NCBI GenBank assembly: GCA_937881855.1
Contig: CALGEL010000059.1
Span: forward strand, 123,032 to 180,428
Length of the DNA: 57,397 nucleotides
Reading direction: 5' to 3'
From: an uncultured Clostridia bacterium
GTDB lineage: Bacteria > Bacillota > Clostridia > Oscillospirales > QAKW01
Part shown: positions 1 to 57,397 of the stretch, piece after piece
Layout of the letters: the number at the start of each line of letters is the position of its first letter
How positions within the stretch are numbered: the first letter of the stretch is position 1
The notes under the pieces: generated by a model
The model's input: only the letters and a program-made list of their open reading frames with translations
Told to the model about the DNA's origin: nothing
The model's database searches: none
Made by a program: the position numbers and the translations under genes

Positions 1-1
1 T

Positions 2-607
2 TTTTCTTATGGACTTGATGGATTAGAGTCGCAATTTTCTTTGGCGGCAATGAATGAATTATCAACTGATAATTTTGACTCCATGCTGGAACAATGCAAA
101 AAAGCAACTCCGGCGGCAGATGATCTTGGAAAAATAGTTTACGATAGCAGATGGTCCTTGGCATTAAAATTAAAGACCAAGGATATTACGTTGCTGGAAG
201 CAGGCGATGTTGTTTACATTCGTATTCCGTCCTACGGATCTGAGCGAATTAAATGCACCGTCGCCGAAATCAGAAAAAACGGAGAAGAAAGTATCGTTAT
301 TTTAGAGTCGTCTGTTATCAACGATAATATTCTTACGTTAAGAAACGAAGAAATCAGTTTGATTATCAAGACCTATAAAGGAATACAATTACGCCAAAGT
401 GCGTTGAGAAAAGTGGATGGCGCAGATGGTGTTTTTGTCAAAGTGGGTATGCTCCTTCGTTATAAAGAAGTTGAGATTTTGTATAACGATGGGGTAAATG
501 TAATCGTTAATTATGATGCAACGGCCTCCGGCGGTCTGCGCATCTATGATCAAGTGGTCTATAAAGGTTCTAACCTTTACAGCGGAAAGGCGGTTTCAGA
601 TGGATAA
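2..607 (+). CDS. 3' part of a CDS entering from upstream of the window; membrane-fusion/HlyD-like barrel protein (weak product call)
   Basis: The frame is open from nt 2, with no stop before the track's TTG at 41, so the gene is cut by the window edge. The stop at 605-607 overlaps the next start. The product guess rests only on loose resemblance and on position upstream of yggS-sepF. Confidence 0.35.
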   Translation, partial: FSYGLDGLESQFSLAAMNELSTDNFDSMLEQCKKATPAADDLGKIVYDSRWSLALKLKTKDITLLEAGDVVYIRIPSYGSERIKCTVAEIRKNGEESIVILESSVINDNILTLRNEEISLIIKTYKGIQLRQSALRKVDGADGVFVKVGMLLRYKEVEILYNDGVNVIVNYDATASGGLRIYDQVVYKGSNLYSGKAVSDG

Positions 608-1271
608 ACCAATGATAAAAGCGAATCTTGACCGCATTTTTGGCGCTGTTTCCAACACAAATACTGAATTGATCGCTGTGACAAAGACAAGGACGGTTGA
701 TGAAATCAATTTTGCCATTGCGTGCGGTATAAAGCACATTGGAGAAAATCGTGTTCAGGAGCTCCTTGAAAAATATGACCATATTGAAAAAAATAATGTT
801 TCCATTCATTTGATTGGACGACTACAAACAAATAAAGTGAAATATATCATTGATAAAGTGGATCTCATTCATTCTGTCGATTCATATAAGCTTGCTTGTG
901 AAATTTCAAAAAGAGCTCAAAATGTCGGCAAAATCCAAGATATTCTGGTTGAAGTTAATATTGGCAATGAAGAATCAAAAGGCGGTGTGAATCCAAATGA
1001 TCTTTTGGAATTTATCTCAACTGTGGCAGAATTGGAAGGAATTCGAATTCGCGGTTTAATGTGTATTCCGCCAAAGATTCAAGAGAATGGGTCAAATTTT
1101 AAATATTTTTCAAATTTGAAGCAATTGTCAGTTGACATAAATGATAAAAAGATAGATAATGTTAGTATGAATATTCTCTCTATGGGGATGTCGGATGATT
1201 TTGAAGATGCAATTAAAGCCGGCAGCTCCTTTATACGCGTAGGCCAAGGAATATTCGGAGCAAGAAATTAA
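600..1271 (+). CDS. yggS: YggS/YlmE-family pyridoxal-phosphate homeostasis protein
   Basis: Family hallmarks are AVTKTR, HIGENRVQEL, LIGRLQTNKVK and MGMSDDFEDAI..G...IRVG. I moved the start from track 513 to ATG 600 (MDKPMIKANL), because the upstream extension overlaps the previous CDS. Confidence 0.9.
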   Translation: MDKPMIKANLDRIFGAVSNTNTELIAVTKTRTVDEINFAIACGIKHIGENRVQELLEKYDHIEKNNVSIHLIGRLQTNKVKYIIDKVDLIHSVDSYKLACEISKRAQNVGKIQDILVEVNIGNEESKGGVNPNDLLEFISTVAELEGIRIRGLMCIPPKIQENGSNFKYFSNLKQLSVDINDKKIDNVSMNILSMGMSDDFEDAIKAGSSFIRVGQGIFGARN

Positions 1272-1285
1272 ACGGAGGTATTAAT

Positions 1286-1720
1286 ATGAGTAAATGGGAT
1301 AAAATCAAGCAGGCGATCGGTATCCCTGATGATGAGGATGAGTTTGTATCTGCCGATGAGATTGCAGAAGAAAAAGAAAGCGGTTCTGCCATCAGTTCCA
1401 AAAAAGACACATATCGCTCCGCAGGTAAATCTGCCACATCTTATGCGGGTGGGCAAGTGAATATGGTAATCATTCGGTCAAGCGATTATAGTGATGCCCG
1501 CACGGTTGCGGATCACATTTTATCAAATCGTGCCGTACTTTTAAATCTTGAAAATTGCAATAAAGAAATGGCACAACGCATTCTTGATTTTTTAAGCGGT
1601 GTTGTCTATTCTCAAGGCGGCGATTTGCAGCGTGTCGCTCATAGCACATACGCTGTCACACCTAAAAATGTCGGTTTGCAGGGCGAACTTGCAGAAGACT
1701 ATCGTACTGAGGAGTTTTGA
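1286..1720 (+). CDS. sepF: Cell division protein SepF
   Basis: The C-terminal SepF core reads VNMVIIRSSDYSDARTVADHILSNRAVLLNLENC...AQRILDFLSGVVYSQGGDLQRV. It sits in the usual yggS-sepF-yggT-ylmH-divIVA order. Confidence 0.9.
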   Translation: MSKWDKIKQAIGIPDDEDEFVSADEIAEEKESGSAISSKKDTYRSAGKSATSYAGGQVNMVIIRSSDYSDARTVADHILSNRAVLLNLENCNKEMAQRILDFLSGVVYSQGGDLQRVAHSTYAVTPKNVGLQGELAEDYRTEEF

Positions 1721-2004
1721 TTTTGCTGTCCTTTATAGTTTATTTATTTAGTCGTTTGATCAGCTTTTACGCGGCAATAATGTTAATCTATTGCTTGGCG
1801 GGGTGGTTTGTACGCGATCCAAATAATAAGTTTATGCGTATCCTCGCTTTGGTGACAGAGCCGCCGTTGGTACCGATCCGTCGATTTTTGTGGAGATTTG
1901 AATTTTTTAGAAATTCCCCGGTAGATTATTCTCCGTTGGTCCTATTTTTGGTGCTCAGAGCACTGGTTGGATTTATTGGTCAAATTCCGGGGTGGTTTCG
2001 TTGA
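1717..2004 (+). CDS. yggT: YggT/YlmG-family membrane protein
   Basis: A 95-aa two-TM protein in the conserved position after sepF. The TTG start overlaps the sepF stop, so the exact start is uncertain. Confidence 0.75.
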   Translation: MILLSFIVYLFSRLISFYAAIMLIYCLAGWFVRDPNNKFMRILALVTEPPLVPIRRFLWRFEFFRNSPVDYSPLVLFLVLRALVGFIGQIPGWFR

Positions 2005-2744
2005 GCGAACGAGATTTTTTAAAGGCGAAAATCAATGACCTGATTGGTCGATTTGAAGGTGGAGAAGAGATCGTCTTTTCTTCATTCTTAACCGCCGAAG
2101 AAGTAATGGTGGCGAATAATTTATGCTCAAAATACCACATACCCCACACATTTTTGGGCGGTTATGCTGAGTGTGAGCGCAAAATCTTAGCCATATCCGC
2201 TTTGGAAGAAATTGAAATTAAAGAACGGTGTCCGATTGTGCTGTTGAAGATTGAATGTGCGGAACTGTCGTCGATTTCAAACAGAGATGTTTTGGGTTCT
2301 TTGATGGGGAGCGGAATTCGCCGTGAAATGCTTGGCGATATCATTGTTCGCCAGGGAATAGCTGTGTTTTTTGCGCTGAACCAAATTTCGGATTTTTTGA
2401 TTCAAAACATTAAAACAATAGGCAGATATAAAGTTCAATTAACGGTTGCGGAAGATCGGTTTGAAATTCCGCCGCCTGTTTATGAATATCAGCGTGTAAC
2501 TGCTGCTTCATTGCGCTTGGACGCGATTGTTTCAAGTCTATCGCACATTTCGCGCGATCGGGCGAGTGAACTGATAGAAAATAAGATGGTGCAAATTAAT
2601 CATATACCATCGGAAAAGAAAACAAAGGAAATTCATGCAGGCGATTGCCTTGTGGTTCGTGGGATCGGCAAGTGGATCATCGACGAATGCGGGGAACTTT
2701 CCAAAAAGGGAAGGATAGTATTGCGTTGCAGAAAGTATATTTAG
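1992..2744 (+). CDS. ylmH: YlmH-like RNA-binding (S4 domain) protein
   Basis: 250 aa with a C-terminal S4-like segment (LRLDAIVSSLSHISRDRASELIENKMVQINH), in the syntenic position before divIVA. Confidence 0.8.
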   Translation: MVSLSERDFLKAKINDLIGRFEGGEEIVFSSFLTAEEVMVANNLCSKYHIPHTFLGGYAECERKILAISALEEIEIKERCPIVLLKIECAELSSISNRDVLGSLMGSGIRREMLGDIIVRQGIAVFFALNQISDFLIQNIKTIGRYKVQLTVAEDRFEIPPPVYEYQRVTAASLRLDAIVSSLSHISRDRASELIENKMVQINHIPSEKKTKEIHAGDCLVVRGIGKWIIDECGELSKKGRIVLRCRKYI

Positions 2745-2756
2745 GAGGAAATAAAG

Positions 2757-3608
2757 ATGTTGAACCCTGATGCAATTCAAAAGAAAGAATTTGAGCAAAG
2801 CGTACTCGGCGGATATCGCAGAGACGAAGTGGATGCCTTCTTGGATGAAATTGAAGTTGATTATCGAAAACTTTATATTGAGAATACCGAGTTGGTGGAA
2901 AAGTTAAAGGTATGCCTTGCGAAGATCGAAGACTATAAAAGAGACGAAGGATTTTTAAAGACCGCGATCATTAATGCGCAAAAACTGAATGATACTACCT
3001 TAAAAGAGATTGAAATGCGCGAAAAAGAGGTAGAGATTTCCAGCAAAGAAAAGGCGGCCGAGATTATTTCCGCTGCAGAAAAAGAGGCGGAGGTTATCAT
3101 TAAAAAAGCAGAGGAAGAGAGCGCGGATGCGATTCGAGCTGCGCAAGAAAAGTGCAAGAATGAGATTGCAGATGAGCGAAAAACTGCCGATGAAGCCATT
3201 GCAAAAATTCGTTCTGAAATTGATTTTGAGCAAAATAAACTGGATGTTTTGCGCGGTCAGGTTGCAGAATTCAAAAATACAATTATTGAGCTGTATAAGG
3301 CACACCTTACATCGATTTCCAAATTGCCGGAGTTTAAAGCATCTGAACCTGTCGCCAAAGAAGAACCCGAGACCCCTGTTCAAGAGGAAGAGCCTGCTCC
3401 CGTCCCTGTGAGCGAACCGGTGGAGAAGGTGGTAGTTGAACCCGAGGTTCAGCCCGAGAAAAAAGAGACGAACGAAAATACAGTCGAATTTAAAGTGCAA
3501 GAGAAGCAGAAAGAAGTTTCGGACGATGAGGATCCATATGCCGCGAAACAAATTCGCTTTGAAAACTTAAAATTCGGCGTAGATTACGATATTAACGAAG
3601 ACGAGTAA
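2757..3608 (+). CDS. divIVA: DivIVA-domain protein with a long acidic Pro/Glu-rich C-terminal extension
   Basis: The N-terminus MLNPDAIQKKEFEQSVLGGYRRDEVDAFLDEI is the DivIVA lipid-binding motif, followed by coiled coil. An RBS (ggagg) lies upstream. Confidence 0.85.
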   Translation: MLNPDAIQKKEFEQSVLGGYRRDEVDAFLDEIEVDYRKLYIENTELVEKLKVCLAKIEDYKRDEGFLKTAIINAQKLNDTTLKEIEMREKEVEISSKEKAAEIISAAEKEAEVIIKKAEEESADAIRAAQEKCKNEIADERKTADEAIAKIRSEIDFEQNKLDVLRGQVAEFKNTIIELYKAHLTSISKLPEFKASEPVAKEEPETPVQEEEPAPVPVSEPVEKVVVEPEVQPEKKETNENTVEFKVQEKQKEVSDDEDPYAAKQIRFENLKFGVDYDINEDE

Positions 3609-3616
3609 GAGGGTAT

Positions 3617-4135
3617 TTGGCATTGATGTCGTTTTTGAGAAAAAAATACTGGATCTTTTTATCAATAATCCTTGTAGCATTAGATCAACTTACGAAATAT
3701 CTTGTTAATGCAAGAATTCCTATCGGCGAATCGGTTGAAGTTATCCCTCATTTTTTCCATTTAACCCATGTTCGTAATGAAGGCGCAGCAATGGGCATGT
3801 TGCAAGGGCAACGCTGGATTTTTATGTTGTTTACAACGATTGTGATCATCGCCGCCATTATAATTATGTTTAGCGGTAAAATCAAAAATCATTGGGGGAT
3901 TGTTGCGGTCTCGCTTGTTTTATCGGGCGGGATCGGCAATATGATCGATCGGTTGATTTTGGGCGAAGTGATCGATTTTTTTTCGTTTGTATTTTGGGGA
4001 TATGAATTCTATGTTTTTAACGTTGCTGATATTTTTGTCTGTTGCGGCGTAGCCATTTTGGCGATATATATTCTGCTTTCCAAAGATTTTGATTCCCACA
4101 ATATGGCCGAGGATCATAATGATGAAGCGGTTTGA
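3617..4135 (+). CDS. lspA: Lipoprotein signal peptidase II
   Basis: LspA motifs are present (DQLTKYLV, NEGAAMGM, GGIGNMIDRL..G.VIDF, FNVADI). The start is ambiguous between TTG 3617 and ATG 3626. Confidence 0.9.
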   Translation: MALMSFLRKKYWIFLSIILVALDQLTKYLVNARIPIGESVEVIPHFFHLTHVRNEGAAMGMLQGQRWIFMLFTTIVIIAAIIIMFSGKIKNHWGIVAVSLVLSGGIGNMIDRLILGEVIDFFSFVFWGYEFYVFNVADIFVCCGVAILAIYILLSKDFDSHNMAEDHNDEAV

Positions 4136-5039
4136 GTTTAAGGCAAATGAGTCCGGAACTCGCATAGATGCCTTTTTAAGCGGTGAACTTCAAGATGTTT
4201 CTCGCTCTCGCATTGAACAATTAATTAAAAGTGGCAATGTCAAGGTGAATTCAAAGGAAGTGCCAAAGAGTTATCGCATCCGAATGGACGATTTTGTTGA
4301 GGTTATTTTGCCTCCGCTTGATGATCCTCTGCCGCAACCTTGCCCAATGGATTTGGACATTGTCTATGAGGACGAGCATCTCTTGGTTGTAAATAAACCC
4401 AAAGGTTTGGTGGTTCATCCTGCGCCGGGACATAGCGGAGATACGCTCGTAAATGGTTTGCTGGCTCATTGCAAGGATAGTCTATCCGGAATTAATGGGG
4501 AAAAGCGCCCCGGAATTGTCCATCGTATTGATAAAGATACAAGTGGTTTGCTGGTTGTTGCAAAAAGCGATCTGGCCCATCAAGGTCTCTCAGCACAATT
4601 TGAAACCCATAGTATTAATCGTATTTATGAGACCGTTGTACTTGGCAGAATGAACGAGAAGGATGGAATGGTAGATGCTTCAATCGGTCGCAGTACCAAG
4701 GACCGCAAAAAAATGGCAGTTGGAATGAAAAACTCCAAACGAGCGATCACCCATTATCATGTATTAAATCAATACAATGGGTTTGCTCATTTATCTTGCA
4801 AACTTGAGACCGGAAGAACCCATCAGATCCGCGTTCATTTATCGTCGATCGGCCATCCTGTGTTGGGTGATGAAGTTTATGGGTATAACACCAACAAAAT
4901 CAAGCTTGATTTTGAAGGGCAATGTTTGCATGCAAAAGTTCTTGGTTTTGTCCATCCGATTACAAAAGAACACTTATATTTCGAAAGTGAACTTCCCGAA
5001 TATTTCAAAAATGTGTTGACAAAGATAACCAATTTATGA
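4119..5039 (+). CDS. rluD: RluA/RluD-family 23S rRNA pseudouridine synthase
   Basis: An S4 N-domain is followed by the catalytic motif GIVHRIDKDTSGLLVVAK and HQIRVHL. The start was moved to MMKRFEF (ATG 4119), because track start 4089 overlaps lspA. Confidence 0.9.
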   Translation: MMKRFEFKANESGTRIDAFLSGELQDVSRSRIEQLIKSGNVKVNSKEVPKSYRIRMDDFVEVILPPLDDPLPQPCPMDLDIVYEDEHLLVVNKPKGLVVHPAPGHSGDTLVNGLLAHCKDSLSGINGEKRPGIVHRIDKDTSGLLVVAKSDLAHQGLSAQFETHSINRIYETVVLGRMNEKDGMVDASIGRSTKDRKKMAVGMKNSKRAITHYHVLNQYNGFAHLSCKLETGRTHQIRVHLSSIGHPVLGDEVYGYNTNKIKLDFEGQCLHAKVLGFVHPITKEHLYFESELPEYFKNVLTKITNL

Positions 5040-5079
5040 TATATTTTGCTTAGATTGATCGATCAATACAAAATTTAAT

Positions 5080-5168
5080 AATGGGGTGCTGAGTCAAACT
5101 CGGCTGAGAGGGCAAATGTTTTTGCCTAACCCACGAACCTGATGCGGGTAATGCCGACGTAGGAACCA
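5080..5168 (+). promoter_or_regulatory. TPP (THI-box) riboswitch aptamer
   Basis: The sequence ggggtgctgag...ctgagag...aaccc...aacctgatgcgggtaatgccgacgtaggaac matches the THI-box core (CUGAGA ... ACCUGAU..GG.UAAUGCC..CG.AGGGA). It lies directly 5' of a thiT-type gene. Confidence 0.85.
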
Positions 5169-5188
5169 TAAAATTCTTTGATTTATTG

Positions 5189-5227
5189 TGCTCTGCGCGG
5201 ATATTACGTGCAGAGCATTTTATTTTT
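5189..5227 (+). terminator. Riboswitch expression-platform intrinsic terminator
   Basis: Stem tgctctgcgcg (5189-5199) pairs with cgtgcagagca (5207-5217) with one G.U, around a 7-nt loop. It is followed by ttttattttt and lies between the aptamer and the thiT RBS. Confidence 0.75.
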
Positions 5228-5238
5228 GGAGGATGATT

Positions 5239-5895
5239 ATGAAAAGAAAAAATCTACATATGCTTGTCGAGAGTGCAATTATGCTGACTATGGGCGTAGC
5301 GCTCGAATTTATCAGTAAAATTTTTATTCCGGAGCTTCCCTTTGGCGGTCAAATAACAATCGTCAATATGCTACCGATCCTGCTGATATCTTATCGTCAC
5401 GGTGTCAAATGGGGTCTGTTTTCTTCGTTCGTTTATTCTTTGTTGCAGATTGCACTCGGCTTAAAGACGGTCACCGCAGCATTTCAACCCGGTTATTTTG
5501 GCGAGTCGGTGTTGTTGGTTAATGCAATTATTATGTTAGTGTTAGACTATATTATCGCTTACACTGTGTTAGGTTTTGGCGGTATTTTTCGGAATAAGAT
5601 TAAAAATCCTGCAATTTCTTTATCACTTGGCAGTGTTGTTGCGCTCACATTGCGATATGCGGCGCATATTTTGTCGGGTTACATTTTGTTTTCCGGTTGG
5701 GCAGAGTTGTTTTTTACACAAGAAGGCTTTCCTGCGTGGGGGGCAACGCTTGTTGAAAGTGTTGGCTCCAATATGTTAGGATTGATTTACAGCGTCGTCT
5801 ATAATGGTATGTATATGATTCCGGAAATCGTTTTGACGACAATCGCCGCTGTCATAATTTCTAAATTTTCCAAGATAGTCACAAAAGTAAATTAA
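5239..5895 (+). CDS. thiT: ECF-transporter thiamine-specific S component ThiT
   Basis: A six-TM protein directly behind a TPP riboswitch. ATG 5239 follows ggagg at 5228-5232, whereas track start 5188 lies inside the terminator hairpin. Confidence 0.8.
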   Translation: MKRKNLHMLVESAIMLTMGVALEFISKIFIPELPFGGQITIVNMLPILLISYRHGVKWGLFSSFVYSLLQIALGLKTVTAAFQPGYFGESVLLVNAIIMLVLDYIIAYTVLGFGGIFRNKIKNPAISLSLGSVVALTLRYAAHILSGYILFSGWAELFFTQEGFPAWGATLVESVGSNMLGLIYSVVYNGMYMIPEIVLTTIAAVIISKFSKIVTKVN

Positions 5896-5900
5896 GCAAA

Positions 5901-5936
5901 AAAAGAAACAATCGGTACCGATTGTTTCTTTTTTTA
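5901..5936 (+). terminator. Intrinsic terminator after thiT
   Basis: A perfect palindrome, agaaacaatcg GTAC cgattgtttct, is followed by a T7 run. Confidence 0.85.
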
Positions 5937-5944
5937 TATTTTAC

Positions 5945-5973
5945 TTTACAATACTTTATTATTATATTATAAT
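5945..5973 (+). promoter_or_regulatory. Candidate sigma-A promoter for pyrH-frr
   Basis: TTTACA (5945-5950), a 17-nt spacer, then TATAAT (5968-5973), about 35 nt upstream of the pyrH start. Confidence 0.5.
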
Positions 5974-6009
5974 AAAACTGATATATTCTATAAATAGGAG
6001 TGTAATTCT

Positions 6010-6729
6010 ATGAGTCAAACAGCGTACAAAAGAATTCTTTTAAAACTTAGCGGAGAAGCATTGGCAGGCGCCGGTAAAACAGGCATTGATTTTGATTATG
6101 TATTGAAGATTGGATCCTATATCAAGCAGTGCGTTGAAAAAGGGGTGCAGATCGCCATCGTTGTTGGTGGCGGCAACTATTGGCGCGGCAGAAGCAACCA
6201 GCAAATGGATCGCACTCGTGCGGATTATATTGGTATGCTTGCGACTACGATGAATGCGTTGACAGTGCAAGATGCATTGATTCAAAACGGTTTGGAATGT
6301 CGTGTAATGAGTGCCATTGAAATGCGCCAGATTGCCGAGCCCTTTATTCGCAACCGTGCAATTGCTCATTTGGAAAAGGGTTACGTTGTCATTTTTGCCA
6401 GCGGGACAGGTAATCCTTATTTCTCTACCGATACTTGCGCCGCATTGCGTGCCGCTGAAATTAATGCAGAGGTTATTTTTAAAGCTACCAATGTGGATGG
6501 TGTATATACCGCGGATCCCAAAAAAGATCCCAATGCAAAGAAGCTTCATCACATTCGTTATATTGATATTTTGAGAGATCAATTAAAAGTAATGGACAGC
6601 GCCGCTGCCGCGTTATGTGATGAAAACAATATTCCTATTTATGTTTTTGATATGTCCGATCCGGCAAATATTGTTCATGCTGTGATGGGCGATGATATTG
6701 GAACAACTATTGATAATAAAGGAGAATAA
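6010..6729 (+). CDS. pyrH: UMP kinase
   Basis: YKRILLKLSGEAL, VVGGGN.WRG, and the TGNPYFSTDTCAALRA motif; followed by frr as usual. Confidence 0.95.
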   Translation: MSQTAYKRILLKLSGEALAGAGKTGIDFDYVLKIGSYIKQCVEKGVQIAIVVGGGNYWRGRSNQQMDRTRADYIGMLATTMNALTVQDALIQNGLECRVMSAIEMRQIAEPFIRNRAIAHLEKGYVVIFASGTGNPYFSTDTCAALRAAEINAEVIFKATNVDGVYTADPKKDPNAKKLHHIRYIDILRDQLKVMDSAAAALCDENNIPIYVFDMSDPANIVHAVMGDDIGTTIDNKGE

Positions 6730-6734
6730 GAAAA

Positions 6735-7286
6735 ATGGCAAACTATGTTGAATTTGAAGAAAAAATGAAAAAAACTTTAACTGCTTTGGGCAATGATTAT
6801 GCCGGCCTTCGTGCCGGTCGCGCGAACCCCGCTGTTTTGGACCGCCTTCGTGTTGAATATTACGGAGCATCCAGCAAGATCAATGAGGTGGCGGCAGTTA
6901 GCGTTCCCGAGCCTCGCATGCTGATGATTCAACCTTGGGATGTTACTGTTTTGAAAGAAATTGAAAAGGCAATTTTGGCTTCGGATATCGGAATTACTCC
7001 CACTACCGATGGTAAAGTTATTCGCTTGACCTTCCCGCAACCCACCGAAGAACGCCGCAGAGAACTTGCAAAGGATGCAAAAAAATTCGGTGAAGAAGCC
7101 AAGGTTGCGATCCGCAATGTTCGTCGCGATGCATTGGATAAGTTCAAAAAGCAGGAGAAGGCGCATGAAATCACCGAAGATGACCTTAAAGGCATTGAAA
7201 CCGATATCCAGAAGTTGACGGATAAATATATTGCAGAAATCGATAAGATGGTTTCTGAAAAAGAAAAGGAGATCATGGCTGTTTAA
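6735..7286 (+). CDS. frr: Ribosome recycling factor
   Basis: 183 aa with GLRAGRANPAVLD, IQPWD, PLTEERRRELAK-like and IRNVRRDA motifs. Confidence 0.95.
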   Translation: MANYVEFEEKMKKTLTALGNDYAGLRAGRANPAVLDRLRVEYYGASSKINEVAAVSVPEPRMLMIQPWDVTVLKEIEKAILASDIGITPTTDGKVIRLTFPQPTEERRRELAKDAKKFGEEAKVAIRNVRRDALDKFKKQEKAHEITEDDLKGIETDIQKLTDKYIAEIDKMVSEKEKEIMAV

Positions 7287-7304
7287 TATCAGCTGTGCGA
7301 AATA

Positions 7305-8042
7305 ATGAGATTTTTTCGTGATAAAGAAAAATCAATAGATCCAAATCGCCTTCCAAACCATGTTGGCATCATTATGGATGGAAACGGCCGATGGGCGCAG
7401 AAAAAGGGATTACCCCGCTATGCCGGCCATATTGCCGGTGCTAAGGTTTTTAAGACGATTGCATATTATGCGCGGGATATTGGCTTAAAAAATCTTACTG
7501 TTTATGCCTTTTCCACCGAGAATTGGTCGCGCCCCCAAGAAGAAGTTTCTAAAATAATGACCGTTTTGGAAGAATTTATCGACGATGCTTTGAATACCTT
7601 TGAAAAGGAGCGTGTTCGGATCCGCTTTATTGGAGATTTATCTGTATTTACCGGTATACTTCGCGAAAAGATGGATCGGATTGTTGAGGTGACAAAGGAT
7701 TTTAAGGGTCTGAACCTTAATATTGCGATGAATTACGGCGGGCAGCATGAAATTGTTCATGCTGCTCGAAAAGCAGCGCAAGAGATTTTGAATGGAAATT
7801 TGAATGTGGAAGATATCACACCCGAAATGTTTGGAAAAATGTTATATTTTGACGATTGTGATTCAGTGGATTTGGTGATTCGACCCAGCGGTGAAAAACG
7901 CCTTTCAAATTTCTTGCTTTGGCAGTCGGCATATGCTGAATTTTGGTATTCGGATATATTGTGGCCCGATTTCAAACCAAAAGATTTGGATCAGGCAATT
8001 ATTGATTTTCAAAAAAGAAACAGGAGGTTTGGCGGAGTATGA
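7305..8042 (+). CDS. uppS: Undecaprenyl-diphosphate synthase (isoprenyl transferase)
   Basis: HVGIIMDGNGRWA, YAFSTENW.RP, and RPSGE.RLSNFLLWQ.AYAEF. Confidence 0.95.
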   Translation: MRFFRDKEKSIDPNRLPNHVGIIMDGNGRWAQKKGLPRYAGHIAGAKVFKTIAYYARDIGLKNLTVYAFSTENWSRPQEEVSKIMTVLEEFIDDALNTFEKERVRIRFIGDLSVFTGILREKMDRIVEVTKDFKGLNLNIAMNYGGQHEIVHAARKAAQEILNGNLNVEDITPEMFGKMLYFDDCDSVDLVIRPSGEKRLSNFLLWQSAYAEFWYSDILWPDFKPKDLDQAIIDFQKRNRRFGGV

Positions 8043-8893
8043 AAGAAAACTTCATAAAAAGACTCTGGACGTCTTTGATTATACTTGGCGTCTTTTTGCT
8101 GTTGTTTGCAATCTCCGCATTTTCTCCGTTTTTTGAAATTGCCATTGCTGCATTGATTTGCATTTGTATTTATGAGGCTCTGACCTGTGTCGGATGCGCC
8201 ACAAACAAGAAATTAATATGGCCGAGTTTGATATACGGAATGTCTGTACCGCTCTCTTTTCTGTTTAGAGATTTATTGTATCCCGGTCGCAACCCGTATT
8301 ATGGAGTAATATTCATCTCGTTTATTTATTTGGTCTTTTTATTTATCATATTGATGATCAATTTTGACGAGACTAATTTTGGCGACGCAACGATAACAAT
8401 GTTTATAACGTTTGTTATAACATGCTTTATGAGCAACATTATTTTTATCCGCAGAATTGCCGATAATGGTTTTTTCTTTATGGTATTATGCATCGTTTGC
8501 TCCGCGTGGTGCACCGATATTTTTGCATATCTGACCGGTATTTTGATTGGCAAACGTCGTCCGTTTAAAAAAATCAGCCCCAAAAAATCGGTGGAAGGCT
8601 GTATTGGCGGTTCGTTGTTTTCCATTGGCTTCTTTTTGCTGTTTTGTCTGATCTATCAAAAGATGACAATGGTTCAGGTTGATTGGCTTTTAGCGGCAAT
8701 ATACAGCTTGTTGTGTACAATCATTGGTCAAATCGGCGATTTATCGTTCTCCTACATTAAACGTTCTTATGGTGTCAAAGATTTTGGTAAGATCCTGCCC
8801 GGTCACGGCGGATTTTTGGATCGTATGGATAGCCTTATCTTTATTGCACCTATGTTTTATGCACTAATTAATACAAAAAGTTTTATTGGATAA
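8039..8893 (+). CDS. cdsA: Phosphatidate cytidylyltransferase
   Basis: Polytopic membrane protein with the C-terminal CdsA signature SP.KS.EG..GG ... KR...VKDFG...PGHGG.LDR.DS. Confidence 0.9.
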   Translation: MKENFIKRLWTSLIILGVFLLLFAISAFSPFFEIAIAALICICIYEALTCVGCATNKKLIWPSLIYGMSVPLSFLFRDLLYPGRNPYYGVIFISFIYLVFLFIILMINFDETNFGDATITMFITFVITCFMSNIIFIRRIADNGFFFMVLCIVCSAWCTDIFAYLTGILIGKRRPFKKISPKKSVEGCIGGSLFSIGFFLLFCLIYQKMTMVQVDWLLAAIYSLLCTIIGQIGDLSFSYIKRSYGVKDFGKILPGHGGFLDRMDSLIFIAPMFYALINTKSFIG

Positions 8894-8901
8894 GATATAA
8901 G

Positions 8902-10053
8902 ATGAAGACAATTTCTATTTTAGGCTCAACCGGTTCCATAGGCACACAAACTCTGCAAGTGTGTGAAGATCTCGGTATTCGTGTTGCAGGGGTCAGTGCC
9001 GGAAGAAATATCGAGCTGCTGGAAAAGCAAATTCGCAAGTTCAATATTGGTGTCGCATCGGTATATGACTCTAATGCGGCCGATCTTTTGCGCGAAAGGC
9101 TGTCGGATTTCCCTTGTAAGGTATATTCGGGCGAAGAAGGAAACTGTATTGTCGCATCTTTGCCGCAGGTCTCGATTGTCGTGACTGCGATGATGGGGAT
9201 GATTGGATTAAAACCGACCCTTGCCGCAATTGAAGCGGGTAAAGATATTGCACTTGCGAACAAGGAAACTCTGGTTTGTGCAGGTCAAATTGTCATTCCT
9301 GCCGCCAAGAAAAAAGGCGTAAAGATATTGCCTGTTGATAGCGAACATAGCGCAATTTTTCAATGCTTGCAGGGGGCAGGGGAAAACAAAATTAAAAAAA
9401 TTCTTTTAACCGCATCCGGTGGTCCGTTCTACGGAATGACTTCAAAGGACCTGGAATCGGTCACCTTAGCAGACGCTTTAAAACATCCCAATTGGAGCAT
9501 GGGTTCTAAAATCACAATCGATAGTGCAACATTGATGAATAAAGGCCTTGAATGGATGGAGGCAAAATGGCTTTTTGATTTGAATGACGATCAAATTCAA
9601 GTTGTTGTTCATCGAGAAAGTATTATCCATTCGGCAATAGAGTTTGAAGATGATTCTGTCATCGCTCAAATGGGAGTTCCGTCGATGTATTTACCGATCA
9701 AGTATGCGTTGACATATCCAAAACGAATTTCGAGCGGATCGAATGCATTATCTTTGTTTGGAAAAACATTGAGTTTTGCCGAGCCCGATGAGAATACATT
9801 CCGCTGCTTGAAACTTGCCAAAGAAGCGAGCAAAAATGGCGGTCTTTACCCGACCGTATTGAATGGAGCCAATGAGCAGGCGGTCGATTTGTTTTTGAAA
9901 AATAAGATTAGCTTTAATAAGATTTCATCTTTGGTTGAAAAGGCGCTTTCATATGTTCCCGGCGGCAACGCAACGGATCTGGATTGTGTTCTTTCTGCTG
10001 ATGCAATGGCCAGAGCGTGTGTTCTTAATGAATTTGAGAAGGGTACTTTTTGA
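8902..10053 (+). CDS. dxr: 1-deoxy-D-xylulose-5-phosphate reductoisomerase
   Basis: ILGSTGSIGTQTL, LANKE.LV, PVDSEHSAIFQCL, LTASGGPF and HPNWSMG.KITIDSAT.MNKGLE. Confidence 0.95.
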   Translation: MKTISILGSTGSIGTQTLQVCEDLGIRVAGVSAGRNIELLEKQIRKFNIGVASVYDSNAADLLRERLSDFPCKVYSGEEGNCIVASLPQVSIVVTAMMGMIGLKPTLAAIEAGKDIALANKETLVCAGQIVIPAAKKKGVKILPVDSEHSAIFQCLQGAGENKIKKILLTASGGPFYGMTSKDLESVTLADALKHPNWSMGSKITIDSATLMNKGLEWMEAKWLFDLNDDQIQVVVHRESIIHSAIEFEDDSVIAQMGVPSMYLPIKYALTYPKRISSGSNALSLFGKTLSFAEPDENTFRCLKLAKEASKNGGLYPTVLNGANEQAVDLFLKNKISFNKISSLVEKALSYVPGGNATDLDCVLSADAMARACVLNEFEKGTF

Positions 10054-11084
10054 TGCAGATTGTAATTAACATCGTTGTTACGTTATTGGTTTTCGGTGTT
10101 TTGATTTTATCCCATGAAGCAGGCCATTTTTTTACAGCTGTATGGGCAAAAATCAAGGTGCATGAGTTCTCTATCGGTATGGGCCCTGCGATCTATAAAA
10201 GAGAAGGGAAGTTATGCCGTTTTTGTATTCGCGCTTTTCCAATCGGCGGGTTCGTTCAAATGGAAGGCGAGGACGGAGATAGCGTCGATGAAAATTCATT
10301 TACAAGTAAGCCGAGATGGAAGCGCTTTTTAGTTCTTGTCATGGGCGCGGCAATGAACATTCTGATGGGATTTTTATTGATTTGCTGCATTAATGCATCA
10401 ATTTCCGCTTATCCCACCACAACAGTTGCCGAATTTTTACCCGAGGCTGTTTCTGTTCATGATGGCTTAAAGGAAGGCGATAAGATTGAGAAAATTGACG
10501 GTTATCGCATTTTTTCCTATATGGATATTTCTTATGCGCTTACAAGAAACAGTAAGGCGAAGAATTTCGATGTCACCGTGTTGAGAGAAGGAAAGAAAGT
10601 TCTTTTGGAAGATGTTTCTTTCCCCAAAATCGAAGATCCGCAGTACGGCACTTTTTTTGATACAGATTTTAAAGTGTTTGGTGAAAAACGAAATATATTA
10701 TCTGTGTTCCGTTATTCTGCGGGATATACTCTTTCGGTATCCAGATCCATTTATTCTTTTGTCGGATCATTATTTACCTTTAAAGCCGATTTAAATCAAG
10801 TCAGCGGACCGATTGGTACTGCCGAAGTGATCGGTAAGAGTGCAACGGTTGGTTTGAGTTCTTTACTGCTTGTCGTTGCGATGATCTCCATCAACTTGGG
10901 CGTAATGAATTTATTACCGTTTCCTGCGTTAGATGGGGGGCGCATTTTGCTTCTTATTATCGAAGCAATACGAAGAAAACCGCTCAATCCGAAAATTGAA
11001 ACCGCTTTAAATGCTATCGGATTATTTTTATTAATGGGATTAATGGTGCTGGTTGCACTCAAAGATATTATAAATCTATTTTAA
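10050..11084 (+). CDS. rseP: RIP site-2 metalloprotease RseP/RasP
   Basis: The HEAGHF zinc motif is in TM1, a PDZ-like middle region follows, and the C-terminal motif is NLLPFPALDGG. The gene is in the conserved position after dxr. Confidence 0.9.
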   Translation: MMQIVINIVVTLLVFGVLILSHEAGHFFTAVWAKIKVHEFSIGMGPAIYKREGKLCRFCIRAFPIGGFVQMEGEDGDSVDENSFTSKPRWKRFLVLVMGAAMNILMGFLLICCINASISAYPTTTVAEFLPEAVSVHDGLKEGDKIEKIDGYRIFSYMDISYALTRNSKAKNFDVTVLREGKKVLLEDVSFPKIEDPQYGTFFDTDFKVFGEKRNILSVFRYSAGYTLSVSRSIYSFVGSLFTFKADLNQVSGPIGTAEVIGKSATVGLSSLLLVVAMISINLGVMNLLPFPALDGGRILLLIIEAIRRKPLNPKIETALNAIGLFLLMGLMVLVALKDIINLF

Positions 11085-11096
11085 GGAGGGATTGTT

Positions 11097-12152
11097 TTGG
11101 CTAGAATTGTTGAGGTCGGAAATCTAAAATTTGGCAGTAAAAAGATCTTTGTTCAGTCGATGTTGAGCACACCTGCCGGTGATCATGATGCGGCAATTCA
11201 GCAAGCAATCTCATTGGAAAAAGCAGGATGCGATGTGCTGCGATTAAGCGTTCCCAATAAGGAATCTGTCGAAACAATTCGTCGATTAAAAAGCGTTGTC
11301 TCGATGCCGATTGTGGCAGACATTCATTTTGATTATCGTCTTGCAATTGCATCGGTGATGGCCGGTGCAGATAAAATCCGAATTAATCCCGGTAATATTG
11401 GCTCAGAAGAAAAGGTGCGAGCCGTTGTCGACGCGTGCAAAGAAAAGAAAATTCCCATCAGAATCGGGGTCAATGGGGGATCGCTGGAACGAGAACTCTT
11501 GGAACGTTATGGCTCGCCAACCCCCGAAGCGCTGGTGGAAAGTGCGATGCGCCATGTTCGTATTTTAGAGCGGTTGGACTTTCACGATATTGTGATTTCC
11601 ATCAAAAGTTCAAATGTTCAGACAATGATCAAAGCGTATCGATTATTATCTAAGGTTTGCGACTATCCGCTTCATCTTGGCGTTACTGAAGCGGGAACCA
11701 AAGACATGGGTGTTGTCAAAAATGCGATCGGTATCGGCAGTCTGCTTGCAGACGGAATTGGATCGACCATTCGCGTATCGCTGACCGCCGATCCTGTGGA
11801 AGAAATTTATGCAGGACGCCGTATTTTGCGTGCTTTGGGCTTATTGGATGGCGCATGCCAACTGATTTCTTGCCCCACATGCGGTCGGACCAAAATCCCC
11901 GTAATCGAAATTGCAGAGCGTGTTGAAAGAGCATTGGAAAATAACACTCTTGGCTTAAAAGTGGCAGTGATGGGATGCGCTGTGAATGGCCCCGGAGAAG
12001 CCCGCGAAGCGGATATTGGCATCGCCGGCGGTGATGGGGAAGGGCTCATCTTTAAGAAGGGAAAAATAATTAGAAAAGTTCATCAAGATGAATTGTTTGA
12101 TGCTTTAATGTTTGAAATAAAAGAAATGTCGAGAAATAATAATGTCGAATAA
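11097..12152 (+). CDS. ispG: 4-hydroxy-3-methylbut-2-enyl-diphosphate synthase
   Basis: VQSM, R.SVP, ADIHFDYRLA, IRINPGN and CPTCGR...MGC.VNGPGE motifs. A TTG start follows ggaggg. Confidence 0.9.
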   Translation: MARIVEVGNLKFGSKKIFVQSMLSTPAGDHDAAIQQAISLEKAGCDVLRLSVPNKESVETIRRLKSVVSMPIVADIHFDYRLAIASVMAGADKIRINPGNIGSEEKVRAVVDACKEKKIPIRIGVNGGSLERELLERYGSPTPEALVESAMRHVRILERLDFHDIVISIKSSNVQTMIKAYRLLSKVCDYPLHLGVTEAGTKDMGVVKNAIGIGSLLADGIGSTIRVSLTADPVEEIYAGRRILRALGLLDGACQLISCPTCGRTKIPVIEIAERVERALENNTLGLKVAVMGCAVNGPGEAREADIGIAGGDGEGLIFKKGKIIRKVHQDELFDALMFEIKEMSRNNNVE

Positions 12153-15100
12153 AAATTTATTGAGTTTTTTTAAGCGATGCACCTTCTCGGAAAGCGAAAT
12201 TTCGTTGTTTGACGGTGCGATCGCCCATAAAGTTGAAGTCAATCAAGAACACCGAATTTTAAAGGCACATGCTGAATTAAAAAAGTATGTGTCTTTTTCC
12301 CACATTCAAGCTCTTGAAGAAAAGGTGAAATCTACATATGCATTAAATAGCGTTGAGATTATCCCGACATTTGAAGGGGTTGCGTTTGAAGCAAATCATT
12401 GGCCGGACATCGTCGAATGTTCCAAAAGAAAAAATGGAGGGGTTAACGGCTTTTTAAACGACTCTACCATTGAAATGAATGACTCCCAATTAACTGTATT
12501 TTTGAAATATGGCGGGTTGGACGTTATAAATGCTTTGGGTGTTGAAAAGACCCTACGCGATGTGTTTGCCGAATGGTATCGTTTGAATATCAATGTGGTG
12601 TTTGACGGATCAATTCAAGTGGATGATTCCAATCGTGTTGAGATTCCCGAACCTGCTGTCGAAGAGTTGCTTCCTCCGCCGGAACCGATTGCACCGCCCC
12701 AACCCAAAGAACCGGTGAAACGGGAGTGGAGACGGCCGGCCGCTGTTGTTCCCATGCCGAACATTCCGTTTTCTCCGACGGAGAATTTGATTTATGGAGA
12801 GCGTATCGGAAAAAACTTTTACGCTATGAATATGGTGAACCAAGTGGATGGAACCGTTTCTGTACTTGGAAACGTCTTTAAGTGTGATAGCCGTACTACC
12901 TGGGATCAAAAAAACGTTCGTTTTTCTGTGTTTGTCACCGATTATACAGGTTCCATTATTCTCAAATTTATGGTACCGGTCGATAAAGCTGAAGAAATAT
13001 CCGGCAAGCTTAAATCCGGCGCTTCTATTGGGGCAACAGGGCAAGTGATGTATGATAAATACGAAGAGGATTATGTAATCAACGCAAAATGCGTGTTTGA
13101 ATCCAAACACTCTGTTCGCCGCGATAATGCGGATGAAAAACGTGTTGAACTTCATTTACATACCAATATGTCTGCGATGGACGCTGTCAACAGCATTGAT
13201 GATTATGTTCGCAGAGCCGCTTATTGGGGCCATAAGGCAATCGCCATTACCGACCACGGAAATTTGCAAAATTATCCTAATGCACAAGCGGCTGCCGAAA
13301 GCTGCGGCATTAAAATGATCTATGGCGTTGAAGGGTATTTGGTGGATGATACTGTTGAAGGATTTGATCCTCAAAATTCTTATAAACTTAAAACAACGCA
13401 GCGATATCATATTATTTTGTTGGTCAAAAATAAAATAGGGCTCAAACATTTATATGAATTGGTTTCAAAATCCAACATTGAGCATTTTTATCGCAGGCCT
13501 TTAATGTATCGGTCTGAGATCGCAAAATTGCGCGAAGGATTGATTATAGGAAGCGCCTGCGAAGCGGGTGAATTGTTCCGCGCAGTAGTCGAAGGAAAGA
13601 ATAATACCGAATTAGAGCAAATTGCTTCCTTCTATGATTATTTGGAGATCCAACCGATTGGCAATAATGAATATATGCTTCGCAACGGAACGGCTTCTTC
13701 CGAAGAAGACCTTCAAAATTTTAATAAAAAGATTGTTCAACTTGGTGAACGATTGTCCAAGCCTGTGGTAGGTACTTGTGATGTTCACTTTCTCGACCCA
13801 AGAGATGAAATTTTTCGCCGCATTTTGATGGCGGGGAATGGATTTAGCGATGCAGATAATCAACCGCCGCTTTATTTCAGAACGACTGATGAAATGCTGC
13901 AAGAGTTTGATTATTTACCCTTTGAGCAAGCTCATAAAATCGTTGTTGATAATCCTGTCGCCATTGCTGATTCTGTGGAAGAATTGATACCGATACCGAA
14001 AGGTATGTATGCACCGGAATTGGAAGGTGCAGAGAAAGAATTATCCGATATCGCGTGGAAAAATGCATATGAGACTTATGGAGATCCGCTGCCCGAAATT
14101 GTTCGCGAACGCTTGGAGCGTGAGCTGAATTCTATCATCGGAAACGGATACGCTGTTATGTATATGAGCGCCCAAAAATTGGTTATGAAATCCAATGAAG
14201 CGGGATACTCTGTTGGTTCTCGTGGATCAGTCGGTTCATCCTTCGCGGCATCTATGGTGGGTATTTCCGAAGTAAACCCGCTGGCTCCGCATTACGTATG
14301 TAAAAAATGTAAATATAGCGAGTTCTTTACCGATGGTTCTGTGGGCTCAGGTTTTGACTTGCCGGATAAGAATTGCCCGAATTGTGGAGAGCCGATGCGC
14401 GCAGACGGACACGACATTCCTTTTGAAACCTTTCTTGGATTTAAAGGGGATAAAGTACCCGATATTGATCTGAATTTTTCCGGCGAATATCAATCAACCG
14501 CTCAAAAATATGTGGAAGAATTGTTTGGCGAAGGCTATGTTTTTAAGGCGGGGACCATTGGAACATTGGCAGATAAAACTGCCTTTGGTTATGTCAAAAA
14601 CTATCTTAAAGAACGTGAATTAAAGTTAAATAAGGCGGAAGAGCAACGTTTGGTGGACGGCTGTGTCGGTGTTAAAAGAACAACCGGTCAGCATCCCGCC
14701 GGAATGGTTGTTATTCCGAAACAATTCAGTGTATACGATTTCTGCCCGATTCAGCATCCTGCTGATGATCAGGAATCGGATATTCTGACAACACACTTTG
14801 ATTTCCACTCCCTTCATGACACTATTTTGAAGCTTGATGTCCTGGGACACGATGTGCCGACGCTTTTAAAGCACCTGGAAGATCTTACAAATTTGAAATT
14901 TGCCGATATTCCGATGAATGATAAAGAGGTATACAGCCTTCTTACCAGCCCAAAAGCACTTGGTGTTACACCGGAAGAAATTGAATGTGAAACAGGTACA
15001 TTGGCATTGCCTGAGATGGGCACCCGATTTGTTCGTCAAATGATGGTGGAAGCCCGACCGAAAAACTTTTCGGAATTGCTTCAGATTTCAGGCTTGTCTC

Positions 15101-15894
15101 ACGGTACAGACGTATGGATTGGTAACGCTCAGGATCTGATCCGCGAGGGTAAGTGCGAAATCAAAGACGTTATCGGTACTCGCGACAACATTATGGTTTA
15201 TCTGATTCATAAAGGATTAGATCCGAGTATGGCTTTTAATATCATGGAAATCGTCCGAAAAGGCAAGGCGAAAAAGCAATTGTCCGACGAGATGATTGCG
15301 GCGATGAAAAGCCATGATCTGCCTGATTGGTATCTGGATAGCTGTCTTAAAATTAAATATATGTTCCCTAAGGCACATGCTGCCGCATATGTTATGGGAG
15401 CAATGCGTTTAGGCTACTATAAAATCCATTACCCCAAAGAATTTTATTGCGCCACCTTTACCGTACGACCCGAAGGGTTCAACGCGGTAGATGTCGCCAA
15501 AGGCGTTGAACATTTAAGAGGGGTTATTCGCGGATTAGAAAATCTTGGAAAAGCCAAAACTGCGAAAGATGATGAAACAATAAACACTTACCAAGTTGTT
15601 ATTGAGGCTATGATGCGCGGAGTTCGTTTCTTACCTGTGGATCTCTATAAATCGCAAGCTACTCGCTTTACCATTGAAGAAGAAGGAATCCGTATGCCCT
15701 TCGGTGTTTTAAGCGGAGTGGGGGAAAATGCGGCATATAATATTGTGGCCGCCAGAGATGAAGGGGATTTCCTTTCTCAAGAAGAATTCCGCGTTCGTGC
15801 CGGAATTTCCAATACAGTTTTAGAGCTTCTGAATAAAGAGGGGGTATTTGGTGATATCCCTGTCAGTGCACAAATCTCACTTTTTGATTTTTAA
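12142..15894 (+). CDS. polC: PolC-type DNA polymerase III alpha subunit, lacking the internal 3'-5' exonuclease domain
   Basis: Collinear with Firmicute PolC: N-domain, OB fold, PHP (HLHTNMSAMDA, ITDHG), the zinc module PHYVCKKCKYSEF...CPNCG, GSRGSVGSSF, DIDLNFSGEYQ, KRTTGQHPAGM, HFDFHSLHD, and the C-terminal QISLFDF clamp motif. At 1250 aa it is about 190 aa shorter than typical PolC, and no DxE/NxxFD/HxxxD exonuclease motifs are present. Confidence 0.9.
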   Translation: MSNKNLLSFFKRCTFSESEISLFDGAIAHKVEVNQEHRILKAHAELKKYVSFSHIQALEEKVKSTYALNSVEIIPTFEGVAFEANHWPDIVECSKRKNGGVNGFLNDSTIEMNDSQLTVFLKYGGLDVINALGVEKTLRDVFAEWYRLNINVVFDGSIQVDDSNRVEIPEPAVEELLPPPEPIAPPQPKEPVKREWRRPAAVVPMPNIPFSPTENLIYGERIGKNFYAMNMVNQVDGTVSVLGNVFKCDSRTTWDQKNVRFSVFVTDYTGSIILKFMVPVDKAEEISGKLKSGASIGATGQVMYDKYEEDYVINAKCVFESKHSVRRDNADEKRVELHLHTNMSAMDAVNSIDDYVRRAAYWGHKAIAITDHGNLQNYPNAQAAAESCGIKMIYGVEGYLVDDTVEGFDPQNSYKLKTTQRYHIILLVKNKIGLKHLYELVSKSNIEHFYRRPLMYRSEIAKLREGLIIGSACEAGELFRAVVEGKNNTELEQIASFYDYLEIQPIGNNEYMLRNGTASSEEDLQNFNKKIVQLGERLSKPVVGTCDVHFLDPRDEIFRRILMAGNGFSDADNQPPLYFRTTDEMLQEFDYLPFEQAHKIVVDNPVAIADSVEELIPIPKGMYAPELEGAEKELSDIAWKNAYETYGDPLPEIVRERLERELNSIIGNGYAVMYMSAQKLVMKSNEAGYSVGSRGSVGSSFAASMVGISEVNPLAPHYVCKKCKYSEFFTDGSVGSGFDLPDKNCPNCGEPMRADGHDIPFETFLGFKGDKVPDIDLNFSGEYQSTAQKYVEELFGEGYVFKAGTIGTLADKTAFGYVKNYLKERELKLNKAEEQRLVDGCVGVKRTTGQHPAGMVVIPKQFSVYDFCPIQHPADDQESDILTTHFDFHSLHDTILKLDVLGHDVPTLLKHLEDLTNLKFADIPMNDKEVYSLLTSPKALGVTPEEIECETGTLALPEMGTRFVRQMMVEARPKNFSELLQISGLSHGTDVWIGNAQDLIREGKCEIKDVIGTRDNIMVYLIHKGLDPSMAFNIMEIVRKGKAKKQLSDEMIAAMKSHDLPDWYLDSCLKIKYMFPKAHAAAYVMGAMRLGYYKIHYPKEFYCATFTVRPEGFNAVDVAKGVEHLRGVIRGLENLGKAKTAKDDETINTYQVVIEAMMRGVRFLPVDLYKSQATRFTIEEEGIRMPFGVLSGVGENAAYNIVAARDEGDFLSQEEFRVRAGISNTVLELLNKEGVFGDIPVSAQISLFDF

Positions 15895-15903
15895 GAGGTA
15901 ATT

Positions 15904-16809
15904 ATGAATTCAATCGATCAATTAATTTCTCGGTTTAATATTCCATACAGAACCGACTGTTCCTTTTCTGATCTTACTACATTTAAGGTGGGCGGAAAAG
16001 TGGATCTTGTTCTGTACCCCGAGACAGAAGAACAATGCATTGCCTTGATGACTTGGTCTAAAAAAGAAAAGGTACCCTTCATTTTCCTTGGGAATGGATC
16101 AAATGTTTTGGGCTCTGATAATGGTTATCGGGGGATTATCGTCAAAACCGATCGTTTGAATAAGATTGAATTGCTTGAAAATGGAATTCTTGCTGTTGGA
16201 GCCGGTGTTCGAGGTGTAAAGGTTTCTTCCTTTGCAGCGAACAATGGCCTTTCGGGCATTGAATTTTTGCACGGGATACCCGGAACGATTGGTGGAGCGA
16301 TTTTTATGAACGCCGGCGCATACGATTGCTCGATCGATCAGGTCCTATTGCAGACTCGATACCTGGATGATGAAGGTAATGTGCATATTCTCAAAAGAGA
16401 AGATCATAATTTTGGATACCGAAAAAGCTTTTTTATGGAACATCCAAATTATCTGATTCTTGATGTTATGCTTCAATTAAAACCCGGAAATAAGGCGGAA
16501 ATCGTCGCTCTTATTAACGATCTTCAACAACGCAGAAGAGAGAAACAACCATTGGAATTTCCAAGTGCAGGAAGCACATTTAAAAGACCGGAAGGCCACT
16601 TTGCCGGTAAATTGATTCAGGATGCGGGTTTAGGCGGATATTCCATTGGCGGAGCGCAGGTTAGCAGCAAACATTGCGGATTTATCATTAATTCCAATAA
16701 TGCAACAAGTAGCGATATTCATGCTTTAATTCAACACGTTCAGGATGTTGTATGTAAGCAATTTGATGTAAAATTAGAGTGTGAAATTCGTTTTTTAGGC
16801 GAAGAATAA
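15904..16809 (+). CDS. murB: UDP-N-acetylenolpyruvoylglucosamine reductase
   Basis: TTFKVGG, LGNGSN, GIPGTIGGA..MNAGAY, PSAGS.FK.P and GGAQVS.KH..FI.N motifs. Confidence 0.9.
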   Translation: MNSIDQLISRFNIPYRTDCSFSDLTTFKVGGKVDLVLYPETEEQCIALMTWSKKEKVPFIFLGNGSNVLGSDNGYRGIIVKTDRLNKIELLENGILAVGAGVRGVKVSSFAANNGLSGIEFLHGIPGTIGGAIFMNAGAYDCSIDQVLLQTRYLDDEGNVHILKREDHNFGYRKSFFMEHPNYLILDVMLQLKPGNKAEIVALINDLQQRRREKQPLEFPSAGSTFKRPEGHFAGKLIQDAGLGGYSIGGAQVSSKHCGFIINSNNATSSDIHALIQHVQDVVCKQFDVKLECEIRFLGEE

Positions 16810-16828
16810 ACAAATAGGAAGTGACTTT

Positions 16829-17713
16829 ATGTCGTTTAGTTTCGATGTCAAAGAAGAACTGTGTAAAGTTCGGGAGAAAGATAATATTTGTAAAGCAGCC
16901 GAGCTCTATGGCATGGTTTTATTTGGTCAGACGGTTGAAGAAGATCAACTGAAAATTTCCACAGAAAATGTTTTGGTTATTAATCATCTGCAATCGCTCA
17001 CAACTGAATTATTAGGTTTGTTTTTTGAAATGAACGAAATTGGTGTGACCTTTAATGCAACCCTGCACGGCTCCAATTTATCAAAGCTCTATCAAATGCT
17101 TCGAATGAAAGAAGATGCGGGGATTTCACTTGAAATTAAAGGTCATCTACTTCATTCTAAGGATCGATTTTTCGCTTTTTTGCGCGGAGCTGTCCTTTCC
17201 GGCGGATATCTTAGTGATCCTTTAAGCGGATATCATTTTGAACTGGTGACACCCTATTATTCAGTCGCCAAATCTCTGCTCGAATTAATGAATAGTCAAG
17301 GGATAACTTGCAAAATGGTGGTGCGCAGATCCAATCACGTGATCTATATTAAAGATAGCCAGCAAATTTATGATCTTTTATATCGTTTGGGTGCGCGTTC
17401 ATCGGCTTTTGAATTGATGGATGTTAAAATCGAAAAAGAAACAAATAATAATAACAATAGGGTCGATAATTGCGCAGCATATAATATGGATAAGGCTTTA
17501 AACAAGGCGGTCGAGCAAATTCGGGCGATCGAAACAATTCAAGAAAAAAATGGTCTTTCGACTCTTCCCGAAGACTTATTATACGTTGCCATATTACGAA
17601 AAGAAAATCCGACCGCCAGCTTGACTGAACTATCAACACTCAGCAACGGTCGTATCAGCAGAGCGGGGCTGAGCAGAAAACTCAATAAAATTGTCGAATT
17701 TGCCAAAAAATAA
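16829..17713 (+). CDS. whiA: DNA-binding sporulation/division regulator WhiA
   Basis: MSFSFDVKEEL N-terminus, a degenerate LAGLIDADG-like middle, and a C-terminal HTH (LSTLSNGRISRAGLSRKLNKI). Confidence 0.85.
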   Translation: MSFSFDVKEELCKVREKDNICKAAELYGMVLFGQTVEEDQLKISTENVLVINHLQSLTTELLGLFFEMNEIGVTFNATLHGSNLSKLYQMLRMKEDAGISLEIKGHLLHSKDRFFAFLRGAVLSGGYLSDPLSGYHFELVTPYYSVAKSLLELMNSQGITCKMVVRRSNHVIYIKDSQQIYDLLYRLGARSSAFELMDVKIEKETNNNNNRVDNCAAYNMDKALNKAVEQIRAIETIQEKNGLSTLPEDLLYVAILRKENPTASLTELSTLSNGRISRAGLSRKLNKIVEFAKK

Positions 17714-17724
17714 AGGAACCGAAA

Positions 17725-20700
17725 ATGACTGATTTCGTACACTTACATTTGCATACAGAATATAGCCTTCTGGATGGCGCCTGCCGTATAACCGAAGCGG
17801 TGGCAAAAGCGAAGGCGTTGGGTCAGTCTGCCCTTGCCATCACCGACCATGGTGTTTTATATGGTGCTGTTGACTTTTATAAAACGTGCAAAAAAGAAGG
17901 AATTAAGCCGATCATCGGTTGCGAAATTTATATGGCTCCCCACGGGAGAAAAGACAAACAATATAACCTTGACGGAAAATATTCCCACCTGATTTTATTA
18001 GCAAAAAATAAGGTTGGATACCATAATCTCGTAAAAATCGTATCACGCGGGTTCACCGAAGGCTTTTATTTCAAACCGCGCGCAGATTTTGAACTTTTAG
18101 AAAAATACAGCGAAGGATTAATCTGCCTTTCGGGCTGTATTGCAGGCTCCGTTCAGCAAAAATTATTGAACAACGACTATGAAGGCGCAAAGCAAGAAGC
18201 GTTGCGCTATAAATCTATTTTTGGTGATGATTACTATCTTGAATTGCAAAACCACGGTTATAAAGAAGATGCCGTCATTATTCCGGGCCTTTCAAGAATC
18301 CACCAAGAGACCGGGATATCAATGGTCGCCACCAATGATGCCCATTATATTAATAAAGAGGATTCCTATACCCAAAAGGTGTTAATGTGTATCCAAATGA
18401 ATAAAACATTAAACGATGAGGATGCTCCGGGATTTGATACTGATGAGTTTTATCTCAAAAGCGGGGAAGAAATGGCCCAATTATTTGAGCATTATCCGGA
18501 TGCAGTTTTAAACACCGTTAAGATAGCAAGAGAATGTAATTATGATTTTGAATTTGGCGAATTTCATTTGCCGAAATTTCAATTACCCAATGGCGAAGAC
18601 GATAGTTTTGAATATCTGAAAAAACTTTGTTATAATGGCCTTTCCGAACGTTATAATATTATTGATGATCAACTAAAAAATCGCTTAAATTACGAGCTTG
18701 ACACTATCCAAAATATGGGATATGTCGATTACTTCTTAATTGTCAGCGACTTTATTTCTTATGCCAAAAACAATCGTATTCCTGTTGGCCCCGGAAGAGG
18801 GTCGGCTGCCGGTTCTTTGGTTGCATACTGCCTTCGTATAACCGATATTGATCCGATAGAATATGATCTGCTTTTTGAACGCTTTTTAAATCCCGAGCGT
18901 GTAACAATGCCGGATATTGACATCGATTTTTGCTATGAACGGCGCGGAGAAGTCATTGATTATGTTGTCGAAAAATACGGTGCAGATAATGTCGCTCAAA
19001 TTGTCACTTTTGGTACAATGGCTGCCAAACAGGCGGTAAGAGACGTCGGGCGCGCTATGGGAATGCCTTATGGTGAAGTCGATGCTGTCGCTAAAATGAT
19101 TCCGTTTCGGCTCGGTATCACGTTAAAAGATGCAATTAATGAAGTTCCCACCCTAAAAGAATTGTACGAGACTAATCAGTCTGTCCGCAAATTGCTGGAT
19201 CAAGCTTTGCGTTTGGAAGGGTTCCCGCGTCATAATTCTACCCATGCCGCAGGTGTTGTCATTACTGAAAAAGAGGTCAGCGATTTTGTTCCTGTCGCTG
19301 TCAATGGGGATGCTTCGGTAACCCAATTCTCTATGACGACTTTGGAAGAACTGGGCTTATTAAAAATGGATTTTCTTGGTCTGCGAAATCTGACCATTAT
19401 TCGTGACACAGAAAAATTAATCTCTCAAATCGAGCCCGACTTTAAAGTCGATGATATTCCTTTGAATGATGCGGCTACCTTTAAGACCTTGGCAAGCGGC
19501 AATACAAGCGGTGTTTTCCAAATGGAAAGCCCGGGAATGCGCCAAGTTCTTATGCGGTTAAAGCCTTCGGAATTTGAGGATATTATCGCGGTCATTTCTT
19601 TGTATCGTCCCGGGCCAATGGAGTCTATTCCAACCTACATTGCTAATAAAAATAACCCTGAGAAGATCAAATATTTGACGCCGGAATTGGAGCCTATTTT
19701 AAAGGTCACTTACGGTTGTATCGTCTATCAAGAGCAGGTTATGCAAATCGTTCGTTCTCTTGCCGGTTATTCCTATGCGCGCGCTGATTTGGTGCGCAGA
19801 GCAATGAGCAAGAAAAAAAGCGATGTTATGGAGCGTGAAAGAGAAATCTTTTTGTATGGATCGGTAGATGAAGAAGGGAATATTTTGATCCCGGGCGCGC
19901 TCAGAAACGGAATTAAAAAGGATATCGCAAACAAAATTTTTGATCAAATGATCGATTTTGCAAAATATGCATTCAATAAATCCCATGCCACCTGCTATGC
20001 TAAGGTAGCCTATCAAACTGCCTATTTAAAAACGCATTATCAAAAGCAATATTTGGCTGCATTGATGACGAGCGTGATTGGCTCTACCGAAAAAACAGCG
20101 GAATATATTGAAGAATGCAGACGCTTAAATATCAATGTTTTACCGCCCCACATTAATAAGAGTTATTCCAGATTTCAAGCAACAGAAGACGGCATTGTGT
20201 TCGGCTTGCTTGCCATAAAAAATGTGGGTGTAAAAATGGTTCACGATATTGTGACTGAGCGAGAACAAAATGGGGAATATAAGGACTTTGTCGATTTTTG
20301 TTCGCGAATTTCGGATAAAGACATCAATTCCCGTGCCATCGACAGTATGATTAAATGCGGTGTATTTGACTGTTTTAATTTCAGCCGACGCCATCTTGCA
20401 ATGATTCATGAGCCGCTTTTTAATAGCATCATAGCGGACAAAAAGGATCAAATTGATGGGCAGATCGGGTTGTTTTCGATGATAACTGAACCGGTTGATG
20501 CCGGAGCGCGTTATTTTAAAGAACCGCAGAAAGAATATGAAAAGTCCGTTAAACTTTCCTTTGAAAAAGAGTTGATGGGGATCCATCTTTCCGACAATCC
20601 CTTTGAACCATATCGACACATTTATCAACGCAAGGATATAACAAATTTTAGAGAACTCTTATCGGATGACACGAGCGACGGAGTTCAGGTTTGGATCTTT

Positions 20701-21171
20701 GCTCAAATTGATAACTATAAGTCGGTCAAAACAAAGACCGGATCTGAGATGGGATATTTGACGCTTTCTGATATTTCCGGTACAATGGAGGGAATCTTAT
20801 TTCCGAAGGTTTACGCTTGTTTTCGAAATGGACTGAGTAAAAACAGCATGGTTTTTATCCGTGGCAAAATTCAAAAAGATGAAACTCGCGGAACAAAACT
20901 TTTAATTGATGAAATTCGATACCCGAGTGAAAAAGAATTAAAAGAAAAGACAAAACGGTTATATTTAAAACTTGTGTCCAAAGATTCTCATCAATACGAA
21001 CAAGTCATAAAGATCCTTTCGGAATATTCCGGGATGCATGAGTGTATTTTATATTTTGCTGATACACAAAAAAGTGTCTCCACTTTAAATCGCTTTGGTA
21101 TTGATATCAACGATCAACTTTTAAGTAGGTTAAGAATCATACTGGATGAAGAGAATATTGTGATAAAATAA
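17725..21171 (+). CDS. dnaE: DnaE-type DNA polymerase III alpha subunit
   Basis: FVHLHLHTEYSLLDGA, ITDHG.LYG, GPGRGSAAGSLVAY.L.IT.IDP, PDIDIDF, HAAGVVI, FNKSH..CYA, plus a C-terminal OB fold; 1148 aa. Confidence 0.95.
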   Translation: MTDFVHLHLHTEYSLLDGACRITEAVAKAKALGQSALAITDHGVLYGAVDFYKTCKKEGIKPIIGCEIYMAPHGRKDKQYNLDGKYSHLILLAKNKVGYHNLVKIVSRGFTEGFYFKPRADFELLEKYSEGLICLSGCIAGSVQQKLLNNDYEGAKQEALRYKSIFGDDYYLELQNHGYKEDAVIIPGLSRIHQETGISMVATNDAHYINKEDSYTQKVLMCIQMNKTLNDEDAPGFDTDEFYLKSGEEMAQLFEHYPDAVLNTVKIARECNYDFEFGEFHLPKFQLPNGEDDSFEYLKKLCYNGLSERYNIIDDQLKNRLNYELDTIQNMGYVDYFLIVSDFISYAKNNRIPVGPGRGSAAGSLVAYCLRITDIDPIEYDLLFERFLNPERVTMPDIDIDFCYERRGEVIDYVVEKYGADNVAQIVTFGTMAAKQAVRDVGRAMGMPYGEVDAVAKMIPFRLGITLKDAINEVPTLKELYETNQSVRKLLDQALRLEGFPRHNSTHAAGVVITEKEVSDFVPVAVNGDASVTQFSMTTLEELGLLKMDFLGLRNLTIIRDTEKLISQIEPDFKVDDIPLNDAATFKTLASGNTSGVFQMESPGMRQVLMRLKPSEFEDIIAVISLYRPGPMESIPTYIANKNNPEKIKYLTPELEPILKVTYGCIVYQEQVMQIVRSLAGYSYARADLVRRAMSKKKSDVMEREREIFLYGSVDEEGNILIPGALRNGIKKDIANKIFDQMIDFAKYAFNKSHATCYAKVAYQTAYLKTHYQKQYLAALMTSVIGSTEKTAEYIEECRRLNINVLPPHINKSYSRFQATEDGIVFGLLAIKNVGVKMVHDIVTEREQNGEYKDFVDFCSRISDKDINSRAIDSMIKCGVFDCFNFSRRHLAMIHEPLFNSIIADKKDQIDGQIGLFSMITEPVDAGARYFKEPQKEYEKSVKLSFEKELMGIHLSDNPFEPYRHIYQRKDITNFRELLSDDTSDGVQVWIFAQIDNYKSVKTKTGSEMGYLTLSDISGTMEGILFPKVYACFRNGLSKNSMVFIRGKIQKDETRGTKLLIDEIRYPSEKELKEKTKRLYLKLVSKDSHQYEQVIKILSEYSGMHECILYFADTQKSVSTLNRFGIDINDQLLSRLRIILDEENIVIK

Positions 21172-21173
21172 CA

Positions 21174-21202
21174 TTGATTTTTAAAAATCAATAGTGTATA
21201 AT
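21174..21202 (+). promoter_or_regulatory. Candidate sigma-A promoter for pfkA
   Basis: TTGATT (21174-21179), a 17-nt spacer, then TATAAT (21197-21202). The -35 element lies inside a perfect 20-bp palindrome (21173-21192). Confidence 0.5.
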
Positions 21203-21232
21203 TTCATTTAAAGTAAAAAATGAGGTAATGAA

Positions 21233-22204
21233 ATGGATTCAAAAGTTAAAAAAATCGGTGTTCTTACCAGCGGCGGCGATGCGCCGGGTATGAACGCCGC
21301 CATTCGCGCAGTGGTCCGTGCAGCGCGCGCAAGGGGTATAGAAGTGGTTGGCATCAGAAGAGGTTATGCCGGTTTAATTGCGGGCGATATTATGCCTATG
21401 GATGCTCGCGATGTTTCAAATATTCTTCAAGCCGGCGGAACAACGTTGTTCTCAGCTCGCAGCAAAGAGTTTTGCACCGAAGAGGGATTGGAAAAAGCAG
21501 TTAATGTTTGCCGCGAGGTTGGAATTGAAGGGTTAGTAGTTATTGGCGGCGACGGTTCTTTCCGTGGCGCAGGAGCTCTTTCAGCAAGAGGTATTCCTTG
21601 CGTTGGTGTACCCGCCACTATTGATAATGACATCTCTTCTACCGATTATACTATCGGATTTGATACATGCATCAACTGTGTAGTAGATATGGTTGACCGC
21701 ATTCGCGATACAATGAGATCCCATGAACGGTGTTCTGTTGTAGAAGTAATGGGTAGACACGCCGGTTATGTTGCTTTGCACGCAGGTATTGCCACAGGTG
21801 CGACCTTTGTTATGGTGCCTGAGATTCCTTGTTCTGTTGTAGATGTAATTAAAAAGATCGAAGAAGGGCGCAGATATGGCAAAACAAACTTTATTGTTAT
21901 TGTTGCCGAAGGCGTTGGCCATGCAGAAGAGCTGTCTCGATATATTCAAGATACCACCGGTATTGTTACCCGCGCCACCATTTTGGGGCATGTTCAACGT
22001 GGCGGATCTCCCACCTCGCGCGATCGTGTTCTTGCCAGCCAGTACGGTAATTTTGCTGTCGAGCTTCTTGCAGCGGGGAAGAGCAACCGCGTTGTTGGTA
22101 TAAAAAATGATGTGTTGGTTGATTTTGATCTTCACGAAGCGTTGGCTATGAAGAAAGAATTTCCGATGGATCTTTATGGTATGAGTGATATCATTTCCAT
22201 TTAA
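21233..22204 (+). CDS. pfkA: ATP-dependent 6-phosphofructokinase
   Basis: IGVLTSGGDAPGMNAAIRAVVR, IGGDGS, PATIDND, GFDT and MGR.AG motifs; 323 aa. Confidence 0.95.
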   Translation: MDSKVKKIGVLTSGGDAPGMNAAIRAVVRAARARGIEVVGIRRGYAGLIAGDIMPMDARDVSNILQAGGTTLFSARSKEFCTEEGLEKAVNVCREVGIEGLVVIGGDGSFRGAGALSARGIPCVGVPATIDNDISSTDYTIGFDTCINCVVDMVDRIRDTMRSHERCSVVEVMGRHAGYVALHAGIATGATFVMVPEIPCSVVDVIKKIEEGRRYGKTNFIVIVAEGVGHAEELSRYIQDTTGIVTRATILGHVQRGGSPTSRDRVLASQYGNFAVELLAAGKSNRVVGIKNDVLVDFDLHEALAMKKEFPMDLYGMSDIISI

Positions 22205-22210
22205 TTTTAA

Positions 22211-22251
22211 GATGCGCAGCCTACAAATTGAATGGCTGCGCATCTTTTTTT
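22211..22251 (+). terminator. Intrinsic terminator after pfkA
   Basis: Stem gatgcgcagcc pairs with ggctgcgcatc across a 12-nt loop and is followed by a T7 run. Confidence 0.85.
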
Positions 22252-22271
22252 AAAAACTATTAAAAAAACTC

Positions 22272-22300
22272 TTGATTTTTTTATTAATATAGAATATAAT
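22272..22300 (+). promoter_or_regulatory. Candidate sigma-A promoter for tRNA-Leu
   Basis: TTGATT (22272-22277), a 17-nt spacer, then TATAAT (22295-22300), 17 nt upstream of the tRNA 5' end. Confidence 0.55.
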
Positions 22301-22317
22301 AGATGCGTTCGATAAAT

Positions 22318-22404
22318 GCCGGTGTGTTGGAATTGGCAGACGAGACGGACTCAAAATCCGTTGTCAGTAATGACGTGTGGGTTCAAGTCCCACCACCGGC
22401 ACCA
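22318..22404 (+). tRNA. tRNA-Leu (anticodon CAA), class II with a long variable arm and encoded CCA
   Basis: Acceptor stem GCCGGTG pairs with CACCGGC and is followed by ACCA. The anticodon stem acgga/tccgt encloses loop CTCAAAA, giving anticodon CAA. A long variable arm (tgtcagtaatgacgt) and a T-arm GGTTCAAGTCC are present. Confidence 0.9.
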
Positions 22405-22438
22405 TCCCTCAAGAAGTTTCTTGAGGGATTATTTTTTT
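22405..22438 (+). terminator. Intrinsic terminator after tRNA-Leu, abutting the dapA stop
   Basis: Stem tccctcaag pairs with cttgaggga across a 6-nt loop and is followed by ttattttttt. Confidence 0.8.
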
Positions 22439-23321
22439 AGTAGATGCCCAAAGCATTCAGTTCTTTCTTCATCCTTTTAATGTTTTCGATAGAACTTGGT
22501 ATTAGTGGCAATCTGGGTGATCCGGCAGGAAGCCCCAATTCCTTCATAATCCCTTTGATCGGAATTGGATTTATTTCCGTGAATAGTGCGCGAATTAACG
22601 GAATTAATCGAAGCTGTTCCTTTGTTGCTAATTCGATTTGTTTATCAGAAAATAAAGTATGAATATTTTGAACATCCTTTGGTAGTATATTTGATATGAC
22701 CGAAATTGTTCCGCAACCGCCGAGGGATAAAAAGGGTACGATCTGGTCATCGTTTCCGCAATAAACTGCAAGATCCGGGCAACTGGAACGAATATCTGCC
22801 AAACCCGAAATATCGTTACTTGCTTCTTTTAAGGCGATGACATTTGAATGTTGAGCGATCATCTTCATTGTTTGAGGTTCTATTTTAATTCCCGTCCGAG
22901 CAGGGACATTATACATAATAATCGGTAAATTTACACGATCTGCAATGAATGAATAATGGCGAATCAGCCCTTCCTGCGTTGTTTTATTGTAATATGGTGT
23001 CACAATCAGAAGCCCATCTGCGCCTCTTTTTTGAGCCTCTAAACTTCGTTTGATTGCCACATCGGTATTGTTGCTTCCGCTCCCTGCTATTAACGGTACG
23101 CGATGATTAATATAGTACGCAGACTTTGAGATCAACAAACTATATTCTTCAAAAGATAACGTGCTTGCTTCACCGGTTGTTCCCGCAATCACAATGGCTT
23201 GTATCCCGTTTTTAATTTGAAATTCGATTAATTCTTCCAAACCATCAAAATCAACGGTTCCATCGCTTTTAAATGGTGTAATCAGTGCTGTGGCGGCGCC
23301 TGTAAATAGTTTTGTGGACAT
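22437..23321 (-). CDS. dapA: 4-hydroxy-tetrahydrodipicolinate synthase
   Basis: GAATALITPF, AGTTGE, GSN.T, TPYYNK, and the active-site Lys context (ALKEAS). The start was moved to MSTKLF (23321), since the track's 16-codon extension has no homologous content. Confidence 0.9.
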   Translation of the reverse strand: MSTKLFTGAATALITPFKSDGTVDFDGLEELIEFQIKNGIQAIVIAGTTGEASTLSFEEYSLLISKSAYYINHRVPLIAGSGSNNTDVAIKRSLEAQKRGADGLLIVTPYYNKTTQEGLIRHYSFIADRVNLPIIMYNVPARTGIKIEPQTMKMIAQHSNVIALKEASNDISGLADIRSSCPDLAVYCGNDDQIVPFLSLGGCGTISVISNILPKDVQNIHTLFSDKQIELATKEQLRLIPLIRALFTEINPIPIKGIMKELGLPAGSPRLPLIPSSIENIKRMKKELNALGIY

Positions 23322-23433
23322 GTTGTACCTCAAATAATAAAAATCTATTGAAATATTTTCTTGTTCCAATTATAATTTATGTTTAGATAGCATTTTTTGA
23401 TTCAAATAAAATTAGTTTAAGTGGGTAATTAAA

Positions 23434-24462
23434 GTGACTGTTAACGATTTCGATTATCATTTGCCTGAAAATTTAATAGCGCAGACTCCGTTAGATTGCA
23501 GAGACCATTCGCGGCTTTTAGTTCTGCATCGCAATAGCGGTGAAGTGGAGCATAAACATTTTTATGATATTGTTGATTATTTAAATGAAGGCGATTTATT
23601 AGTAATTAATGATTCCAAGGTCATTCCGGCAAGAATATACGGGAACCGTGAGGGAACCGGTGGGGCTGTGGAAGTTCTGCTTTTAAAGGCAATGGAAGAA
23701 AATGTATGGGAAGTATTAGTGAAGCCGGGTCGAAAAGCGAAGGTTGGTCAAAAACTTGAGTTTAACGGCATAATGACCGGTGAAGTTCTGGAGATTTTGG
23801 ACGACGGAAAACGAAAAATTCGCTTTACTCATAATGGCACTTCTATTTATGAAGTGTTGGATCAAATCGGAAAAATGCCGCTCCCGCCTTATATAACGGA
23901 GGAGTTGAAGGAACAAGATCGATATCAAACAGTATATGCGCGCGAATTGGGCTCTGCTGCGGCACCCACTGCCGGACTACATTTTACAAATGAATTATTG
24001 GAAAAGTTGCGCGCCAAAGGCGTGGAAGTGGCAACAGTTACGCTTCACGTTGGGTTGGGGACTTTTCGCCCTGTGAAGGTGGAAGAAATAACTGACCATA
24101 TTATGCATTCGGAATACTTTTCAATTCCCAAAGAAACCATTAAAAAAATTGCTGAAGCCAAAGCGAACGGACGGCGTGTCATTTCTGTGGGAACTACAGC
24201 GACAAGAACGCTGGAAAGCGGTTTTGATTTTAATGGAAGATGCGTTCAGCCGTCGGGCGATACAAGCATTTTCATTTATCCCGGATATACATTCAAGGTG
24301 GTTGATGCTTTAATAACAAACTTTCATCTTCCTAAAAGTACCTTGATGATGCTTGTGAGCGCACTGGCAGGAAGAGATAAAATTATGGCTGCATATGCCG
24401 AAGCTGTTAAGGAAGAATACCGATTTTTCAGTTTTGGAGATGCAATGTTTATTTGTGATTGA
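23434..24462 (+). CDS. queA: S-adenosylmethionine:tRNA ribosyltransferase-isomerase
   Basis: FDY.LPE.LIAQ.P, SRLLVL, PLPPYI, YQTVYA...[24 protein letters not shown] and GTT..R.LES. Confidence 0.95.
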
Positions 24463-24472
24463 GGTGAATCCT

Positions 24473-25603
24473 ATGTTTCATTTAGATAAAAAAGTCGGCA
24501 ATGCACGACGCGGTCGATTTGAAACGGTACACGGTACAATTCAAACACCGGTTTTTATGAATGTTGCGACCTGCGGCGCCATTAAAGGTGCGGTTTCAGC
24601 ACTTGATCTGAAAGATTTGAAATGTCAGGTGCAGCTTTGCAATACCTATCATTTGCATTTGCGTCCGGGCGACGAAATTGTTCGCAAGCTTGGTGGCATC
24701 CACAAAATGACCGGTTGGAGCGGTCCGATTTTGACCGATAGCGGTGGATTTCAAGTATTTTCGCTTGCAAAGTTGCGGAACATTACCGAAGAAGGAGTAA
24801 CCTTCGCTTCGCATATTGACGGACATAAGATTTTTATGGGACCCGAAGAAAGCATGCAAATCCAATCGAATCTCGGCTCAACCATCGCGATGGCGTTTGA
24901 TGAGTGCGTAGAAAATCCCGCAAAATATGATTATGCAAAAAAATCGGCTGAGCGTACGGTTCGTTGGTTAATTCGAAGCAAAGAAGCATTGAAAAAATTG
25001 AACGCTAAGGAAGACGCTTGTAATCCGGCGCAGATGCTGTTTGCCATCAATCAGGGAAGCACCTATCCCGATCTTCGCATTGAACATATGAAAAAGATCG
25101 TTGAAGTCGGTGCAGACGGTTATGCTATCGGCGGTTTGGCTGTGGGCGAAACTGCGGAAGAGATGTATCAAGTTTTGGATGCTGTAATGCCATATGCACC
25201 GGAAGATAAACCTCGCTATTTAATGGGGGTTGGAACTCCGGTCAATATTTTAGAAGGAGTAGCGCGGGGCGTGGATTTCTTCGATTGCGTTATGCCTGCC
25301 CGCAATGCGCGTCATTCCCACTTGTTTACAAGTGGCGGTGTGATGAATTTATTAAACAAGAAATATGAGTTGGACGAACGACCCATTGATGAAAAATGCG
25401 ACTGCCCAGCGTGCAGAAACTTCACGCGAGCCTATATTCGCCATTTATTCAAGGCGGGGGAGATGCTCGCCATGCGGTTGTGTGTAATGCATAACTTATA
25501 TTTCTATAATGATCTGATGGAACAAATTCGTCACCACATTGAAGTCGGTGATTTTTACGAATGGAAAGATGAGCAAGTCAAAGTGTTTGGAAAACGAATT
25601 TGA
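24473..25603 (+). CDS. tgt: Queuine tRNA-ribosyltransferase
   Basis: ARRG...T.HG...TP.FM.V, TDSGGFQVFSL, FAI.QG, GYAIGGL.VGE, and the zinc motif CDC.AC...RAY..HL. Start is ATG 24473 (MFHLDKK); track start 24395 overlaps queA. Confidence 0.95.
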   Translation: MFHLDKKVGNARRGRFETVHGTIQTPVFMNVATCGAIKGAVSALDLKDLKCQVQLCNTYHLHLRPGDEIVRKLGGIHKMTGWSGPILTDSGGFQVFSLAKLRNITEEGVTFASHIDGHKIFMGPEESMQIQSNLGSTIAMAFDECVENPAKYDYAKKSAERTVRWLIRSKEALKKLNAKEDACNPAQMLFAINQGSTYPDLRIEHMKKIVEVGADGYAIGGLAVGETAEEMYQVLDAVMPYAPEDKPRYLMGVGTPVNILEGVARGVDFFDCVMPARNARHSHLFTSGGVMNLLNKKYELDERPIDEKCDCPACRNFTRAYIRHLFKAGEMLAMRLCVMHNLYFYNDLMEQIRHHIEVGDFYEWKDEQVKVFGKRI

Positions 25604-25605
25604 GG

Positions 25606-25634
25606 TTGACAATAATTGGTTTATTTGATATAGT
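25606..25634 (+). promoter_or_regulatory. Candidate sigma-A promoter for yajC
   Basis: TTGACA (25606-25611), a 17-nt spacer, then TATAGT (25629-25634). Confidence 0.5.
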
Positions 25635-25670
25635 TTAAGCAATATATTTTAATAAAAAGGAGATTTCACA

Positions 25671-25946
25671 ATGGAAGGTATTGGACAAATGTTGCCGATG
25701 ATCTTGGTTCTTGTTGTAATGGTAGGATTTACATTCTTTATGTCGAGAAAGGATAAGAAACGCCAGCAAGAACGCAAAAATATGCAAAATAACCTTGAGG
25801 TTGGCGATCAGGTTCTGATGGAATGTGGGATTGTCGGTAAGGTAGTATCCACCAAGGATTTGGAAACTGTTGTTATCGAAACCGGCTCCGATAAGACCAA
25901 ATTGCGTTTCAAAAGATGGGCGATTGCAGCAAAGATCGAAGATTAA
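25671..25946 (+). CDS. yajC: Preprotein translocase subunit YajC
   Basis: A 91-aa single-TM protein with the YajC core (RKDKKRQQE...L..GD.V....GI.G.V) in the conserved queA-tgt-yajC order. An RBS (aaggag) lies upstream. Confidence 0.85.
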   Translation: MEGIGQMLPMILVLVVMVGFTFFMSRKDKKRQQERKNMQNNLEVGDQVLMECGIVGKVVSTKDLETVVIETGSDKTKLRFKRWAIAAKIED

Positions 25947-26007
25947 TGGCATAAATACATTTCGTCATCTCATATGTTTTATTAAAAACTATGAAGAGGT
26001 GCGGAAA

Positions 26008-26406
26008 ATGAACAAAGAATCTACTAAAAAAATCACAGCGCTTGGCGTTGTGATTTTTTCTTTTGTCAGTATTTTAATTTACGCGTTGATTGTATTTTGT
26101 ATTGACAGTTTGGCGGTGCTGTTGGTGCTAAAAACTCAATTATCAGAGAACTTTTTAAAGATAGGAAGCGTAGTAGCCTCGGGTGTCGGTTTGATAACGT
26201 CGACGGGGTTGATGACCGTTCAAACGAAATTAAAGGGAATTTATGCTGCGGCAATAATGTTTGGAATGGTGTTCATTATCAAAATTATTGGAAATGCATC
26301 ATTGAACTTTGGTGGATATTTTACACTCAATGGATTTATCGGCATTTTGTTTTTAATCGTTTTTGCGTTAGCAGGGGGGATCCTTGGAAGCTTATTTAAA
26401 AAATAA
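26008..26406 (+). CDS. Small four-TM membrane protein, possibly TIGR04086/YrzE-like
   Basis: 132 aa from ATG 26008 (MNKESTKK); four hydrophobic segments. The track's N-terminal extension from 25870 overlaps yajC. The family call comes from memory of what follows yajC in Clostridia. Confidence 0.4.
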   Translation: MNKESTKKITALGVVIFSFVSILIYALIVFCIDSLAVLLVLKTQLSENFLKIGSVVASGVGLITSTGLMTVQTKLKGIYAAAIMFGMVFIIKIIGNASLNFGGYFTLNGFIGILFLIVFALAGGILGSLFKK

Positions 26407-26540
26407 CTTGTCATTTTGCATAAATCAATAATTTAAGTTAAATAATTTTAATTTTGTTCTTGACAATCAAAAAACAACTGTATTTGGAGATTGTAACAAA
26501 AAAATATCTATATCTTGTGTTGTTTTATCTTTAAAACAAT

Positions 26541-26694
26541 GGTTTACATAATCTTTTGTAGTTGGTTTACATAATAATTTTTGTCAGGTTTGACAAAAAT
26601 TTATTATGTGATAAATTCTCCTTGATTTATATATTTTTTTAAGTTAAAATTAGTATTACTCTCCCAAAATATGATGACACGTTAATTTACATAA
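26541..26694. repeat. Cluster of four dif XerD-arm-like 11-mers within a nested palindrome, in a 330-bp ORF-free gap
   Basis: GGTTTACATAA occurs at 26541-26551 and 26564-26574, and AATTTACATAA at 26684-26694; their reverse complements are TTATGTAAACC and TTATGTAAATT. An inverted copy TTATGTGATAA lies at 26604-26614. An imperfect inverted repeat of about 20 bp (ttacataataatttttgtca / tgacaaaaatttattatgtga) is centred near 26589. Confidence 0.7.
26564..26591 (-). other. Best 11-6-11 candidate dif core (AAACCTGACAA-AAATTA-TTATGTAAACC)
   Basis: The XerD arm matches B. subtilis dif (TTATGTAAACT) at 10 of 11 positions, with an AT-rich 6-bp centre. The putative XerC arm matches only about 5 of 11. 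The site lies where the sampled GC skew flips, 760 bp upstream of xerD. Confidence 0.35.
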
Positions 26695-26702
26695 TATTTT
26701 TG

Positions 26703-26731
26703 GAATAATAACGGACAAACCCTCATACCTT
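26703..26731 (+). promoter_or_regulatory. Candidate sigma-E-type promoter for spoIIM-xerD
   Basis: GAATAAT (26703-26709), a 14-nt spacer, then CATACCTT (26724-26731). The B. subtilis sigma-E consensus, as I recall it, is an ATA-type -35, 14 nt, then CATACAhT. The -10 has two mismatches, and the spacer contains GGACAA (SpoIIID-box-like). Confidence 0.3.
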
Positions 26732-26748
26732 TTATTGAGGTGATCATA

Positions 26749-27336
26749 ATGGGCCGTTTAATGTTGAAGATTAAAAATGATTTTGTCAATGAAATTCCGT
26801 TAATTCGCATTTATTCTATATTATATTTAGCGGGGATTTTTATAGGTACGATCGGTGTCATACTTTCCTTTGATGCGCTTTCCAATATACCTTCAGCCAT
26901 CTTTACTACTGCGGATTCTTTGGAATTTGGCGGGATATTTTTTCAGCATTTTTGTTTTTTTCTGTCGCTGTACTTATTGGGAATGTCTGTAATTGGGCTT
27001 CCGCTTCTGCCGTTTTTTCCATTATATAAAGGTTTTTCGATCGGAGTAATCCTATCAATAGCCTTGATTTCAAATGGACTGCGCTGCTTCTTTATAAGTG
27101 TCCTGACATTTGTTTTTCAAAATATTTTTACTTTAATATTGGGATATTTTATTTGCATTTCCTCTGCCCGTCTGTCAATCTCTTTTTTTGAATTATTAAA
27201 GGGAAGGGGGAAACATTCTGCGTTATATCACGAGTTTTTAAACCATACATACCGTTTTTTGATTATTACGCCAATTCTGTTGCTTTTGAGTTATTTGCAA
27301 TGGAAGATCGTTCCGATCATCATTAAATTTTATTAG
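26749..27336 (+). CDS. spoIIM: Stage II sporulation protein M
   Basis: A polytopic protein of about 195 aa with the SpoIIM-like pattern (FLSLYLLGMSVIGLPLLPFFPLYKGFSIGV), immediately upstream of xerD as in many Clostridia. ATG 26749 follows gaggtg. Confidence 0.7.
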   Translation: MGRLMLKIKNDFVNEIPLIRIYSILYLAGIFIGTIGVILSFDALSNIPSAIFTTADSLEFGGIFFQHFCFFLSLYLLGMSVIGLPLLPFFPLYKGFSIGVILSIALISNGLRCFFISVLTFVFQNIFTLILGYFICISSARLSISFFELLKGRGKHSALYHEFLNHTYRFLIITPILLLLSYLQWKIVPIIIKFY

Positions 27337-27353
27337 AAAAGGAGGGGAGTACG

Positions 27354-28256
27354 GTGGAAAAAACTTATATGAATTTTTGCAATTTTCTCATGACTAAAAA
27401 GAAGACATCCGCCAATACTCTCGCTTCCTATCAGCGTGATCTTCGCCAACTGATTCAATATCTGGAAGGAAAGCAAGTTTCTTCTTGGAGCGAAGTTTCA
27501 GATGAATTGTTAAATACCTATTTTTCCTTTTTGAAAAGTTGCAACAAAAGCGACGCTACCATCTCCCGTTCGATGTCCACAATGCGTTGTTTTTTCAAAT
27601 ACTTGGTTTCCAAAAAAATCATATCTGCCAGCCCGATGGTCGGCATCAGAGGATTGAAAAGCGAAACCAAATTACCCGAAGTTCTTTCCGGCGAGGAAGT
27701 AGAACAACTCTTATGGCAACCCGATACTCAAACCGTCAAGGGTATGAGAGATAAGGCAATGCTGGAAGTATTATATGCTTCGGGAATTCGTGTCACCGAG
27801 TTGCTTTCTTTAAAACTATCCGATGTCAATCTCGATGTTGGATATTTAATGATGAACAAATATGAAGAGAATGAACGCATCATCCCCATTTATGCGTTAG
27901 CTGTTCAGTCGCTGAGAAATTATATGAACCAAGCCAGGCCCCAGTTGGTTGATAACAATAAAGAACAAACGCTTTTTGTCAATACCAATGGACAAGCTAT
28001 GACTCGTCAAGGGTTTTGGAAACTTGTAAGGCAATATACTTTGTCGGCAAATATTGCCAAAGATATCACTCCCAAGATATTGCGCCATTCTTTCGCTACG
28101 CATTTACTTGAAAATGGAGCAGATATTAATATGGTGAAAGATATGATGGGCCATTCTTCGTTGAATTCGACAAGAGTTTATGCGAAGCTACTTAAAGCTA
28201 AATATCTTTCAACCTATGAAAATTGTCACCCAAGAGCTGTAAAGGTAGGCGAATAA
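27354..28256 (+). CDS. xerD: Site-specific tyrosine recombinase XerD
   Basis: 300 aa with N-domain SANTLASYQRDL..L and catalytic residues in GIRVTELLSL, LRHSFATHLLENGADI..V..MMGHSSL..T.VY. A GTG start follows aggagggg. Confidence 0.85.
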   Translation: MEKTYMNFCNFLMTKKKTSANTLASYQRDLRQLIQYLEGKQVSSWSEVSDELLNTYFSFLKSCNKSDATISRSMSTMRCFFKYLVSKKIISASPMVGIRGLKSETKLPEVLSGEEVEQLLWQPDTQTVKGMRDKAMLEVLYASGIRVTELLSLKLSDVNLDVGYLMMNKYEENERIIPIYALAVQSLRNYMNQARPQLVDNNKEQTLFVNTNGQAMTRQGFWKLVRQYTLSANIAKDITPKILRHSFATHLLENGADINMVKDMMGHSSLNSTRVYAKLLKAKYLSTYENCHPRAVKVGE

Positions 28257-28259
28257 CAA

Positions 28260-28991
28260 ATGGGGCTTTTTAATGATTATATGCGTGAAGGCAAGGGTGT
28301 TCCAAAAGATCAATACACCCCGCGCTTTATATTGTTTTTCCAAATTTATTTTAGAAAATTTTGGAACCTGATTCTTATAAATTTGTTGTATATTGTTTCC
28401 TGCATCCCAATCGTAACGATTGGACCTGCAACCGCAGGAATAACAAAATTGTTGCGTAATTATGCAAGGGAAGAGCACGCTTTTATTTGGGGCGATTTTA
28501 TTGAGACGGCAAAGAAAAATTTCAAGCAGGCATTCCTTTATGCCACGCTTGATTTAATCGTTACTGTCTTTTTGATTTTTGATTTTTTAGCCATCGGAAA
28601 TATTGCTAATCGTGTAATGTCTATTCTTTGTATGGCGGCAATTTTTCTCGCCTTTACCGTTTGGTCTTTTATGCGATTTTATATTTATAATATGATGGTG
28701 ACCTTTCACCTTACCTTTAAACAATTAATAAAAAATGCATTTATTTTTTGTTGGGTCGGATTTTTCAGAAATCTTTTTACGGCCGTTATTTTATTGGCGG
28801 TTTTTATCATTATTTCCATGCTGAATTTTCCGTATCAACTGCTTATTTACGGAACTTTATTCTTCTCGTTTGGCGGATTTTTAATTAATTTTATGGTTCA
28901 GCCATTAATCAAAAAGCATATGATCGACGGATTTGATCCTGAAACCGGCGAACGATTGGAAGAAGAGAAATACGAAGGTTTTACCGAATAA
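28260..28991 (+). CDS. DUF624 (YesL-like) membrane protein
   Basis: The N-terminus (F..F...FWNLILINLLYIVSCIPIVTIGPATAG) is typical of DUF624/YesL proteins, and multiple TM segments follow. Confidence 0.6.
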   Translation: MGLFNDYMREGKGVPKDQYTPRFILFFQIYFRKFWNLILINLLYIVSCIPIVTIGPATAGITKLLRNYAREEHAFIWGDFIETAKKNFKQAFLYATLDLIVTVFLIFDFLAIGNIANRVMSILCMAAIFLAFTVWSFMRFYIYNMMVTFHLTFKQLIKNAFIFCWVGFFRNLFTAVILLAVFIIISMLNFPYQLLIYGTLFFSFGGFLINFMVQPLIKKHMIDGFDPETGERLEEEKYEGFTE

Positions 28992-28998
28992 AATCAAT

Positions 28999-29030
28999 AA
29001 AACAGCCGCATCAAAAGCGGCTGTTTTTTA
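28999..29030 (+). terminator. Intrinsic terminator
   Basis: Stem aaacagccgc pairs with gcggctgttt across a 7-nt loop and is followed by a T run. Confidence 0.85.
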
Positions 29031-29042
29031 TTATTAAAACTA

Positions 29043-29071
29043 TTGTATTTTTATTGGGTTTTTGGTATAAT
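29043..29071 (+). promoter_or_regulatory. Candidate sigma-A promoter (extended -10) for mltG
   Basis: TTGTAT (29043-29048), a 17-nt spacer, then TGgTATAAT (29063-29071). Confidence 0.5.
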
Positions 29072-29097
29072 TTATTAAAAAATATCTGAGGTGTTTA

Positions 29098-30171
29098 ATG
29101 AAAAAGAAAGTCATCATTCTTGGAATTATCATTTTATCTATTCTTGCAATTATTCTTGGCGCGATTATTGCGATCCCTAAGATCAAAGGATACCTCCCAT
29201 ATTATTATGATCTTAACGGAAAAAACCAGCAGGACAAGCCTTATGTCTTGGAAATTGATAAGACCGATTTCGCAAATGAAGTTGTCAAAGAATTATTTGA
29301 TAACGGCATCATTTGTTCTTCTGCTCGTTTTTTAAATTATATTAACAAAAACTATCCCGACTTCGTTTGGTACAATGGTGTTTATCATCTCAATGCCAAT
29401 ATGTCTTATAAGCAATTATGCGAAGCATTGATGCACCCTGATGAAACCTTGAATTATGTTAAATTCACCGTTCCCGAAGGTAAAAACGTGCGCGACATAG
29501 CGAACATCGTTTCAAAGTCCGGCCTATGCACAGCCGACGAGTTTTTGAAGGCTGCCGACAGCTATGATTATGACTTTGATTTTATTGACGAATTAAAGAA
29601 TCGCGATCAAAGTAAAATCGGCTATAAGTTAGAGGGTTATCTTTTTCCGGCAACCTATGAATTTCGCGCAGATACGGTTACTCCGCAAGAAATTGTGGCA
29701 AAAATGCTGCAAACATTTTCGGAATATGTTACCCCCGAAATGATCAAAAAGGCAAAAAAAATGGACCTTTCACTCAATGAATTTATCACCTTTGGCTCCG
29801 TTGTACAAGCCGAAGCGTTCAGCAAAGAATCCATGGCCGGAGTTTCTTCCGTTTTTTGGAATCGACTGAATTCAAAAGAATATCCCAGACTTCAATCGGA
29901 CCCCACAACAAAATATGCGAAGTCTTTATCAGATCTTTCTCATTACTCCAAGGATATGCGCTCTGCCTATGACACATATACTTGCAGCAATTTGCCCGTC
30001 GGACCGACAAATTGCCCCGGCATCGACGTTTTAAACGCAATCTTAAACCCGCCAAAAACGGATTATTATTATTTTGTCACCGATAAAAATGGGCAATTCT
30101 ATTTTAACACCACCCTTAAAGGGCATAACCAGATAATTCAATCTCTTAAAAGCAAAGGTCTTTGGGCTTAA
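29098..30171 (+). CDS. mltG: Endolytic murein transglycosylase MltG (YceG-like)
   Basis: N-terminal TM anchor, F.VPEG, LEGYLFP.TYEF, ASIVQ.E-like (GSVVQAEA), SVFWNRL, LQSDPT and YDTY...LP.GPI.NPG. Confidence 0.9.
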   Translation: MKKKVIILGIIILSILAIILGAIIAIPKIKGYLPYYYDLNGKNQQDKPYVLEIDKTDFANEVVKELFDNGIICSSARFLNYINKNYPDFVWYNGVYHLNANMSYKQLCEALMHPDETLNYVKFTVPEGKNVRDIANIVSKSGLCTADEFLKAADSYDYDFDFIDELKNRDQSKIGYKLEGYLFPATYEFRADTVTPQEIVAKMLQTFSEYVTPEMIKKAKKMDLSLNEFITFGSVVQAEAFSKESMAGVSSVFWNRLNSKEYPRLQSDPTTKYAKSLSDLSHYSKDMRSAYDTYTCSNLPVGPTNCPGIDVLNAILNPPKTDYYYFVTDKNGQFYFNTTLKGHNQIIQSLKSKGLWA

Positions 30172-30174
30172 ATT

Positions 30175-31740
30175 ATGATCCATTTAATTCAACACCCTTC
30201 GTATAACAAAATTACTCCAGACACAATTCAACCCGAAGCTCCGTACACATTCGATTATTTATCGCAAGGGGAGGAGTTAGGGTATCAAGTAGTTGTATAT
30301 ACAGATAGTGCCCAAGGAATCCCGGCCAAATTTGAATTAGAGTTTAACGGACAATATCAGGTGTATTTGGAAAAATACGTCGATGTCAACCGACCGTATT
30401 TTGAAGGTGACCCGAAGAGTGGTTATCTGATCGATAACCCCGATGCTTTACCGGATTGCTTGATACCGATTTCTCCCGACGATGTCTTTTTCATTAATTG
30501 CAACTATATCGTACTATGGGTTTCAATTTCCACAGAAAATATCGGCGAAAACAAATCGACTTTGACGATTTCAACCAAGGATGAATCAGCAAGTTGCACC
30601 TTGGATTTAAATGTTGTACAAATTAGTAAAAATCCGCAATCTTTCGGTCATTGCGAATATGTTGACCCCGTTTTTCTCGTTAAAGACCATGGGGTGGCGC
30701 TGTTTGGCGATAGGTTTTGGAACATATTGCATCAATATTTTAAATTGGCCGCAGACCACGGTGTCAATGAAATCCTGGTGCCACTCTTTACTCCGCAATA
30801 TCCCAACTATCCATCCGAAAAATTGATTCAATTAGTCAGCATTAAGAAGATTGGGGAGGACTATGAGTTCAACTTTGATCTTTTGGATCGATGGATCAAA
30901 ACAGCGCTGGATGTAGGCATCACTCGTTTAACATTCCCTGTATTTCTGCCGGATTTTGATCATCCCTTTGGTGCGCCGATTATCGTCCAAGTTGACGGTG
31001 AAGAGCAGCTACTTAACGAAAACGAAACGGTTTTATCTAAAAATTATAAGATCTTTACACGAAAGTTTTTAAATAAACTTTTGAAACATTTGGAAAAATA
31101 TCGTCCCCATATTTTCAGTTTTCATTTTTCTTGCTCGCCGCAGGTATGGAACGAAAAGATCTATCAAGAATTTCGCGCAGTATTTTGTGAATATGTCAGA
31201 AAATACAGAATTTCAGATTATGATGTAGAATATCGATTTTACAAGAAAGATCTTGTCGGCTCAGCGATCGTTCATCTTCACGACCTTTTTGCATACCCCG
31301 AAGATTCAGCCAACTTTTTGAACGGTTGCTTCGACATCGCCGATTATAACGACCCAATAAATATGTCGATTGCATCTTCTTCTGTTCGACTAAGGTGTCT
31401 GGGTGCCTTTGGATATCGATATGAATTAGCTCGTTTCTTCCATATGGGCTTTAATGCACCGGATTTAGATAATCAGTATCCATCCGGCAGTTTATCATTG
31501 GTATATCCCGGTGAAACAGAAGTGTATCCTTCCATACGATTAAAGCAATTAAAATATGCAATTCAGGATAATCGTCTTTTAGATGCGCTGCATTCAAGAT
31601 ATTCACCCAAACGGATGAATGGATTGATCGATCGATATTTATTCAAAAATGATCGTTATATGGACGATCCGATTCGCTACCAAAAATTCAGAACCGAAAT
31701 ATATGAATTATTAGAAAACATAAATAAATATAGGAAATGA
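30175..31740 (+). CDS. DUF4091-like putative glycoside-hydrolase-fold protein
   Basis: A 521-aa cytoplasmic protein with no TM segments. The family assignment is from memory of DUF4091 proteins (size, central barrel-like segment), not a search. Confidence 0.35.
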   Translation: MIHLIQHPSYNKITPDTIQPEAPYTFDYLSQGEELGYQVVVYTDSAQGIPAKFELEFNGQYQVYLEKYVDVNRPYFEGDPKSGYLIDNPDALPDCLIPISPDDVFFINCNYIVLWVSISTENIGENKSTLTISTKDESASCTLDLNVVQISKNPQSFGHCEYVDPVFLVKDHGVALFGDRFWNILHQYFKLAADHGVNEILVPLFTPQYPNYPSEKLIQLVSIKKIGEDYEFNFDLLDRWIKTALDVGITRLTFPVFLPDFDHPFGAPIIVQVDGEEQLLNENETVLSKNYKIFTRKFLNKLLKHLEKYRPHIFSFHFSCSPQVWNEKIYQEFRAVFCEYVRKYRISDYDVEYRFYKKDLVGSAIVHLHDLFAYPEDSANFLNGCFDIADYNDPINMSIASSSVRLRCLGAFGYRYELARFFHMGFNAPDLDNQYPSGSLSLVYPGETEVYPSIRLKQLKYAIQDNRLLDALHSRYSPKRMNGLIDRYLFKNDRYMDDPIRYQKFRTEIYELLENINKYRK

Positions 31741-31751
31741 AAGGAAATAAT

Positions 31752-32846
31752 ATGAAATTAGGTATTGTGGGATTACCCAATGTCGGTAAAAGTACTTTAT
31801 TTAATGCAATTACAAACGCAAAAGCACAATCGGCAAACTATCCGTTTTGTACTATCGATCCCAATGTTGGAGTTGTATGTGTCCCCGATAAACGGCTGGA
31901 TATTTTGGGCGAAATGAATCGTTCAAAAAAGATTGTTCCAGCCATCATCGAATTTGTTGACATTGCCGGATTGGTAAAGGGAGCGTCCAAGGGCGAAGGT
32001 CTTGGGAATAAATTTTTGGGGAACATCCGCGAAGTGGATGCGATTGTCCATGTGGTTCGCTGTTTTGAAGACTCAAATATTGTCCATGTAGATGGTTCGG
32101 TCGATCCCATTCGAGATATTGACACAATCAATCTCGAATTAATCTTTTCCGACATCGAATTGGTAGAAAAACTGCGCGATCGCGCCGCAAAATTGGCCAA
32201 AGGGGATAAGAAGCATTTGGTCGAAGTTGCTTTGTTTGATAAACTCAAAGAAGCGTTAGAGCAGGAGCGTTTTGTCAGCACGGTTGAATTAACCGACGAA
32301 GAAAAAGAGATAATGAAAAGTGTTTCTTTGCTTACCGATAAGCCGGTCATTTACGCCGCCAATGTTTGCGAAGAAGATTTCAAAAACGGAAAGCTAAGCA
32401 ACCCCTATATTGAGGCGGTTGAAGAGCGCGCGTCCAAAGAAAATGCGGAAGTTCTTGTCATTTGCGCTCGAATGGAAGAAGAAATCAGCGAATTGGACGA
32501 AGAAGAAAAGGAGCTCTTTCTTGCTGAACTGGGTTTTGAACACAGCGGCTTGGATCGTATGATTTCGACCTGCTATAATCTTTTGGGTTTGATCAGTTAC
32601 ATCACCAGCGGCGAGATGGAAACCAAGGCTTGGACGATCAAAGAAGGAACCAAGGCTCCGCAAGCCGCAGGAAAGATCCATTCCGACTTTGAACGCGGCT
32701 TTATTCGTGCTGAAATTGTTTCTTATGACGACCTAATCGAATGTGGCTCAATGGTAGCCGCCCGCGAAAAAGGATTGGTTCGAAGCGAAGGAAAGGAATA
32801 TGTTATGAAAGACGGAGATGTGGTCCTTTTCCGTTTCAATGTATAA
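31752..32846 (+). CDS. ychF: Ribosome-binding ATPase YchF
   Basis: MKLGIVGLPNVGKSTLFNA, DIAGLVKGAS.GEGLGN.FL, and a C-terminal TGS-like domain (KAWTI..G..AP.AAG.IHSDFE.GFIRAE). Start taken at ATG 31752. Confidence 0.95.
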   Translation: MKLGIVGLPNVGKSTLFNAITNAKAQSANYPFCTIDPNVGVVCVPDKRLDILGEMNRSKKIVPAIIEFVDIAGLVKGASKGEGLGNKFLGNIREVDAIVHVVRCFEDSNIVHVDGSVDPIRDIDTINLELIFSDIELVEKLRDRAAKLAKGDKKHLVEVALFDKLKEALEQERFVSTVELTDEEKEIMKSVSLLTDKPVIYAANVCEEDFKNGKLSNPYIEAVEERASKENAEVLVICARMEEEISELDEEEKELFLAELGFEHSGLDRMISTCYNLLGLISYITSGEMETKAWTIKEGTKAPQAAGKIHSDFERGFIRAEIVSYDDLIECGSMVAAREKGLVRSEGKEYVMKDGDVVLFRFNV

Positions 32847-32882
32847 AAAAATAAGAGTTCCAAACGGAACTCTTATTTTTTA
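32845..32882. terminator. Bidirectional intrinsic terminator between ychF and spoIIE
   Basis: Stem aataagagttcc pairs with ggaactcttatt, with an A run upstream and a T run downstream. Confidence 0.85.
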
Positions 32883-35015
32883 TGTGTTTGATTTAAGGAA
32901 ACGACAGATCATAACCGTAACATCATCGTCGTGTTTATAAGAAAAAGATCTCATAATATTTTTTGCAAAAGTTTGTGAATCTTCATGCTTACATTCCATC
33001 AACAACTCTGACTCTTCGTCTGTAATTGCCAATCCGTCAGAAATCATAACAAGATAATCATCCTCGGAAAATGAAATTCGTTTATGTATAATTTGTTCCT
33101 CCTCCGACAGCCCCATCGGAATACCGCCGCCATCAATTTTGATGCACGCATCTTTTTGTACCAAATAGCTATCATAAGCCCCACTCTTATAAAAATCCGC
33201 CATACCCGTCTCTAAATTCAATATGCATAAATCCAATGTGGAAAATGTTTCCTTTGGATTAAACCGTATTACCGAGCGCAAGATATTTAAAGTATTTGAT
33301 ATGCTCATTCCGCCTTGAAGAAGTCGTTTTAACACCGATACTGTCAGTTCACTATATGCACCGGCTTGCCGCCCGCATCCCATTCCATCGGATAAAATCA
33401 GGCAATATCGTTTTTTGTCGATAGAAAAACCTATGGCTTGGTCTCCGCAGATGGTCTCTTGATCCTTTGCTCTGCAAAGGGCAGCGCACTGAATCATAAA
33501 CGGATTCGTTTCTTTAAATATAATTTTATTTTGTTCACAAATTAATGTAATGGGGGATGAAATCTGATTAGAAAGGATCGCTCTGATTCGCTGTTTATTT
33601 TCATTTATTTGGCAATCCTTAATAGAAATAACACCATTTATAAAATTACGACGATCATTTGATATATGAACACTTTTGACAACAATACCGTCCTTTTTAA
33701 ATGCATCCATAATATTTTGTTCCAACTCAACGTTGTTTGCCGAGACTATGCTCTCATCATCCATGGCAGACTCAATTCGCTTGCTTATATAATTTAGTTG
33801 ATCAACCATCTCGCCAAGTTCATTTTTATTTTTTGTTTTAAGTATTCGTTGGATTGCACATTCCATTGCATTTGGCTTGATACAAAAGGGAAGAGCTTCT
33901 GAAACCGAAGGGATTTTTTCATTCACTTTATATTGTTCATCAAAATTATTTAGTATCGCTTTGAGTTCGCTTGAATTTTTTCCATAGCAATGTTTGGCGT
34001 GATCGCAAAATGCCCCACATTCTTTTTTACATCGTTGATATAACCCTTCCGTTTTTGATTTTTTATCTGATAACTGACGCACAGGAATGTATGATGATAA
34101 GATTTTTCTTATTTTCGCTTTTGGAAGCGGCAGCACTAATAAAGAAGCAATCACCGGCTCTAAAAAATACCGATAATTCCACGGAAACCAACCCAAAAAT
34201 ATAAGGCTCGAATAATATACAATAATAAACGAGGTCACACTGAACTTATTGGAAAACGATGAAAACAAACAGCCGGCCAATGTTGCAGTAACAACAGCAA
34301 TAAAAATCGCCTCTCCGCCGTTTGAAACGGCAGATAATATAATTCCTATACTTGATCCCAAAACGACGATATGGCTGATTCTAAGGCAATATAACGATGA
34401 TAAAATAAGGAATATACCCAACATTCTCGCAACGCTTAGATTTAAAAGATAAACATTATGTAAGGAACAAAAAATTAAAACCAAAGTGATCGAGGCGGCG
34501 ATAATTTCTTTGGAAGTAAGATAACAACTCTTTTTAAATGCGCTCGCCGCATAATTGACAAAATAAACACAACAGCAAATCAAGACGGATTCTCCAACAA
34601 GTATTAAAACATTATAGAGCGTCAGTTGACCCACCAATAAGAATAAAAATCCGCAAACAAAACAGCACACCGAAGTGAAAACCGCTGTATCATACTTAAT
34701 TAGTTTAAATGATTTTTGAAACAACGCATATATAACATAGATCATCGTCAAAGCGGTAATATATTTAAAAGATGACAACTCAAACGGAGTCAGCAATGTA
34801 CCGACAATTCCTCCCATATAGCAAGCCGTCGGTACCAATCCGATATTATAACTCGTCGAAAAAAGAATCAACGAGAACGGCGAAAAGTTTTCAAAAAGAA
34901 CACATTGCGATAAGAAAAAATTCAAGCCGAAAGAAATTATCAACCTTAAAACGTAATAAAATACAGATATCATTTTATTTTGGAAATGATCCATTTTACT
35001 TTGAACTTTAATCAT
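32880..35015 (-). CDS. spoIIE: Stage II sporulation protein E (membrane-anchored PP2C phosphatase)
   Basis: The N-terminal ~320 aa are polytopic. The C-terminal PP2C domain reads GDQAIGF...LSDGMGCG..A...S ... ST.DL..L.L..G....KSGA ... VMISDG. ATG follows aaggaga. Confidence 0.85.
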   Translation of the reverse strand: MIKVQSKMDHFQNKMISVFYYVLRLIISFGLNFFLSQCVLFENFSPFSLILFSTSYNIGLVPTACYMGGIVGTLLTPFELSSFKYITALTMIYVIYALFQKSFKLIKYDTAVFTSVCCFVCGFLFLLVGQLTLYNVLILVGESVLICCCVYFVNYAASAFKKSCYLTSKEIIAASITLVLIFCSLHNVYLLNLSVARMLGIFLILSSLYCLRISHIVVLGSSIGIILSAVSNGGEAIFIAVVTATLAGCLFSSFSNKFSVTSFIIVYYSSLIFLGWFPWNYRYFLEPVIASLLVLPLPKAKIRKILSSYIPVRQLSDKKSKTEGLYQRCKKECGAFCDHAKHCYGKNSSELKAILNNFDEQYKVNEKIPSVSEALPFCIKPNAMECAIQRILKTKNKNELGEMVDQLNYISKRIESAMDDESIVSANNVELEQNIMDAFKKDGIVVKSVHISNDRRNFINGVISIKDCQINENKQRIRAILSNQISSPITLICEQNKIIFKETNPFMIQCAALCRAKDQETICGDQAIGFSIDKKRYCLILSDGMGCGRQAGAYSELTVSVLKRLLQGGMSISNTLNILRSVIRFNPKETFSTLDLCILNLETGMADFYKSGAYDSYLVQKDACIKIDGGGIPMGLSEEEQIIHKRISFSEDDYLVMISDGLAITDEESELLMECKHEDSQTFAKNIMRSFSYKHDDDVTVMICRFLKSNT

Positions 35016-35143
35016 TTTAATCTCCTTGTTTTTTATTAAATTATAAATAAACCGAAGATTTAATTTTGTCGTATTTTTGTTGATTTTAAAATTTTATTAA
35101 AGGTATAGATATTTTTGATTTTTTCATATATAATGTTCTTATT

Positions 35144-36199
35144 ATGAAGATAGATAAATTGCTGATGAATAACATTGTGGAACCGCTTTTAACGTGGTAC
35201 GATTCTAATAAGCGCGATCTCCCTTGGCGTCATAATCCGACACCGTATAGAGTATGGATATCCGAAATTATGCTCCAACAAACCAGAGTGGACCCTGTAA
35301 TACCATATTATCTGAGATTTATGGAGACTTTTCCATCGGTTGAAGCCCTTGCAAATGCACCCGAAGAGCTTTTGATGAAGCATTGGGAAGGTTTGGGTTA
35401 TTATAGTCGTGCAAGAAACTTGCAAAAAGCAGCCAAAATTATTGCAAAAGCGGGCCAGTTTCCGCAAGATTTCGAAGGCTGGCTGAAACTTCCGGGTGTA
35501 GGGAACTATACCGCAGGTGCAATTTGTTCCATTGCATTGGGACTTCCAACGCCGGCAGTCGACGGAAATGTTTTAAGAGTACTGTCTCGCGTATTAGGTT
35601 CCAAAGAAGATGTTGCCTCCGATTCGGTTAAAAAAGAATTCACAGAAGCATTAAGAACCATCTACCCAAGCGGCAAAACTTCGGAATTCACTCAATCCTT
35701 GATGGAACTTGGAGCAACCGTTTGCCTCCCGAACGGCGAACCACATTGTAATGAGTGTCCATTAAATGAGTTGTGTTTTGCATTAAAGAACGATTTGATC
35801 GGCCAAATTCCGTTTAAAGCACCCAAGAAAAAACGAAAGATTGAAGTGCGCACTGTCTTAATCTTTCGTCATAATAATGAGATTGCTTTAAATCGCCGCC
35901 CCGATAAAGGGCTTCTTGCAAAAATGTGGGAATTTCCAAACCTTGAAGGGCATCTGCCTGAAAGCTTTATCCAAGAAAAATACAAAAATGACAAGATTAT
36001 AAGTATCTTACCCATTGGATCTTCTACCCATATTTTTTCCCACATTGAATGGCAAATGGTTGGTTATTTAGTCAACGTCAATGAAAAAAACACTCAGCTT
36101 AAATGGGTGACAGTACCCGAATTGCTTGACGAAATTGCACTTCCGAGTGCATTTCGGTATTATTTGAATTATTTAAAAGAATTACGCTATAAGGAGTAA
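35144..36199 (+). CDS. mutY: A/G-specific adenine DNA glycosylase
   Basis: LPWR....PY.VWISEIMLQQT.V, the HhH-GPD motif LPGVG.YTAGAI, the Fe-S cluster C..P.C..CP....C, and a C-terminal NUDIX-like domain. Confidence 0.9.
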   Translation: MKIDKLLMNNIVEPLLTWYDSNKRDLPWRHNPTPYRVWISEIMLQQTRVDPVIPYYLRFMETFPSVEALANAPEELLMKHWEGLGYYSRARNLQKAAKIIAKAGQFPQDFEGWLKLPGVGNYTAGAICSIALGLPTPAVDGNVLRVLSRVLGSKEDVASDSVKKEFTEALRTIYPSGKTSEFTQSLMELGATVCLPNGEPHCNECPLNELCFALKNDLIGQIPFKAPKKKRKIEVRTVLIFRHNNEIALNRRPDKGLLAKMWEFPNLEGHLPESFIQEKYKNDKIISILPIGSSTHIFSHIEWQMVGYLVNVNEKNTQLKWVTVPELLDEIALPSAFRYYLNYLKELRYKE

Positions 36200-36202
36200 T
36201 TT

Positions 36203-36730
36203 ATGAAAAAGTTTTTTAAGTTTATCGGTTCTCTTTTTTTAGATCAACTTGTAGGGATTATTTCGGGCTCTATGCTCGTTCTTTGTGTTGCCTCTGTTTT
36301 TCAAAACAGTAAATGGGGATATTTCTTAGCATTTATCTTTTCTTTTGGATTTTATGCGTATGTTACATATAATTCCGGCTTTAAAGCCGGTTTCAAAGAT
36401 ATTCATCGCATTCGAAAAGAGCCTTCATACCGCGGCCACTGGTTCATTGGTTTTTTGGCCGGTATAGTAACGATCATCCCATTGATCGCCTTGCTGATCA
36501 TCTATATCATTACCGACAACGGCGTATATGCACTCTACTATATGATTGCAAATATGTACTGGACATGGCCGCTTGCAGGTATTTTCAAAAGCCACCAGAT
36601 ATTAATAATGGCTCTGACCTATATCCCGATGGTTTTCATTCCGTGGATTGGTTATATTGCAGGTTATAATAACTTTATTCTATTGGATAAAGTTGTACTG
36701 TTATACAAAAGATATATTGACAAGAAATAA
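36203..36730 (+). CDS. Hypothetical polytopic membrane protein
   Basis: 175 aa with about five hydrophobic segments, tightly following mutY. I do not recognise a family. Confidence 0.5.
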   Translation: MKKFFKFIGSLFLDQLVGIISGSMLVLCVASVFQNSKWGYFLAFIFSFGFYAYVTYNSGFKAGFKDIHRIRKEPSYRGHWFIGFLAGIVTIIPLIALLIIYIITDNGVYALYYMIANMYWTWPLAGIFKSHQILIMALTYIPMVFIPWIGYIAGYNNFILLDKVVLLYKRYIDKK

Positions 36731-36769
36731 TGTAAAACCGGTGTGTCATAATGACACACCGGTTTTACA
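36731..36769 (+). terminator. Intrinsic terminator formed by a 39-bp perfect palindrome
   Basis: tgtaaaaccggtgtgtcat a atgacacaccggttttaca; the T run is part of the 3' arm. Confidence 0.75.
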
Positions 36770-36792
36770 TATAGTTTGAAGAGGTGATGGAG

Positions 36793-37479
36793 ATGCTTTT
36801 AAGAAAAATTAAAGGTATTACTATTGTTTTTTCAATCTGTGTTTTATTTGCTTTGACCGCCACTCAAATTGAATATTTTTCCAATGAACGCGTTTGCGCA
36901 AATAATGTCTCTTTTATTATTGACCCGGGACACGGTATTCCGGATGGGGGAGCGGTTGGTTCAGACGGAACCACCGAGCAAGAACTAAACTTAGCAATCT
37001 CGTTAAGGTTGTCGAAAAAACTCGAAAAGCTTGGTTTCCCAAATATTATGACCAGATCAGATGAGAATAGTATTTATGCAGAAGGGGAGACCATCCACCA
37101 AAAAAAGGTTTCTGATATTAACCAACGAATTAAACTTGCCAACGATTATAAAAGCATTCCTTTGATTAGCATTCATATGAATACATTTCCTAACCAAAGC
37201 GTCAAAGGAATTCAAGTTTTCTACTCCTCAACAAACGAACAATCCATGGATCTTGCCCAAAAGATACAAGCCGCTTTAAACGAGAAATTTCAAGCTGAAA
37301 AACCGCGGGTTATTAAATCTATACCAAAGAACATTTACCTATTTTCTCATATTAATAACCCTTCGATAATTATTGAATGTGGATTTATTTCCAATAATGA
37401 TGAGCTCAAACTTTTAAAAGATAATGAATATCAGGAAAATCTTGCCGATACAATCGCCACAGCTTTGGCCAACAGTTGA
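36793..37479 (+). CDS. cwlD: Germination-specific N-acetylmuramoyl-L-alanine amidase CwlD
   Basis: Signal anchor plus an Amidase_3 domain (IIDPGHG..DGGAVG, E..LNL.I...L, TR..D, R...AN......ISIH.N.F, G.QVFY). Size and context are CwlD-like. Start is ambiguous among 36784, 36787 and 36793. Confidence 0.7.
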   Translation: MLLRKIKGITIVFSICVLFALTATQIEYFSNERVCANNVSFIIDPGHGIPDGGAVGSDGTTEQELNLAISLRLSKKLEKLGFPNIMTRSDENSIYAEGETIHQKKVSDINQRIKLANDYKSIPLISIHMNTFPNQSVKGIQVFYSSTNEQSMDLAQKIQAALNEKFQAEKPRVIKSIPKNIYLFSHINNPSIIIECGFISNNDELKLLKDNEYQENLADTIATALANS

Positions 37480-37537
37480 CTTTGTCGAAAATATCATTTA
37501 AAATATAATAAAAAATATCAAGGCGGTATAAATAACT

Positions 37538-38890
37538 ATGCCAAAAATCAAGCAAGTATATATATGTACAGAATGTGGATATGAAAGCCCAAAATGGAAT
37601 GGGCAATGCCCTCATTGTAAGCAATGGAGCACCATGGAGGAGAAGATCGTCCAAGAAACCAAAGGATTTGCAGGTGCATCAAAGGCTATCGAAATTAAGC
37701 CGATCAAAGAAGTGGTCGGCGGAAGTGAGATGCGATTTTCCACCGGCCTTAAAGAACTTGATCGTGTTCTTGGCGGCGGCTTGGTGCACGGATCTCTGAC
37801 TTTGGTCGGGGGAGATCCCGGTATAGGCAAATCTACGCTTCTGCTCCAAATCTGCAAATACCTTGGTCGGGATAAATCAATACTTTATGTTTCCGGCGAA
37901 GAATCTATGAGTCAAATCAAACTGCGCGCAGAACGTTTGGGCGTTGACTCCGAGAACTTACTTTTAGCCTGCGAGACAAGTGTTGCCGCTATTCTAAATG
38001 CTTGCGGCACGCATAATCCCAACATTTTGATTGTTGATTCCATCCAGACGATGATGAGCGACCACGTATCCGGCACACCGGGAAGCGTTTCCCAAATTAA
38101 GGAAGCCACAGCCGCTTTTATGCATCTGGCAAAAATTCAAGGGATTACTGTCTTTATTATAGGACATGTAACAAAGGAAGGTGCACTTGCCGGCCCAAAG
38201 ATCTTAGAACATATGGTGGATACCGTTCTTTATTTTGAGGGAGATAAAAATCTTAATCACCGAATCCTTCGAACTGTTAAAAACCGCTTTGGATCCACAA
38301 ACGAAATCGGCGTCTTCGATATGCAAAGTGGGGGATTGGTAGAAGTTGATAATCCCTCAAAAATGTTTTTGGATGGGCGGCCGGAGAATGTTCCCGGAAC
38401 TTGCGTCACCTGTATGTTAGAAGGGACACGCCCCATCTTAGCCGAAATCCAAGCGCTGGTCTCAAAAACAAGCTATCCTGTTCCGCGCCGAATGGCAAAT
38501 GGTATTGATTTTAACCGTATGGCTTTATTGATCGCGGTACTCGAGAAACGTGCCAATTTTGCATTGTATAATCAAGATGCATATTTAAATGTTGTGGGTG
38601 GTTTTCGAGTCGTCGAAACTGCTGCCGATTTAGCGATAGTATTAGCAATTGCCTCCGCCTTTTCTGATTTCGAAATGCCGGGTGATTTAATCGCTGTTGG
38701 TGAAATCGGGCTATCCGGAGAAATCAGAGCTGTTTCCTTTATTGAAAAACGCATTAAAGAAGCGCAAAAGCTTGGTTTTTCGCGTATTATGATCCCATCA
38801 AGGAATAAGTTGACCGAATCTTTTGATGGAATTGAAATCATCAAAGTTTCCTCTGTATCCCAAGCTATCTTTAAAATGAGAAATAAATAA
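37538..38890 (+). CDS. radA: DNA repair protein RadA/Sms
   Basis: N-terminal zinc finger C.ECG......W.G.C..C, Walker A GGDPGIGKSTLLLQ, the KNRFG motif, and a Lon-like C-domain. Confidence 0.95.
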   Translation: MPKIKQVYICTECGYESPKWNGQCPHCKQWSTMEEKIVQETKGFAGASKAIEIKPIKEVVGGSEMRFSTGLKELDRVLGGGLVHGSLTLVGGDPGIGKSTLLLQICKYLGRDKSILYVSGEESMSQIKLRAERLGVDSENLLLACETSVAAILNACGTHNPNILIVDSIQTMMSDHVSGTPGSVSQIKEATAAFMHLAKIQGITVFIIGHVTKEGALAGPKILEHMVDTVLYFEGDKNLNHRILRTVKNRFGSTNEIGVFDMQSGGLVEVDNPSKMFLDGRPENVPGTCVTCMLEGTRPILAEIQALVSKTSYPVPRRMANGIDFNRMALLIAVLEKRANFALYNQDAYLNVVGGFRVVETAADLAIVLAIASAFSDFEMPGDLIAVGEIGLSGEIRAVSFIEKRIKEAQKLGFSRIMIPSRNKLTESFDGIEIIKVSSVSQAIFKMRNK

Positions 38891-38891
38891 T

Positions 38892-38925
38892 AAATGCCCT
38901 GCTTACGCAGGGCATTTAATTTATC
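38892..38925. terminator. Bidirectional terminator between radA and the HD gene
   Basis: Stem aaatgccctgc pairs with gcagggcattt and has T-rich flanks. Confidence 0.8.
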
Positions 38926-39514
38926 TTTTTTCTTCGAGATAAAGGGATGCTTCCATATCCGCTGTTGCCAGAGCAAAGGCGAGGGGATACATTTCAAACG
39001 CTTTGGAACAATTTCGAATGTCCTTCTCTTCAGAAAATCCCATATGGTACCGAATTGCAAATGCCTCTTCTCGTGTTAGACGCATAAATCCACCGATAAT
39101 GTAAACACTTTTTTCGCCATGTCCATAGGGTAGATTGTCGTCAAACTCATAGTAGGGGACCTTTTCCCAAACACCGGCATCGTTTTTAACATTACGCATA
39201 GAGGTCTTATATACATTCACCTTGCAAAGATCGTGTAATAAGGAAACAATTGCAACGCTCTCTTCGCTATATTCATTAGAAAATAAAGTTTTCGTATAGG
39301 GCCTTTTTAAATATTCATTTAAGCATTGATAGACATTTAAGCTATGCTCACAAAGACCGCCCGGATAGTTCCCGTGAAAGCGGGTGCTGGCAGGTGCAGT
39401 GAAAAAATCCGATCCGTTGCTGCAAAGATATTCAAGCAGTTCTTCGGCTCCTTCGCGCTTGATTTTTGAGCGATATAGATCGCAAAATTTTTGTTTTAGC
39501 TCAATCATTTCCAT
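38921..39514 (-). CDS. HD-domain phosphohydrolase
   Basis: FHGNYPGGLCEHSL and LLHDLCK (the H...HD metal motif). The start is probably MEMIEL (39514), overlapping the ytvI stop by about 14 nt. Confidence 0.7.
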   Translation of the reverse strand: MEMIELKQKFCDLYRSKIKREGAEELLEYLCSNGSDFFTAPASTRFHGNYPGGLCEHSLNVYQCLNEYLKRPYTKTLFSNEYSEESVAIVSLLHDLCKVNVYKTSMRNVKNDAGVWEKVPYYEFDDNLPYGHGEKSVYIIGGFMRLTREEAFAIRYHMGFSEEKDIRNCSKAFEMYPLAFALATADMEASLYLEEKR

Positions 39515-40628
39515 TGTTACTCTCTTCCTTTTCAATTTTTTCTTCAAGAGTTGTTTTCCAAAGATTGATTTTACCGCTCTCTTGGAGATTCTTTAAAATA
39601 ACAACCGTAATGGGAATCAAAAACATACCCAAAAATCCAAAAAGTTTCAAACCAACCCAAATGCAGAATAAGGTCAATATCGGCATCATTCCGACATGAT
39701 CGCCAATCACTTTGGGCTCTAAAACTTGACGAACGATTGTTATGACGATATACATACAAATCAAAATTAATGCACGCCAAGGGGCACCGGTGAGCAGCGA
39801 AACCAACGACCAAGGAATCAAAATTGTTCCCACACCCAAAACAGGTAAAATATCAACGATTGAAATTAAAAAAGCAAGGGGAAGGGCAGGCTCAAATCCA
39901 AAAATCAAAAAGAATATAAGAAGCTCAGCAAATGTAATAAACATCAATATGGAATAAGAGCGAAGATATTTTCCAACGGTTGAAAAAAAGGTTTTCTTAA
40001 TATCAATGATCAAGTTTTGTTGTTGCGGTTTAAACTGCGCTAAAATGAACGACTTGACCTTAGGGAAGGAGATGGACATAAAGAAACTCGAAACAATCGT
40101 AACAATGCAAAAAACTAATACATTTGGGATCTGTATAACCATATTTCCGGCATAGCCCAAAACAGAGCCACCGATCGTTCCTGTAAACAACGCGCTATAA
40201 TCATAGTTTGCAACATAATCCATTACTTTTGCAATGGATTCATCCGATAAATGAGAAAAAATACCGGTATCGTTTTGCATTAAATGCTTGATGTGTTCTG
40301 CAATCGCCGCAATATAGCTCGGAAGGCGCAAAATCAGACCCTTGCCTTCTTTCCAGATAAAGACAGATATAAATGCCGCAACCGCAAAAAAGACAATCAA
40401 CAGCAAAATAATACCAATCGTGCTGGCGGCAGCGCGTGGCAGACGGACTTTTGAAACCAAAAAGCGAACAATAGGTTCAACCAGCGATGCAGCTACAAAC
40501 GCAATAATAAACGGTGCAATCGCCCCAAACACATAGCGCACAGCTAAATAACCCAAAAACAAAAATACAGCAATAAACGCAAATTGAATTAGATAATGCA
40601 GTTTTTTATAATCTTTTTTAGATAACAT
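39501..40628 (-). CDS. ytvI: AI-2E/PerM-family membrane protein, sporulation YtvI-like
   Basis: About 375 aa and 8 TM segments, with the C-terminal family motif LEPKV.G..VG..P..TLF...G...FG..GMF. The YtvI subfamily call is by resemblance and sporulation context. Start moved to ATG 40628. Confidence 0.6.
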   Translation of the reverse strand: MLSKKDYKKLHYLIQFAFIAVFLFLGYLAVRYVFGAIAPFIIAFVAASLVEPIVRFLVSKVRLPRAAASTIGIILLLIVFFAVAAFISVFIWKEGKGLILRLPSYIAAIAEHIKHLMQNDTGIFSHLSDESIAKVMDYVANYDYSALFTGTIGGSVLGYAGNMVIQIPNVLVFCIVTIVSSFFMSISFPKVKSFILAQFKPQQQNLIIDIKKTFFSTVGKYLRSYSILMFITFAELLIFFLIFGFEPALPLAFLISIVDILPVLGVGTILIPWSLVSLLTGAPWRALILICMYIVITIVRQVLEPKVIGDHVGMMPILTLFCIWVGLKLFGFLGMFLIPITVVILKNLQESGKINLWKTTLEEKIEKEESNNGND

Positions 40629-40710
40629 TCTTACTCTCCAAATTTTATTTAATTTATTATAACACATAAATATTGTAAAAATAAAGTATATTTGGAAAAA
40701 AGTTTTTACC

Positions 40711-40739
40711 TTGAATTTTTCTCGCTATTATGATATAGT
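40711..40739 (+). promoter_or_regulatory. Candidate sigma-A promoter for the ACT/aspartokinase pair
   Basis: TTGAAT (40711-40716), a 17-nt spacer, then TATAGT (40734-40739). Confidence 0.5.
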
Positions 40740-40783
40740 GTTTTTTGCATGAGTACATTTGTAGTTCTTGAAAGGAATTTATT

Positions 40784-41227
40784 ATGAAACAGGAATATTA
40801 TCTGATCGACAAAAGCGTATTACCGGAAATTTTTTCAAAGGTTGTCGAGGCAAAGCGTCTGTTGCAAACAGGGCAATGCAAGACTGTAAACGATGCTACA
40901 AAAAAAGTAAATATTTCAAGAAGTGTTTTTTATAAATATCGCGATTTTGTCCATGTTTTTTTAGAAAAAGATCAGCAGAACATTATAACAATTATTTTAT
41001 ACCTTTCCGATCAAATCGGTGTGTTATCCCGCGTTTTATCGTTAATGTCTTCTTTGGGAGCAAGTATATTGACAATCAATCAAAATATTCCTGTAAACGG
41101 TATCGCTCCGGTCTCAATCTCATTTGATACATTGAATATGGATACCGATTTGGATTCGTTGTTTGATGATATGAAAAAACTAAACGGTGTACTAAGTGTC
41201 AAACCTGTGGCAAAAGAACGCGGTTAG
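40784..41227 (+). CDS. Stand-alone ACT-domain protein (UPF0735/PheB-like)
   Basis: 147 aa. An N-terminal helical segment (SRSVFYKYRD) is followed by an ACT fold (ITIILYLSDQIGVLSRVLSLMSSLGASILTINQ). Size and layout match B. subtilis PheB-type proteins. Confidence 0.7.
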   Translation: MKQEYYLIDKSVLPEIFSKVVEAKRLLQTGQCKTVNDATKKVNISRSVFYKYRDFVHVFLEKDQQNIITIILYLSDQIGVLSRVLSLMSSLGASILTINQNIPVNGIAPVSISFDTLNMDTDLDSLFDDMKKLNGVLSVKPVAKERG

Positions 41228-41268
41228 AATATTATAAACCATAGAACCACAAAGTTTTGGAGGTTTTT

Positions 41269-41994
41269 ATGGGCCTTATTATACAAAAATTCGGAGGGAC
41301 CTCGGTTGCCGATCGGGTTTGTTTATATAATGTGGCCAATATCATTGCCCGAAGAATCAAAGAAGGTCATCAGGTTGTTACCGTCGTTTCGGCCCAAGGC
41401 GATGATACAGACCATTTATATGCCAAAGCTGTCGAGATTGATTCCAAACCCAACCCAAGAGAGTTGGATGCTTTGCTTTCCTCAGGTGAACAAATATCCG
41501 CCTCATTACTCGCAATAACATTAAATTCAATGAATATACCGGCAATATCGCTCACAGGGGCGCAGGCCGGTATTTTAACCGATCAAGCGTATGGGGACGC
41601 AGAAATCAAAGCCATCAACCCCGATTATATTCGCAAGCATCTTGACGAAGGAAAAACCGTCATTGTTACCGGTTTTCAAGGAGTCGATGAGCATGGGAAT
41701 ATAACAACATTGGGTAGGGGAGGATCCGATACCTCCGCTGTCGCATTAGCTGCATATTTGAATGCAAATATTTGCAGAATTTATAAAGATGTGGATGGAA
41801 TCTATTCCACCGACCCACGAAAAGATTTAAATGCAAAAAAATATAACAATTTAACCTACGATCAAATGCTGAAAATTGCCGATAAAGGATCGCAAGTTCT
41901 TCAAAGAAGAAGCATCGAGATGGCAAAAGAACATCGTATCGAGCTTCAAATCTTATCCAGTTTTCAGCACAGTTCGGGAACCATTATTTGCTAA
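41269..41994 (+). CDS. Aspartate kinase catalytic domain only, with no C-terminal ACT domains
   Basis: IQKFGGTSV, VVSAQGDDTD, LLSSGEQISASLLA, and GFQG....G.ITTLGRGGSDTSAVALAA.L.A....IYKDVDGIYSTDPR. The ORF stops at 241 aa (...SSFQHSSGTIIC), where canonical ~400-aa aspartokinases continue into two ACT domains. ATG 41269 follows ggagg. Confidence 0.8.
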   Translation: MGLIIQKFGGTSVADRVCLYNVANIIARRIKEGHQVVTVVSAQGDDTDHLYAKAVEIDSKPNPRELDALLSSGEQISASLLAITLNSMNIPAISLTGAQAGILTDQAYGDAEIKAINPDYIRKHLDEGKTVIVTGFQGVDEHGNITTLGRGGSDTSAVALAAYLNANICRIYKDVDGIYSTDPRKDLNAKKYNNLTYDQMLKIADKGSQVLQRRSIEMAKEHRIELQILSSFQHSSGTIIC

Positions 41995-42031
41995 AAAATG
42001 AGCGGTAATTCCTTTGAATTACCGCTCATTT
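41993..42031. terminator. Terminator shared by the aspartokinase (+) and sigK (-)
   Basis: A 14-bp stem (aatgagcggtaatt / aattaccgctcatt) with an A6 run on the + side, which reads as a T6 run for sigK. The sigK stop codon lies within the stem. Confidence 0.8.
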
Positions 42032-42711
42032 GATTTCATAAAATATTCATTCATTCTTTTGATTGCACGACTTTCAATTCTGGATACATAGCTTCGGGAA
42101 ATGCCAAGTTTTTTTGATATTTCCCGCTGAGTATATGCTTTTTGATTGTACAATCCGTAACGCATAATCAGAATCTTTTTTTCGCGTTCGGGAAATTTTT
42201 CCAAAAATTCATATAGTTTTTTGCTGTTTATTTTTAAATCCAGATTTTCGGCAAAGTATTCTTCTTCATAAATTACATCTAAAAAAGTAAGTGAATTTCC
42301 TTCGGAATCTGTTTCGATCGGATCACTGATGTTTACATCATTTTGTCTCTTTTTTTGGTTTCTGAAATACATTAAAATCTCATTTTCTATGCATCTTGCA
42401 GCATATGTTGCAAGGCGTGCGCCTTTTTTGTGATTAAATGTGGAAATTCCCTTTATTAAACCGATTGTGCCGATGGATACAAGGTCGTCTTGATCCTTAC
42501 TCGTTGCATAATATTTTTTAATAATATGCGCAACCAACCTTAAATTTCGTTCAATCAAAACATTCCTTGCCTCAATATTACCATTTTTAAATTCTTCCAA
42601 ATAATATCTTTCTTCAGCCATCGTCAAGGGTTTTGGAAAGGTTGCCCCTCCGGTTAAATGCAGCATCAAAAAGATCGTTTGGTCTAAAAAATATTGTAGT
42701 GGTAAAAACAA
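42019..42711 (-). CDS. sigK: Sporulation sigma factor pro-sigma-K, uninterrupted
   Basis: FPKPL, LIERNLRLVAHIIKKY, DLVSIGTIGLIKGI, ATYAARCIENEILM, DPIETDSEGN and ISRSYVSRIE resemble SigK more than SigE or SigG. I place the start at TTG 42711, six nt after GAGGTG, giving a pro-sequence of about 24 aa. Track start 42798 is probably too long. Confidence 0.8.
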   Translation of the reverse strand: MFLPLQYFLDQTIFLMLHLTGGATFPKPLTMAEERYYLEEFKNGNIEARNVLIERNLRLVAHIIKKYYATSKDQDDLVSIGTIGLIKGISTFNHKKGARLATYAARCIENEILMYFRNQKKRQNDVNISDPIETDSEGNSLTFLDVIYEEEYFAENLDLKINSKKLYEFLEKFPEREKKILIMRYGLYNQKAYTQREISKKLGISRSYVSRIESRAIKRMNEYFMKSNER

Positions 42712-42826
42712 TCTTCTCACCTCAATTTGAAGTCTATGCAAAATCCCGCTTGTCTGTTGACGAAAGAAATGAAAATAACTTGCAGAAACATAAAACATAA
42801 TATATAATTTAAGTTAGGTGATAAAA

Positions 42827-43198
42827 ATGATCGAAATCAGAAAGATTACAGACGAACAAACCGCGCAAAAAATATGCGTTGCGCACAATATTGATTGGAA
42901 CCCCGCAAATCACGTTATTGCGACAATAGAGCAAGGAGAAATTCTTCATTTTGCAGTCTTTGAATATAACGGTGAAATGGGGAAAATCCATGCAATAAGC
43001 GGGTTTGACGGTGATATCCTAATGTTAGACGGACTATGCCGTGCAATATTGAATATTATGGATATCAACGGTGTAAAGTATGTTTACTTGCCACTTGAAT
43101 ATAATGAACTAGCCGAAAAAATCGGGTTTAAAAACCAAAATGACTGTTATTATTTAGTTTTAGATGGTTTTTTTAATTGCGGATGCCACCGGGGTTAA
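42827..43198 (+). CDS. Small hypothetical protein, possibly GNAT-like, with C-terminal NCGCH
   Basis: 123 aa from ATG 42827, which follows aggtga. I do not recognise a family with confidence. Confidence 0.45.
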   Translation: MIEIRKITDEQTAQKICVAHNIDWNPANHVIATIEQGEILHFAVFEYNGEMGKIHAISGFDGDILMLDGLCRAILNIMDINGVKYVYLPLEYNELAEKIGFKNQNDCYYLVLDGFFNCGCHRG

Positions 43199-43211
43199 AG
43201 GGGAGATCATC

Positions 43212-44009
43212 ATGAAATTAAACGAGAAGAAATTGTTTTTATTAGATATGGATGGAACGATCTATTTAGATAACAATTTATTCGATGGAACTGTTGATTT
43301 CTTAGATTATGTAAGCAAAATCAATGGAAAAGTGATGTATTTAACGAACAACAGTTCTAAAAGCGTCAAAAAATACATAGAAAAACTTAGCCAACTCGGA
43401 ATTAATGCGAAGGAATCAGATTTTACAACATCGGCGCAAGCAACCGCTGAATATTTATTAAAAACACATCCAACGGACTTATTATATGTATTTGGGACTC
43501 AAGCTTTAAAGGATGAATTGATTTCTTATGGATTAAATATTACAGACAAGCTTTCTGATGAAATTAAATGTCTTGTAATGGGGTTTGATACGGAATTAAC
43601 CTTTCAAAAACTGGAAGACGCATGTATCTTATTAAATCGGGGAGTTGATTATATTGCAACAAATCCCGATTGGGTTTGCCCAACATGGTATGGATCGGTT
43701 CCGGATTGCGGCTCGGTCGCTGAGATGCTTTATAATGCGACGAAGCGTAGACCCAAATTCATTGGCAAACCTGAACCCACAATGATTGAAATTGCAATCA
43801 AAAAAACAGGGTTTACAAAAGAAGAATCCATCATTTTAGGAGACCGTTTATATACAGATATTGCGAGCGGCAGTAATGCAGGAATTGAAACCGCGTTAAT
43901 GTTAAGTGGTGAATCCACAATGAAAGATGTCGAAGCGTTTGAAGGAAAGAAACCCACTTATATATTTAATAATATAAGATGTTTTTTAAATGCAATTTTA
44001 GAGCAATGA
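43212..44009 (+). CDS. HAD-IIA family phosphatase (NagD/YutF-like)
   Basis: LLDMDGTIY motif I, LTNNS motif II, and GKP...GDRLYTDI motifs III/IV. Start is ATG 43212; track start 43164 overlaps the previous ORF. Confidence 0.75.
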   Translation: MKLNEKKLFLLDMDGTIYLDNNLFDGTVDFLDYVSKINGKVMYLTNNSSKSVKKYIEKLSQLGINAKESDFTTSAQATAEYLLKTHPTDLLYVFGTQALKDELISYGLNITDKLSDEIKCLVMGFDTELTFQKLEDACILLNRGVDYIATNPDWVCPTWYGSVPDCGSVAEMLYNATKRRPKFIGKPEPTMIEIAIKKTGFTKEESIILGDRLYTDIASGSNAGIETALMLSGESTMKDVEAFEGKKPTYIFNNIRCFLNAILEQ

Positions 44010-44046
44010 TGCTTAATATTACAATTTTTTCTTAAAAGTTCTCCCC

Positions 44047-44080
44047 TTAACTGCGCAAAATATTCATTTTGTGCAGTTAA
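44047..44080. other. 15-bp-arm palindrome: a recombinase core-site-like element or an atypical terminator
   Basis: TTAACTGCGCAAAAT attc ATTTTGTGCAGTTAA has one G.T position and no adjacent T run. It lies 24 nt upstream of the Xer-like recombinase start. Confidence 0.4.
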
Positions 44081-44103
44081 TACTGTTTTAAAGGACGTAT
44101 GTT

Positions 44104-45087
44104 ATGATCAACTATGAATCTCTTCCCCAAACATTAAAAGACTTTATTTTTTATCTCGAAGTTGTTGCGGGGAAATCAAAATCAACTACATATGAATATT
44201 TACTGGATTTAGAAAACTTTTTTCGTTTTATGCGTTACAAAAAGGATAAATTTCCACCGCAAACGAAGTTGCATGATATCCCTATCAATGAAATTGATAT
44301 CGATTTTGTATCTTCCATTACATTGGAGGACATTTACGAATATTTTTATTATCTGCGCGAAAAGCGAAATAATAATTCAAGAACTATCGCTCGCAAAATG
44401 TCTACCCTTCGTGTTTATTTTCGCTATATGACTCAAAGAATGCATCATCTTAAATCAAATCCGATGGATAATGTGCAGACCCCTTCCCTACCCAAGACCT
44501 TACCCAAATATCTAACGTTGGAAGAAAGCACTGAATTATTGGCAGCAATCAAAAAGAGCCGCCGAGATTATGCGATTATTACATTATTTTTGAATTGTGG
44601 GATGCGACTTGCAGAGCTTGTATCTTTAAACATCAATGATATTAAAAATGAATATGTTGTTATCACCGGTAAAGGCAATAAACAACGCACTATTCATTTA
44701 AACCAAGCTTGTCGTAATGCTATTGATGGTTATTTAAAATACGAACGTCCTACCGAAGGATTAAAAGACCCCGATGCTTTATTTATCAGCAGAAATATGC
44801 AACGTATTTCGAGACGAGCAGTTCAAAATTTAGTTGAGAAATACTTAAAAATTGCGGGTTTAAATGATCGAAAAATATCTACACACAAACTGCGCCATAC
44901 CGCCGCCACTTTAATGCACCGTCACGGCCATGTAGATATTCGTGTACTACAAGAGATCTTGGGGCACGAAAACCTTGGTACAACGCAAATTTACACCCAT
45001 GTAGATAGCGAATCGATAAAAGAAGCGTCGATGAGCAATCCCCTATCGAAATTTCACCAAAGAACAACCGAATCAGATGAAAAGTAA
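44104..45087 (+). CDS. Xer-family tyrosine recombinase (XerC-like)
   Basis: 327 aa. The N-terminal core-binding domain reads S..TTYEYLLDLENFFRF. Catalytic motifs are GMRLAELVSL, HKLRHTAATLM and LGHENLGTTQIYTHV. Confidence 0.8.
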   Translation: MINYESLPQTLKDFIFYLEVVAGKSKSTTYEYLLDLENFFRFMRYKKDKFPPQTKLHDIPINEIDIDFVSSITLEDIYEYFYYLREKRNNNSRTIARKMSTLRVYFRYMTQRMHHLKSNPMDNVQTPSLPKTLPKYLTLEESTELLAAIKKSRRDYAIITLFLNCGMRLAELVSLNINDIKNEYVVITGKGNKQRTIHLNQACRNAIDGYLKYERPTEGLKDPDALFISRNMQRISRRAVQNLVEKYLKIAGLNDRKISTHKLRHTAATLMHRHGHVDIRVLQEILGHENLGTTQIYTHVDSESIKEASMSNPLSKFHQRTTESDEK

Positions 45088-45120
45088 AAAAAGAAGCACG
45101 AAATTTTCGTGCTTCTTTTA
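45086..45120. terminator. Bidirectional terminator
   Basis: Stem aagaagcacgaaa pairs with tttcgtgcttctt, with A and T runs on either side. Confidence 0.85.
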
Positions 45121-45131
45121 ATTTAATATTA

Positions 45132-46133
45132 TTATTTCTTATTTTTTTGAACTCTTAAAAAACCAACTGCAAACATTAAAACGCTGATAGATAGCATCCC
45201 TATTATAAAAATTAAGTAGACATTTCCCGCAACGCACTGCGCCCAATTGTGAAAATCTACCTCATAGTGGTTTTCATTCAGTCCAAACAGTGTATTTATG
45301 ACATAACCCATATAGTAATAAATGCAAGATGATACACCCGCGCAAACACCTGCTTTAAAGAACCCATTAAAAGAAAACATGCAAACTACGGAACAAAAAA
45401 TAACAGGAATAAACGCATAAATCGTTACGAGAATTGCCGACCCAAGCATAAAGGACCGCCAACTATATACACACAAAAGAATCAGTATTGTCAGTACCAA
45501 AACCGCTGTAAAAACTATAACAAATTTGAAACGGAATAGCCTTGTTTTAGATAGTAAAATTGGCCCAAAAACCAACACATATCCAATCAATGTTCCGATG
45601 CAGGCCACGGGAAACCAATATAACCCCTCCGTATACGCTGCGCAGGCATATAGAAGCAAGCATATTGAAGCAAAACTTGTCAATGTAAAAACAAGCAGTT
45701 TTTTTGACTTAAAGAAAGATGTAAACGTCGGGACAAACGCATAAGCACAAAGCAGTGCGGCAAATACAATAAAAAACCAAGACAATGTTTTTTCTATGGC
45801 AAGATTGCAAATAAAGCAAGTCAAGAGTGCAACAATATACGAAATTGTGGGAACCCAAAACCAAACACCGCGAATTACGCGAAAATTATGCGCCTCTTGC
45901 CGAATTCTTCTTGTATCATTGTCAGTCGAAGCAGTAATCAATTCGTGCTCGCTTATGCCAAGAACACGGCATATATCGGAAATTAAACTTATATCGGGAT
46001 AGGATACGCCACGCTCCCACTTGCTTATAGCATTTTTACTCACATACAGCATTTCCGCCAAATCTTTTTGAGAATAATTTTTTTCAGTTCGTTTTAATTT
46101 AATGTACGAACCAAATGTTTTCTTATCGGTCAT
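45132..46133 (-). CDS. XRE-family HTH domain fused to a polytopic membrane domain
   Basis: The N-terminus (FGSYIKLKRTEKNYSQKDLAEMLYVSKNAISKWERG) is a Cro/C1 HTH. About eight hydrophobic segments follow. Confidence 0.8.
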   Translation of the reverse strand: MTDKKTFGSYIKLKRTEKNYSQKDLAEMLYVSKNAISKWERGVSYPDISLISDICRVLGISEHELITASTDNDTRRIRQEAHNFRVIRGVWFWVPTISYIVALLTCFICNLAIEKTLSWFFIVFAALLCAYAFVPTFTSFFKSKKLLVFTLTSFASICLLLYACAAYTEGLYWFPVACIGTLIGYVLVFGPILLSKTRLFRFKFVIVFTAVLVLTILILLCVYSWRSFMLGSAILVTIYAFIPVIFCSVVCMFSFNGFFKAGVCAGVSSCIYYYMGYVINTLFGLNENHYEVDFHNWAQCVAGNVYLIFIIGMLSISVLMFAVGFLRVQKNKK

Positions 46134-46154
46134 ATCGGTTCACCTCCATCCATC

Positions 46155-46183
46155 ATTCTATGGCAAATAACGATAATCGTCAA
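46155..46183 (-). promoter_or_regulatory. Candidate sigma-A promoter for the XRE-membrane gene
   Basis: On the - strand: TTGACG (46183-46178), a 17-nt spacer, then TAGAAT (46160-46155). GGAGGTG lies before the ATG. Confidence 0.5.
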
Positions 46184-46208
46184 TGAACCGTTAATCCACC
46201 ACGGTTTT

Positions 46209-47279
46209 TTATAATATAATCAATTCTTTTGGAGATTTCGTTATATTCTCGCATCCATCTTCTTTAATAACAACCATATCCTCAATTCGAACGCCAAATT
46301 GGCCCTCCAAATAGATTCCGGGTTCAACCGTCAATACCATTCCCGGTTTCAATATGGTTGAATCTGTTGTGTTAAAGGAAGGCGCTTCATGAATTTCCAG
46401 ACCAACACTATGACCAAGCCCATGACCAAAGCAACCTTCAAAACCTTGATTATATATATAATCTCTGGCAACACGATCAACTTCTTTGCAAACAACACCC
46501 GATTTAATTTGTTCCAATGCAAGGTTTTGGGCAAAAAGAACGGCATCATAAACCTTATGTTGCAAATCACTCACATTACCAACCGCAACTGTTCTGGTCA
46601 TATCCGAACGATACCCATTGATCACAGCGCCAAAATCCATCGTTATAAAATCGCCATCTTCGATCGTTTTGTTTGTTGGGACACCATGCGGCATTGAAGA
46701 ATTCTTCCCCGAAACTACAACAAAGTCAAACGAAACCCCCTCACTCCCCTGTTTTCGCATATAAAATTCCATATCGAGCATAATTTCCTGCTCTGTTCTT
46801 CCCCTTTTAATGCGATCAAGAATATAAGAGAAGGTATCATCTGTCAGCCGTTGCGCTTCTTTTATATTTTTGATTTCTTTTAAGGTTTTGATGGAGCGAA
46901 GTTCTAAAATTTTATCATTGATGCTTGAATCCATGGAAATTTCACAGCCAGAAGGCAACATCTCTCGATACTTAAAAAAGGTATCCATCGTTGCATATGA
47001 GGTTTCCAAAATGATTTTTCTGATTTTATGTTTTTGAATATAGGTGTTTAAAGTTTTTGAAGTACTTTTCAAAAGCGAAACCGAACAATGCTTGATTTCA
47101 CTTTTTGCTTTTTCAAAATAGCGAAAATCAACATAAAACGATGCATCCGACGCTGTAATTAACAGTAATCCTGCCGACGAACAAAATCCTGTGAAATAAA
47201 GCCGATTTACATCTTCTGAAACGATCAAAAGTTCATCATTAGCCAATTCGCTTTGTATTTTTGCTATGCGCTTTTCCAT
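46209..47279 (-). CDS. pepP: M24B Xaa-Pro aminopeptidase/dipeptidase
   Basis: Creatinase-like N-domain plus metal ligands (DFGA..NGY.SD.TRT, HGLGHSVGLEIHE, EPG.Y....GVRIED). Start is ATG 47279, after aggtgg. Confidence 0.9.
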   Translation of the reverse strand: MEKRIAKIQSELANDELLIVSEDVNRLYFTGFCSSAGLLLITASDASFYVDFRYFEKAKSEIKHCSVSLLKSTSKTLNTYIQKHKIRKIILETSYATMDTFFKYREMLPSGCEISMDSSINDKILELRSIKTLKEIKNIKEAQRLTDDTFSYILDRIKRGRTEQEIMLDMEFYMRKQGSEGVSFDFVVVSGKNSSMPHGVPTNKTIEDGDFITMDFGAVINGYRSDMTRTVAVGNVSDLQHKVYDAVLFAQNLALEQIKSGVVCKEVDRVARDYIYNQGFEGCFGHGLGHSVGLEIHEAPSFNTTDSTILKPGMVLTVEPGIYLEGQFGVRIEDMVVIKEDGCENITKSPKELIIL

Positions 47280-47295
47280 AATACCACCTATTTTT

Positions 47296-47327
47296 AATAA
47301 GAGCAAGTCTTTCGACTTGCTCTTATT
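47296..47327 (-). other. 14-bp stem-loop between the TRIC gene stop and the pepP RBS, with no U tract
   Basis: aataagagcaagtc tttc gacttgctcttatt starts directly after the TAA at 47328-47330. It may be an attenuating or stabilising hairpin rather than a full terminator. Confidence 0.35.
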
Positions 47328-47981
47328 TTAATCATCATCAAATGAAATTTTGGGTAATTCCCAATGAAATTTAGCCGCCAATAATCTAATCAGCACTGTG
47401 GATAGCAACACTAAAATCGTTGCAAAAACTTTATAGTTCAAATAAATACTAATCAGATAGTACAGGCAGCAACCAAAAATGGAAACAACCGCATAAATAT
47501 GCTTGGTTAGGATGAATGGTTTCTCATTAACCAACACATCGCGAAGAATTCCTCCGCCTACGCCAGTGATGACACCCAGTGTTATTACTAAAAGAACGTT
47601 ATCTTTCAAGGATGCCAAACACGCCGCTTCTGTTCCTGCAATGGTAAACGCTGCCAAGCCCAAGGCATCAAATAGTATATTGATGGTATCAAATTTTTCA
47701 CTCAACACTTTAAAATTCTTTCGATAGAAAAATGTGATGAGAAAAACGATAATCGAAGTAGCCACAGCAACCAATACAATAAGCGGATTTGAAAATATTT
47801 TCGGCGGTGTATTCCCTATCATGGTATCTCGAATAATACCTCCGCCAACTGCGGTTATAGCACCTACTGTTGTAACGCCGAATAAATCCAGATTATGCCT
47901 AATCGCAACAATGGAACCGGAAACGGCAAAGGATATTGTTCCTATCCATTCAGTAATCAATAAGATGGTTTCACTTATCAA
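47328..47981 (-). CDS. TRIC/UPF0126 (YadS-like) cation-channel-family membrane protein
   Basis: Two internal repeats each carry G.....GGG..RD (GAITAVGGGIIRD and GVITGVGGGILRD). Seven TM segments; TTG start. Confidence 0.75.
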   Translation of the reverse strand: MISETILLITEWIGTISFAVSGSIVAIRHNLDLFGVTTVGAITAVGGGIIRDTMIGNTPPKIFSNPLIVLVAVATSIIVFLITFFYRKNFKVLSEKFDTINILFDALGLAAFTIAGTEAACLASLKDNVLLVITLGVITGVGGGILRDVLVNEKPFILTKHIYAVVSIFGCCLYYLISIYLNYKVFATILVLLSTVLIRLLAAKFHWELPKISFDDD

Positions 47982-48011
47982 AAAAAATCACCGCCTATGG
48001 TATATTTGAAA

Positions 48012-48437
48012 TTATCCCAATGCTACCATGCTGAAAACAAGTGCAAACAAAGCAACGGTTTCACAAAGGCCGACAACAGTAATATACTGCGAGAAACCTT
48101 TGCCGGTTTCAGCTAAAGCATCTGCGCCTGCGGCACCGGCCTTGCCTTGAAAATAGGCCGACATCGCGATAACAACACCGGATGCAATTCCAAGACCGAA
48201 CAAAAATGTAGGATCGGCAGAGGAAGCCTTCATCTGCTGCATCAAAAGAAAACCGTAAATTGTCTGAGTAAGCGGAGCACCGGCAAAAACGGTAAGAATA
48301 AACGGTGCAGCCTTATTACTCATATAGCACTTTTTCCATGCTCCGATCGAAGCTTGACCTGCGATACCGATACCGATAGCCGATCCGATTGCGGAAATGC
48401 CCATTGTTAATGCTGTTGCAAGTAATCCTAAATTCAT
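48012..48437 (-). CDS. ntpK: V-type ATPase proteolipid subunit K (four-helix, about 16 kDa)
   Basis: 141 aa from ATG 48437, which follows aaaggaga. It is a duplicated c-subunit hairpin containing PLTQTIYGF, YFQGKAGAAG and GLCETVALF. Confidence 0.85.
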   Translation of the reverse strand: MNLGLLATALTMGISAIGSAIGIGIAGQASIGAWKKCYMSNKAAPFILTVFAGAPLTQTIYGFLLMQQMKASSADPTFLFGLGIASGVVIAMSAYFQGKAGAAGADALAETGKGFSQYITVVGLCETVALFALVFSMVALG

Positions 48438-48458
48438 AATGATTCTCCTTTTAATCAA

Positions 48459-50372
48459 TTATTCTTTAAATGGTTTAAATTTATGCCCACTCCACGACAT
48501 ATCTAAGTGTGAAGAGAACTCCAAGGTGTTCAGTCTGATTCCGTGAACGATAACAGACAAAACATTTAATATCATATTCAATCCGTGTCCAAACACCAAA
48601 AGAACGATGGCAAGGATCATAAACAATAAGTTGCCGAAAAACGGGCTTACAAGTTCATTTACTGTGGCAGAAATTGCAGCTCCTGCAAGACCAACAGCCC
48701 ACAGACGGATATACGAAACAATATCCGAGAACACATTTACCACACCAAGCAAAACAGATACAATGTCTGTAAGGCTTGAAAGTATGGATTTTAAGATACT
48801 TCCCTCATAGTTTGCAAACACAAAACTCAGGAAAAAACCAAGCCCGATCATTGCAATAGCCACCGTCCCCACAGGAACGCCGCCAATTACGAGTCCAAAA
48901 CTGAACACTTCGGGATTAACAACCAAGCTTAGTACCACATAATAAATGCCAAAAAGTTGCAATATCGAGCCTATATCACCCAACATTTTAATTGAACGCT
49001 TGTTTCTGACAGCACCCTTTATATGAGCAACTGTAAGCTGTACCAAGGCCAACGTAAAACAGAAAATCTGCAGGTTTTGAGCGGTGGTAAGCCCTACCCC
49101 ATCGGAAGTCCAAGGCAAACTCCAAAGTTTATCTGCATAAACATTTGAAATCACCGGTACGGATAGGCTCTTTAACCATCCCGGCAACTGTTCCGCAGAA
49201 AGACCAAACCAAGTACAAGTAAGCGTCCCCCACAGAATTGTTGAGAGACCGAAAAGGCCCACAAGCAGAAAAATGGGTGAAATTGGCTTCTTGGCAATAA
49301 GTGATTTTATAATCGGTATGGCAGCAACTGCACAAATCAGCAGTCCGTATCCCCCATCGCCAAAAATAATGCCAAAGAAGATGAGTACAAACATTAAAAA
49401 CCAACCCGAGATGTCATACTCAAAATATCCCGGAACTGTACCCAAAAAATCAAGCAGCGGATAAATAAGGCTTACAAACTTATTGTTTTGAAGTTTGGTG
49501 GGCACATGATCCTCTTCGCTTGGATCTTTGACGAGAAGTCCCCAAGAATTATCCTTTGCAATCTGCTTTAATTGATCAAGGTTTTCCGCCTCAATATAGC
49601 CTTCAAAATAGGAAACGGAAACTGCTTGACTACTATCGGAAGATAGGTTTTCATCTTCCATACCCGTAGCATAGGTTTCAAATTCAATGTCCTTCTCCAA
49701 AGCTTCTACTGCCTTTTTTATGCTATCGAAATAACATACATAGGCTGCGATCTGATCATCAATCGCTTTGATTCGATCATTTAAGCTTGAAACTTTTTGC
49801 CTCATTTGATCGGTAGATACTTGCGGTAACGTTAATCGACAGTTGTTTAAAGAAGATATGATTTTATCGTCATCGACCGAATCAGATTCAAGCAATAAAA
49901 ACTTAACCGACGATTTAGTTGCATCGATCTTTACTGTTTGAACATTGTCCGGCAATGCATCATACTCGGATTTTGGCATCTCATAAAAAGATACTTTTAT
50001 CCTTTTTTCTGCCAATTCGCTTATACTGTCCGGATCAATATCTCCCCATTCTTGAAGACGGTCAAGTTCAGAATGCAAAGCAATCTGTTCTGCTTGACAT
50101 TGTTTTTTCTCTTCGTCGAGAGATACAATCTCCTTTGCAATGGACAAAGCCTGCGCAGTACTTACATCTTTTTGCTCTTCGTTTTTCTTTTTACCTATGG
50201 TGAAAAGTGCATTTTCGAGCAAAACAATTTGTTCATGAAATTCTATAATCCGTTCGCTTGAACCTTCGGTGATATCAATATGGACCACCCCTAATTTGCG
50301 AAGTTTTTTTAGAGTTTCATTCTTTTTATCCCCCCGTATGATGAGAGATATTTTTTTCATAGGCACTATCAT
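48459..50372 (-). CDS. ntpI: V-type ATPase subunit I (stator/a-subunit)
   Basis: 637 aa. A soluble coiled N-half is followed by a polytopic C-half with a conserved Arg context (SYIRLWAVGLAG). Confidence 0.85.
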   Translation of the reverse strand: MIVPMKKISLIIRGDKKNETLKKLRKLGVVHIDITEGSSERIIEFHEQIVLLENALFTIGKKKNEEQKDVSTAQALSIAKEIVSLDEEKKQCQAEQIALHSELDRLQEWGDIDPDSISELAEKRIKVSFYEMPKSEYDALPDNVQTVKIDATKSSVKFLLLESDSVDDDKIISSLNNCRLTLPQVSTDQMRQKVSSLNDRIKAIDDQIAAYVCYFDSIKKAVEALEKDIEFETYATGMEDENLSSDSSQAVSVSYFEGYIEAENLDQLKQIAKDNSWGLLVKDPSEEDHVPTKLQNNKFVSLIYPLLDFLGTVPGYFEYDISGWFLMFVLIFFGIIFGDGGYGLLICAVAAIPIIKSLIAKKPISPIFLLVGLFGLSTILWGTLTCTWFGLSAEQLPGWLKSLSVPVISNVYADKLWSLPWTSDGVGLTTAQNLQIFCFTLALVQLTVAHIKGAVRNKRSIKMLGDIGSILQLFGIYYVVLSLVVNPEVFSFGLVIGGVPVGTVAIAMIGLGFFLSFVFANYEGSILKSILSSLTDIVSVLLGVVNVFSDIVSYIRLWAVGLAGAAISATVNELVSPFFGNLLFMILAIVLLVFGHGLNMILNVLSVIVHGIRLNTLEFSSHLDMSWSGHKFKPFKE

Positions 50373-51001
50373 AATGAATAAACCTCCTTCTCGGAAGCCA
50401 CAGCATTACGAAGGGCTATCTTTCGTTTGGATATTTTTGAACGCACAACGGCATTAACCTGTTGGTCTGCCATATAAATAGATATTTTTTTGATATTTTC
50501 CTCTGTTTCGGGGATTTTAACCTTTTCGAACAGATTAACTCTTTGAGAAGTTGCAAGCAGTTCAACTTCTAACAGTCTGACCTGTTCATCTAACACTTCC
50601 GCCTCTAAATCAAGAGCCATCGCTCTCTCCATATGGTTTGCAGCAATGTCTACCCAAAGAGGTGTTTCGTAGAGATCGTAGTCGCCTCTGTAAAAATCCG
50701 CGCCCTCATAGGTTGGAATATCAACACCGGCAATATTTCCCGCACCTTTACGGATATTACCGATTGTTATAATTCCATCGGGAAAAGCACCTGTTTCGCT
50801 AAAAACAGCGATCCATTCTCTAAACCCAAGTTCAAGGTTTTCTCTTTCTTTTCTGACTGCCTTCGCCTTGGCTTCGATTGTGCGGATTTCTGATTGGAGT
50901 TGTTGCTTTTTCAGTGTCAGAGTAGGCAAATATCTGCGGTACATTTTCAGCGCGTCCTTTTGTACCTTTAACTCATTTTTAGTTAGTTTGATTTTTGCCA
51001 A
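50369..51001 (-). CDS. ntpD: V-type ATPase subunit D
   Basis: A 210-aa coiled-coil protein (KLTKNELK.QKD.L....RYLPTL.LK...L) with a TTG start after aaggagga, in the position after subunit B. Confidence 0.8.
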   Translation of the reverse strand: MAKIKLTKNELKVQKDALKMYRRYLPTLTLKKQQLQSEIRTIEAKAKAVRKERENLELGFREWIAVFSETGAFPDGIITIGNIRKGAGNIAGVDIPTYEGADFYRGDYDLYETPLWVDIAANHMERAMALDLEAEVLDEQVRLLEVELLATSQRVNLFEKVKIPETEENIKKISIYMADQQVNAVVRSKISKRKIALRNAVASEKEVYSL

Positions 51002-51015
51002 ATTAACAGTCCTCC

Positions 51016-52311
51016 TTACCCTTCAGGCCAAAATTCATCAGTAAGGTCTGACTTGATTCCGGTTTCTTGCTTTTCAAAGCAATCCGCTAAGATTTCCCAT
51101 CCCAAATCGAGCGCACCTTCAAGGGATAGATTAACCGATAAGTCCATCAGCTTATTTTCAAAGAGATCACCGTATTTCAGCAATTTTTCGTCCCAACGAC
51201 TCATTGAAAAACCCATATTTTTCTTTTCAAGCGTTTCCTTATAGGACGAATACAAGCGTATCATTGCGTCCATCAATGCGCGATGGTCTTTTCGTGTTTT
51301 GTTGTTAACATTTTGCTTCAAACGGGAAAGCGAGCCAAACGGTTCAATACGGCCGCCTTTAAGGTAATACTGACCCTCGGTGATATAGCCTGTGTTATCG
51401 GGAACAGGATGTGTTACATCATCGCCGGGCATCGTAGTAACCGCCAAAACAGTAACCGAGCCGGAATCAGCAAAGTCCACCGCCTTTTCATAGCGAGCGG
51501 CAAGCTGAGAATAAAGATCGCCGGGATATCCGCGGTTCGACGGCACCTGCTCTTGCGTAATTGCAATTTCTTTCATAGCATCCGCAAAGTTGGTCATATC
51601 GGTAAGGAGCACCAAAACATCTTTATTTTGGAGTGCAAACTGCTCAGCTACCGCCAGCACCATATCAGGTATCATCATACATTCAACAGTCGGGTCGGAT
51701 GCTGTATGAATAAACATAACAGTTTTGCTCAAAGCGCCGCCTTTGGAAAGCGCATCTTTGAAATATAAGAAATCGTCATATTTCAGGCCCATACCGCCGA
51801 GCAAAATGACATCGGCCTCTGCCTGCATCGCAATACGAGCAAGAAGTTGGTTATACGGCTCGCCGGAAATAGAGAAAATGGGCAATTTTTGAGAAACAAC
51901 TAAGGTGTTAAACATATCAATCATAGGAATGTTGGTTCTCATCATTCGATTGGCAAGGATACGTTTTGTGGGGTTGACAGAAGGGCCGCCGATCGGCTTC
52001 ATATTTTCCGTAAGAGCGGGACCATTATCTCTCGGTTCGCCGGATCCGTTAAATATACGACCCAACAAATCTTCACTAAACGATACTCGCATCTCTCGGC
52101 CAAGGAAGCGTACTTCGTCGCCTGTGGAAACACCTTGACCGCCGGCAAATACTTGAAGCGATACAATATCTCCCTCCATCTTATTAACCTGCGCCAAAGA
52201 TTTGCCGAAACGTGTATTGATCTGCGCCAATTCCTTATACTTAACACCGGTTGCTCGGACAGTGATAACATTACCGTTAATGGACTCTATTCGGTTATAT
52301 ACTTTGTTCAC
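51016..52311 (-). CDS. ntpB: V-type ATPase subunit B
   Basis: 431 aa with the non-catalytic B-subunit pattern ([56 protein letters not shown]). Confidence 0.9.
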
Positions 52312-52313
52312 TC

Positions 52314-54083
52314 TTATTCACCATCCTTTAATAATTTTTCGGCAAGTGCGGTTAATTTACCGCTACCATTCTGATACAATGCATCAATTTCAGATTCAGC
52401 TTTTTTGAATGCTTCGCTCTCAAATTCAGCATAATTCCAGTCGATAAATTTCTGGCGCATCTGGTTAAAGAAACTACGCGCATCGTCTCTGTTTTGAACA
52501 GCATAATCGCTGCCCAAAACATACACTAATTTATCGGTGACATAGCGTTGACGCAATTTTCCGCAGTTCGCCTCAACCAAATCAAAGGAGTTCTGCTGCA
52601 AATAAACGGCATCCAGCATTTCAGATTTCAGAAAGACAATATAGTCAGAAAGCGTAGTACCCTCTTCGCCAACAACTTTCATCATAGAACCAATCTCATC
52701 GCCGTGATGGAGAATATCTTTGCAAAAATCCAACTTTTTATTGTCGATAACACTATCATATTTCGACCAAGAGATCAGCGGATCGATTGCGGGATACTTT
52801 CTTGCATCCGAACGCTCACGAGAAAGGCCGTGGAAAGCACCTACAACCTTTAAGGTTGCCTGTGTTACAGGTTCTTCAAAGTTACCACCTGCCGGAGAAA
52901 CCGTACCGCCGATAGTAACAGAACCTGTACTTCCGTCCGGCAAGCGAACATAACCTGCTCTTTCATAAAATGCGGCGATATAGGATTCCAAATATGCAGG
53001 GAAAGCTTCCTCGCCGGGAATTTCTTCAAGTCTGCCCGACATTTCGCGCATCGCCTGCGCCCAACGGGATGTCGAATCTGCCAACATAAGAACATGAAGG
53101 CCCATCTGTCGATAGTACTCGGCAAGTGTTACCGCAGTATAAACCGAAGCTTCACGGGAAGCAACAGGCATCGAAGAAGTATTACAGATGATAATGGTGC
53201 GTTCCATAAGCGAACGTCCGGTTTTGGGATCCGTCAGTTCGGGGAATTCCGTAAGGGTTTCAACAACTTCACCGGCACGCTCCCCGCAGGCCGCAATAAT
53301 AACGATATCCACATCCGCATACTTTGATGTGGTATGCTGTAAGACTGTTTTTCCCGCGCCGAACGGTCCGGGAGTACAATAGGTACCGCCCTTAGCTACA
53401 GGAAAAAACGAATCAATAAGGCGCACCTTTGTTTCCATTGTTTCAACCGGCGCCAATCTCTCGCTGTAACACTTCACTGCGCGTTTAACAGGCCATTTGA
53501 AAGACATCGATAAAGGGATGTCGCGACCGCGCTCATCGGTTATAACTGCAATCGTTTCTTTAATGGTATATTGGCCCTTTTCTGCAATAGATTTAACCGT
53601 ATAGTTTCCAATAAGATAAAAGGGAACAAAAATTTTATGCGTAAACGAGCCTTCGGGAACACTTCCAATATATTCACCCGCGCGAACAACATCGCCAACA
53701 TTTGCAGTCGGTGTGAACTCCCATTTCTTTTCAGAATTCAAGCTGTCTGCATAAATTCCTCTCTCTAAAAACCAGCCTGCCTGTTCCGCCAAAATAGGAA
53801 GCGGATTTTGCAGTCCGTCATAGATTTGGCCAAGCAAACCGGGACCGAGATCTGCAGAGAGCATGTCCCCTGCAAATTCAACATCATCTCCACATTTGAT
53901 GCCGTCGGTCATTTCATAAACCTGAATTTGAGCGATATTTCCTTTTATACGGATAACCTCGCTCTTAAGCTTGGTATTATCCACCAAAACATAGCAAATT
54001 TCATTCATAGAAACATTGCCGTCGAATTCTACCGACACCAAGTTTCCGTTTATACTTACTACCTTTCCTTTATTCTCGGTCAT
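52314..54083 (-). CDS. ntpA: V-type ATPase catalytic subunit A
   Basis: 589 aa with Walker [36 protein letters not shown], and the A-subunit-specific insertion after the N-terminal barrel. Confidence 0.95.
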
Positions 54084-54637
54084 TGTATTGCCTCCAACCT
54101 ATCTCCATTTAAAATGGTGCTGTAAATATTTCTGTATGACTCTTCGCCGGCCATTGTGTCGAACTGTCTTATACGGAGGATCAGTTTTAATTTAAGCCCG
54201 TAATAGAAGATGTAATCCTCCGAAAAGTTGTCTGCCGGTCTGAGTGTTTCTAATTTTTCCAGGCGAAAACGATTTAAATATTCTTCCGCTTCCATCGGAT
54301 TTTCTATTTCTACTGCAATATTTGCAGCCTTGATATATTCGAGAGAAAAAATTCTATTTTCTGTATCAAATGTTTTTTTCATTTTCTCAGCCCGAACTTT
54401 ACCAAGCGCAAACCGTAAATTCCGTTCACTTTCATTAAAAGTATCAATCAAGGCTGACCCCGAACTTTCAAAACTTTTCGGTGGAGATAAGGTTATTCTT
54501 TTCAAAACATCCTGCGCCTTTTTCCCCAAAAAGCGATTGCAAAGCTCTATGAATCGTTCCTCCGAAATCGGAAGCGGTGTATTTTCGCCTATTCCATCCA
54601 GGGATGGCAACTGCGAAATTAAATAATACTCAGCCAT
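54080..54637 (-). CDS. DUF2764-like protein in the subunit-C position of the V-ATPase operon
   Basis: 185 aa with N-terminus MAEYYLISQLPSL, typical of DUF2764 as I recall it. It overlaps the ntpA start by 4 nt. Confidence 0.55.
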   Translation of the reverse strand: MAEYYLISQLPSLDGIGENTPLPISEERFIELCNRFLGKKAQDVLKRITLSPPKSFESSGSALIDTFNESERNLRFALGKVRAEKMKKTFDTENRIFSLEYIKAANIAVEIENPMEAEEYLNRFRLEKLETLRPADNFSEDYIFYYGLKLKLILRIRQFDTMAGEESYRNIYSTILNGDRLEAIQ

Positions 54638-54641
54638 ATTA

Positions 54642-55250
54642 TCACTTCGCCTCTTTCAAAAGCTCAGTAACCTTGGGATTAAGATAATTTGAAAGCATAT
54701 CCACAACCGCTTCGGCAGAATAATCATAATATGCACCACCGTCATTTACAGCGATGCGAAATCCACCGTCAAAATTATCATTGGCTTTGAGTGTGACACC
54801 ATTCAACATTTTTTCTTTGAGTGCCGCAAGTAAGGTTTCCTCTACCCTTTTAAGATCTTCGGTATTTAAGATTACTGCGATATCTTCCGCGTCAGGCTTG
54901 TTTGCCCAGTTCTCGACAACGCTCATAATAAGCTGTGCCAACATTTCAGACGAATATATTGCAGTAACATTTTCACCAATAATGGTTTTTAGTTCTCTTG
55001 TTACGCTTTCTCTGAACGAAATCAATAAATTACGACCCGCCTGACGAATAGCATCCTCGCTTGATTTAGTCATTCTTTCGGTCTCGGCTTTCGCACCTGA
55101 CAAAATCTTATCCGCCTGAGCTTGCGCATCTTTGATGATTTTTTCGGCGTCATTTTTTGCTGCATCGATTATAGCATTAGCTTCTGCCTCAGCAACTGCC
55201 ACACCATCGTTCTTGATCTGTTCAATGAGTTCTTGGAGCTGTACTTCCAT
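54642..55250 (-). CDS. ntpE: V-type ATPase subunit E
   Basis: 202 aa with an N-terminal Ala/Glu/Lys coiled coil (AEAEANAIIDAAKNDAEKIIKDAQAQADKIL) and a globular C-domain. RBS aaaggaga. Confidence 0.8.
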   Translation of the reverse strand: MEVQLQELIEQIKNDGVAVAEAEANAIIDAAKNDAEKIIKDAQAQADKILSGAKAETERMTKSSEDAIRQAGRNLLISFRESVTRELKTIIGENVTAIYSSEMLAQLIMSVVENWANKPDAEDIAVILNTEDLKRVEETLLAALKEKMLNGVTLKANDNFDGGFRIAVNDGGAYYDYSAEAVVDMLSNYLNPKVTELLKEAK

Positions 55251-55280
55251 ATTCTATTCTCCTTTATTTGTTAATTTCAT

Positions 55281-56051
55281 TTATAAAATAATTTGTACCA
55301 AAAAATATAATACCGACGGACAAAGCAAACAGCCAAGGCCGGTGTAAAAAGTCGCGGTCATGGCACCGTAAGGTACCAATTTCGGGTCAGTTGCCGCAAG
55401 ACCCGCAGATACTCCACTTGTTGTCCCCATCAAACCACCAAATACCATCGCGGCACTCGGTGTATTAAGTCCAATTCTCTTTGCAAGGATAGGCGTAAGA
55501 AGCATTACAGCGATTGATTTAATAACACCCGTTGCAATCGAAAGTGCAATGACGGCTGAGCTGGCACCTACCGCCGCACCCGTAACAGGCCCTACAACAA
55601 AGGTAACAGCGCCCGCCGCAATGGTTGTCACACTGGCTGCATCCTTATAACCAAATGCAATTGCTACCAAAGCGCCAACAATAAATGTGAGTACAACACC
55701 CAAAATTAAGGAAATAATGCCAACCAAACCACTTTTCTTAATTTCAGATAACTTTGCACCATGGGCTGTTGATATAATGGTAAAATCACGAAGCGCAGAA
55801 CCACCCAAAACACCGATGCCGGTAAACATTGTTATATCGGAAAGTCCTTTTGAGCCGCCTGAAATTCTTCCGCCTATGTATGCTAAAATAAGCCCGAGAA
55901 AAATGGCAATCGCCGACGCATGGATTCTTCCACGAGCGACTTTGGCGGCAATAAAATTGGAGAACATTGTGATAACTCCAACAATCAGAAACGACATGAC
56001 CAGCCCATTTTTAACAAACAAATCGACAATGATATTTAATACGTCTTTCAT
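55281..56051 (-). CDS. madM: MadM-like membrane subunit of a two-component Na+-coupled (malonate-type) transporter
   Basis: 256 aa, polytopic and Gly/Ala-rich. Size, the pairing with a 128-aa partner and a 4-nt overlap match the MadL/MadM pair. The call is from memory of the family, not a search. Confidence 0.55.
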   Translation of the reverse strand: MKDVLNIIVDLFVKNGLVMSFLIVGVITMFSNFIAAKVARGRIHASAIAIFLGLILAYIGGRISGGSKGLSDITMFTGIGVLGGSALRDFTIISTAHGAKLSEIKKSGLVGIISLILGVVLTFIVGALVAIAFGYKDAASVTTIAAGAVTFVVGPVTGAAVGASSAVIALSIATGVIKSIAVMLLTPILAKRIGLNTPSAAMVFGGLMGTTSGVSAGLAATDPKLVPYGAMTATFYTGLGCLLCPSVLYFLVQIIL

Positions 56052-56434
56052 TTTTGGGCCTCCATTTCACCGTTTTGCAACTTCTTCGATGTAACCTTAT
56101 TAAATAAAGGAATAAGAGACAGCATAATTAAAACAACGCCTACGCCCAAAACCAAGGCAACTATACCACCGCTCAAAGCGCTGACAACATTTTGAGATGC
56201 TGCCATCGCAATTGTAACCGGTATGTACATTTCTTTCCAAAAATCAATTCCTTTAACATATGTTTTGGGCAAAAGTTTGTTTACCATAGGCGAGTTGGTT
56301 GCCAACAACAAAAGAATCATCGCAAAACCAACACCGCCGATATCAGAATTAAGGCCTGTTAAAAGCCCCAATATGTTGCCTAAAAAAGAGCCGACAAACA
56401 TACATCCTGCCAGCAAAGCCACACCGTAAATCAT
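56048..56434 (-). CDS. madL: MadL-like small membrane subunit
   Basis: 128 aa, four TM segments, N-terminus MIYGVALLAGCMFVGSFLGNILG...GGVGFAMILLL resembling MadL. It is first in the operon. Confidence 0.55.
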   Translation of the reverse strand: MIYGVALLAGCMFVGSFLGNILGLLTGLNSDIGGVGFAMILLLLATNSPMVNKLLPKTYVKGIDFWKEMYIPVTIAMAASQNVVSALSGGIVALVLGVGVVLIMLSLIPLFNKVTSKKLQNGEMEAQK

Positions 56435-56547
56435 AACATTGCTCCTTTATTTTTTGGTATAATATAAGTATTTACATTATTAACCATAATTAATATGTAT
56501 TATATCACTAATTATATAAAATCGCAATGTTTTTTCTTTGAATTTGA

Positions 56548-56583
56548 TAAAAAATCCTCGTTCCGAAGAACGAGGATTTTTTA
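56548..56583. terminator. Bidirectional intrinsic terminator isolating the madL-V-ATPase operon from the upstream gene
   Basis: aaaaaatcctcgttc cgaa gaacgaggatttttt: a 10-bp GC-containing stem with A and T runs on both sides. Confidence 0.85.
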
Positions 56584-56620
56584 TCTATTTTGTAAAAAAA
56601 CGAGTGAGAAATCTGATTTT

Positions 56621-57145
56621 TTAATAAATATCAATTTTTGCACATTTTGTTTTTATAAAATCGAGAAAATCATTATATTGCGTTAAAGAATCAAAACATG
56701 ATAACGGCAATAGGTATGCCGCAACATTATTAACATGGATATATAGTATCTTATGATCTACAACACTAATTCTCTCAATAACCTTGTACTTTTGTTCTAT
56801 TTTGTTGTCGGGTGTTATTTCAACAAAAGTATCTTCGTAAAACTCCATAATTGCGGATGGAGAATAGCCCATTTTCCCACGTTTTTTCATTCCTTTCAAC
56901 TGCCCTTTTAATGAGAATGCAAAAAGGGGTGAAAGAAAAATCTCAAAAAGAACAATGACAATCGCAGTCACAATTATATGTAACAAAGATTCTCGCATGA
57001 TAATCATGTATAAGACGAGAAGTACAGCAATAATTATACGAAAAAATATCAACTGCTTTTTTCCATAAGGAGAACGCAACATCCAAAATTTATTATATTC
57101 AAAGTAATCGTTGTCATTCAAAGTTATGTTTAATCGAAATTTCAT
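56621..57145 (-). CDS. YcxB-like membrane protein
   Basis: About 174 aa. Two central TM helices are followed by a C-terminal beta-rich domain (layout of YcxB/DUF family proteins). ATG 57145 lies 9 nt after aaggag. Confidence 0.5.
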   Translation of the reverse strand: MKFRLNITLNDNDYFEYNKFWMLRSPYGKKQLIFFRIIIAVLLVLYMIIMRESLLHIIVTAIVIVLFEIFLSPLFAFSLKGQLKGMKKRGKMGYSPSAIMEFYEDTFVEITPDNKIEQKYKVIERISVVDHKILYIHVNNVAAYLLPLSCFDSLTQYNDFLDFIKTKCAKIDIY

Positions 57146-57167
57146 AAAAGTCAACTCCTTTTAATAT

Positions 57168-57196
57168 ATTTTAGCATAAAAACGGAAATAAATCAA
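57168..57196 (-). promoter_or_regulatory. Candidate sigma-A promoter for the ycxB-like gene
   Basis: On the - strand: TTGATT (57196-57191), a 17-nt spacer, then TAAAAT (57173-57168). It directly abuts the repeat array. Confidence 0.45.
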
Positions 57197-57205
57197 TGCG
57201 GAGCA

Positions 57206-57388
57206 TTGTATATCATCAATTCTGCAAGGAATTGCATATCATCAACTTCGCAAGAAGTTGTATATCGTCAATGGTGAAACCGTTGCATACCATCAAGCCG
57301 ACAGAAATACACGCTTCGCGTGATGATATACGCCCACGGCGATGATATACACGACTGCGTCATAATGATATACCAAGCTTGTCGGCTT
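57206..57388. repeat. Array of seven copies of a 9-14-bp motif (core ATGATATAC / GTATATCAT), four direct and three inverted, running to the window edge
   Basis: Direct copies: TTGTATATCATCAA 57206-19, TTGCATATCATCAA 57232-45, TTGTATATCGTCAA 57258-71 and TTGCATACCATCAA 57283-96, with a period of 25-26 bp. Inverted cores: GATGATATAC at about 57322, 57341 and aATGATATAC at about 57364, with a period of about 20 bp. caagccgaca (57294-303) pairs with tgtcggcttg (57379-88). Confidence 0.8.
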
Positions 57389-57397
57389 GGATAAAAA

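Follow-up and report, generated by a model that had tools for sequence, protein, structure and literature searches.

Does the polC gene on this DNA encode a genuine replicase that has naturally lost its exonuclease domain and, if so, what proofreads for it? A DnaQ-type exonuclease (Exo) inserted in the PHP domain is regarded as the 'hallmark' of PolC: in the canonical protein a DEDDh exonuclease of ~200 amino acids lies between PHP strands 3 and 4. The PolC encoded in the window – by which we mean the whole stretch of 57,397 nucleotides from an uncultured gut-type Clostridia bacterium that was analysed – is without it. The initial annotation had described an ORF of 1250 amino acids, collinear with PolC from the N-domain to a terminal QISLFDF, and both profile searches and alignment bear this out. 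Pfam recognises PHP (aa 336-498), DNA_pol3_alpha, DNA_pol3_finger and HHH_6, together with weak matches to DNA_pol3_a_NI (aa 14-66), NII (aa 86-156) and an OB fold (aa 256-316). The order of these domains is that specific to PolC: an N-terminal domain and OB fold precede PHP (aa 336), and a clamp motif stands at the C-terminal end (QISLF, aa 1244-1248 of 1250, in the terminal ..QISLFDF). The protein scores 1369.6 bits against TIGR01405 (cutoff 1043) and 1506 bits against the NCBIfam PolC equivalog NF001688 (cutoff 873), the latter match being split in two stretches. The second stretch places aa 413-1249 on profile positions 606-1445, so that ~185 profile positions are skipped.

The remaining modules of the protein are all intact. 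D774 and D776 (PDIDLNF) and D899 – which, from established knowledge of C-family polymerases, we take to be the catalytic Asp triad – are invariant in 116 aligned PolC sequences, as is a Cys4 cluster (C720, C723, C745, C748). The terminal QISLF fits the clamp-motif consensus QL[S/D]LF cited in PMC3919608. In its non-Exo domains, catalytic residues and clamp motif the protein resembles canonical PolC (B. subtilis; E. faecium 9QPC), as it does in the chromosomal location of its gene, downstream of dxr-rseP. Together these data show that polC encodes the resident, orthologous and, as judged from its sequence, functional replicase of a PolC + DnaE1 system (Table 1).

Table 1. Features of the polC region, with positions counted from the first nucleotide of the window.
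Feature	Position	Strand	Basis
ispG (GcpE), upstream flank, not an exonuclease	11097..12152	+	ORF, tblastn orthology, GcpE Pfam in syntenic genes
polC, 1250 aa, naturally without DnaQ-type Exo domain	12142..15894	+	ATG start, ORF
PolC-specific N-terminal domains and OB fold, aa 1-325	12142..13116	+	weak Pfam matches, AF2 model
PHP, N-terminal part, aa 333-403, ligands H338, H340, D347, H372, E397	13138..13350	+	Pfam PHP
Connector TVEGFDPQNSYKLKTTQ, aa 404-420, 17 residues, replacing Exo of ~185 aa	13351..13401	+	alignment gap
PHP, C-terminal part, aa 421-620, ligands H423, C473, D547, H549	13402..14001	+	Pfam, alignment
Polymerase core (palm, thumb, fingers) and tandem HhH	14002..15870	+	Pfam DNA_pol3_alpha, finger, HHH_6
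Beta-clamp binding motif QISLF, aa 1244-1248, C-terminal	15871..15885	+	motif match; Q1244 invariant
murB and whiA, between polC and dnaE, neither an exonuclease	15904..17713	+	MurB_C and WhiA Pfam in syntenic genes of related loci
dnaE, DnaE1-type, 1148 aa, 1.8 kb downstream of polC	17725..21171	+	NCBIfam NF005298

The place of the missing domain can be defined to the residue. In a MAFFT alignment with 115 full-length relatives the window PolC has a gap between D403 (..IYGVEGYLVDD) and R421 (RYHIILLVKN). The two segments that normally flank Exo had been described as joined by about 20 residues (nt ~13345-13415) in an ORF with neither a frameshift nor a stop at that point: the connector is in fact 17 residues long (nt 13351-13401) and the reading frame is indeed uninterrupted. 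In the sister clade that retains Exo, the segment which follows this domain (xFDYK..(R)YH) is homologous to the C-terminal half of the connector. The AF2 model of the protein (pLDDT 87, pTM 0.77; the OB fold a beta-barrel) renders the connector as a short loop (pLDDT 85-91), and Foldseek matches this model both to the crystal structure of an engineered, Exo-deleted Geobacillus PolC (3f2b; TM 0.89/0.91) and to full-length E. faecium PolC (9qpc; TMq 0.90). By sequence, too, 3f2b is the best match in the PDB, in one uninterrupted stretch that spans the junction; Exo was removed from the engineered protein at essentially the same boundaries.

Apart from the unusual length of the protein, nothing was found to suggest that the short PolC results from a collapse or deletion in the assembly, that its gene is a decaying pseudogene, or that it carries a highly divergent Exo fold, and we consider the chance of any of these to be negligible. 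The statement of the initial annotation that no exonuclease occurs elsewhere in the protein agrees with the Pfam search, in which the window PolC gave no RNase_T/DnaQ (PF00929) domain, and with an HMM search: a model trained on 75 Exo domains, taken from the nearest relatives that have the domain, gave a best match of E = 0.64 when the whole window was translated in all six frames. A divergent Exo fold is thus ruled out: a connector of just 17 amino acids, confidently modelled as a loop, is too short for any fold. As to assembly, the same junction is present in more than 25 independently assembled relatives or clusters (from ENA, NCBI and Logan), and it is identical in an orthologue, 94% identical overall, that comes from a different assembly. 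Exo-less sequences make up 41 of the 116 aligned (the window PolC and 40 of its 115 full-length relatives) and derive from several independent sources, while the GTDB genomes L001-L003 and L036 share both the Exo-less architecture and the synteny. Relative to the 94%-identical orthologue (in L001), dN/dS is 0.026 overall, 0.017 in the PHP region and 0.015 in the polymerase core. Because the junction recurs in independent assemblies and purifying selection is strong, assembly collapse is excluded; the same observations, along with the open reading frame, the canonical locus of the gene and the match of the model to 3f2b, argue against a pseudogene.

Exo-less PolCs are a kind already known, to which the window protein adds a new lineage. 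They were formally described, having been catalogued in 2013, by Timinskas, Balvociute, Timinskas and Venclovas (NAR 2014; PMC3919608), who report that 6% of PolCs – and 16% of those within PolC + DnaE1 systems – are without Exo, and that these occur only in Clostridia and Negativicutes, always paired with DnaE1. As the architecture was already catalogued at that time, the discovery is incremental. Like the proteins of that survey the window PolC has the organisation NTD-OB-PHP-Pol3-(HhH)2 without the Exo insertion, comes from the same taxonomic class, retains the PHP metal site and has a DnaE1 partner with a perfect PHP site: as in the Exo-less subclass, it is co-encoded with a dnaE of the DnaE1 type and not with DnaE3. 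That it has the Exo-less architecture and belongs to this known class we hold to be almost certain. What differs is the lineage, which consists of uncultured metagenome-assembled genomes (MAGs), mostly assembled long after the survey; the window lineage is therefore a new member and not a listed one. In the portion of PMC3919608 available to us neither the number of independent losses, nor the anatomy of the junction, nor degenerate inserts are discussed. New here are the finding of at least four independent losses, the clean excision of the domain at a syntenic locus and the count of intact PHP nonads.

Among the relatives, Exo has been lost independently at least four times, the separate clades having bootstrap support of 98-100% in a neighbour-joining tree; the idea that Exo-less PolCs arose just once can be rejected (monophyly was recovered in 0/100 bootstraps). 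Convergent compensatory substitutions marking the four Exo-less clades were sought and none were found, just two noisy columns. Other lineages carry an insert of 115-260 amino acids at the same site from which all DEDDh motifs are gone.

The usual metal-ligand positions of the PHP domain had been read by eye as occupied (HLH, MDA, TDH, VEG, YHI, SAC and CDVH), and the alignment confirms it: these are the nine ligands H338, H340, D347, H372, E397, H423, C473, D547 and H549 (HHDHEHCDH), invariant in all 116 aligned PolCs. A complete nonad HHDHEHCDH is the criterion for an 'active' PHP in the accessible part of PMC12926913. The 116 include 75 Exo-containing sequences of the sister clades, and since the nonad is equally intact in these (75/75) it does not show that PHP has taken over. 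A wider comparison used 125 full-length PolC representatives at 50% identity, from a library queried with aa 229-1250 of the window PolC: the nonad is intact in 30 of 31 representatives without recognisable Exo and in 57 of the 94 in which Exo is present (Fisher p = 7e-5, a statistic that ignores kinship), P0224 being the sole Exo-less representative with a ruined PHP site. Phylogeny confounds this association: Exo-less PolCs are restricted to Clostridia and Negativicutes, and these generally have an intact PHP. Canonical PolC of Bacilli is partnered by DnaE3 and often has a degenerate PHP site, according to the portion of PMC12926913 available to us.

The partner polymerase carries the same site. 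The dnaE product scores 1625 bits against NF005298 (cutoff 1260), has an internal clamp motif (QIGLF) and a complete PHP nonad (H8, H10, D17, H42, E67, H88, C138, D206, H208), the ligands of which align residue by residue with those of DnaE1 from Taq (2hpi) and M. tuberculosis (5lew). The DnaE1 enzymes of Thermus and M. tuberculosis resemble the window PolC in being C-family polymerases that lack an integral DnaQ and have all nine residues of the PHP site; they differ in being DnaE1, with a measured PHP exonuclease, whereas the window PolC is known from sequence and model.

In an ancestor of the clade the DnaQ-type 3'-5' exonuclease was cut out from between the PHP-barrel strands, exactly at the domain boundaries; a short loop now closes the PHP domain. 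When Exo is deleted by engineering from PolC of Geobacillus or S. aureus, the protein still folds and polymerises rapidly, which indicates that excision is tolerated. These active polymerases were made in the laboratory; they contain an artificial linker and have lost the N-terminal domain as well. The deletion in the window PolC, on the other hand, is natural, fixed and under selection, and the N-terminal domain is kept. Polymerisation by the Exo-less protein would proceed as in canonical PolC, while proofreading, we propose, would most likely come from the trinuclear metal site of PHP, in the 3'-5' exonuclease role that this site has in DnaE1 of Thermus and Mycobacterium. It could operate in cis within PolC, and the co-encoded DnaE1, whose PHP is intact, might serve as a back-up. 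The clostridial DnaQ insert would, according to this proposal, count among three proofreaders that all appear active; it would hence be redundant, which would explain its repeated loss.

We infer that, of the mechanisms considered, PHP-based proofreading is the best supported; the initial annotation had put forward PHP and a trans-acting exonuclease as alternatives open to testing. By analogy with DnaE1, we give roughly an even chance to the PHP domain being the proofreader of the Exo-less PolC; architecture and PHP-proofreading mechanism taken as a whole we consider somewhat probable. More tentatively, and with rather less than even confidence, we suggest that throughout the PolC + DnaE1 Clostridia Exo may be dispensable, PHP the working cis-proofreader, and the Exo insert in recurrent evolutionary decay. 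If PHP does fulfil this role, these would be the first PolC-type replicases to proofread through PHP.

Two other explanations have to be set against PHP-based proofreading. In E. coli, epsilon docks on the PHP domain of alpha; in the same way, a gene elsewhere in the genome might encode a free-standing DnaQ/epsilon-like exonuclease that docks onto PolC or DnaE1 and proofreads in trans. Stand-alone DnaQ homologues are indeed common, averaging more than three per bacterial proteome (PMC12926913, in the part available to us), clostridial DnaE1 is reported to keep a conserved putative epsilon-binding surface (PMC3919608), and the search made here covered a small fraction of the genome (57 kb, with ±10 kb in relatives). 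Within that space, however, the six-frame Exo-HMM scan found no DnaQ-like sequence in the 57-kb window, and Pfam found zero exonucleases among 50 of the 56 ORFs picked there (dxr, rseP, ispG, murB, whiA and the ORF at 8883..9263 being covered by the six-frame scan only). Neither gene adjoining polC is DnaQ-like, as had been noted from the outset: they are ispG (GcpE) and murB. Nor was a stand-alone DnaQ found within ±10 kb of the Exo-less polC of relatives (L001-L003, L036, L047, L049, L050, L051 and L052), a search that took in five other loci and four independent clades, and in the flanks examined no dedicated partner co-localises with any independent loss. A conservative survey (PMC12926913) reports, in its accessible part, no canonical DnaQ subunits for Clostridia. 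Proofreading in trans seems to us unlikely.

Alternatively PolC may not proofread at all: DnaE1 would do the bulk of high-fidelity synthesis, the role of PolC would be reduced or specialised, and fidelity would be secured by DnaE1 and post-replicative repair. This was raised as a possibility by Timinskas et al. (PMC3919608), in whose survey, so far as available, some Clostridia have DnaE1 only and the Exo-less PolCs are all clostridial; DnaE1, moreover, has every property of a self-sufficient replicase; here its PHP site and clamp motif are both intact, and its gene belongs to the same cluster as polC. A diminished PolC is nevertheless difficult to reconcile with a dN/dS of 0.015-0.017 in polymerase and PHP, which reflects the strength of selection that one would expect on an essential replicase, or with the retention of a near-ideal clamp motif and all catalytic residues. 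A structural role of PHP is reportedly documented in E. coli, but ligands that were purely structural would not be expected to be invariant across four Exo-less clades. We regard a PolC without proofreading as improbable.

At stake is the division of labour, and the source of fidelity, in PolC + DnaE1 replisomes. As of the 2014 survey no such system had been characterised experimentally, according to the portion of PMC3919608 available to us, and we found no later characterisation in the literature searched, nor any experimental test of how Exo-less PolCs proofread, nor any measurement of exonuclease activity for a PolC PHP domain. Natural Exo-less PolCs offer a ready-made test of the ability of PolC PHP to proofread: since sister lineages have the syntenic locus either with Exo or without it, and the two replicase genes lie close together, matched expression constructs should be straightforward. 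PolC is also the target of antibiotics of the ibezapolstat class, so natural domain variation among gut Clostridia is of some practical relevance.

The window polC lies at the end of the canonical series pyrH-frr-uppS-cdsA-dxr-rseP-ispG-polC, the stop of ispG overlapping the start of polC by 11 nt, and the sister lineages L053 and L054 have an Exo-containing PolC at the same locus. The juxtaposition of polC and dnaE was considered as an adaptation to the loss of Exo. The order polC-murB-(rapZ)-whiA-dnaE-pfkA is, however, common to these Exo-containing sisters and missing from the other Exo-less clades, and this reading was therefore rejected. A search for a B. subtilis-type dif site near the change in GC skew gave no match at three or fewer mismatches. 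The nearest genomes are MAGs labelled 'Eubacteriales bacterium', 'Clostridia bacterium' or 'Oscillospiraceae', and sporulation genes are present within the window, which is consistent with a clostridial placement.

The polC gene of the window is an uninterrupted ORF of 1250 aa. Its product was matched by the Pfam domains PHP, DNA_pol3_alpha, DNA_pol3_finger and HHH_6 and, weakly, by PolC N-I, N-II and OB; no RNase_T/DnaQ domain was detected in the protein by Pfam. The match to the NCBIfam PolC equivalog NF001688 (1506 bits; cutoff 873) is split into two stretches, the second pairing aa 413-1249 with profile positions 606-1445: approximately 185 profile positions are thus skipped. Both results confirm the claim of the initial annotation that this PolC lacks its exonuclease (Exo) domain, and the coordinates, motifs and C-terminal QISLFDF reported there agree with the ORF and a MAFFT alignment. 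In that alignment (window PolC plus 115 full-length relatives) the gap lies between D403 (IYGVEGYLVDD) and R421 (RYHIILLVKN), with Exo replaced by the connector TVEGFDPQNSYKLKTTQ (aa 404-420). The top PDB sequence match, 3f2b, which is Geobacillus kaustophilus PolC crystallised with the exonuclease domain engineered out, aligns across the junction in a single stretch.

The gene is real and functional. Twenty-five clusters of relatives (68-91% identity; ENA, NCBI and Logan assemblies) are of matching length, 1244-1284 aa, with the identical junction, and architecture and gene order are common to four GTDB species representatives (L001-L003, L036). Compared with the L001 protein (94% identical), dN/dS (Nei-Gojobori) is 0.026 for the whole gene, 0.017 for PHP and 0.015 for the polymerase region, ratios that are approximate because dS (~1.1) is near saturation. 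No variation is seen among the 116 sequences at the catalytic aspartates (D774, D776, D899), the Cys4 cluster or clamp-motif Q1244. An AlphaFold2 model of aa 229-1250 (mean pLDDT 87, pTM 0.77; connector pLDDT 85-91) superimposes by Foldseek on 3f2b (TM 0.89/0.91) and, with TMq 0.90, on the full-length PolC of E. faecium (9qpc).

Exo is missing from 41 of the 116 aligned PolCs, which in a neighbour-joining tree of the shared columns make up four distinct clades, every one of them surrounded by PolCs that have Exo. In 100 bootstrap replicates (45 taxa, 1133 columns) the window clade received 100% and its union with the Exo-containing sister group 98%, P0059 with a different Exo-containing group 100%, and the third and fourth Exo-less clades 100% and 98%; a single group of all Exo-less PolCs received 0%. 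No convergent substitutions separating the four clades from Exo-containing PolCs were found. In two Exo-containing sister lineages (L053, L054) the locus is identical to that of the window, murB-(rapZ)-whiA-dnaE-pfkA included, and the Exo block is therefore the sole difference. Comparison of the basal Exo-less P0024 (GFDYRKAP-RYH) with the Exo-containing P0052 (SFDYKDAP-RYH) shows that the connector keeps, as its C-terminal half, a recognisable ancestral post-Exo connector; the domain was thus cleanly excised.

Timinskas et al. (PMC3919608) place Exo-less PolCs in Clostridia and Negativicutes only, all with a DnaE1 partner, and put them at 16% of PolCs in PolC + DnaE1 systems. The window PolC agrees with this subclass in every criterion, so it belongs to a known kind of PolC: the initial interpretation is supported, except that the class was already in print. 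What is added is the count of independent losses, the anatomy of the junction at a syntenic locus, the association of Exo loss with PHP integrity, and degenerate inserts.

The PHP metal ligands of the window PolC (H338, H340, D347, H372, E397, H423, C473, D547, H549) spell HHDHEHCDH, the motif by which PMC12926913 calls a PHP 'active'. This nonad is invariant in 41/41 Exo-less and 75/75 Exo-containing relatives. A wider sample was drawn from 2254 representatives (50%-identity clusters) matched at E <= 1e-30; it comprised the best 150, of which 125 are full length. Clean losses account for 22 of the 125, agreeing with the published 16%, and nine further PolCs carry an unrecognisable insert at the Exo site. 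The nonad is intact in 57 of 94 Exo-containing representatives, 21 of 22 clean Exo-less ones and all nine with inserts; that is, 30/31 without recognisable Exo vs 57/94 with it (Fisher p = 7e-5, not phylogeny-corrected).

The inserts (115-260 aa; P0195, P0193, P0190, P0181, P0151, P0144, P0171, P0136, P0203) look like decayed Exo domains. They have lost the DEDDh motifs (in P0195, HIGTTG stands in place of the expected DIETTG), and in the seven of nine proteins scanned with Pfam there was no RNase_T match at E <= 0.01. They qualify what PMC12926913 remarks of Pol III alpha subunits, namely that inactivation does not affect their DnaQ proofreader. The sole clean Exo-less representative with ruined ligands (HRSLENSDQ), the PolC-like P0224 (1178 aa), is possibly an additional copy with no part in replication, as in the Thermotogae case of Timinskas et al.

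How, then, is replication proofread? Because the DnaE1 enzymes of Thermus and mycobacteria proofread through PHP, three 'active' proofreaders are described as usual in Clostridia (PMC12926913), and PolCs with Exo deleted by engineering polymerise fast, we infer that Exo would be redundant in the PolC + DnaE1 system of this organism, with proofreading supplied by the PHP of PolC and/or DnaE1. PHP proofreading is a plausible mechanism, for which we consider the chances about even; a caveat is that Exo-containing relatives have the intact nonad as well. The dnaE product is of DnaE1 type (NF005298, 1625 bits), aligns at all nine PHP ligands with the DnaE1 enzymes of Taq and M. tuberculosis, and has an internal clamp motif, QIGLF. 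A DnaQ acting in trans from another part of the genome seems rather unlikely as the source; all frames of the 57-kb window are free of DnaQ-like sequence (Exo HMM, best E = 0.64), and the 50 of 56 picked ORFs scanned with Pfam have no DnaQ-like domain. That PolC does not proofread and DnaE1 serves as main replicase, a possibility put forward earlier in PMC3919608, we hold to be improbable.

The polC neighbourhood is the classical Firmicute arrangement: ylmE-sepF-yggT-ylmH-divIVA-lspA-rluD, TPP riboswitch and thiT, and pyrH-frr-uppS-cdsA-dxr-rseP-ispG-polC, followed by murB-whiA-dnaE-pfkA. The order polC-murB-(rapZ)-whiA-dnaE-pfkA, with both C-family replicase genes co-directional and 1.8 kb apart, occurs in Exo-less and Exo-containing lineages alike (L001-L003, L036, L051-L054); rapZ, which is missing from the window, separates murB from whiA in L051 and L053. 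The tightly packed genes from pyrH onwards may form one long transcription unit or be translationally coupled; a consensus scan gave no strong intrinsic terminator before the one at their end.

Coordinates of features in the window
Feature	Position	Strand	Remark
TPP riboswitch	5072-5182		Rfam RF00059, 64.9 bits; directly 5' of thiamine transporter gene
ThiT/YuaJ-type thiamine transporter gene	5188-5895		
Terminator-like hairpin	5188-5218		With TPP riboswitch and ThiT/YuaJ-type gene
Tightly packed genes	5945-22429		
Promoter-like site	5945-5973		Before pyrH
polC to dnaE	12142-21171		
polC	12142-15894	+	
ispG stop/polC start	12142-12152		11-nt overlap
Connector	13351-13401		
dnaE	17725-21171		
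Terminator	22404-22429		Past tRNA-Leu
Low-GC region	~26000-48000		GC down to 0.31-0.40
SpoIIM-like gene	26740-27336		
Tyrosine recombinase genes	27354-28256, 44104-45087		XerC/D-like
SpoIIE-domain gene	32880-35015		
mutY-like adenine glycosylase gene	35144-36199		HhH-GPD + NUDIX_4
radA/sms-like gene	37538-38890		
Sporulation-type sigma factor gene	42019-42798		
V/A-type ATPase operon, then madM, madL	48012-56434	-	Subunits K/c, I, D, B, A and others; malonate/sodium symporter

The mutY-like and radA/sms-like genes provide a fidelity background, and neither encodes an exonuclease. GC skew is positive up to ~26 kb, then about zero, and negative beyond ~45 kb, as gene orientation passes from + to -. 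The low-GC region could be terminus-like, or the strand bias could track gene direction; no dif of B. subtilis type was found near the skew change. The sporulation genes indicate a spore-forming Clostridia lineage.

Follow-up and report, generated by a model that had tools for sequence, protein, structure and literature searches.

Genes and candidate recombination sites

The stretch of DNA analyzed here (57,397 bp, hereafter the window) comes from an uncultured, Acutalibacteraceae-like gut bacterium of the Oscillospirales, and its features are listed in Table 1. The + strand genes of the leftmost block had a mean coding-strand GC skew of 0.152. Next to this block lies the trio spoIIM-xerD-DUF624, whose position on the + strand is conserved and which, judged by synteny, adjoins the ancestral convergence point. 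Genes converge at 45.1 kb, where the local switch in orientation is marked by a hairpin that probably serves as a bidirectional terminator, and beyond it all genes of the window are co-oriented on the − strand. The sequence-only reading had described the genes as all on the − strand from 45 kb, which holds up to 57.2 kb; there the − strand run ends, and the contig continues with infC-rpmI-rplT...topA...plsX-acpP-rnc on the + strand. The same reading had considered polC, pyrH, and frr unusual neighbors of a terminus. We do not share this view; the same cluster is terminus-proximal in the Bacillus subtilis chromosome.

Table 1. Features of the window with their coordinates and the basis of assignment
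Feature	Position	Strand	Basis or remark
Presumed left-replichore end: sepF ... pyrH, frr, polC, dnaE, pfkA, dapA (− strand), queA, tgt, yajC, DUF3792-like membrane ORF	1..26406	+	Leading-strand-type composition
Zone of replication-skew sign change, putative point of fork convergence	26407..29097		Site-level, gene-level, and orthologue-paired change points
Direct repeats of TTTACATAAT, three copies (26543, 26566, and 26686)	26543..26695	+	Motif count
spoIIM, xerD (27354-28256), DUF624/MusI-family membrane protein	26749..28991	+	Pfam and NCBIfam matches; synteny
Block inverted relative to distant relatives: mltG, GH123-like, ychF, spoIIE (− strand), mutY, cwlD-like, radA ... xerC-like	29098..45087	mostly +	Gene order
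Candidate dif, 28-bp 11-6-11 palindrome ACTGCGCAAAA-TATTCA-TTTTGTGCAGT	44050..44077		Start codon of the xerC-like gene 27 bp downstream
XerC-like tyrosine recombinase, 327 aa	44104..45087	+	NCBIfam match
G+C-rich hairpin where the xerC-like gene and the first gene of the − strand run converge	45091..45119		Read off the sequence
Presumed right-replichore start: HTH regulator, M24 peptidase, V-type ATPase operon, MadL/MadM	45132..57154	−	Gene families, skew

The window carries two Xer-family genes, as do the XerC/XerD-dif systems of Firmicutes (CodV and RipX in B. subtilis, with the dif site ACTTCCTAGAATATATATTATGTAAACT), but unlike canonical XerC and XerD both proteins scored below the NCBIfam equivalog cutoffs. 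With 305 bits, the XerD-like protein stayed below the TIGR02225 cutoff of 329.6 but passed that of the PRK00283 subfamily. For the XerC-like protein the best NCBIfam match was XerC, with 224 bits (equivalog cutoff 335); it is 54% identical to its orthologue in the relative L005, and some of its homologues are named 'tyrosine recombinase XerC' by NCBI.

The palindrome directly upstream of the xerC-like gene occurs only once in the window, where none is expected by chance. Like the Firmicutes dif, it is 28 bp long, has two arms of 11 bp around an A/T-rich spacer of 6 bp, and lies in the presumed terminus region, but it differs in being nearly palindromic (10 of 11 arm positions), in lacking distinct XerC and XerD arms, and in adjoining the recombinase gene. 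The canonical 28-bp Firmicutes dif was absent from the window, where the best match, at 20 of 28 positions, was no better than expected by chance. Gene-linked palindromes of this kind were found in about 20 related Oscillospirales genomes: the orthologous recombinase gene is preceded by an equivalent in ~18 of 22 relatives and also in L089 and L090, which are part of the close relatives C1 (L091 and L089) and C2 (L092 and L090). In most relatives the arms match at 11 of 11 positions; the 11-6-11 geometry and the A/T-rich spacer are fixed, and the arms co-vary, with compensatory changes from clade to clade. In many versions the A/T content is too high for a good terminator. In 17 of ~18 relatives with enough flanking sequence, belonging to several genera, the palindrome separates zero or positive skew on the tgt side from a skew of −0.03 to −0.17 on the opposite side. 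These properties suggest that the palindrome is probably a functional dif, the site of chromosome dimer resolution.

A recombination site beside its recombinase gene is a possible hallmark of single-recombinase modules, and in this respect the window resembles XerS/difSL of streptococci and lactococci and XerH/difH of Helicobacter and Campylobacter (PMC5357621). The near-perfect symmetry of the candidate would likewise fit binding by one protein. Unlike XerS, however, the recombinase, a protein of 327 aa, is closest to XerC, with 147 bits against the NCBIfam XerS model (cutoff 267), the candidate site is unrelated to difSL in sequence, and an XerD-like gene lies nearby, so that the organism is not obviously such a system.

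Replication component of the GC skew

The raw GC skew of the + strand was about +0.13 between 1 and 27 kb, about 0 between 27 and 45 kb (−0.14 to +0.18 per kb), and about −0.13 between 45 and 57 kb. The cumulative skew levelled off between 27 and 45 kb, peaking at 32,898. At 26 to 27 kb the raw skew fell to zero without a change of sign, and it was clearly negative only from 45 kb. When codon position and coding strand were fitted, the replication term of the skew showed a single sign change, located at 26.6 to 29.1 kb. A logistic fit with codon-position-by-strand terms gave one switch with a sharp optimum at 27.0 kb (likelihood-ratio 50.5), and a weighted gene-level fit placed the change point at 26,573 (F = 37.1), with a coding term of 0.085 and a replication term of 0.050. 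None of 2000 permutations reached the observed F, the 95th percentile of the null distribution being 11.9. When three regions were fitted and bootstrapped by gene cluster, the replication term was +0.059 (1-27 kb), −0.042 (27-45 kb), and −0.064 (45-57 kb), and the confidence interval for the middle region excluded 0. By block, it was +0.05 to +0.08 in three sub-bins of the left block, −0.03 to −0.06 in the inverted block, where most genes lie on the + strand with lagging-strand-type composition, and −0.06 to −0.07 in the right block.

The sequence-only reading had placed a sign change of the skew between tgt and xerD (25600-27360) on the basis of sampled lines. This applies to the replication term, not to the raw skew; the optima at 26,573 and 27.0 kb fall inside that interval, whereas the step obtained by orthologue pairing (29,098, see below) lies ~1.7 kb to the right of it. 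The sampled values had the right direction but not the right size: the skew of + strand genes was +0.15 rather than +0.21 on the left and, although it does fall, +0.04 rather than −0.05 at 27 to 45 kb. Likewise, the coding-strand G excess and the sign-changing replication term both exist, yet had been put at 0.13 and 0.08 instead of 0.085 and 0.05.

Pooled third-position skew on the + strand was +0.022 in + strand genes left of the switch. To the right, it was −0.095 in + strand genes and −0.099 and −0.094 in − strand genes, which means that the + strand is C-rich there regardless of the coding strand. The G+C content dropped from ~0.41-0.42 to ~0.35-0.36 at 26 to 27 kb, and the AT skew showed no flip in the window that matched the GC switch. 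With the source contig added, the positive term holds for at least 35 kb leftward of the switch and the negative term for at least 39 kb rightward. The polarity of the window continues in the added sequence, with +0.10 to +0.14 over 8.7 kb on the left and + strand genes of lagging-type composition at 58 to 66 kb. Right of the switch, ~26 of 39 kb are on the + strand, including infC-rpmI-rplT and topA-plsX-acpP. If the window spans a terminus, these genes would be transcribed head-on to replication, and gene orientation gives no support at the scale of the replichore.

Gene order and composition in relatives

More distant relatives have the order DUF624 (+), then xerC (−), dif, radA (−), and cwlD-like (−), as seen in L005, L019, L068, L028, L004, and L011. 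In the window, radA, cwlD-like, and xerC are reversed, and dif and xerC lie at the far end of the block. The sequence-only reading had suspected a local rearrangement, and this was borne out; the genes that appear head-on are explained by the inversion of the mostly + strand block at 29 to 45 kb. The window order is also present in relatives whose proteins are only 47 to 93% identical, indicating that the arrangement is old. In many genera, the locus from tgt via spoIIM to xerC with its palindrome shows convergent genes and a skew change from + to −.

The close relatives C1 and C2 share the gene order of the window from queA/tgt to xerC (C1 already from dnaE). Their corrected skew switches at xerC/dif or a few kb past it and not at 27 to 29 kb, so that the position of the switch in the window is lineage-specific. 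Compared with C1 and C2, the 15 + strand orthologues of the block were G-poorer in the window (−0.083 and −0.073; p = 0.0006 and 0.0003), with differences at third positions of −0.20 and −0.19, whereas all four − strand orthologues were G-richer (+0.14 and +0.15). These opposite shifts point to replication direction rather than gene content as the source of the effect. In the left block, six + strand orthologues differed from those of C1 by a mean of +0.016, which is not significant. Orthologue pairing put the step immediately left of mltG (29,098), because spoIIM, xerD, and DUF624 have, like xerC, an intrinsically low skew in all lineages examined. The switch is best resolved to 26.6 to 29.1 kb and probably lies at the DUF624/mltG boundary.

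Probable fork convergence and alternative readings

The switch in skew, the block inverted with respect to distant relatives, the conservation of recombinase and palindrome as a pair, and the contrast with close relatives make it likely that the window is the terminus region of a circular chromosome, with forks meeting at ~27 to 29 kb and a dif-like site displaced by an old inversion. The sequence-only reading had also proposed a terminus here, and the + to − change, its persistence along the contig, the XerC-like gene with its palindrome, and the skew in relatives support it. As the sign change runs from + to −, it is of the terminus and not of the origin type. A rightward fork would copy the DNA up to about 27 to 29 kb and a leftward fork the DNA beyond this point, as far as 66 kb or further; leading strands gaining G over C would then flip the replication term of the + strand from ~+0.05 to ~−0.05. 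Chromosome dimers would probably be resolved at the palindrome beside the XerC-like recombinase. In distant relatives, the dif-like site would lie right at the convergence point, adjoining spoIIM/xerD/DUF624. In the lineage of the window, the 16 kb with which the right replichore begins would have been inverted long ago, which moved dif and xerC to the far end of the block and turned its genes head-on to the fork. The meeting point would have stayed in place, since an inversion within a replichore leaves replichore lengths unchanged, and the composition of the block would later have re-equilibrated to the lagging-strand type. The lineage-specific switch position may be due to replichore imbalance or to a retained ancestral meeting point.

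A terminus whose forks come together at 44 to 45 kb, where dif and the switch in gene orientation lie, with the low skew of 27 to 45 kb as a historical or gene-specific residue rather than a mark of leftward replication, seems improbable to us. It would agree with the late onset of clearly negative raw skew, the gene convergence at 45.1 kb, the corrected switch in C1 and C2, and the naturally low skew of spoIIM, xerD, DUF624, and xerC. It does not fit the negative replication term of the block or the C-rich third positions of its genes on both strands, and the paired test, which removes gene effects, still gave opposite shifts for + and − strand genes. Moreover, a recent inversion should have left leading-type composition, but lagging-type composition is seen and the arrangement is old.

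We consider it very unlikely that there is no terminus and that the step at ~27 to 29 kb is one end of a large intra-replichore inversion, the palindrome being a regulatory or terminator hairpin. Such an inversion can locally mimic the skew signature of a terminus; moreover, the + strand carries the majority of genes on both sides of the step, and a canonical dif is missing from the window. A recent inversion, however, predicts mostly − strand genes of leading type, the opposite of what is found; the fixed geometry and compensatory arms of the palindrome and the A/T-richness of many of its versions do not suit a terminator, and the locus shows convergence and skew change in many genera. The skew junction is not an assembly chimera as judged from the contigs, and an artefact of chimeric assembly near 26 to 27 kb, of a horizontally acquired island, or of unusual amino acid or codon usage is scarcely credible despite the G+C drop and the many low-expression and membrane-protein genes of the block, because junction and full gene order recur in L003, C1, C2, and an independent, near-identical but non-identical ENA contig (99-100% protein identity; 99.9% DNA identity over madM), the genes have core housekeeping and sporulation roles, none of the 2000 permutations reached the observed F, and the paired test controls for gene content.

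As a probable region of fork convergence at 27 to 29 kb, the window resembles other circular-chromosome termini, where the leading strand is richer in G than in C, in its + to − replication skew, its Xer genes and dif-like site within ~17 kb, and its relatively A+T-rich terminus-proximal stretch. It differs from those with a clean V in its plateau of zero raw skew and in the orientation around the switch, scrambled by the old inversion. As a rule, dif does not coincide exactly with the skew shift point but lies within about 1% of genome length of it, and xerC genes are often close to dif (Kono et al. 2011, PMC3025954). In the window, the candidate dif lies ~15 to 17 kb to the right of the switch, an offset comparable in size to those described in other bacteria (PMC3025954). 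A terminus within the window is an ordinary feature, and this distance is its one mild oddity.

The array upstream of spoIIM-xerD accounts for all three copies of TTTACATAAT in the window (0.25 expected). In reverse complement, the motif gives the XerD-arm core of dif, TTATGTAAA, and the copies flank a sigma-70-like promoter predicted at 26590-26617. L003 and L005 carry an identical trio with the spacing kept, the motif is present three times in C1 and, as exact copies, twice in C2, and arrays precede the xerD operon in 8 of the 11 relatives with xerD at the locus. In C1 and C2 the skew switches at dif and not at the array, which therefore does not fix the position of the switch; the array is probably a regulatory or XerD-binding element and not the cause of the switch. 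XerD-binding sites (XDS) were reportedly found by Karaboja and colleagues in 2021 to unload SMC at the B. subtilis terminus. Like XDS, the copies correspond to the XerD arm of dif (TTATGTAAAC), have no recognizable XerC arm, and lie in the presumed terminus region, just upstream of xerD; unlike XDS, they form a tight cluster of direct repeats, spaced by 23 and 120 bp, within a promoter region. Since the array co-occurs with the xerD operon in relatives, a role as operator or promoter element appears at least as likely as one as XDS.

Sign change of the replication-associated skew

GC skew of the + strand was ~+0.13 at 1-27 kb, ~0 with large per-kb swings at 27-45 kb, and ~-0.13 at 45-57 kb. 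Within the window the cumulative GC skew formed a plateau at 27-45 kb, and the G+C content fell from ~0.41-0.42 to ~0.35-0.36 at 26-27 kb. The sequence-only reading had hand-counted the skew, split it into a coding-strand and a replication contribution, and placed a probable replication terminus between tgt and xerD. We fitted G versus C at all coding G/C sites with a coding-strand term per codon position and a replication term (the part of the + strand skew that flips with replication direction) whose point of sign change was allowed to move. The likelihood-ratio profile of this site-level fit showed a sharp peak of 50.5 at 27.0 kb and had fallen to ~5 by 45 kb. A gene-level weighted regression gave a best boundary at 26,573 (F = 37.1), and none of 2,000 permutations of the coding-strand skews among genes reached this F value. 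Both fits confirm the sign change near tgt and xerD. The coding term was 0.085 and the replication term 0.050; the signs of the earlier decomposition were borne out, but its magnitudes were too large.

In a model with a free term for each of three regions and a gene-cluster bootstrap, the replication term was +0.059 (1-27 kb), -0.042 (27-45 kb, confidence interval excluding zero), and -0.064 (45-57 kb). The first two regions differed in all bootstrap replicates, whereas the last two showed no difference. The values in eight sub-bins were +0.08, +0.05, +0.05 / -0.03, -0.06, -0.03 / -0.07, -0.06. Right of the step, the + strand skew at third codon positions was -0.095 for + strand genes and -0.099 and -0.094 for - strand genes; as it was negative for both, it is independent of the coding strand. 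The replication-associated skew thus changed from positive to negative irrespective of the coding strand, with a change point at 26.6-29.1 kb across methods. These data cover 57 kb, or 75 kb with the contig extensions; the largest related contigs span 1.3-1.7 Mb. AT skew in the window showed no flip at 27-29 kb. Counts of the FtsK/SpoIIIE-orienting oligomers KOPS/SRS (GAGAAGGG, GAAGAAG, GGGNAGGG) in the 57 kb were too low and confounded with the coding strand, and the same held for skewed 6- to 8-mers found de novo.

The left contig extension comprises 8.7 kb of + strand genes with a skew of +0.10 to +0.14. On the right, the all-minus orientation noted earlier from 45 kb is a real run, but it stops at 57.2 kb and is followed from 57.9 kb by the + strand genes infC, rpmI, rplT, a SpoU-family methylase gene, dprA, topA, trmFO, plsX, acpP, and rnc (~57.9-66 kb in window coordinates; positions 1-8114 of L086). 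These genes have a lagging-type composition, with a coding-strand skew of -0.03 overall and -0.285 at third positions, the latter perhaps due in part to codon-usage bias in strongly expressed genes. The negative replication term therefore persists over at least 39 kb. If the terminus reading holds, the fork meets the highly expressed infC to rnc genes head-on. Gene orientation converges locally at 45.1 kb, and it does so clearly at the homologous locus of many relatives; in the lineage of the window, orientation is a poor guide.

Features of the window discussed in the text
Feature	Position	Strand	Remark
TPP riboswitch	5072-5182		Rfam; upstream of a YuaJ-type thiamine transporter gene (5188-5895)
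polC	12142-15894		product of 1250 aa
dnaE	17725-21171	+
pfkA	21233-22204	+
Single tRNA gene	22318-22401		Rfam; between pfkA and dapA
dapA	22437-23369	-
queA	23434-24462	+
tgt	24473-25603	+
yajC	25671-25946	+
Small DUF3792-like membrane ORF	26008-26406	+
TTTACATAAT repeats	26543, 26566, 26686		span 26543-26695
Sigma-70-like promoter	26590-26617		flanked by repeat copies
spoIIM	26749-27336	+
xerD-like	27354-28256	+
DUF624/MusI membrane protein	28260-28991	+
mltG	29098-30171	+
GH123-like	30175-31740	+
ychF	31752-32846	+
spoIIE	32880-35015	-
mutY	35144-36199	+
cwlD-like	36784-37479	+
radA	37538-38890	+
28-bp palindrome	44050-44077		candidate dif
xerC-like recombinase	44104-45087	+	orthologue of the - strand tyrosine recombinase of relatives

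Close relatives and the inverted block

The window is not a misassembly. ENA contig NODE_17 (87.7 kb), near-identical yet not identical, has the same gene order over the junction, which recurs in the related piece L003 (tgt 81% identical) and in the NCBI MAG contigs C1 (L091 and L089) and C2 (L092 and L090); an assembly chimera was rejected on these grounds. The relatives belong to the Oscillospirales and are mostly labelled Acutalibacteraceae, Ruminococcaceae, or Oscillospiraceae.

The close relatives C1 and C2 share the gene order of the window from dnaE to xerC and from dapA/queA to xerC, respectively, and the xerC of C1 is 84% identical to the xerC-like gene. In both, the replication term of the block corresponding to 29,098-45,087 was +0.09 to +0.10 and fell towards zero or below only right of xerC and the adjacent candidate dif, with no change at the equivalent of 27 kb. 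The skew switch lies 15-17 kb left of the candidate dif in the window, at it or a few kb to its right in C2, and at least 8 kb to its right in C1. Such a wandering position fits termination by fork meeting rather than at a fixed trap.

Pairing of orthologues takes out gene-specific composition. For the + strand genes of the left block (1-26,406) matched in C1 (n = 6), the window differed by +0.016 (-0.02 at third positions), which was not significant. The + strand genes of the 29-45 kb block (n = 15) were shifted by -0.083 and -0.073 relative to C1 and C2 (-0.20 and -0.19 at third positions; Wilcoxon p = 0.0006 and 0.0003), and its - strand genes (n = 4) by +0.14 and +0.15 (+0.33 and +0.36 at third positions), with no exception among the four. 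Shifts of opposite sign on the two coding strands are what a reversal of replication direction leaves behind, and amino-acid or codon usage cannot produce them. An explanation of the step by gene content was rejected by this pairing and by the permutation test. The paired series placed the step just before mltG; as spoIIM, xerD, and the DUF624 gene have an intrinsically low skew in every lineage, the unpaired estimate is pulled to 26.6 kb. For third-position AT skew, + strand genes of the window lay ~0.15 above C1 and C2 on the coding strand and - strand genes were unchanged. This shift of + strand genes was the same (+0.15) in the left and inverted blocks, and AT skew therefore supports neither side.

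The earlier suggestion that a local rearrangement underlies the head-on genes was upheld when the more distant and more numerous relatives served as the reference. In L005, L019, L068, L028, L004, and L011 the order is spoIIM(+) [xerD(+) DUF624(+)], xerC(-), dif, radA(-), cwlD-like(-). In the window it is cwlD-like(+), radA(+), ..., dif, xerC(+), so that, compared with these relatives, the 29-45 kb block is inverted. The skew switch coincides with the left end of this block. The inversion would have moved dif away from the convergence point, to the opposite end of the block; as an inversion within one replichore keeps replichore lengths, the fork-meeting point should remain at the left end. 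In the picture thus refined, forks would converge at ~27-29 kb, and an old inversion would separate this point from the gene-linked dif candidate at 44,050-44,077.

XerD-arm repeats and a candidate palindromic dif

The spacer upstream of spoIIM-xerD contains three direct repeats of TTTACATAAT, the reverse complement of the dif XerD arm (0.25 copies expected), and an Rfam search of this spacer (26.4-26.75 kb) found no RNA family, the only matches in the window being the riboswitch and the tRNA gene. L003 and L005 have the trio at identical spacing; C1 has three copies and C2 two exact ones. Of the 11 relatives with xerD at the locus, 8 carry an array of 2-4 copies upstream of the xerD operon, and relatives such as L019, in which spoIIM is directly followed by xerC without xerD, have no copy. 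The repeats were present in the window and in L003, L005, L008, L018, L027, L028, L051, L080, L091, and L092, with a spacing of 23 and 120 bp in the window and 14-20 bp in other genera. The array is thus conserved across genera retaining xerD at the locus. The second copy in the window falls within an imperfect inverted repeat of 19 bp, which has not been conserved in L003. The array would most simply be an operator, promoter, or XerD-binding array, and a role like that of XDS, the XerD-binding sites at the Bacillus subtilis terminus, is possible. C1 and C2 carry it yet switch elsewhere, and the array therefore does not set the terminus; a fork barrier or cause of the switch was rejected, as neither relative has a terminus-type switch there. 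A full dif hidden in the trio was also rejected, because no copy is followed by a XerC-type arm.

No canonical Firmicutes dif was found in the window. Searches with the consensus sequences of B. subtilis/Staphylococcus aureus, Desulfitobacterium, Clostridium botulinum, and Escherichia coli gave at best 20/28 matches, which is chance level, and a search for a XerD arm plus inner palindrome gave nothing above chance. A second tyrosine recombinase, encoded on the - strand in relatives, came to light while the XerD-arm-like motif was being traced. Its orthologue in the window is closest to XerC (224 bits versus an equivalog cutoff of 335), and some homologues carry the NCBI name XerC. The XerD-like protein scored 305 bits versus an equivalog cutoff of 329.6, though it passes the PRK00283 subfamily cutoff.

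An 11-6-11 palindrome, ACTGCGCAAAA-TATTCA-TTTTGTGCAGT, occurs once in the window, 27 bp upstream of the xerC-like start codon. Equivalent palindromes precede the orthologous recombinase gene in ~18 of 22 relatives and in L089 and L090, at distances of 20-630 bp in ~20 relatives. Their arms vary by clade with complementarity kept (ATTATACAAAA/TTTTGTATAAT, ATTTCGCTAAA/TTTAGCGAAAT, CTTGCACAAAA/TTTTGTGCAAG, and, in L005, ATTATACATAA/TTATGTATAAT). In 17 of the ~18 relatives with enough flanking sequence, raw skew was at least 0 over the 8 kb on the tgt side of the palindrome and -0.03 to -0.17 on the other. The palindrome and its flanking skew resemble a dif at a terminus and make it a candidate dif. 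Kono et al. described dif as lying near, not on, the skew shift point, and xerC genes as tending to be near dif (PMC3025954). The xerC-palindrome module has either orientation relative to its neighbours, depending on the genus (L027, 17.5-18.8 kb, and L051, 17.7-18.8 kb, versus L005, L019, and others), which suggests repeated small inversions around the terminus.

Canonical XerCD/dif systems have distinct XerC and XerD arms matching a phylum consensus and recombinases that pass the equivalog models, whereas the candidate is palindromic without a consensus match and both recombinases fall below these models. As in XerS/difSL and XerH/difH, the site adjoins the recombinase gene (PMC5357621). Those systems lack a XerC/XerD pair; the window differs in its score with the XerS model (147 bits versus a cutoff of 267) and, unlike single-recombinase systems, has a XerD-like gene 16 kb from the XerC-like one. 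A tentative and rather unlikely proposal is that many Oscillospirales may use an undescribed gene-linked, perfectly palindromic 28-bp dif, ATTATACAAAA-N6-TTTTGTATAAT, for dimer resolution. The adjacent XerC-like recombinase would serve both arms, and the conserved XerD would bind elsewhere, to TTATGTAAA half-site arrays preceding its own operon, either to regulate itself or in a function like that of XDS in the terminus region. Searches of the Xer/dif literature found no description of a gene-linked palindromic dif system in Clostridia.

Terminus assignment

The skew observation is real, and the window probably spans a replication terminus, as first proposed; the positive-to-negative step, the xerC-linked dif-like palindrome, and the skew around it in relatives support this interpretation. 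Every circular chromosome should have a terminus, and the finding itself is therefore routine. The terminus is an ordinary feature; of more interest is a side result, the xerC-linked palindromic dif candidate of many Oscillospirales. The terminus anchors a replichore map of this uncultured gut Clostridia lineage, of use for MAG scaffolding and for growth-rate estimates from peak-to-trough coverage. It also illustrates how a V-shaped skew becomes a plateau after an old inversion near the terminus, with orthologue-paired skew still able to find the switch. If confirmed, the palindromic dif would extend the range of known Xer/dif systems by a variant and offer a simple sequence by which to mark termini in poorly closed Oscillospirales genomes.

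The GH123-like gene showed only 25-47% identity to its orthologues in L003, C1, and C2, compared with 59-93% for its neighbours. PolC has an uninterrupted PHP domain and no 3'-5' exonuclease domain. This was rejected as a novelty, since PolC without an integral exonuclease is a known variant confined to clostridial genomes (PMC3919608).

Follow-up and report, generated by a model that had tools for sequence, protein, structure and literature searches.

The window analysed here, i.e. the whole stretch of 57,397 nucleotides, comes from an uncultured Clostridia bacterium and carries a spoIIM-xerD operon preceded by an ORF-free gap in which a short motif recurs. The features of the gap and of the operon are the following (window positions):

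26407-26748: ORF-free gap, between the stop codon of the preceding membrane-protein gene and the ATG of spoIIM (26749)
26408-26424, + strand: conserved block TTGTCATTTTGCATAAA, opening the gap
26541-26552, + strand: unit 1, GGTTTACATAAT, whose reverse complement ATTATGTAAACC is XerD-arm-like
26564-26575, + strand: unit 2, GGTTTACATAAT, 23 bp past unit 1
26587-26599, + strand: degenerate unit GGTTTGACAAAAA, about 23 bp past unit 2, including a TTGACA -35-like hexamer
26604-26614, - strand: inverted TTATGTGATAA, previously taken as a fourth half-site, part of a palindrome at 26569-26609
26622-26650, + strand: sigma-A-like promoter TTGATT-17-TAAAAT (-35 at 26622, -10 at 26645)
26684-26695, + strand: unit 3, AATTTACATAAT, about 30 bp 3' of the predicted sigma-A transcript start and 5' of the sigma-E-like promoter
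26705-26731, + strand: sigma-E-like promoter of spoIIM (ATA, 16 nt, CATACCTT), downstream of the array, with a SpoIIID-like GGACAA box inside it (26713-26718)
26749-27336, + strand: gene of a spoIIM-family membrane protein, first gene of the operon
27354-28256, + strand: xerD

The product of the first gene gave a TIGR02831 match of 37 bits, i.e. under the cutoff, and its ortholog at locus L203 carries the SpoIIM domain (PF01944). XerD was recognised by TIGR02225 (305 bits) and NF001399 (291 bits, for a cutoff of 279 bits). The Rfam search retrieved only a TPP riboswitch and one tRNA, with no match inside the gap.

Three direct copies of (G)GTTTACATAAT start at 26541, 26564 and 26684; read on the opposite strand, they correspond to the XerD arm of Firmicute dif sites. 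All the sequences quoted for this gap in an earlier note on the same DNA were retrieved at their positions, including GGTTTACATAA(T) at 26541-26552 and 26564-26575. The motif TTTACATAA occurs exactly three times in the 57 kb, always inside the same 154 bp; chance would give 1.28 occurrences in the entire window, fewer than the three direct copies observed. As reference we used the dif sequences of S. aureus, B. halodurans and Desulfitobacterium (PMC3025954, supplement 2), whose XerD arm is TTATGTAAACT. The similarity of 10 positions out of 11 claimed earlier was reproduced against this arm for the reverse complement of all three units, i.e. in agreement with TTATGT(A/T)AA(C/A)T.

Orthologous intergenic regions were aligned, as the earlier note had proposed, with five relatives whose XerD shares 71-76 % identity with that of the window (L001-L005). 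All three direct copies were kept, with invariant sequence and spacing, while the DNA between them diverges: unit 1 is unchanged, unit 2 and the 23-bp spacing are unchanged both in these relatives and in L203, and the core of unit 3 (TTTACATAAT) is unchanged at 120-124 bp from unit 2. A lone distal unit was also found at six other loci (L010, L024, L028, L031, L034 and L038). Within the degenerate unit, the TT.ACAAAAA columns are invariant in alignment A1, and an ACAAAAA(T)TT box is kept after the array in both the 23-bp- and the 14-bp-period clades, distant loci included. A second promoter-like arrangement, TTGACA-16-TAAATT with an upstream TG, can be read at this degenerate unit; its -10 is not kept in relatives. 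The block at the start of the gap also has invariant columns in A1; it contains TTTTGCATAA, a weaker relative of the unit (8/12), and its L203 counterpart is TTGACAATTTGCATAAAAA. Between the sigma-A -10 and unit 3, a hairpin is predicted in five relatives, with compensatory changes at 4 of 5 pairs, whereas the same region is weak or absent as a hairpin in the window (fold z = -0.5).

The inverted half-site and the nested palindrome are present in the window genome but have no counterpart at the corresponding position of L001-L005 and L203. The earlier heading of four half-sites in a nested palindrome was thus overstated: three conserved direct units and a degenerate one stand, and the palindrome is lineage-specific. 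The latter may reflect chance in AT-rich DNA. Lacking conservation in the six relatives, it was rejected as a functional element, and the inverted half-site was treated as lying outside that element.

The sigma-A-like promoter probably drives the spoIIM-xerD operon in vegetative cells, as judged from its hexamers and their conservation: CTTG and TAAAAT are invariant in A1, and L203 has an equivalent TTGCTT-17-TAAAAT. Its position relative to the units is also conserved. The end of unit 2 lies 47 bp from the -35 and, in more than 23 loci belonging to both period clades, the best sigma-A-like -35 begins 45-48 bp past the second unit. At four loci (L007, L084, L104 and L128), the final unit GTTGACATAA itself forms the -35. 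Downstream of the array, the ATA, GGACA and CCCTCATA columns are invariant in A1, and distant relatives show ATATCTTGTCC-N8-CATA directly 5' of the spoIIM RBS. We take this element to be a sigma-E promoter with a SpoIIID box on the basis of the B. subtilis consensus.

The distribution of the motif was then assessed on 80 species-level xerD loci (about 650 kb). On the xerD strand and 5' of the xerD operon, 69 occurrences of the 10-mer were counted, in 35 of the 80 loci, against only two in any other orientation or position (69/71 upstream and same strand), for about seven occurrences in total expected from composition by our estimate. The consensus of the 69 units is (A/G)GTT(T/A)ACATAA(T/A), the reverse complement of the Firmicute XerD arm, and this identity over 11-12 nt persists in genomes of 28-59 % GC. 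Units are arranged head-to-tail with periods of 13-14, 21 or 23 bp. The array recurs in many lineages of uncultured Clostridia from gut and rumen. At five loci (L017, L019, L050, L063 and L070) it lies directly 5' of xerD without spoIIM, and the upstream gene varies among loci. A metagenome scan for tandem pairs gave a similar picture: among the pairs of 13-14 bp period with enough downstream sequence to be assessed, 36 out of 42 were upstream of xerD and on the same strand, while none of the pairs of 15-20 bp period was upstream of xerD.

Tandem units were nonetheless encountered away from xerD, namely between aroB and aroC in L131 (at least 13 units), upstream of aroK in L120 and between hisS and aspS in L130. 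Among viral contigs, 68 carry tandem pairs without xerD in the vicinity, some of these pairs lying within terminal inverted repeats. The motif alone is therefore neither diagnostic of nor exclusive to the xerD context, and other proteins may read it. In L130, L149, L150 and L179, the non-xerD arrays point opposite to the neighbouring genes. No second array was found elsewhere in the 57-kb window, which contains the terminus.

The other Xer gene of the window lies further downstream:

44050-44077, no strand assigned: 11-6-11 palindrome ACTGCGCAAAA-TATTCA-TTTTGTGCAGT, 26 bp 5' of xerC
44104-45087, + strand: xerC, with canonical R, GKGNK, HxxR, H and Y, the final + strand gene before the gene-orientation switch

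Orthologs of xerC are conserved (P0001-P0120), with an identical terminal position in L201-L203, and xerC was the last gene before the switch in the four loci examined out of four. The palindrome is kept 5' of xerC, with symmetric changes in its arms, in L201, L202, L203, L018, L068 and L187. It abuts a -35-like hexamer, and its arms share 7-8 of 11 positions with the XerC arm of Firmicutes. This palindrome may be a dif or an XerC operator; together with xerC at the orientation switch, it would make a better candidate for a recombination module than the array.

The array had been described as lying at the apparent skew switch, which holds in part: the overall GC skew of + strand genes falls at about 27 kb, but the skew changes sign and the genes change orientation at 45.09-45.13 kb, and the polarity of the few KOPS/SRS-like octamers turns between 41.7 and 44.5 kb. 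Skews at fourfold sites (GC and AT) were too noisy. The distance from the array to the orientation switch is 18.5 kb in the window and 4.3 kb in L203, and in 12 array-bearing loci xerD and xerC lie side by side and converge.

By comparison with E. coli XerD (PDB 1A0P), the active site of the window XerD departs from the canonical one: K stands in place of H244, and the GKG motif of Lys172 is missing, the hairpin reading MMNKYEENER. The MTRQ segment that includes the DNA-recognition residues R220 and Q221 (E. coli numbering) is kept. A non-canonical R148 or H244 was found in about half of the array-bearing species, versus 2 of the 47 array-free species.

The sites are real and conserved; across distant lineages they keep their orientation and position with respect to xerD, and they stand in phase with a promoter-like element. 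The earlier note had offered three readings of them: a true dif accompanied by scars of Xer-exploiting mobile elements (IMEX), an XerD autoregulatory operator, or an unrelated sporulation-regulator site. Among these, the autoregulatory operator appears to fit best, in view of the strict linkage to the xerD operon, the fixed orientation and the fixed distance to the sigma-A-like promoter. Judging from these sequence features, we consider the matter evenly balanced as to whether the three GTTTACATAA units and the degenerate TTGACAAAAA constitute a cis-regulatory array of XerD half-sites acting on the promoter of the spoIIM-xerD operon. We infer both that XerD is the binding protein and that its binding regulates transcription. 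The units resemble the recognition sequence of the protein, the match being established with the Firmicute XerD arm, and they occupy the xerD promoter region whatever the neighbouring genes, with or without spoIIM. The conserved palindrome with XerC-arm-like arms at xerC would be a parallel in favour of an operator, and the retained recognition residues of the window XerD, as well as the precedents of difSL-xerS and of the archaeal xerA operons described below, argue for it too. A literature search on XerD autoregulation found no report, and a search for the motif string returned no relevant match. We know of no cooperative XerD binding to head-to-tail repeats.

As we picture such an operator, XerD would recognise in the array the same 11-bp arm that it binds in dif, with monomers on direct repeats at about -115, -92 and -68 relative to the sigma-A-like start and on the distal unit at about +33. 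Occupancy would set the vegetative expression of the operon, i.e. negative autoregulation or XerD homeostasis, possibly through a wrapped or looped complex bracketing the promoter. In the lineages whose last unit forms the -35, it would directly block the promoter. The spoIIM gene would retain its own sigma-E-like promoter for expression in the mother cell. Several points speak against this operator. Units at about -115 to -60 are not in the classic position of a repressor, and an activator or architectural role would fit equally well; tandem pairs also exist away from xerD, at other chromosomal loci and in viral contigs; and xerD is near the terminus in the array-bearing clades, so that a terminus-related function would also explain the linkage.

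The positions of the units, being typical of activators, also suit the operators of another transcription factor controlling the xerD operon, the likeness to the XerD arm being then coincidental. We regard this as unlikely, even though viral contigs and other loci without a neighbouring Xer gene also contain the tandem 10-mer, and the unit overlaps -35-like (TTGACA/TTTACA) and -10-like (CATAAT) hexamers. No regulator gene is linked to the array, XerD being the only DNA-binding protein always encoded beside it; the identity to the XerD arm is maintained across widely different GC contents; XerC-arm-like sites stand in parallel at xerC; and none of the known motifs considered matches the units. 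BirA binds an inverted TGTAAACC..GGTTTACA, whereas the units are direct repeats that also keep ATAA, and bio genes are absent. From the DnaA box, TTATNCACA, the units differ at two fixed C positions. Spo0A, SpoIIID, CcpA, Fur/PerR and PhoP boxes were rejected as well, and so were sigma-E/K/G -10 elements (CATA), tandem repeats of 13-23 bp not being a promoter geometry. An unrelated sporulation site, as suggested previously, is not supported in view of the five loci where the array precedes xerD without spoIIM: the motif does not follow spoIIM, nor does it lie inside a sporulation promoter, the sigma-E-like promoter with its GGACAA being, by the consensus that we assumed, a separate element. 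For unit 2 and its flank (26564-26591) to be the true dif, with the remaining units as IMEX remnants, appears very unlikely indeed. Unit 2 can be read as an 11-6-11 site, the skew of + strand genes drops near 27 kb, and in L001 and L004 its flank reads AACCTGCATAA-N6-TTATGTAAACC, with a canonical CATAA-N6-TTATG core. However, the flank is variable in A1: the XerC-arm side is missing in the window, L003 and L005, and the spacer is 5 bp in L002. For want of a conserved XerC arm, the array does not look like a dif, and the canonical reading of copy 2 given earlier does not hold. The dif matching that the earlier note had called for points the same way, since none of the 28-mers of the window reached 20/28 with any of five known dif sites; a canonical dif search over all fetched loci gave only scattered cases outside this lineage. 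Moreover, the orientation switch, the change of skew sign, the KOPS-like flip and the conserved palindrome beside a canonical xerC are all at 42-45 kb. Where a dif would be single, there are three to four direct copies inside 154 bp. As for scars, the units are 23 and 120 bp apart in conserved regulatory DNA, and their number and spacing are kept across six genomes, with all relatives retaining them, i.e. the opposite of what scars would show. Conservation is restricted to the 11-12 bp XerD-arm-like unit, and the DNA 3' of the array carries housekeeping genes (mltG, spoIIE, mutY, radA and others) syntenic in L201 and L202, with no mobile element; on this synteny IMEX scars were rejected.

Because the locus is about 4-19 kb from the gene-orientation switch, the array could also be XDS-like. 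In the account given by PMC11840125, which quotes Karaboja 2021, XDS are dif-like sites for XerD located in the terminus region, and SMC can be blocked with an artificial array of them. XerD, without XerC or catalysis, would then bind the half-sites near the terminus and unload or block Smc-ScpAB, the position upstream of xerD being secondary. As the main function of the array, this seems improbable to us, and it is compatible with autoregulation, as XerD bound to an operator array could also act like B. subtilis XDS. The units are dif-like sequences that keep the XerD half-site, and their location relative to the terminus, judged from contigs, is as expected, given the distances to the switch in the window and L203, the 12 convergent loci and the terminal position of xerC. 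Large arrays at other chromosomal intergenic sites (L131, L120 and L130), the altered R148/H244 of many array-bearing species, which suits a non-catalytic role, and the precedent of the artificial array, as far as that source relates it, argue in the same direction. On the other hand, a terminus organiser would have no need to keep a fixed 45-48 bp from a promoter or to face strictly one way with respect to xerD, and the terminus-containing window has no second array. The arrays of L130, L149, L150 and L179 are oriented opposite to their neighbour genes, and terminus proximity and array presence may be two traits shared by one clade.

XerD is usually regarded as a housekeeping recombinase that acts on a single target per chromosome and, to our knowledge, the only other activity described for it is SMC unloading at a few dif-like sites of B. 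subtilis. If the array is indeed an XerD operator, it would be the first of its kind, a natural operator-like array serving a Xer protein, and would provide a defined DNA substrate for XerD binding without XerC. The recurrent loss of XerD catalytic residues, together with a xerC-linked palindrome at the switch, would point to an unrecognised division of labour between XerC and XerD at the terminus. Dif predictors keyed on the XerD arm will mis-call such arrays as dif. A wider scheme, which we advance as rather doubtful, is that in an Oscillospirales-like clade from gut and rumen XerD would be mostly off recombination, binding arrays at its own promoter and elsewhere near the terminus so as to set its own level and act as an XDS-like SMC barrier or unloader, while the fully canonical XerC alone would resolve dimers at the conserved palindrome 5' of xerC, in the manner of difSL-xerS or difH-xerH.

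Among known systems, the XDS of B. subtilis (Karaboja et al. 2021, Mol Cell, via PMC11840125) resemble the array, as far as the citing text describes them, in being dif-like, in having an XerD half-site without a functional XerC partner, in lying near the replication terminus and in implying a recombination-free role of XerD. The array differs from XDS in its head-to-tail organisation with fixed periods, in a strand that is invariably that of xerD, in its location within the xerD operon's promoter region and in its phasing at 45-48 bp from the -35. In streptococci and lactococci, difSL is immediately 5' of xerS, and its authors speculated on autoregulation (PMC1914069); in archaea (Euryarchaeota), dif-like sites lie upstream of xerA operons (PMC11840125). 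These cases share with the array the presence of the recombinase's own target directly 5' of its gene. However, difSL is a complete site with two inverted arms used by a single recombinase, whereas the array consists of XerD arms only, as direct repeats, which makes recombination at the array unlikely. The closer analogue of difSL-xerS in the window is the palindrome with xerC (44050-45087).

The canonical XerCD dif (28 bp, 11-6-11) matches the unit through its XerD arm, at 10 or all of 11 positions, but the array has no conserved XerC arm, comprises several direct copies, is not conserved over 28 bp and lies off the gene-orientation switch. The resolvase of Tn3 and gamma-delta, an autoregulated recombinase, binds res between tnpA and tnpR. 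The proposed operator would have in common with it a recombinase that sits on several sub-sites of its own promoter and controls its own synthesis; the res sub-sites, however, are the recombination site of a serine recombinase, whereas the array would be apparently a binding-only element of a tyrosine recombinase.

The array of XerD-arm-type half-sites is conserved and belongs to the region that controls the xerD operon. A transcriptional role is suggested, at the level of sequence, by its strict linkage to xerD, its fixed orientation, its fixed phasing to a sigma-A-like promoter and, in some lineages, its overlap with the -35 element. It lies in an ORF-free gap running from the stop of a DUF3792-type membrane-protein gene (end 26406) to the ATG of the SpoIIM-family gene (26749), with the following features:

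26541-26552, unit 1, GGTTTACATAAT
26564-26575, unit 2, second copy of GGTTTACATAAT
26604-26614, inverted fourth half-site, TTATGTGATAA
26622-26650, sigma-A-like promoter, TTGATT-17-TAAAAT
26684-26695, unit 3, AATTTACATAAT
26705-26731, sigma-E-like promoter (ATA, 16 nt, CATACCTT) downstream of unit 3, with a GGACAA box
27354-28256, xerD, 3' of spoIIM (NCBIfam TIGR02225, 305 bits; NF001399, 291 bits, above the NF001399 cutoff)

The half-sites quoted in the earlier note were all found at these positions, and the match it reported was confirmed, the reverse complement of the unit being identical to the B. subtilis/S. aureus XerD arm TTATGTAAACT at 10/11 positions (reference dif sequences from PMC3025954, supplement 2). 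The three copies of TTTACATAA in the 57-kb window all fall inside one 154-bp stretch, for 1.28 expected window-wide. The E. coli XerD arm, TTATGTTAAAT, is matched in full at 29454-29464, within the mltG coding sequence; this match is kept in the relative L002 (6145), probably through protein-coding constraint. Rfam matches in the window were a TPP riboswitch (5072-5182, 64.9 bits) and a tRNA gene (22318-22401).

A genome scan based on XerD yielded five close relatives (L001-L005, uncultured Clostridia MAGs, XerD 71-76 % identical to that of the window) and 75 more distant loci. When orthologous intergenic regions were compared, as the earlier note had proposed, the three direct units were invariant in 5/5 relatives, with spacings of 23 bp (units 1-2) and 120-124 bp (units 2-3), and the inter-unit DNA was divergent (mean column identity 73 %). 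The nested palindrome with four half-sites described earlier was borne out in part: the inverted repeat exists in the window (26576-86 and 26591-601, 100 % pairing; 26569-82 and 26596-609, 93 %), but neither the palindrome nor the inverted half-site has a counterpart at the homologous position in L001-L005 or in L203, a further array-bearing relative. Nor did the reading of unit 2 as an 11-6-11 site hold, since the adjacent XerC arm is not conserved across the window and L001-L005: L001 and L004 carry AACCTGCATAA-N6-TTATGTAAACC, the spacer is 5 bp in L002, and unrelated sequence occupies the putative XerC-arm position in the window, L003 and L005. Other blocks of the gap are invariant among relatives (window 26408-26424, 26459-26487 and 26508-26519: TTGTCATTTTGCATAAA, CTTGAC..AAAACAAC..ATTTGG and CTATATCTTGTG); an ATAT(C)TTGTG motif is also present 5' of arrays at distant loci.

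The 10-mer GTT[TA]ACATAA occurs 69 times at 35/80 xerD loci, always on the xerD strand and 5' of the operon to which xerD belongs; just two copies in the ~650 kb of these loci are elsewhere or otherwise oriented. Among the 35 are Oscillospiraceae, Acutalibacteraceae, Ruminococcaceae and Faecousia, with a GC range of 28-59 % and, at the distant ones, XerD 43-48 % identical to that of the window. Distant lineages have head-to-tail arrays with a period of 13-14 bp (e.g. GTTTACATAAtgcaGTTTACATAAttaATGTACATAA in L017), and all 69 units together give the consensus (A/G)GTT(T/A)ACATAA(T/A). The gene upstream of the array varies from locus to locus, and where spoIIM is absent (L017, L019, L050, L063, L070) the array stands directly 5' of xerD. 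An unbiased scan of metagenome contigs for GTTTACATAA-N3-13-GTTTACATAA, in which xerD was not used as a criterion, returned 120 stretches. Same-strand xerD lay within 3 kb downstream of 36/59 pairs with a 13-14 bp period, only six such pairs lacking it although 2 kb or more of sequence followed them; none of the pairs with a 15-20 bp period was linked to xerD.

Arrays also occur away from xerD: the 225 bp separating an aroB-like from an aroC-like gene hold at least 13 GTT(T/G/A)ACATAA units arranged head to tail (L131, ~6470-6695 in array orientation), four units precede the shikimate kinase gene aroK (L120), and a unit pair lies between hisS and aspS (L130). The tandem pair was also found in 68 viral contigs, in some within terminal inverted repeats (contigs of ~14-15 kb: L218 and L271, at both ends; L204, L228, L241, L242), where the sequence probably serves some unrelated purpose. 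Other arrangements were a perfect XerD/XerD palindrome, AGTTTACATAA-GTAATA-TTATGTAAACT (L126, 7562-7589), a dif-like ACGTCTGATAA-TAGGTA-TTATGTAAACC flanked by two more direct arms (L162, 1475-1530), a cluster in which direct and inverted arms are mixed (L102, 428-540) and inverted arm pairs on either side of a tyrosine recombinase gene (L121, 1031-1057 and 4483-4530).

The CTTG and TAAAAT of the sigma-A-like promoter are invariant in L001-L005, and the promoter was found again in L203. In more than 23 of the 69 array-bearing loci compared, with the 23-bp-period and 14-bp-period clades both represented, the second exact unit ends 45-48 bp before the start of the best sigma-A-like -35; in L007, L084, L104 and L128 the last unit, GTTGACATAA, doubles as the -35 of a near-consensus promoter. 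In the window, transcription from the sigma-A promoter is predicted to start ~30 bp before unit 3. The sigma-E-like promoter and GGACAA box, presumably sigma-E and SpoIIID elements by the B. subtilis consensus, are both invariant in L001-L005, and distant relatives carry an equivalent ATATCTTGTCC-N8-CATA immediately 5' of the spoIIM RBS. Between the sigma-A -10 and unit 3, the five relatives have a GC-rich hairpin (L001 3293-3335, L002 3300-3340, L003 3303-3345, L004 3260-3300, L005 3303-3340) with compensatory changes at 4/5 predicted pairs, followed by a T-rich tract extending into unit 3, which looks like a terminator or attenuator; its counterpart in the window (26651-26700) is weak or absent.

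Aligned to E. coli XerD (PDB 1A0P), the window XerD retains R148, R247, H270 and Y279, has K in place of H244 and lacks the GKG motif with the catalytic Lys172, its hairpin reading MMNKYEENER; in L003 and L005 this hairpin has no lysine at all. H244K is common to the window, L001-L005 and L203. Other array-bearing lineages show R148K (L007, L010, L014, L024, L028, L038, L040, L049, L072) or H244Q (L020, L028). At species level, R148 or H244 is non-canonical at 16/33 motif-bearing loci versus 2/47 motif-less ones, these events being non-independent; we put the number of lineages involved at three or four. Because type IB topoisomerases tolerate lysine at the position equivalent to H244 without loss of catalysis, the change does not establish that XerD is inactive. 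The protein also keeps the MTRQ segment (R220, Q221), which is implicated in arm recognition.

The earlier note placed the array at the apparent skew switch. GC skew does fall from ~+0.13 to ~0 at 27 kb, but its sign turns negative (~-0.13) only beyond 45 kb, and the last + strand gene ends at 45087, - strand genes following from 45132. KOPS-like G[AG]GNAGGG octamers change from the + to the - strand between 41712 and 44481; fourfold-site skew was uninformative. At the gene-orientation switch lie:

44050-44077, 11-6-11 palindrome, ACTGCGCAAAA-TATTCA-TTTTGTGCAGT, 26 bp 5' of xerC
44104-45087, + strand, xerC, second Xer recombinase, last + strand gene before the switch

The active site of XerC is fully canonical (R, GKGNK, HKLRH, GH, Y), and its orthologs are many, some annotated as XerC. 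The palindrome is conserved 5' of xerC, both arms varying symmetrically among lineages:

L201 and L202, ACTGCACAAAA-N6-TTTTGTGCAGT
L203, ACTTCACAAAA-TATTTA-TTTTGTGAAGT
L018, ATTGAACAAAA-TTTTTA-TTTTGTTCAAT
L068, ACTAAACAAAA..TTTTGTTTAGT
L187, ACTATACAAAA..TTTTGTATAGT

In the relatives L201, L202 and L203, xerC is likewise the final gene before the switch, and in L203 an array-proC-spoIIM-xerD-DUF624 block converges directly on it. In 12 array-bearing loci (L007, L018, L025, L026, L068, L082, L084, L115, L127, L133, L187, L203) xerD and xerC are adjacent and convergent, the pair being bracketed by the XerD-arm array, 5' of the xerD operon, and by the XerC-type palindrome, 5' of xerC. The xerD array thus lies near the terminus in this clade. 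The stretch 44050-45087 is a candidate dif-plus-recombinase module or XerC operator; the palindrome may serve as recombination site, operator or hairpin, and a terminator scan flagged it in the window only.

XerD itself would be the protein binding the array, because the units match its arm, no other DNA-binding gene is linked and the arrangement at xerC is parallel; by binding the half-sites, it would influence transcription of the xerD operon. A different transcription factor may possibly read the units, given the tandem pairs at L131, L120, L130 and in viral contigs. A role like that of the B. subtilis XDS, XerD-only near-terminus sites that unload Smc-ScpAB (Karaboja 2021, as summarised in PMC11840125), does not conflict with an operator; it is favoured by the nearness of the terminus, by the non-canonical residues in the XerD active site and by the arrays found at other loci, but it leaves the promoter phasing unexplained.

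The earlier proposal of a true dif plus IMEX scars fails. As a dif, the array lacks a conserved XerC arm, and among dif candidates in the window the palindrome at the orientation switch ranks first; the IMEX reading falls on the same grounds, the units being conserved in relatives.

XerD half-sites outside dif are already known as XDS, and recombinase targets upstream of their own gene from difSL-xerS (PMC1914069) and archaeal dif-xerA (PMC11840125). For XerD arms repeated head to tail and in fixed phase with the promoter of xerD, our literature search found no description, and such arrays appear new relative to XDS, difSL-xerS and dif-xerA; the xerC palindrome and xerC are arranged like difSL-xerS.
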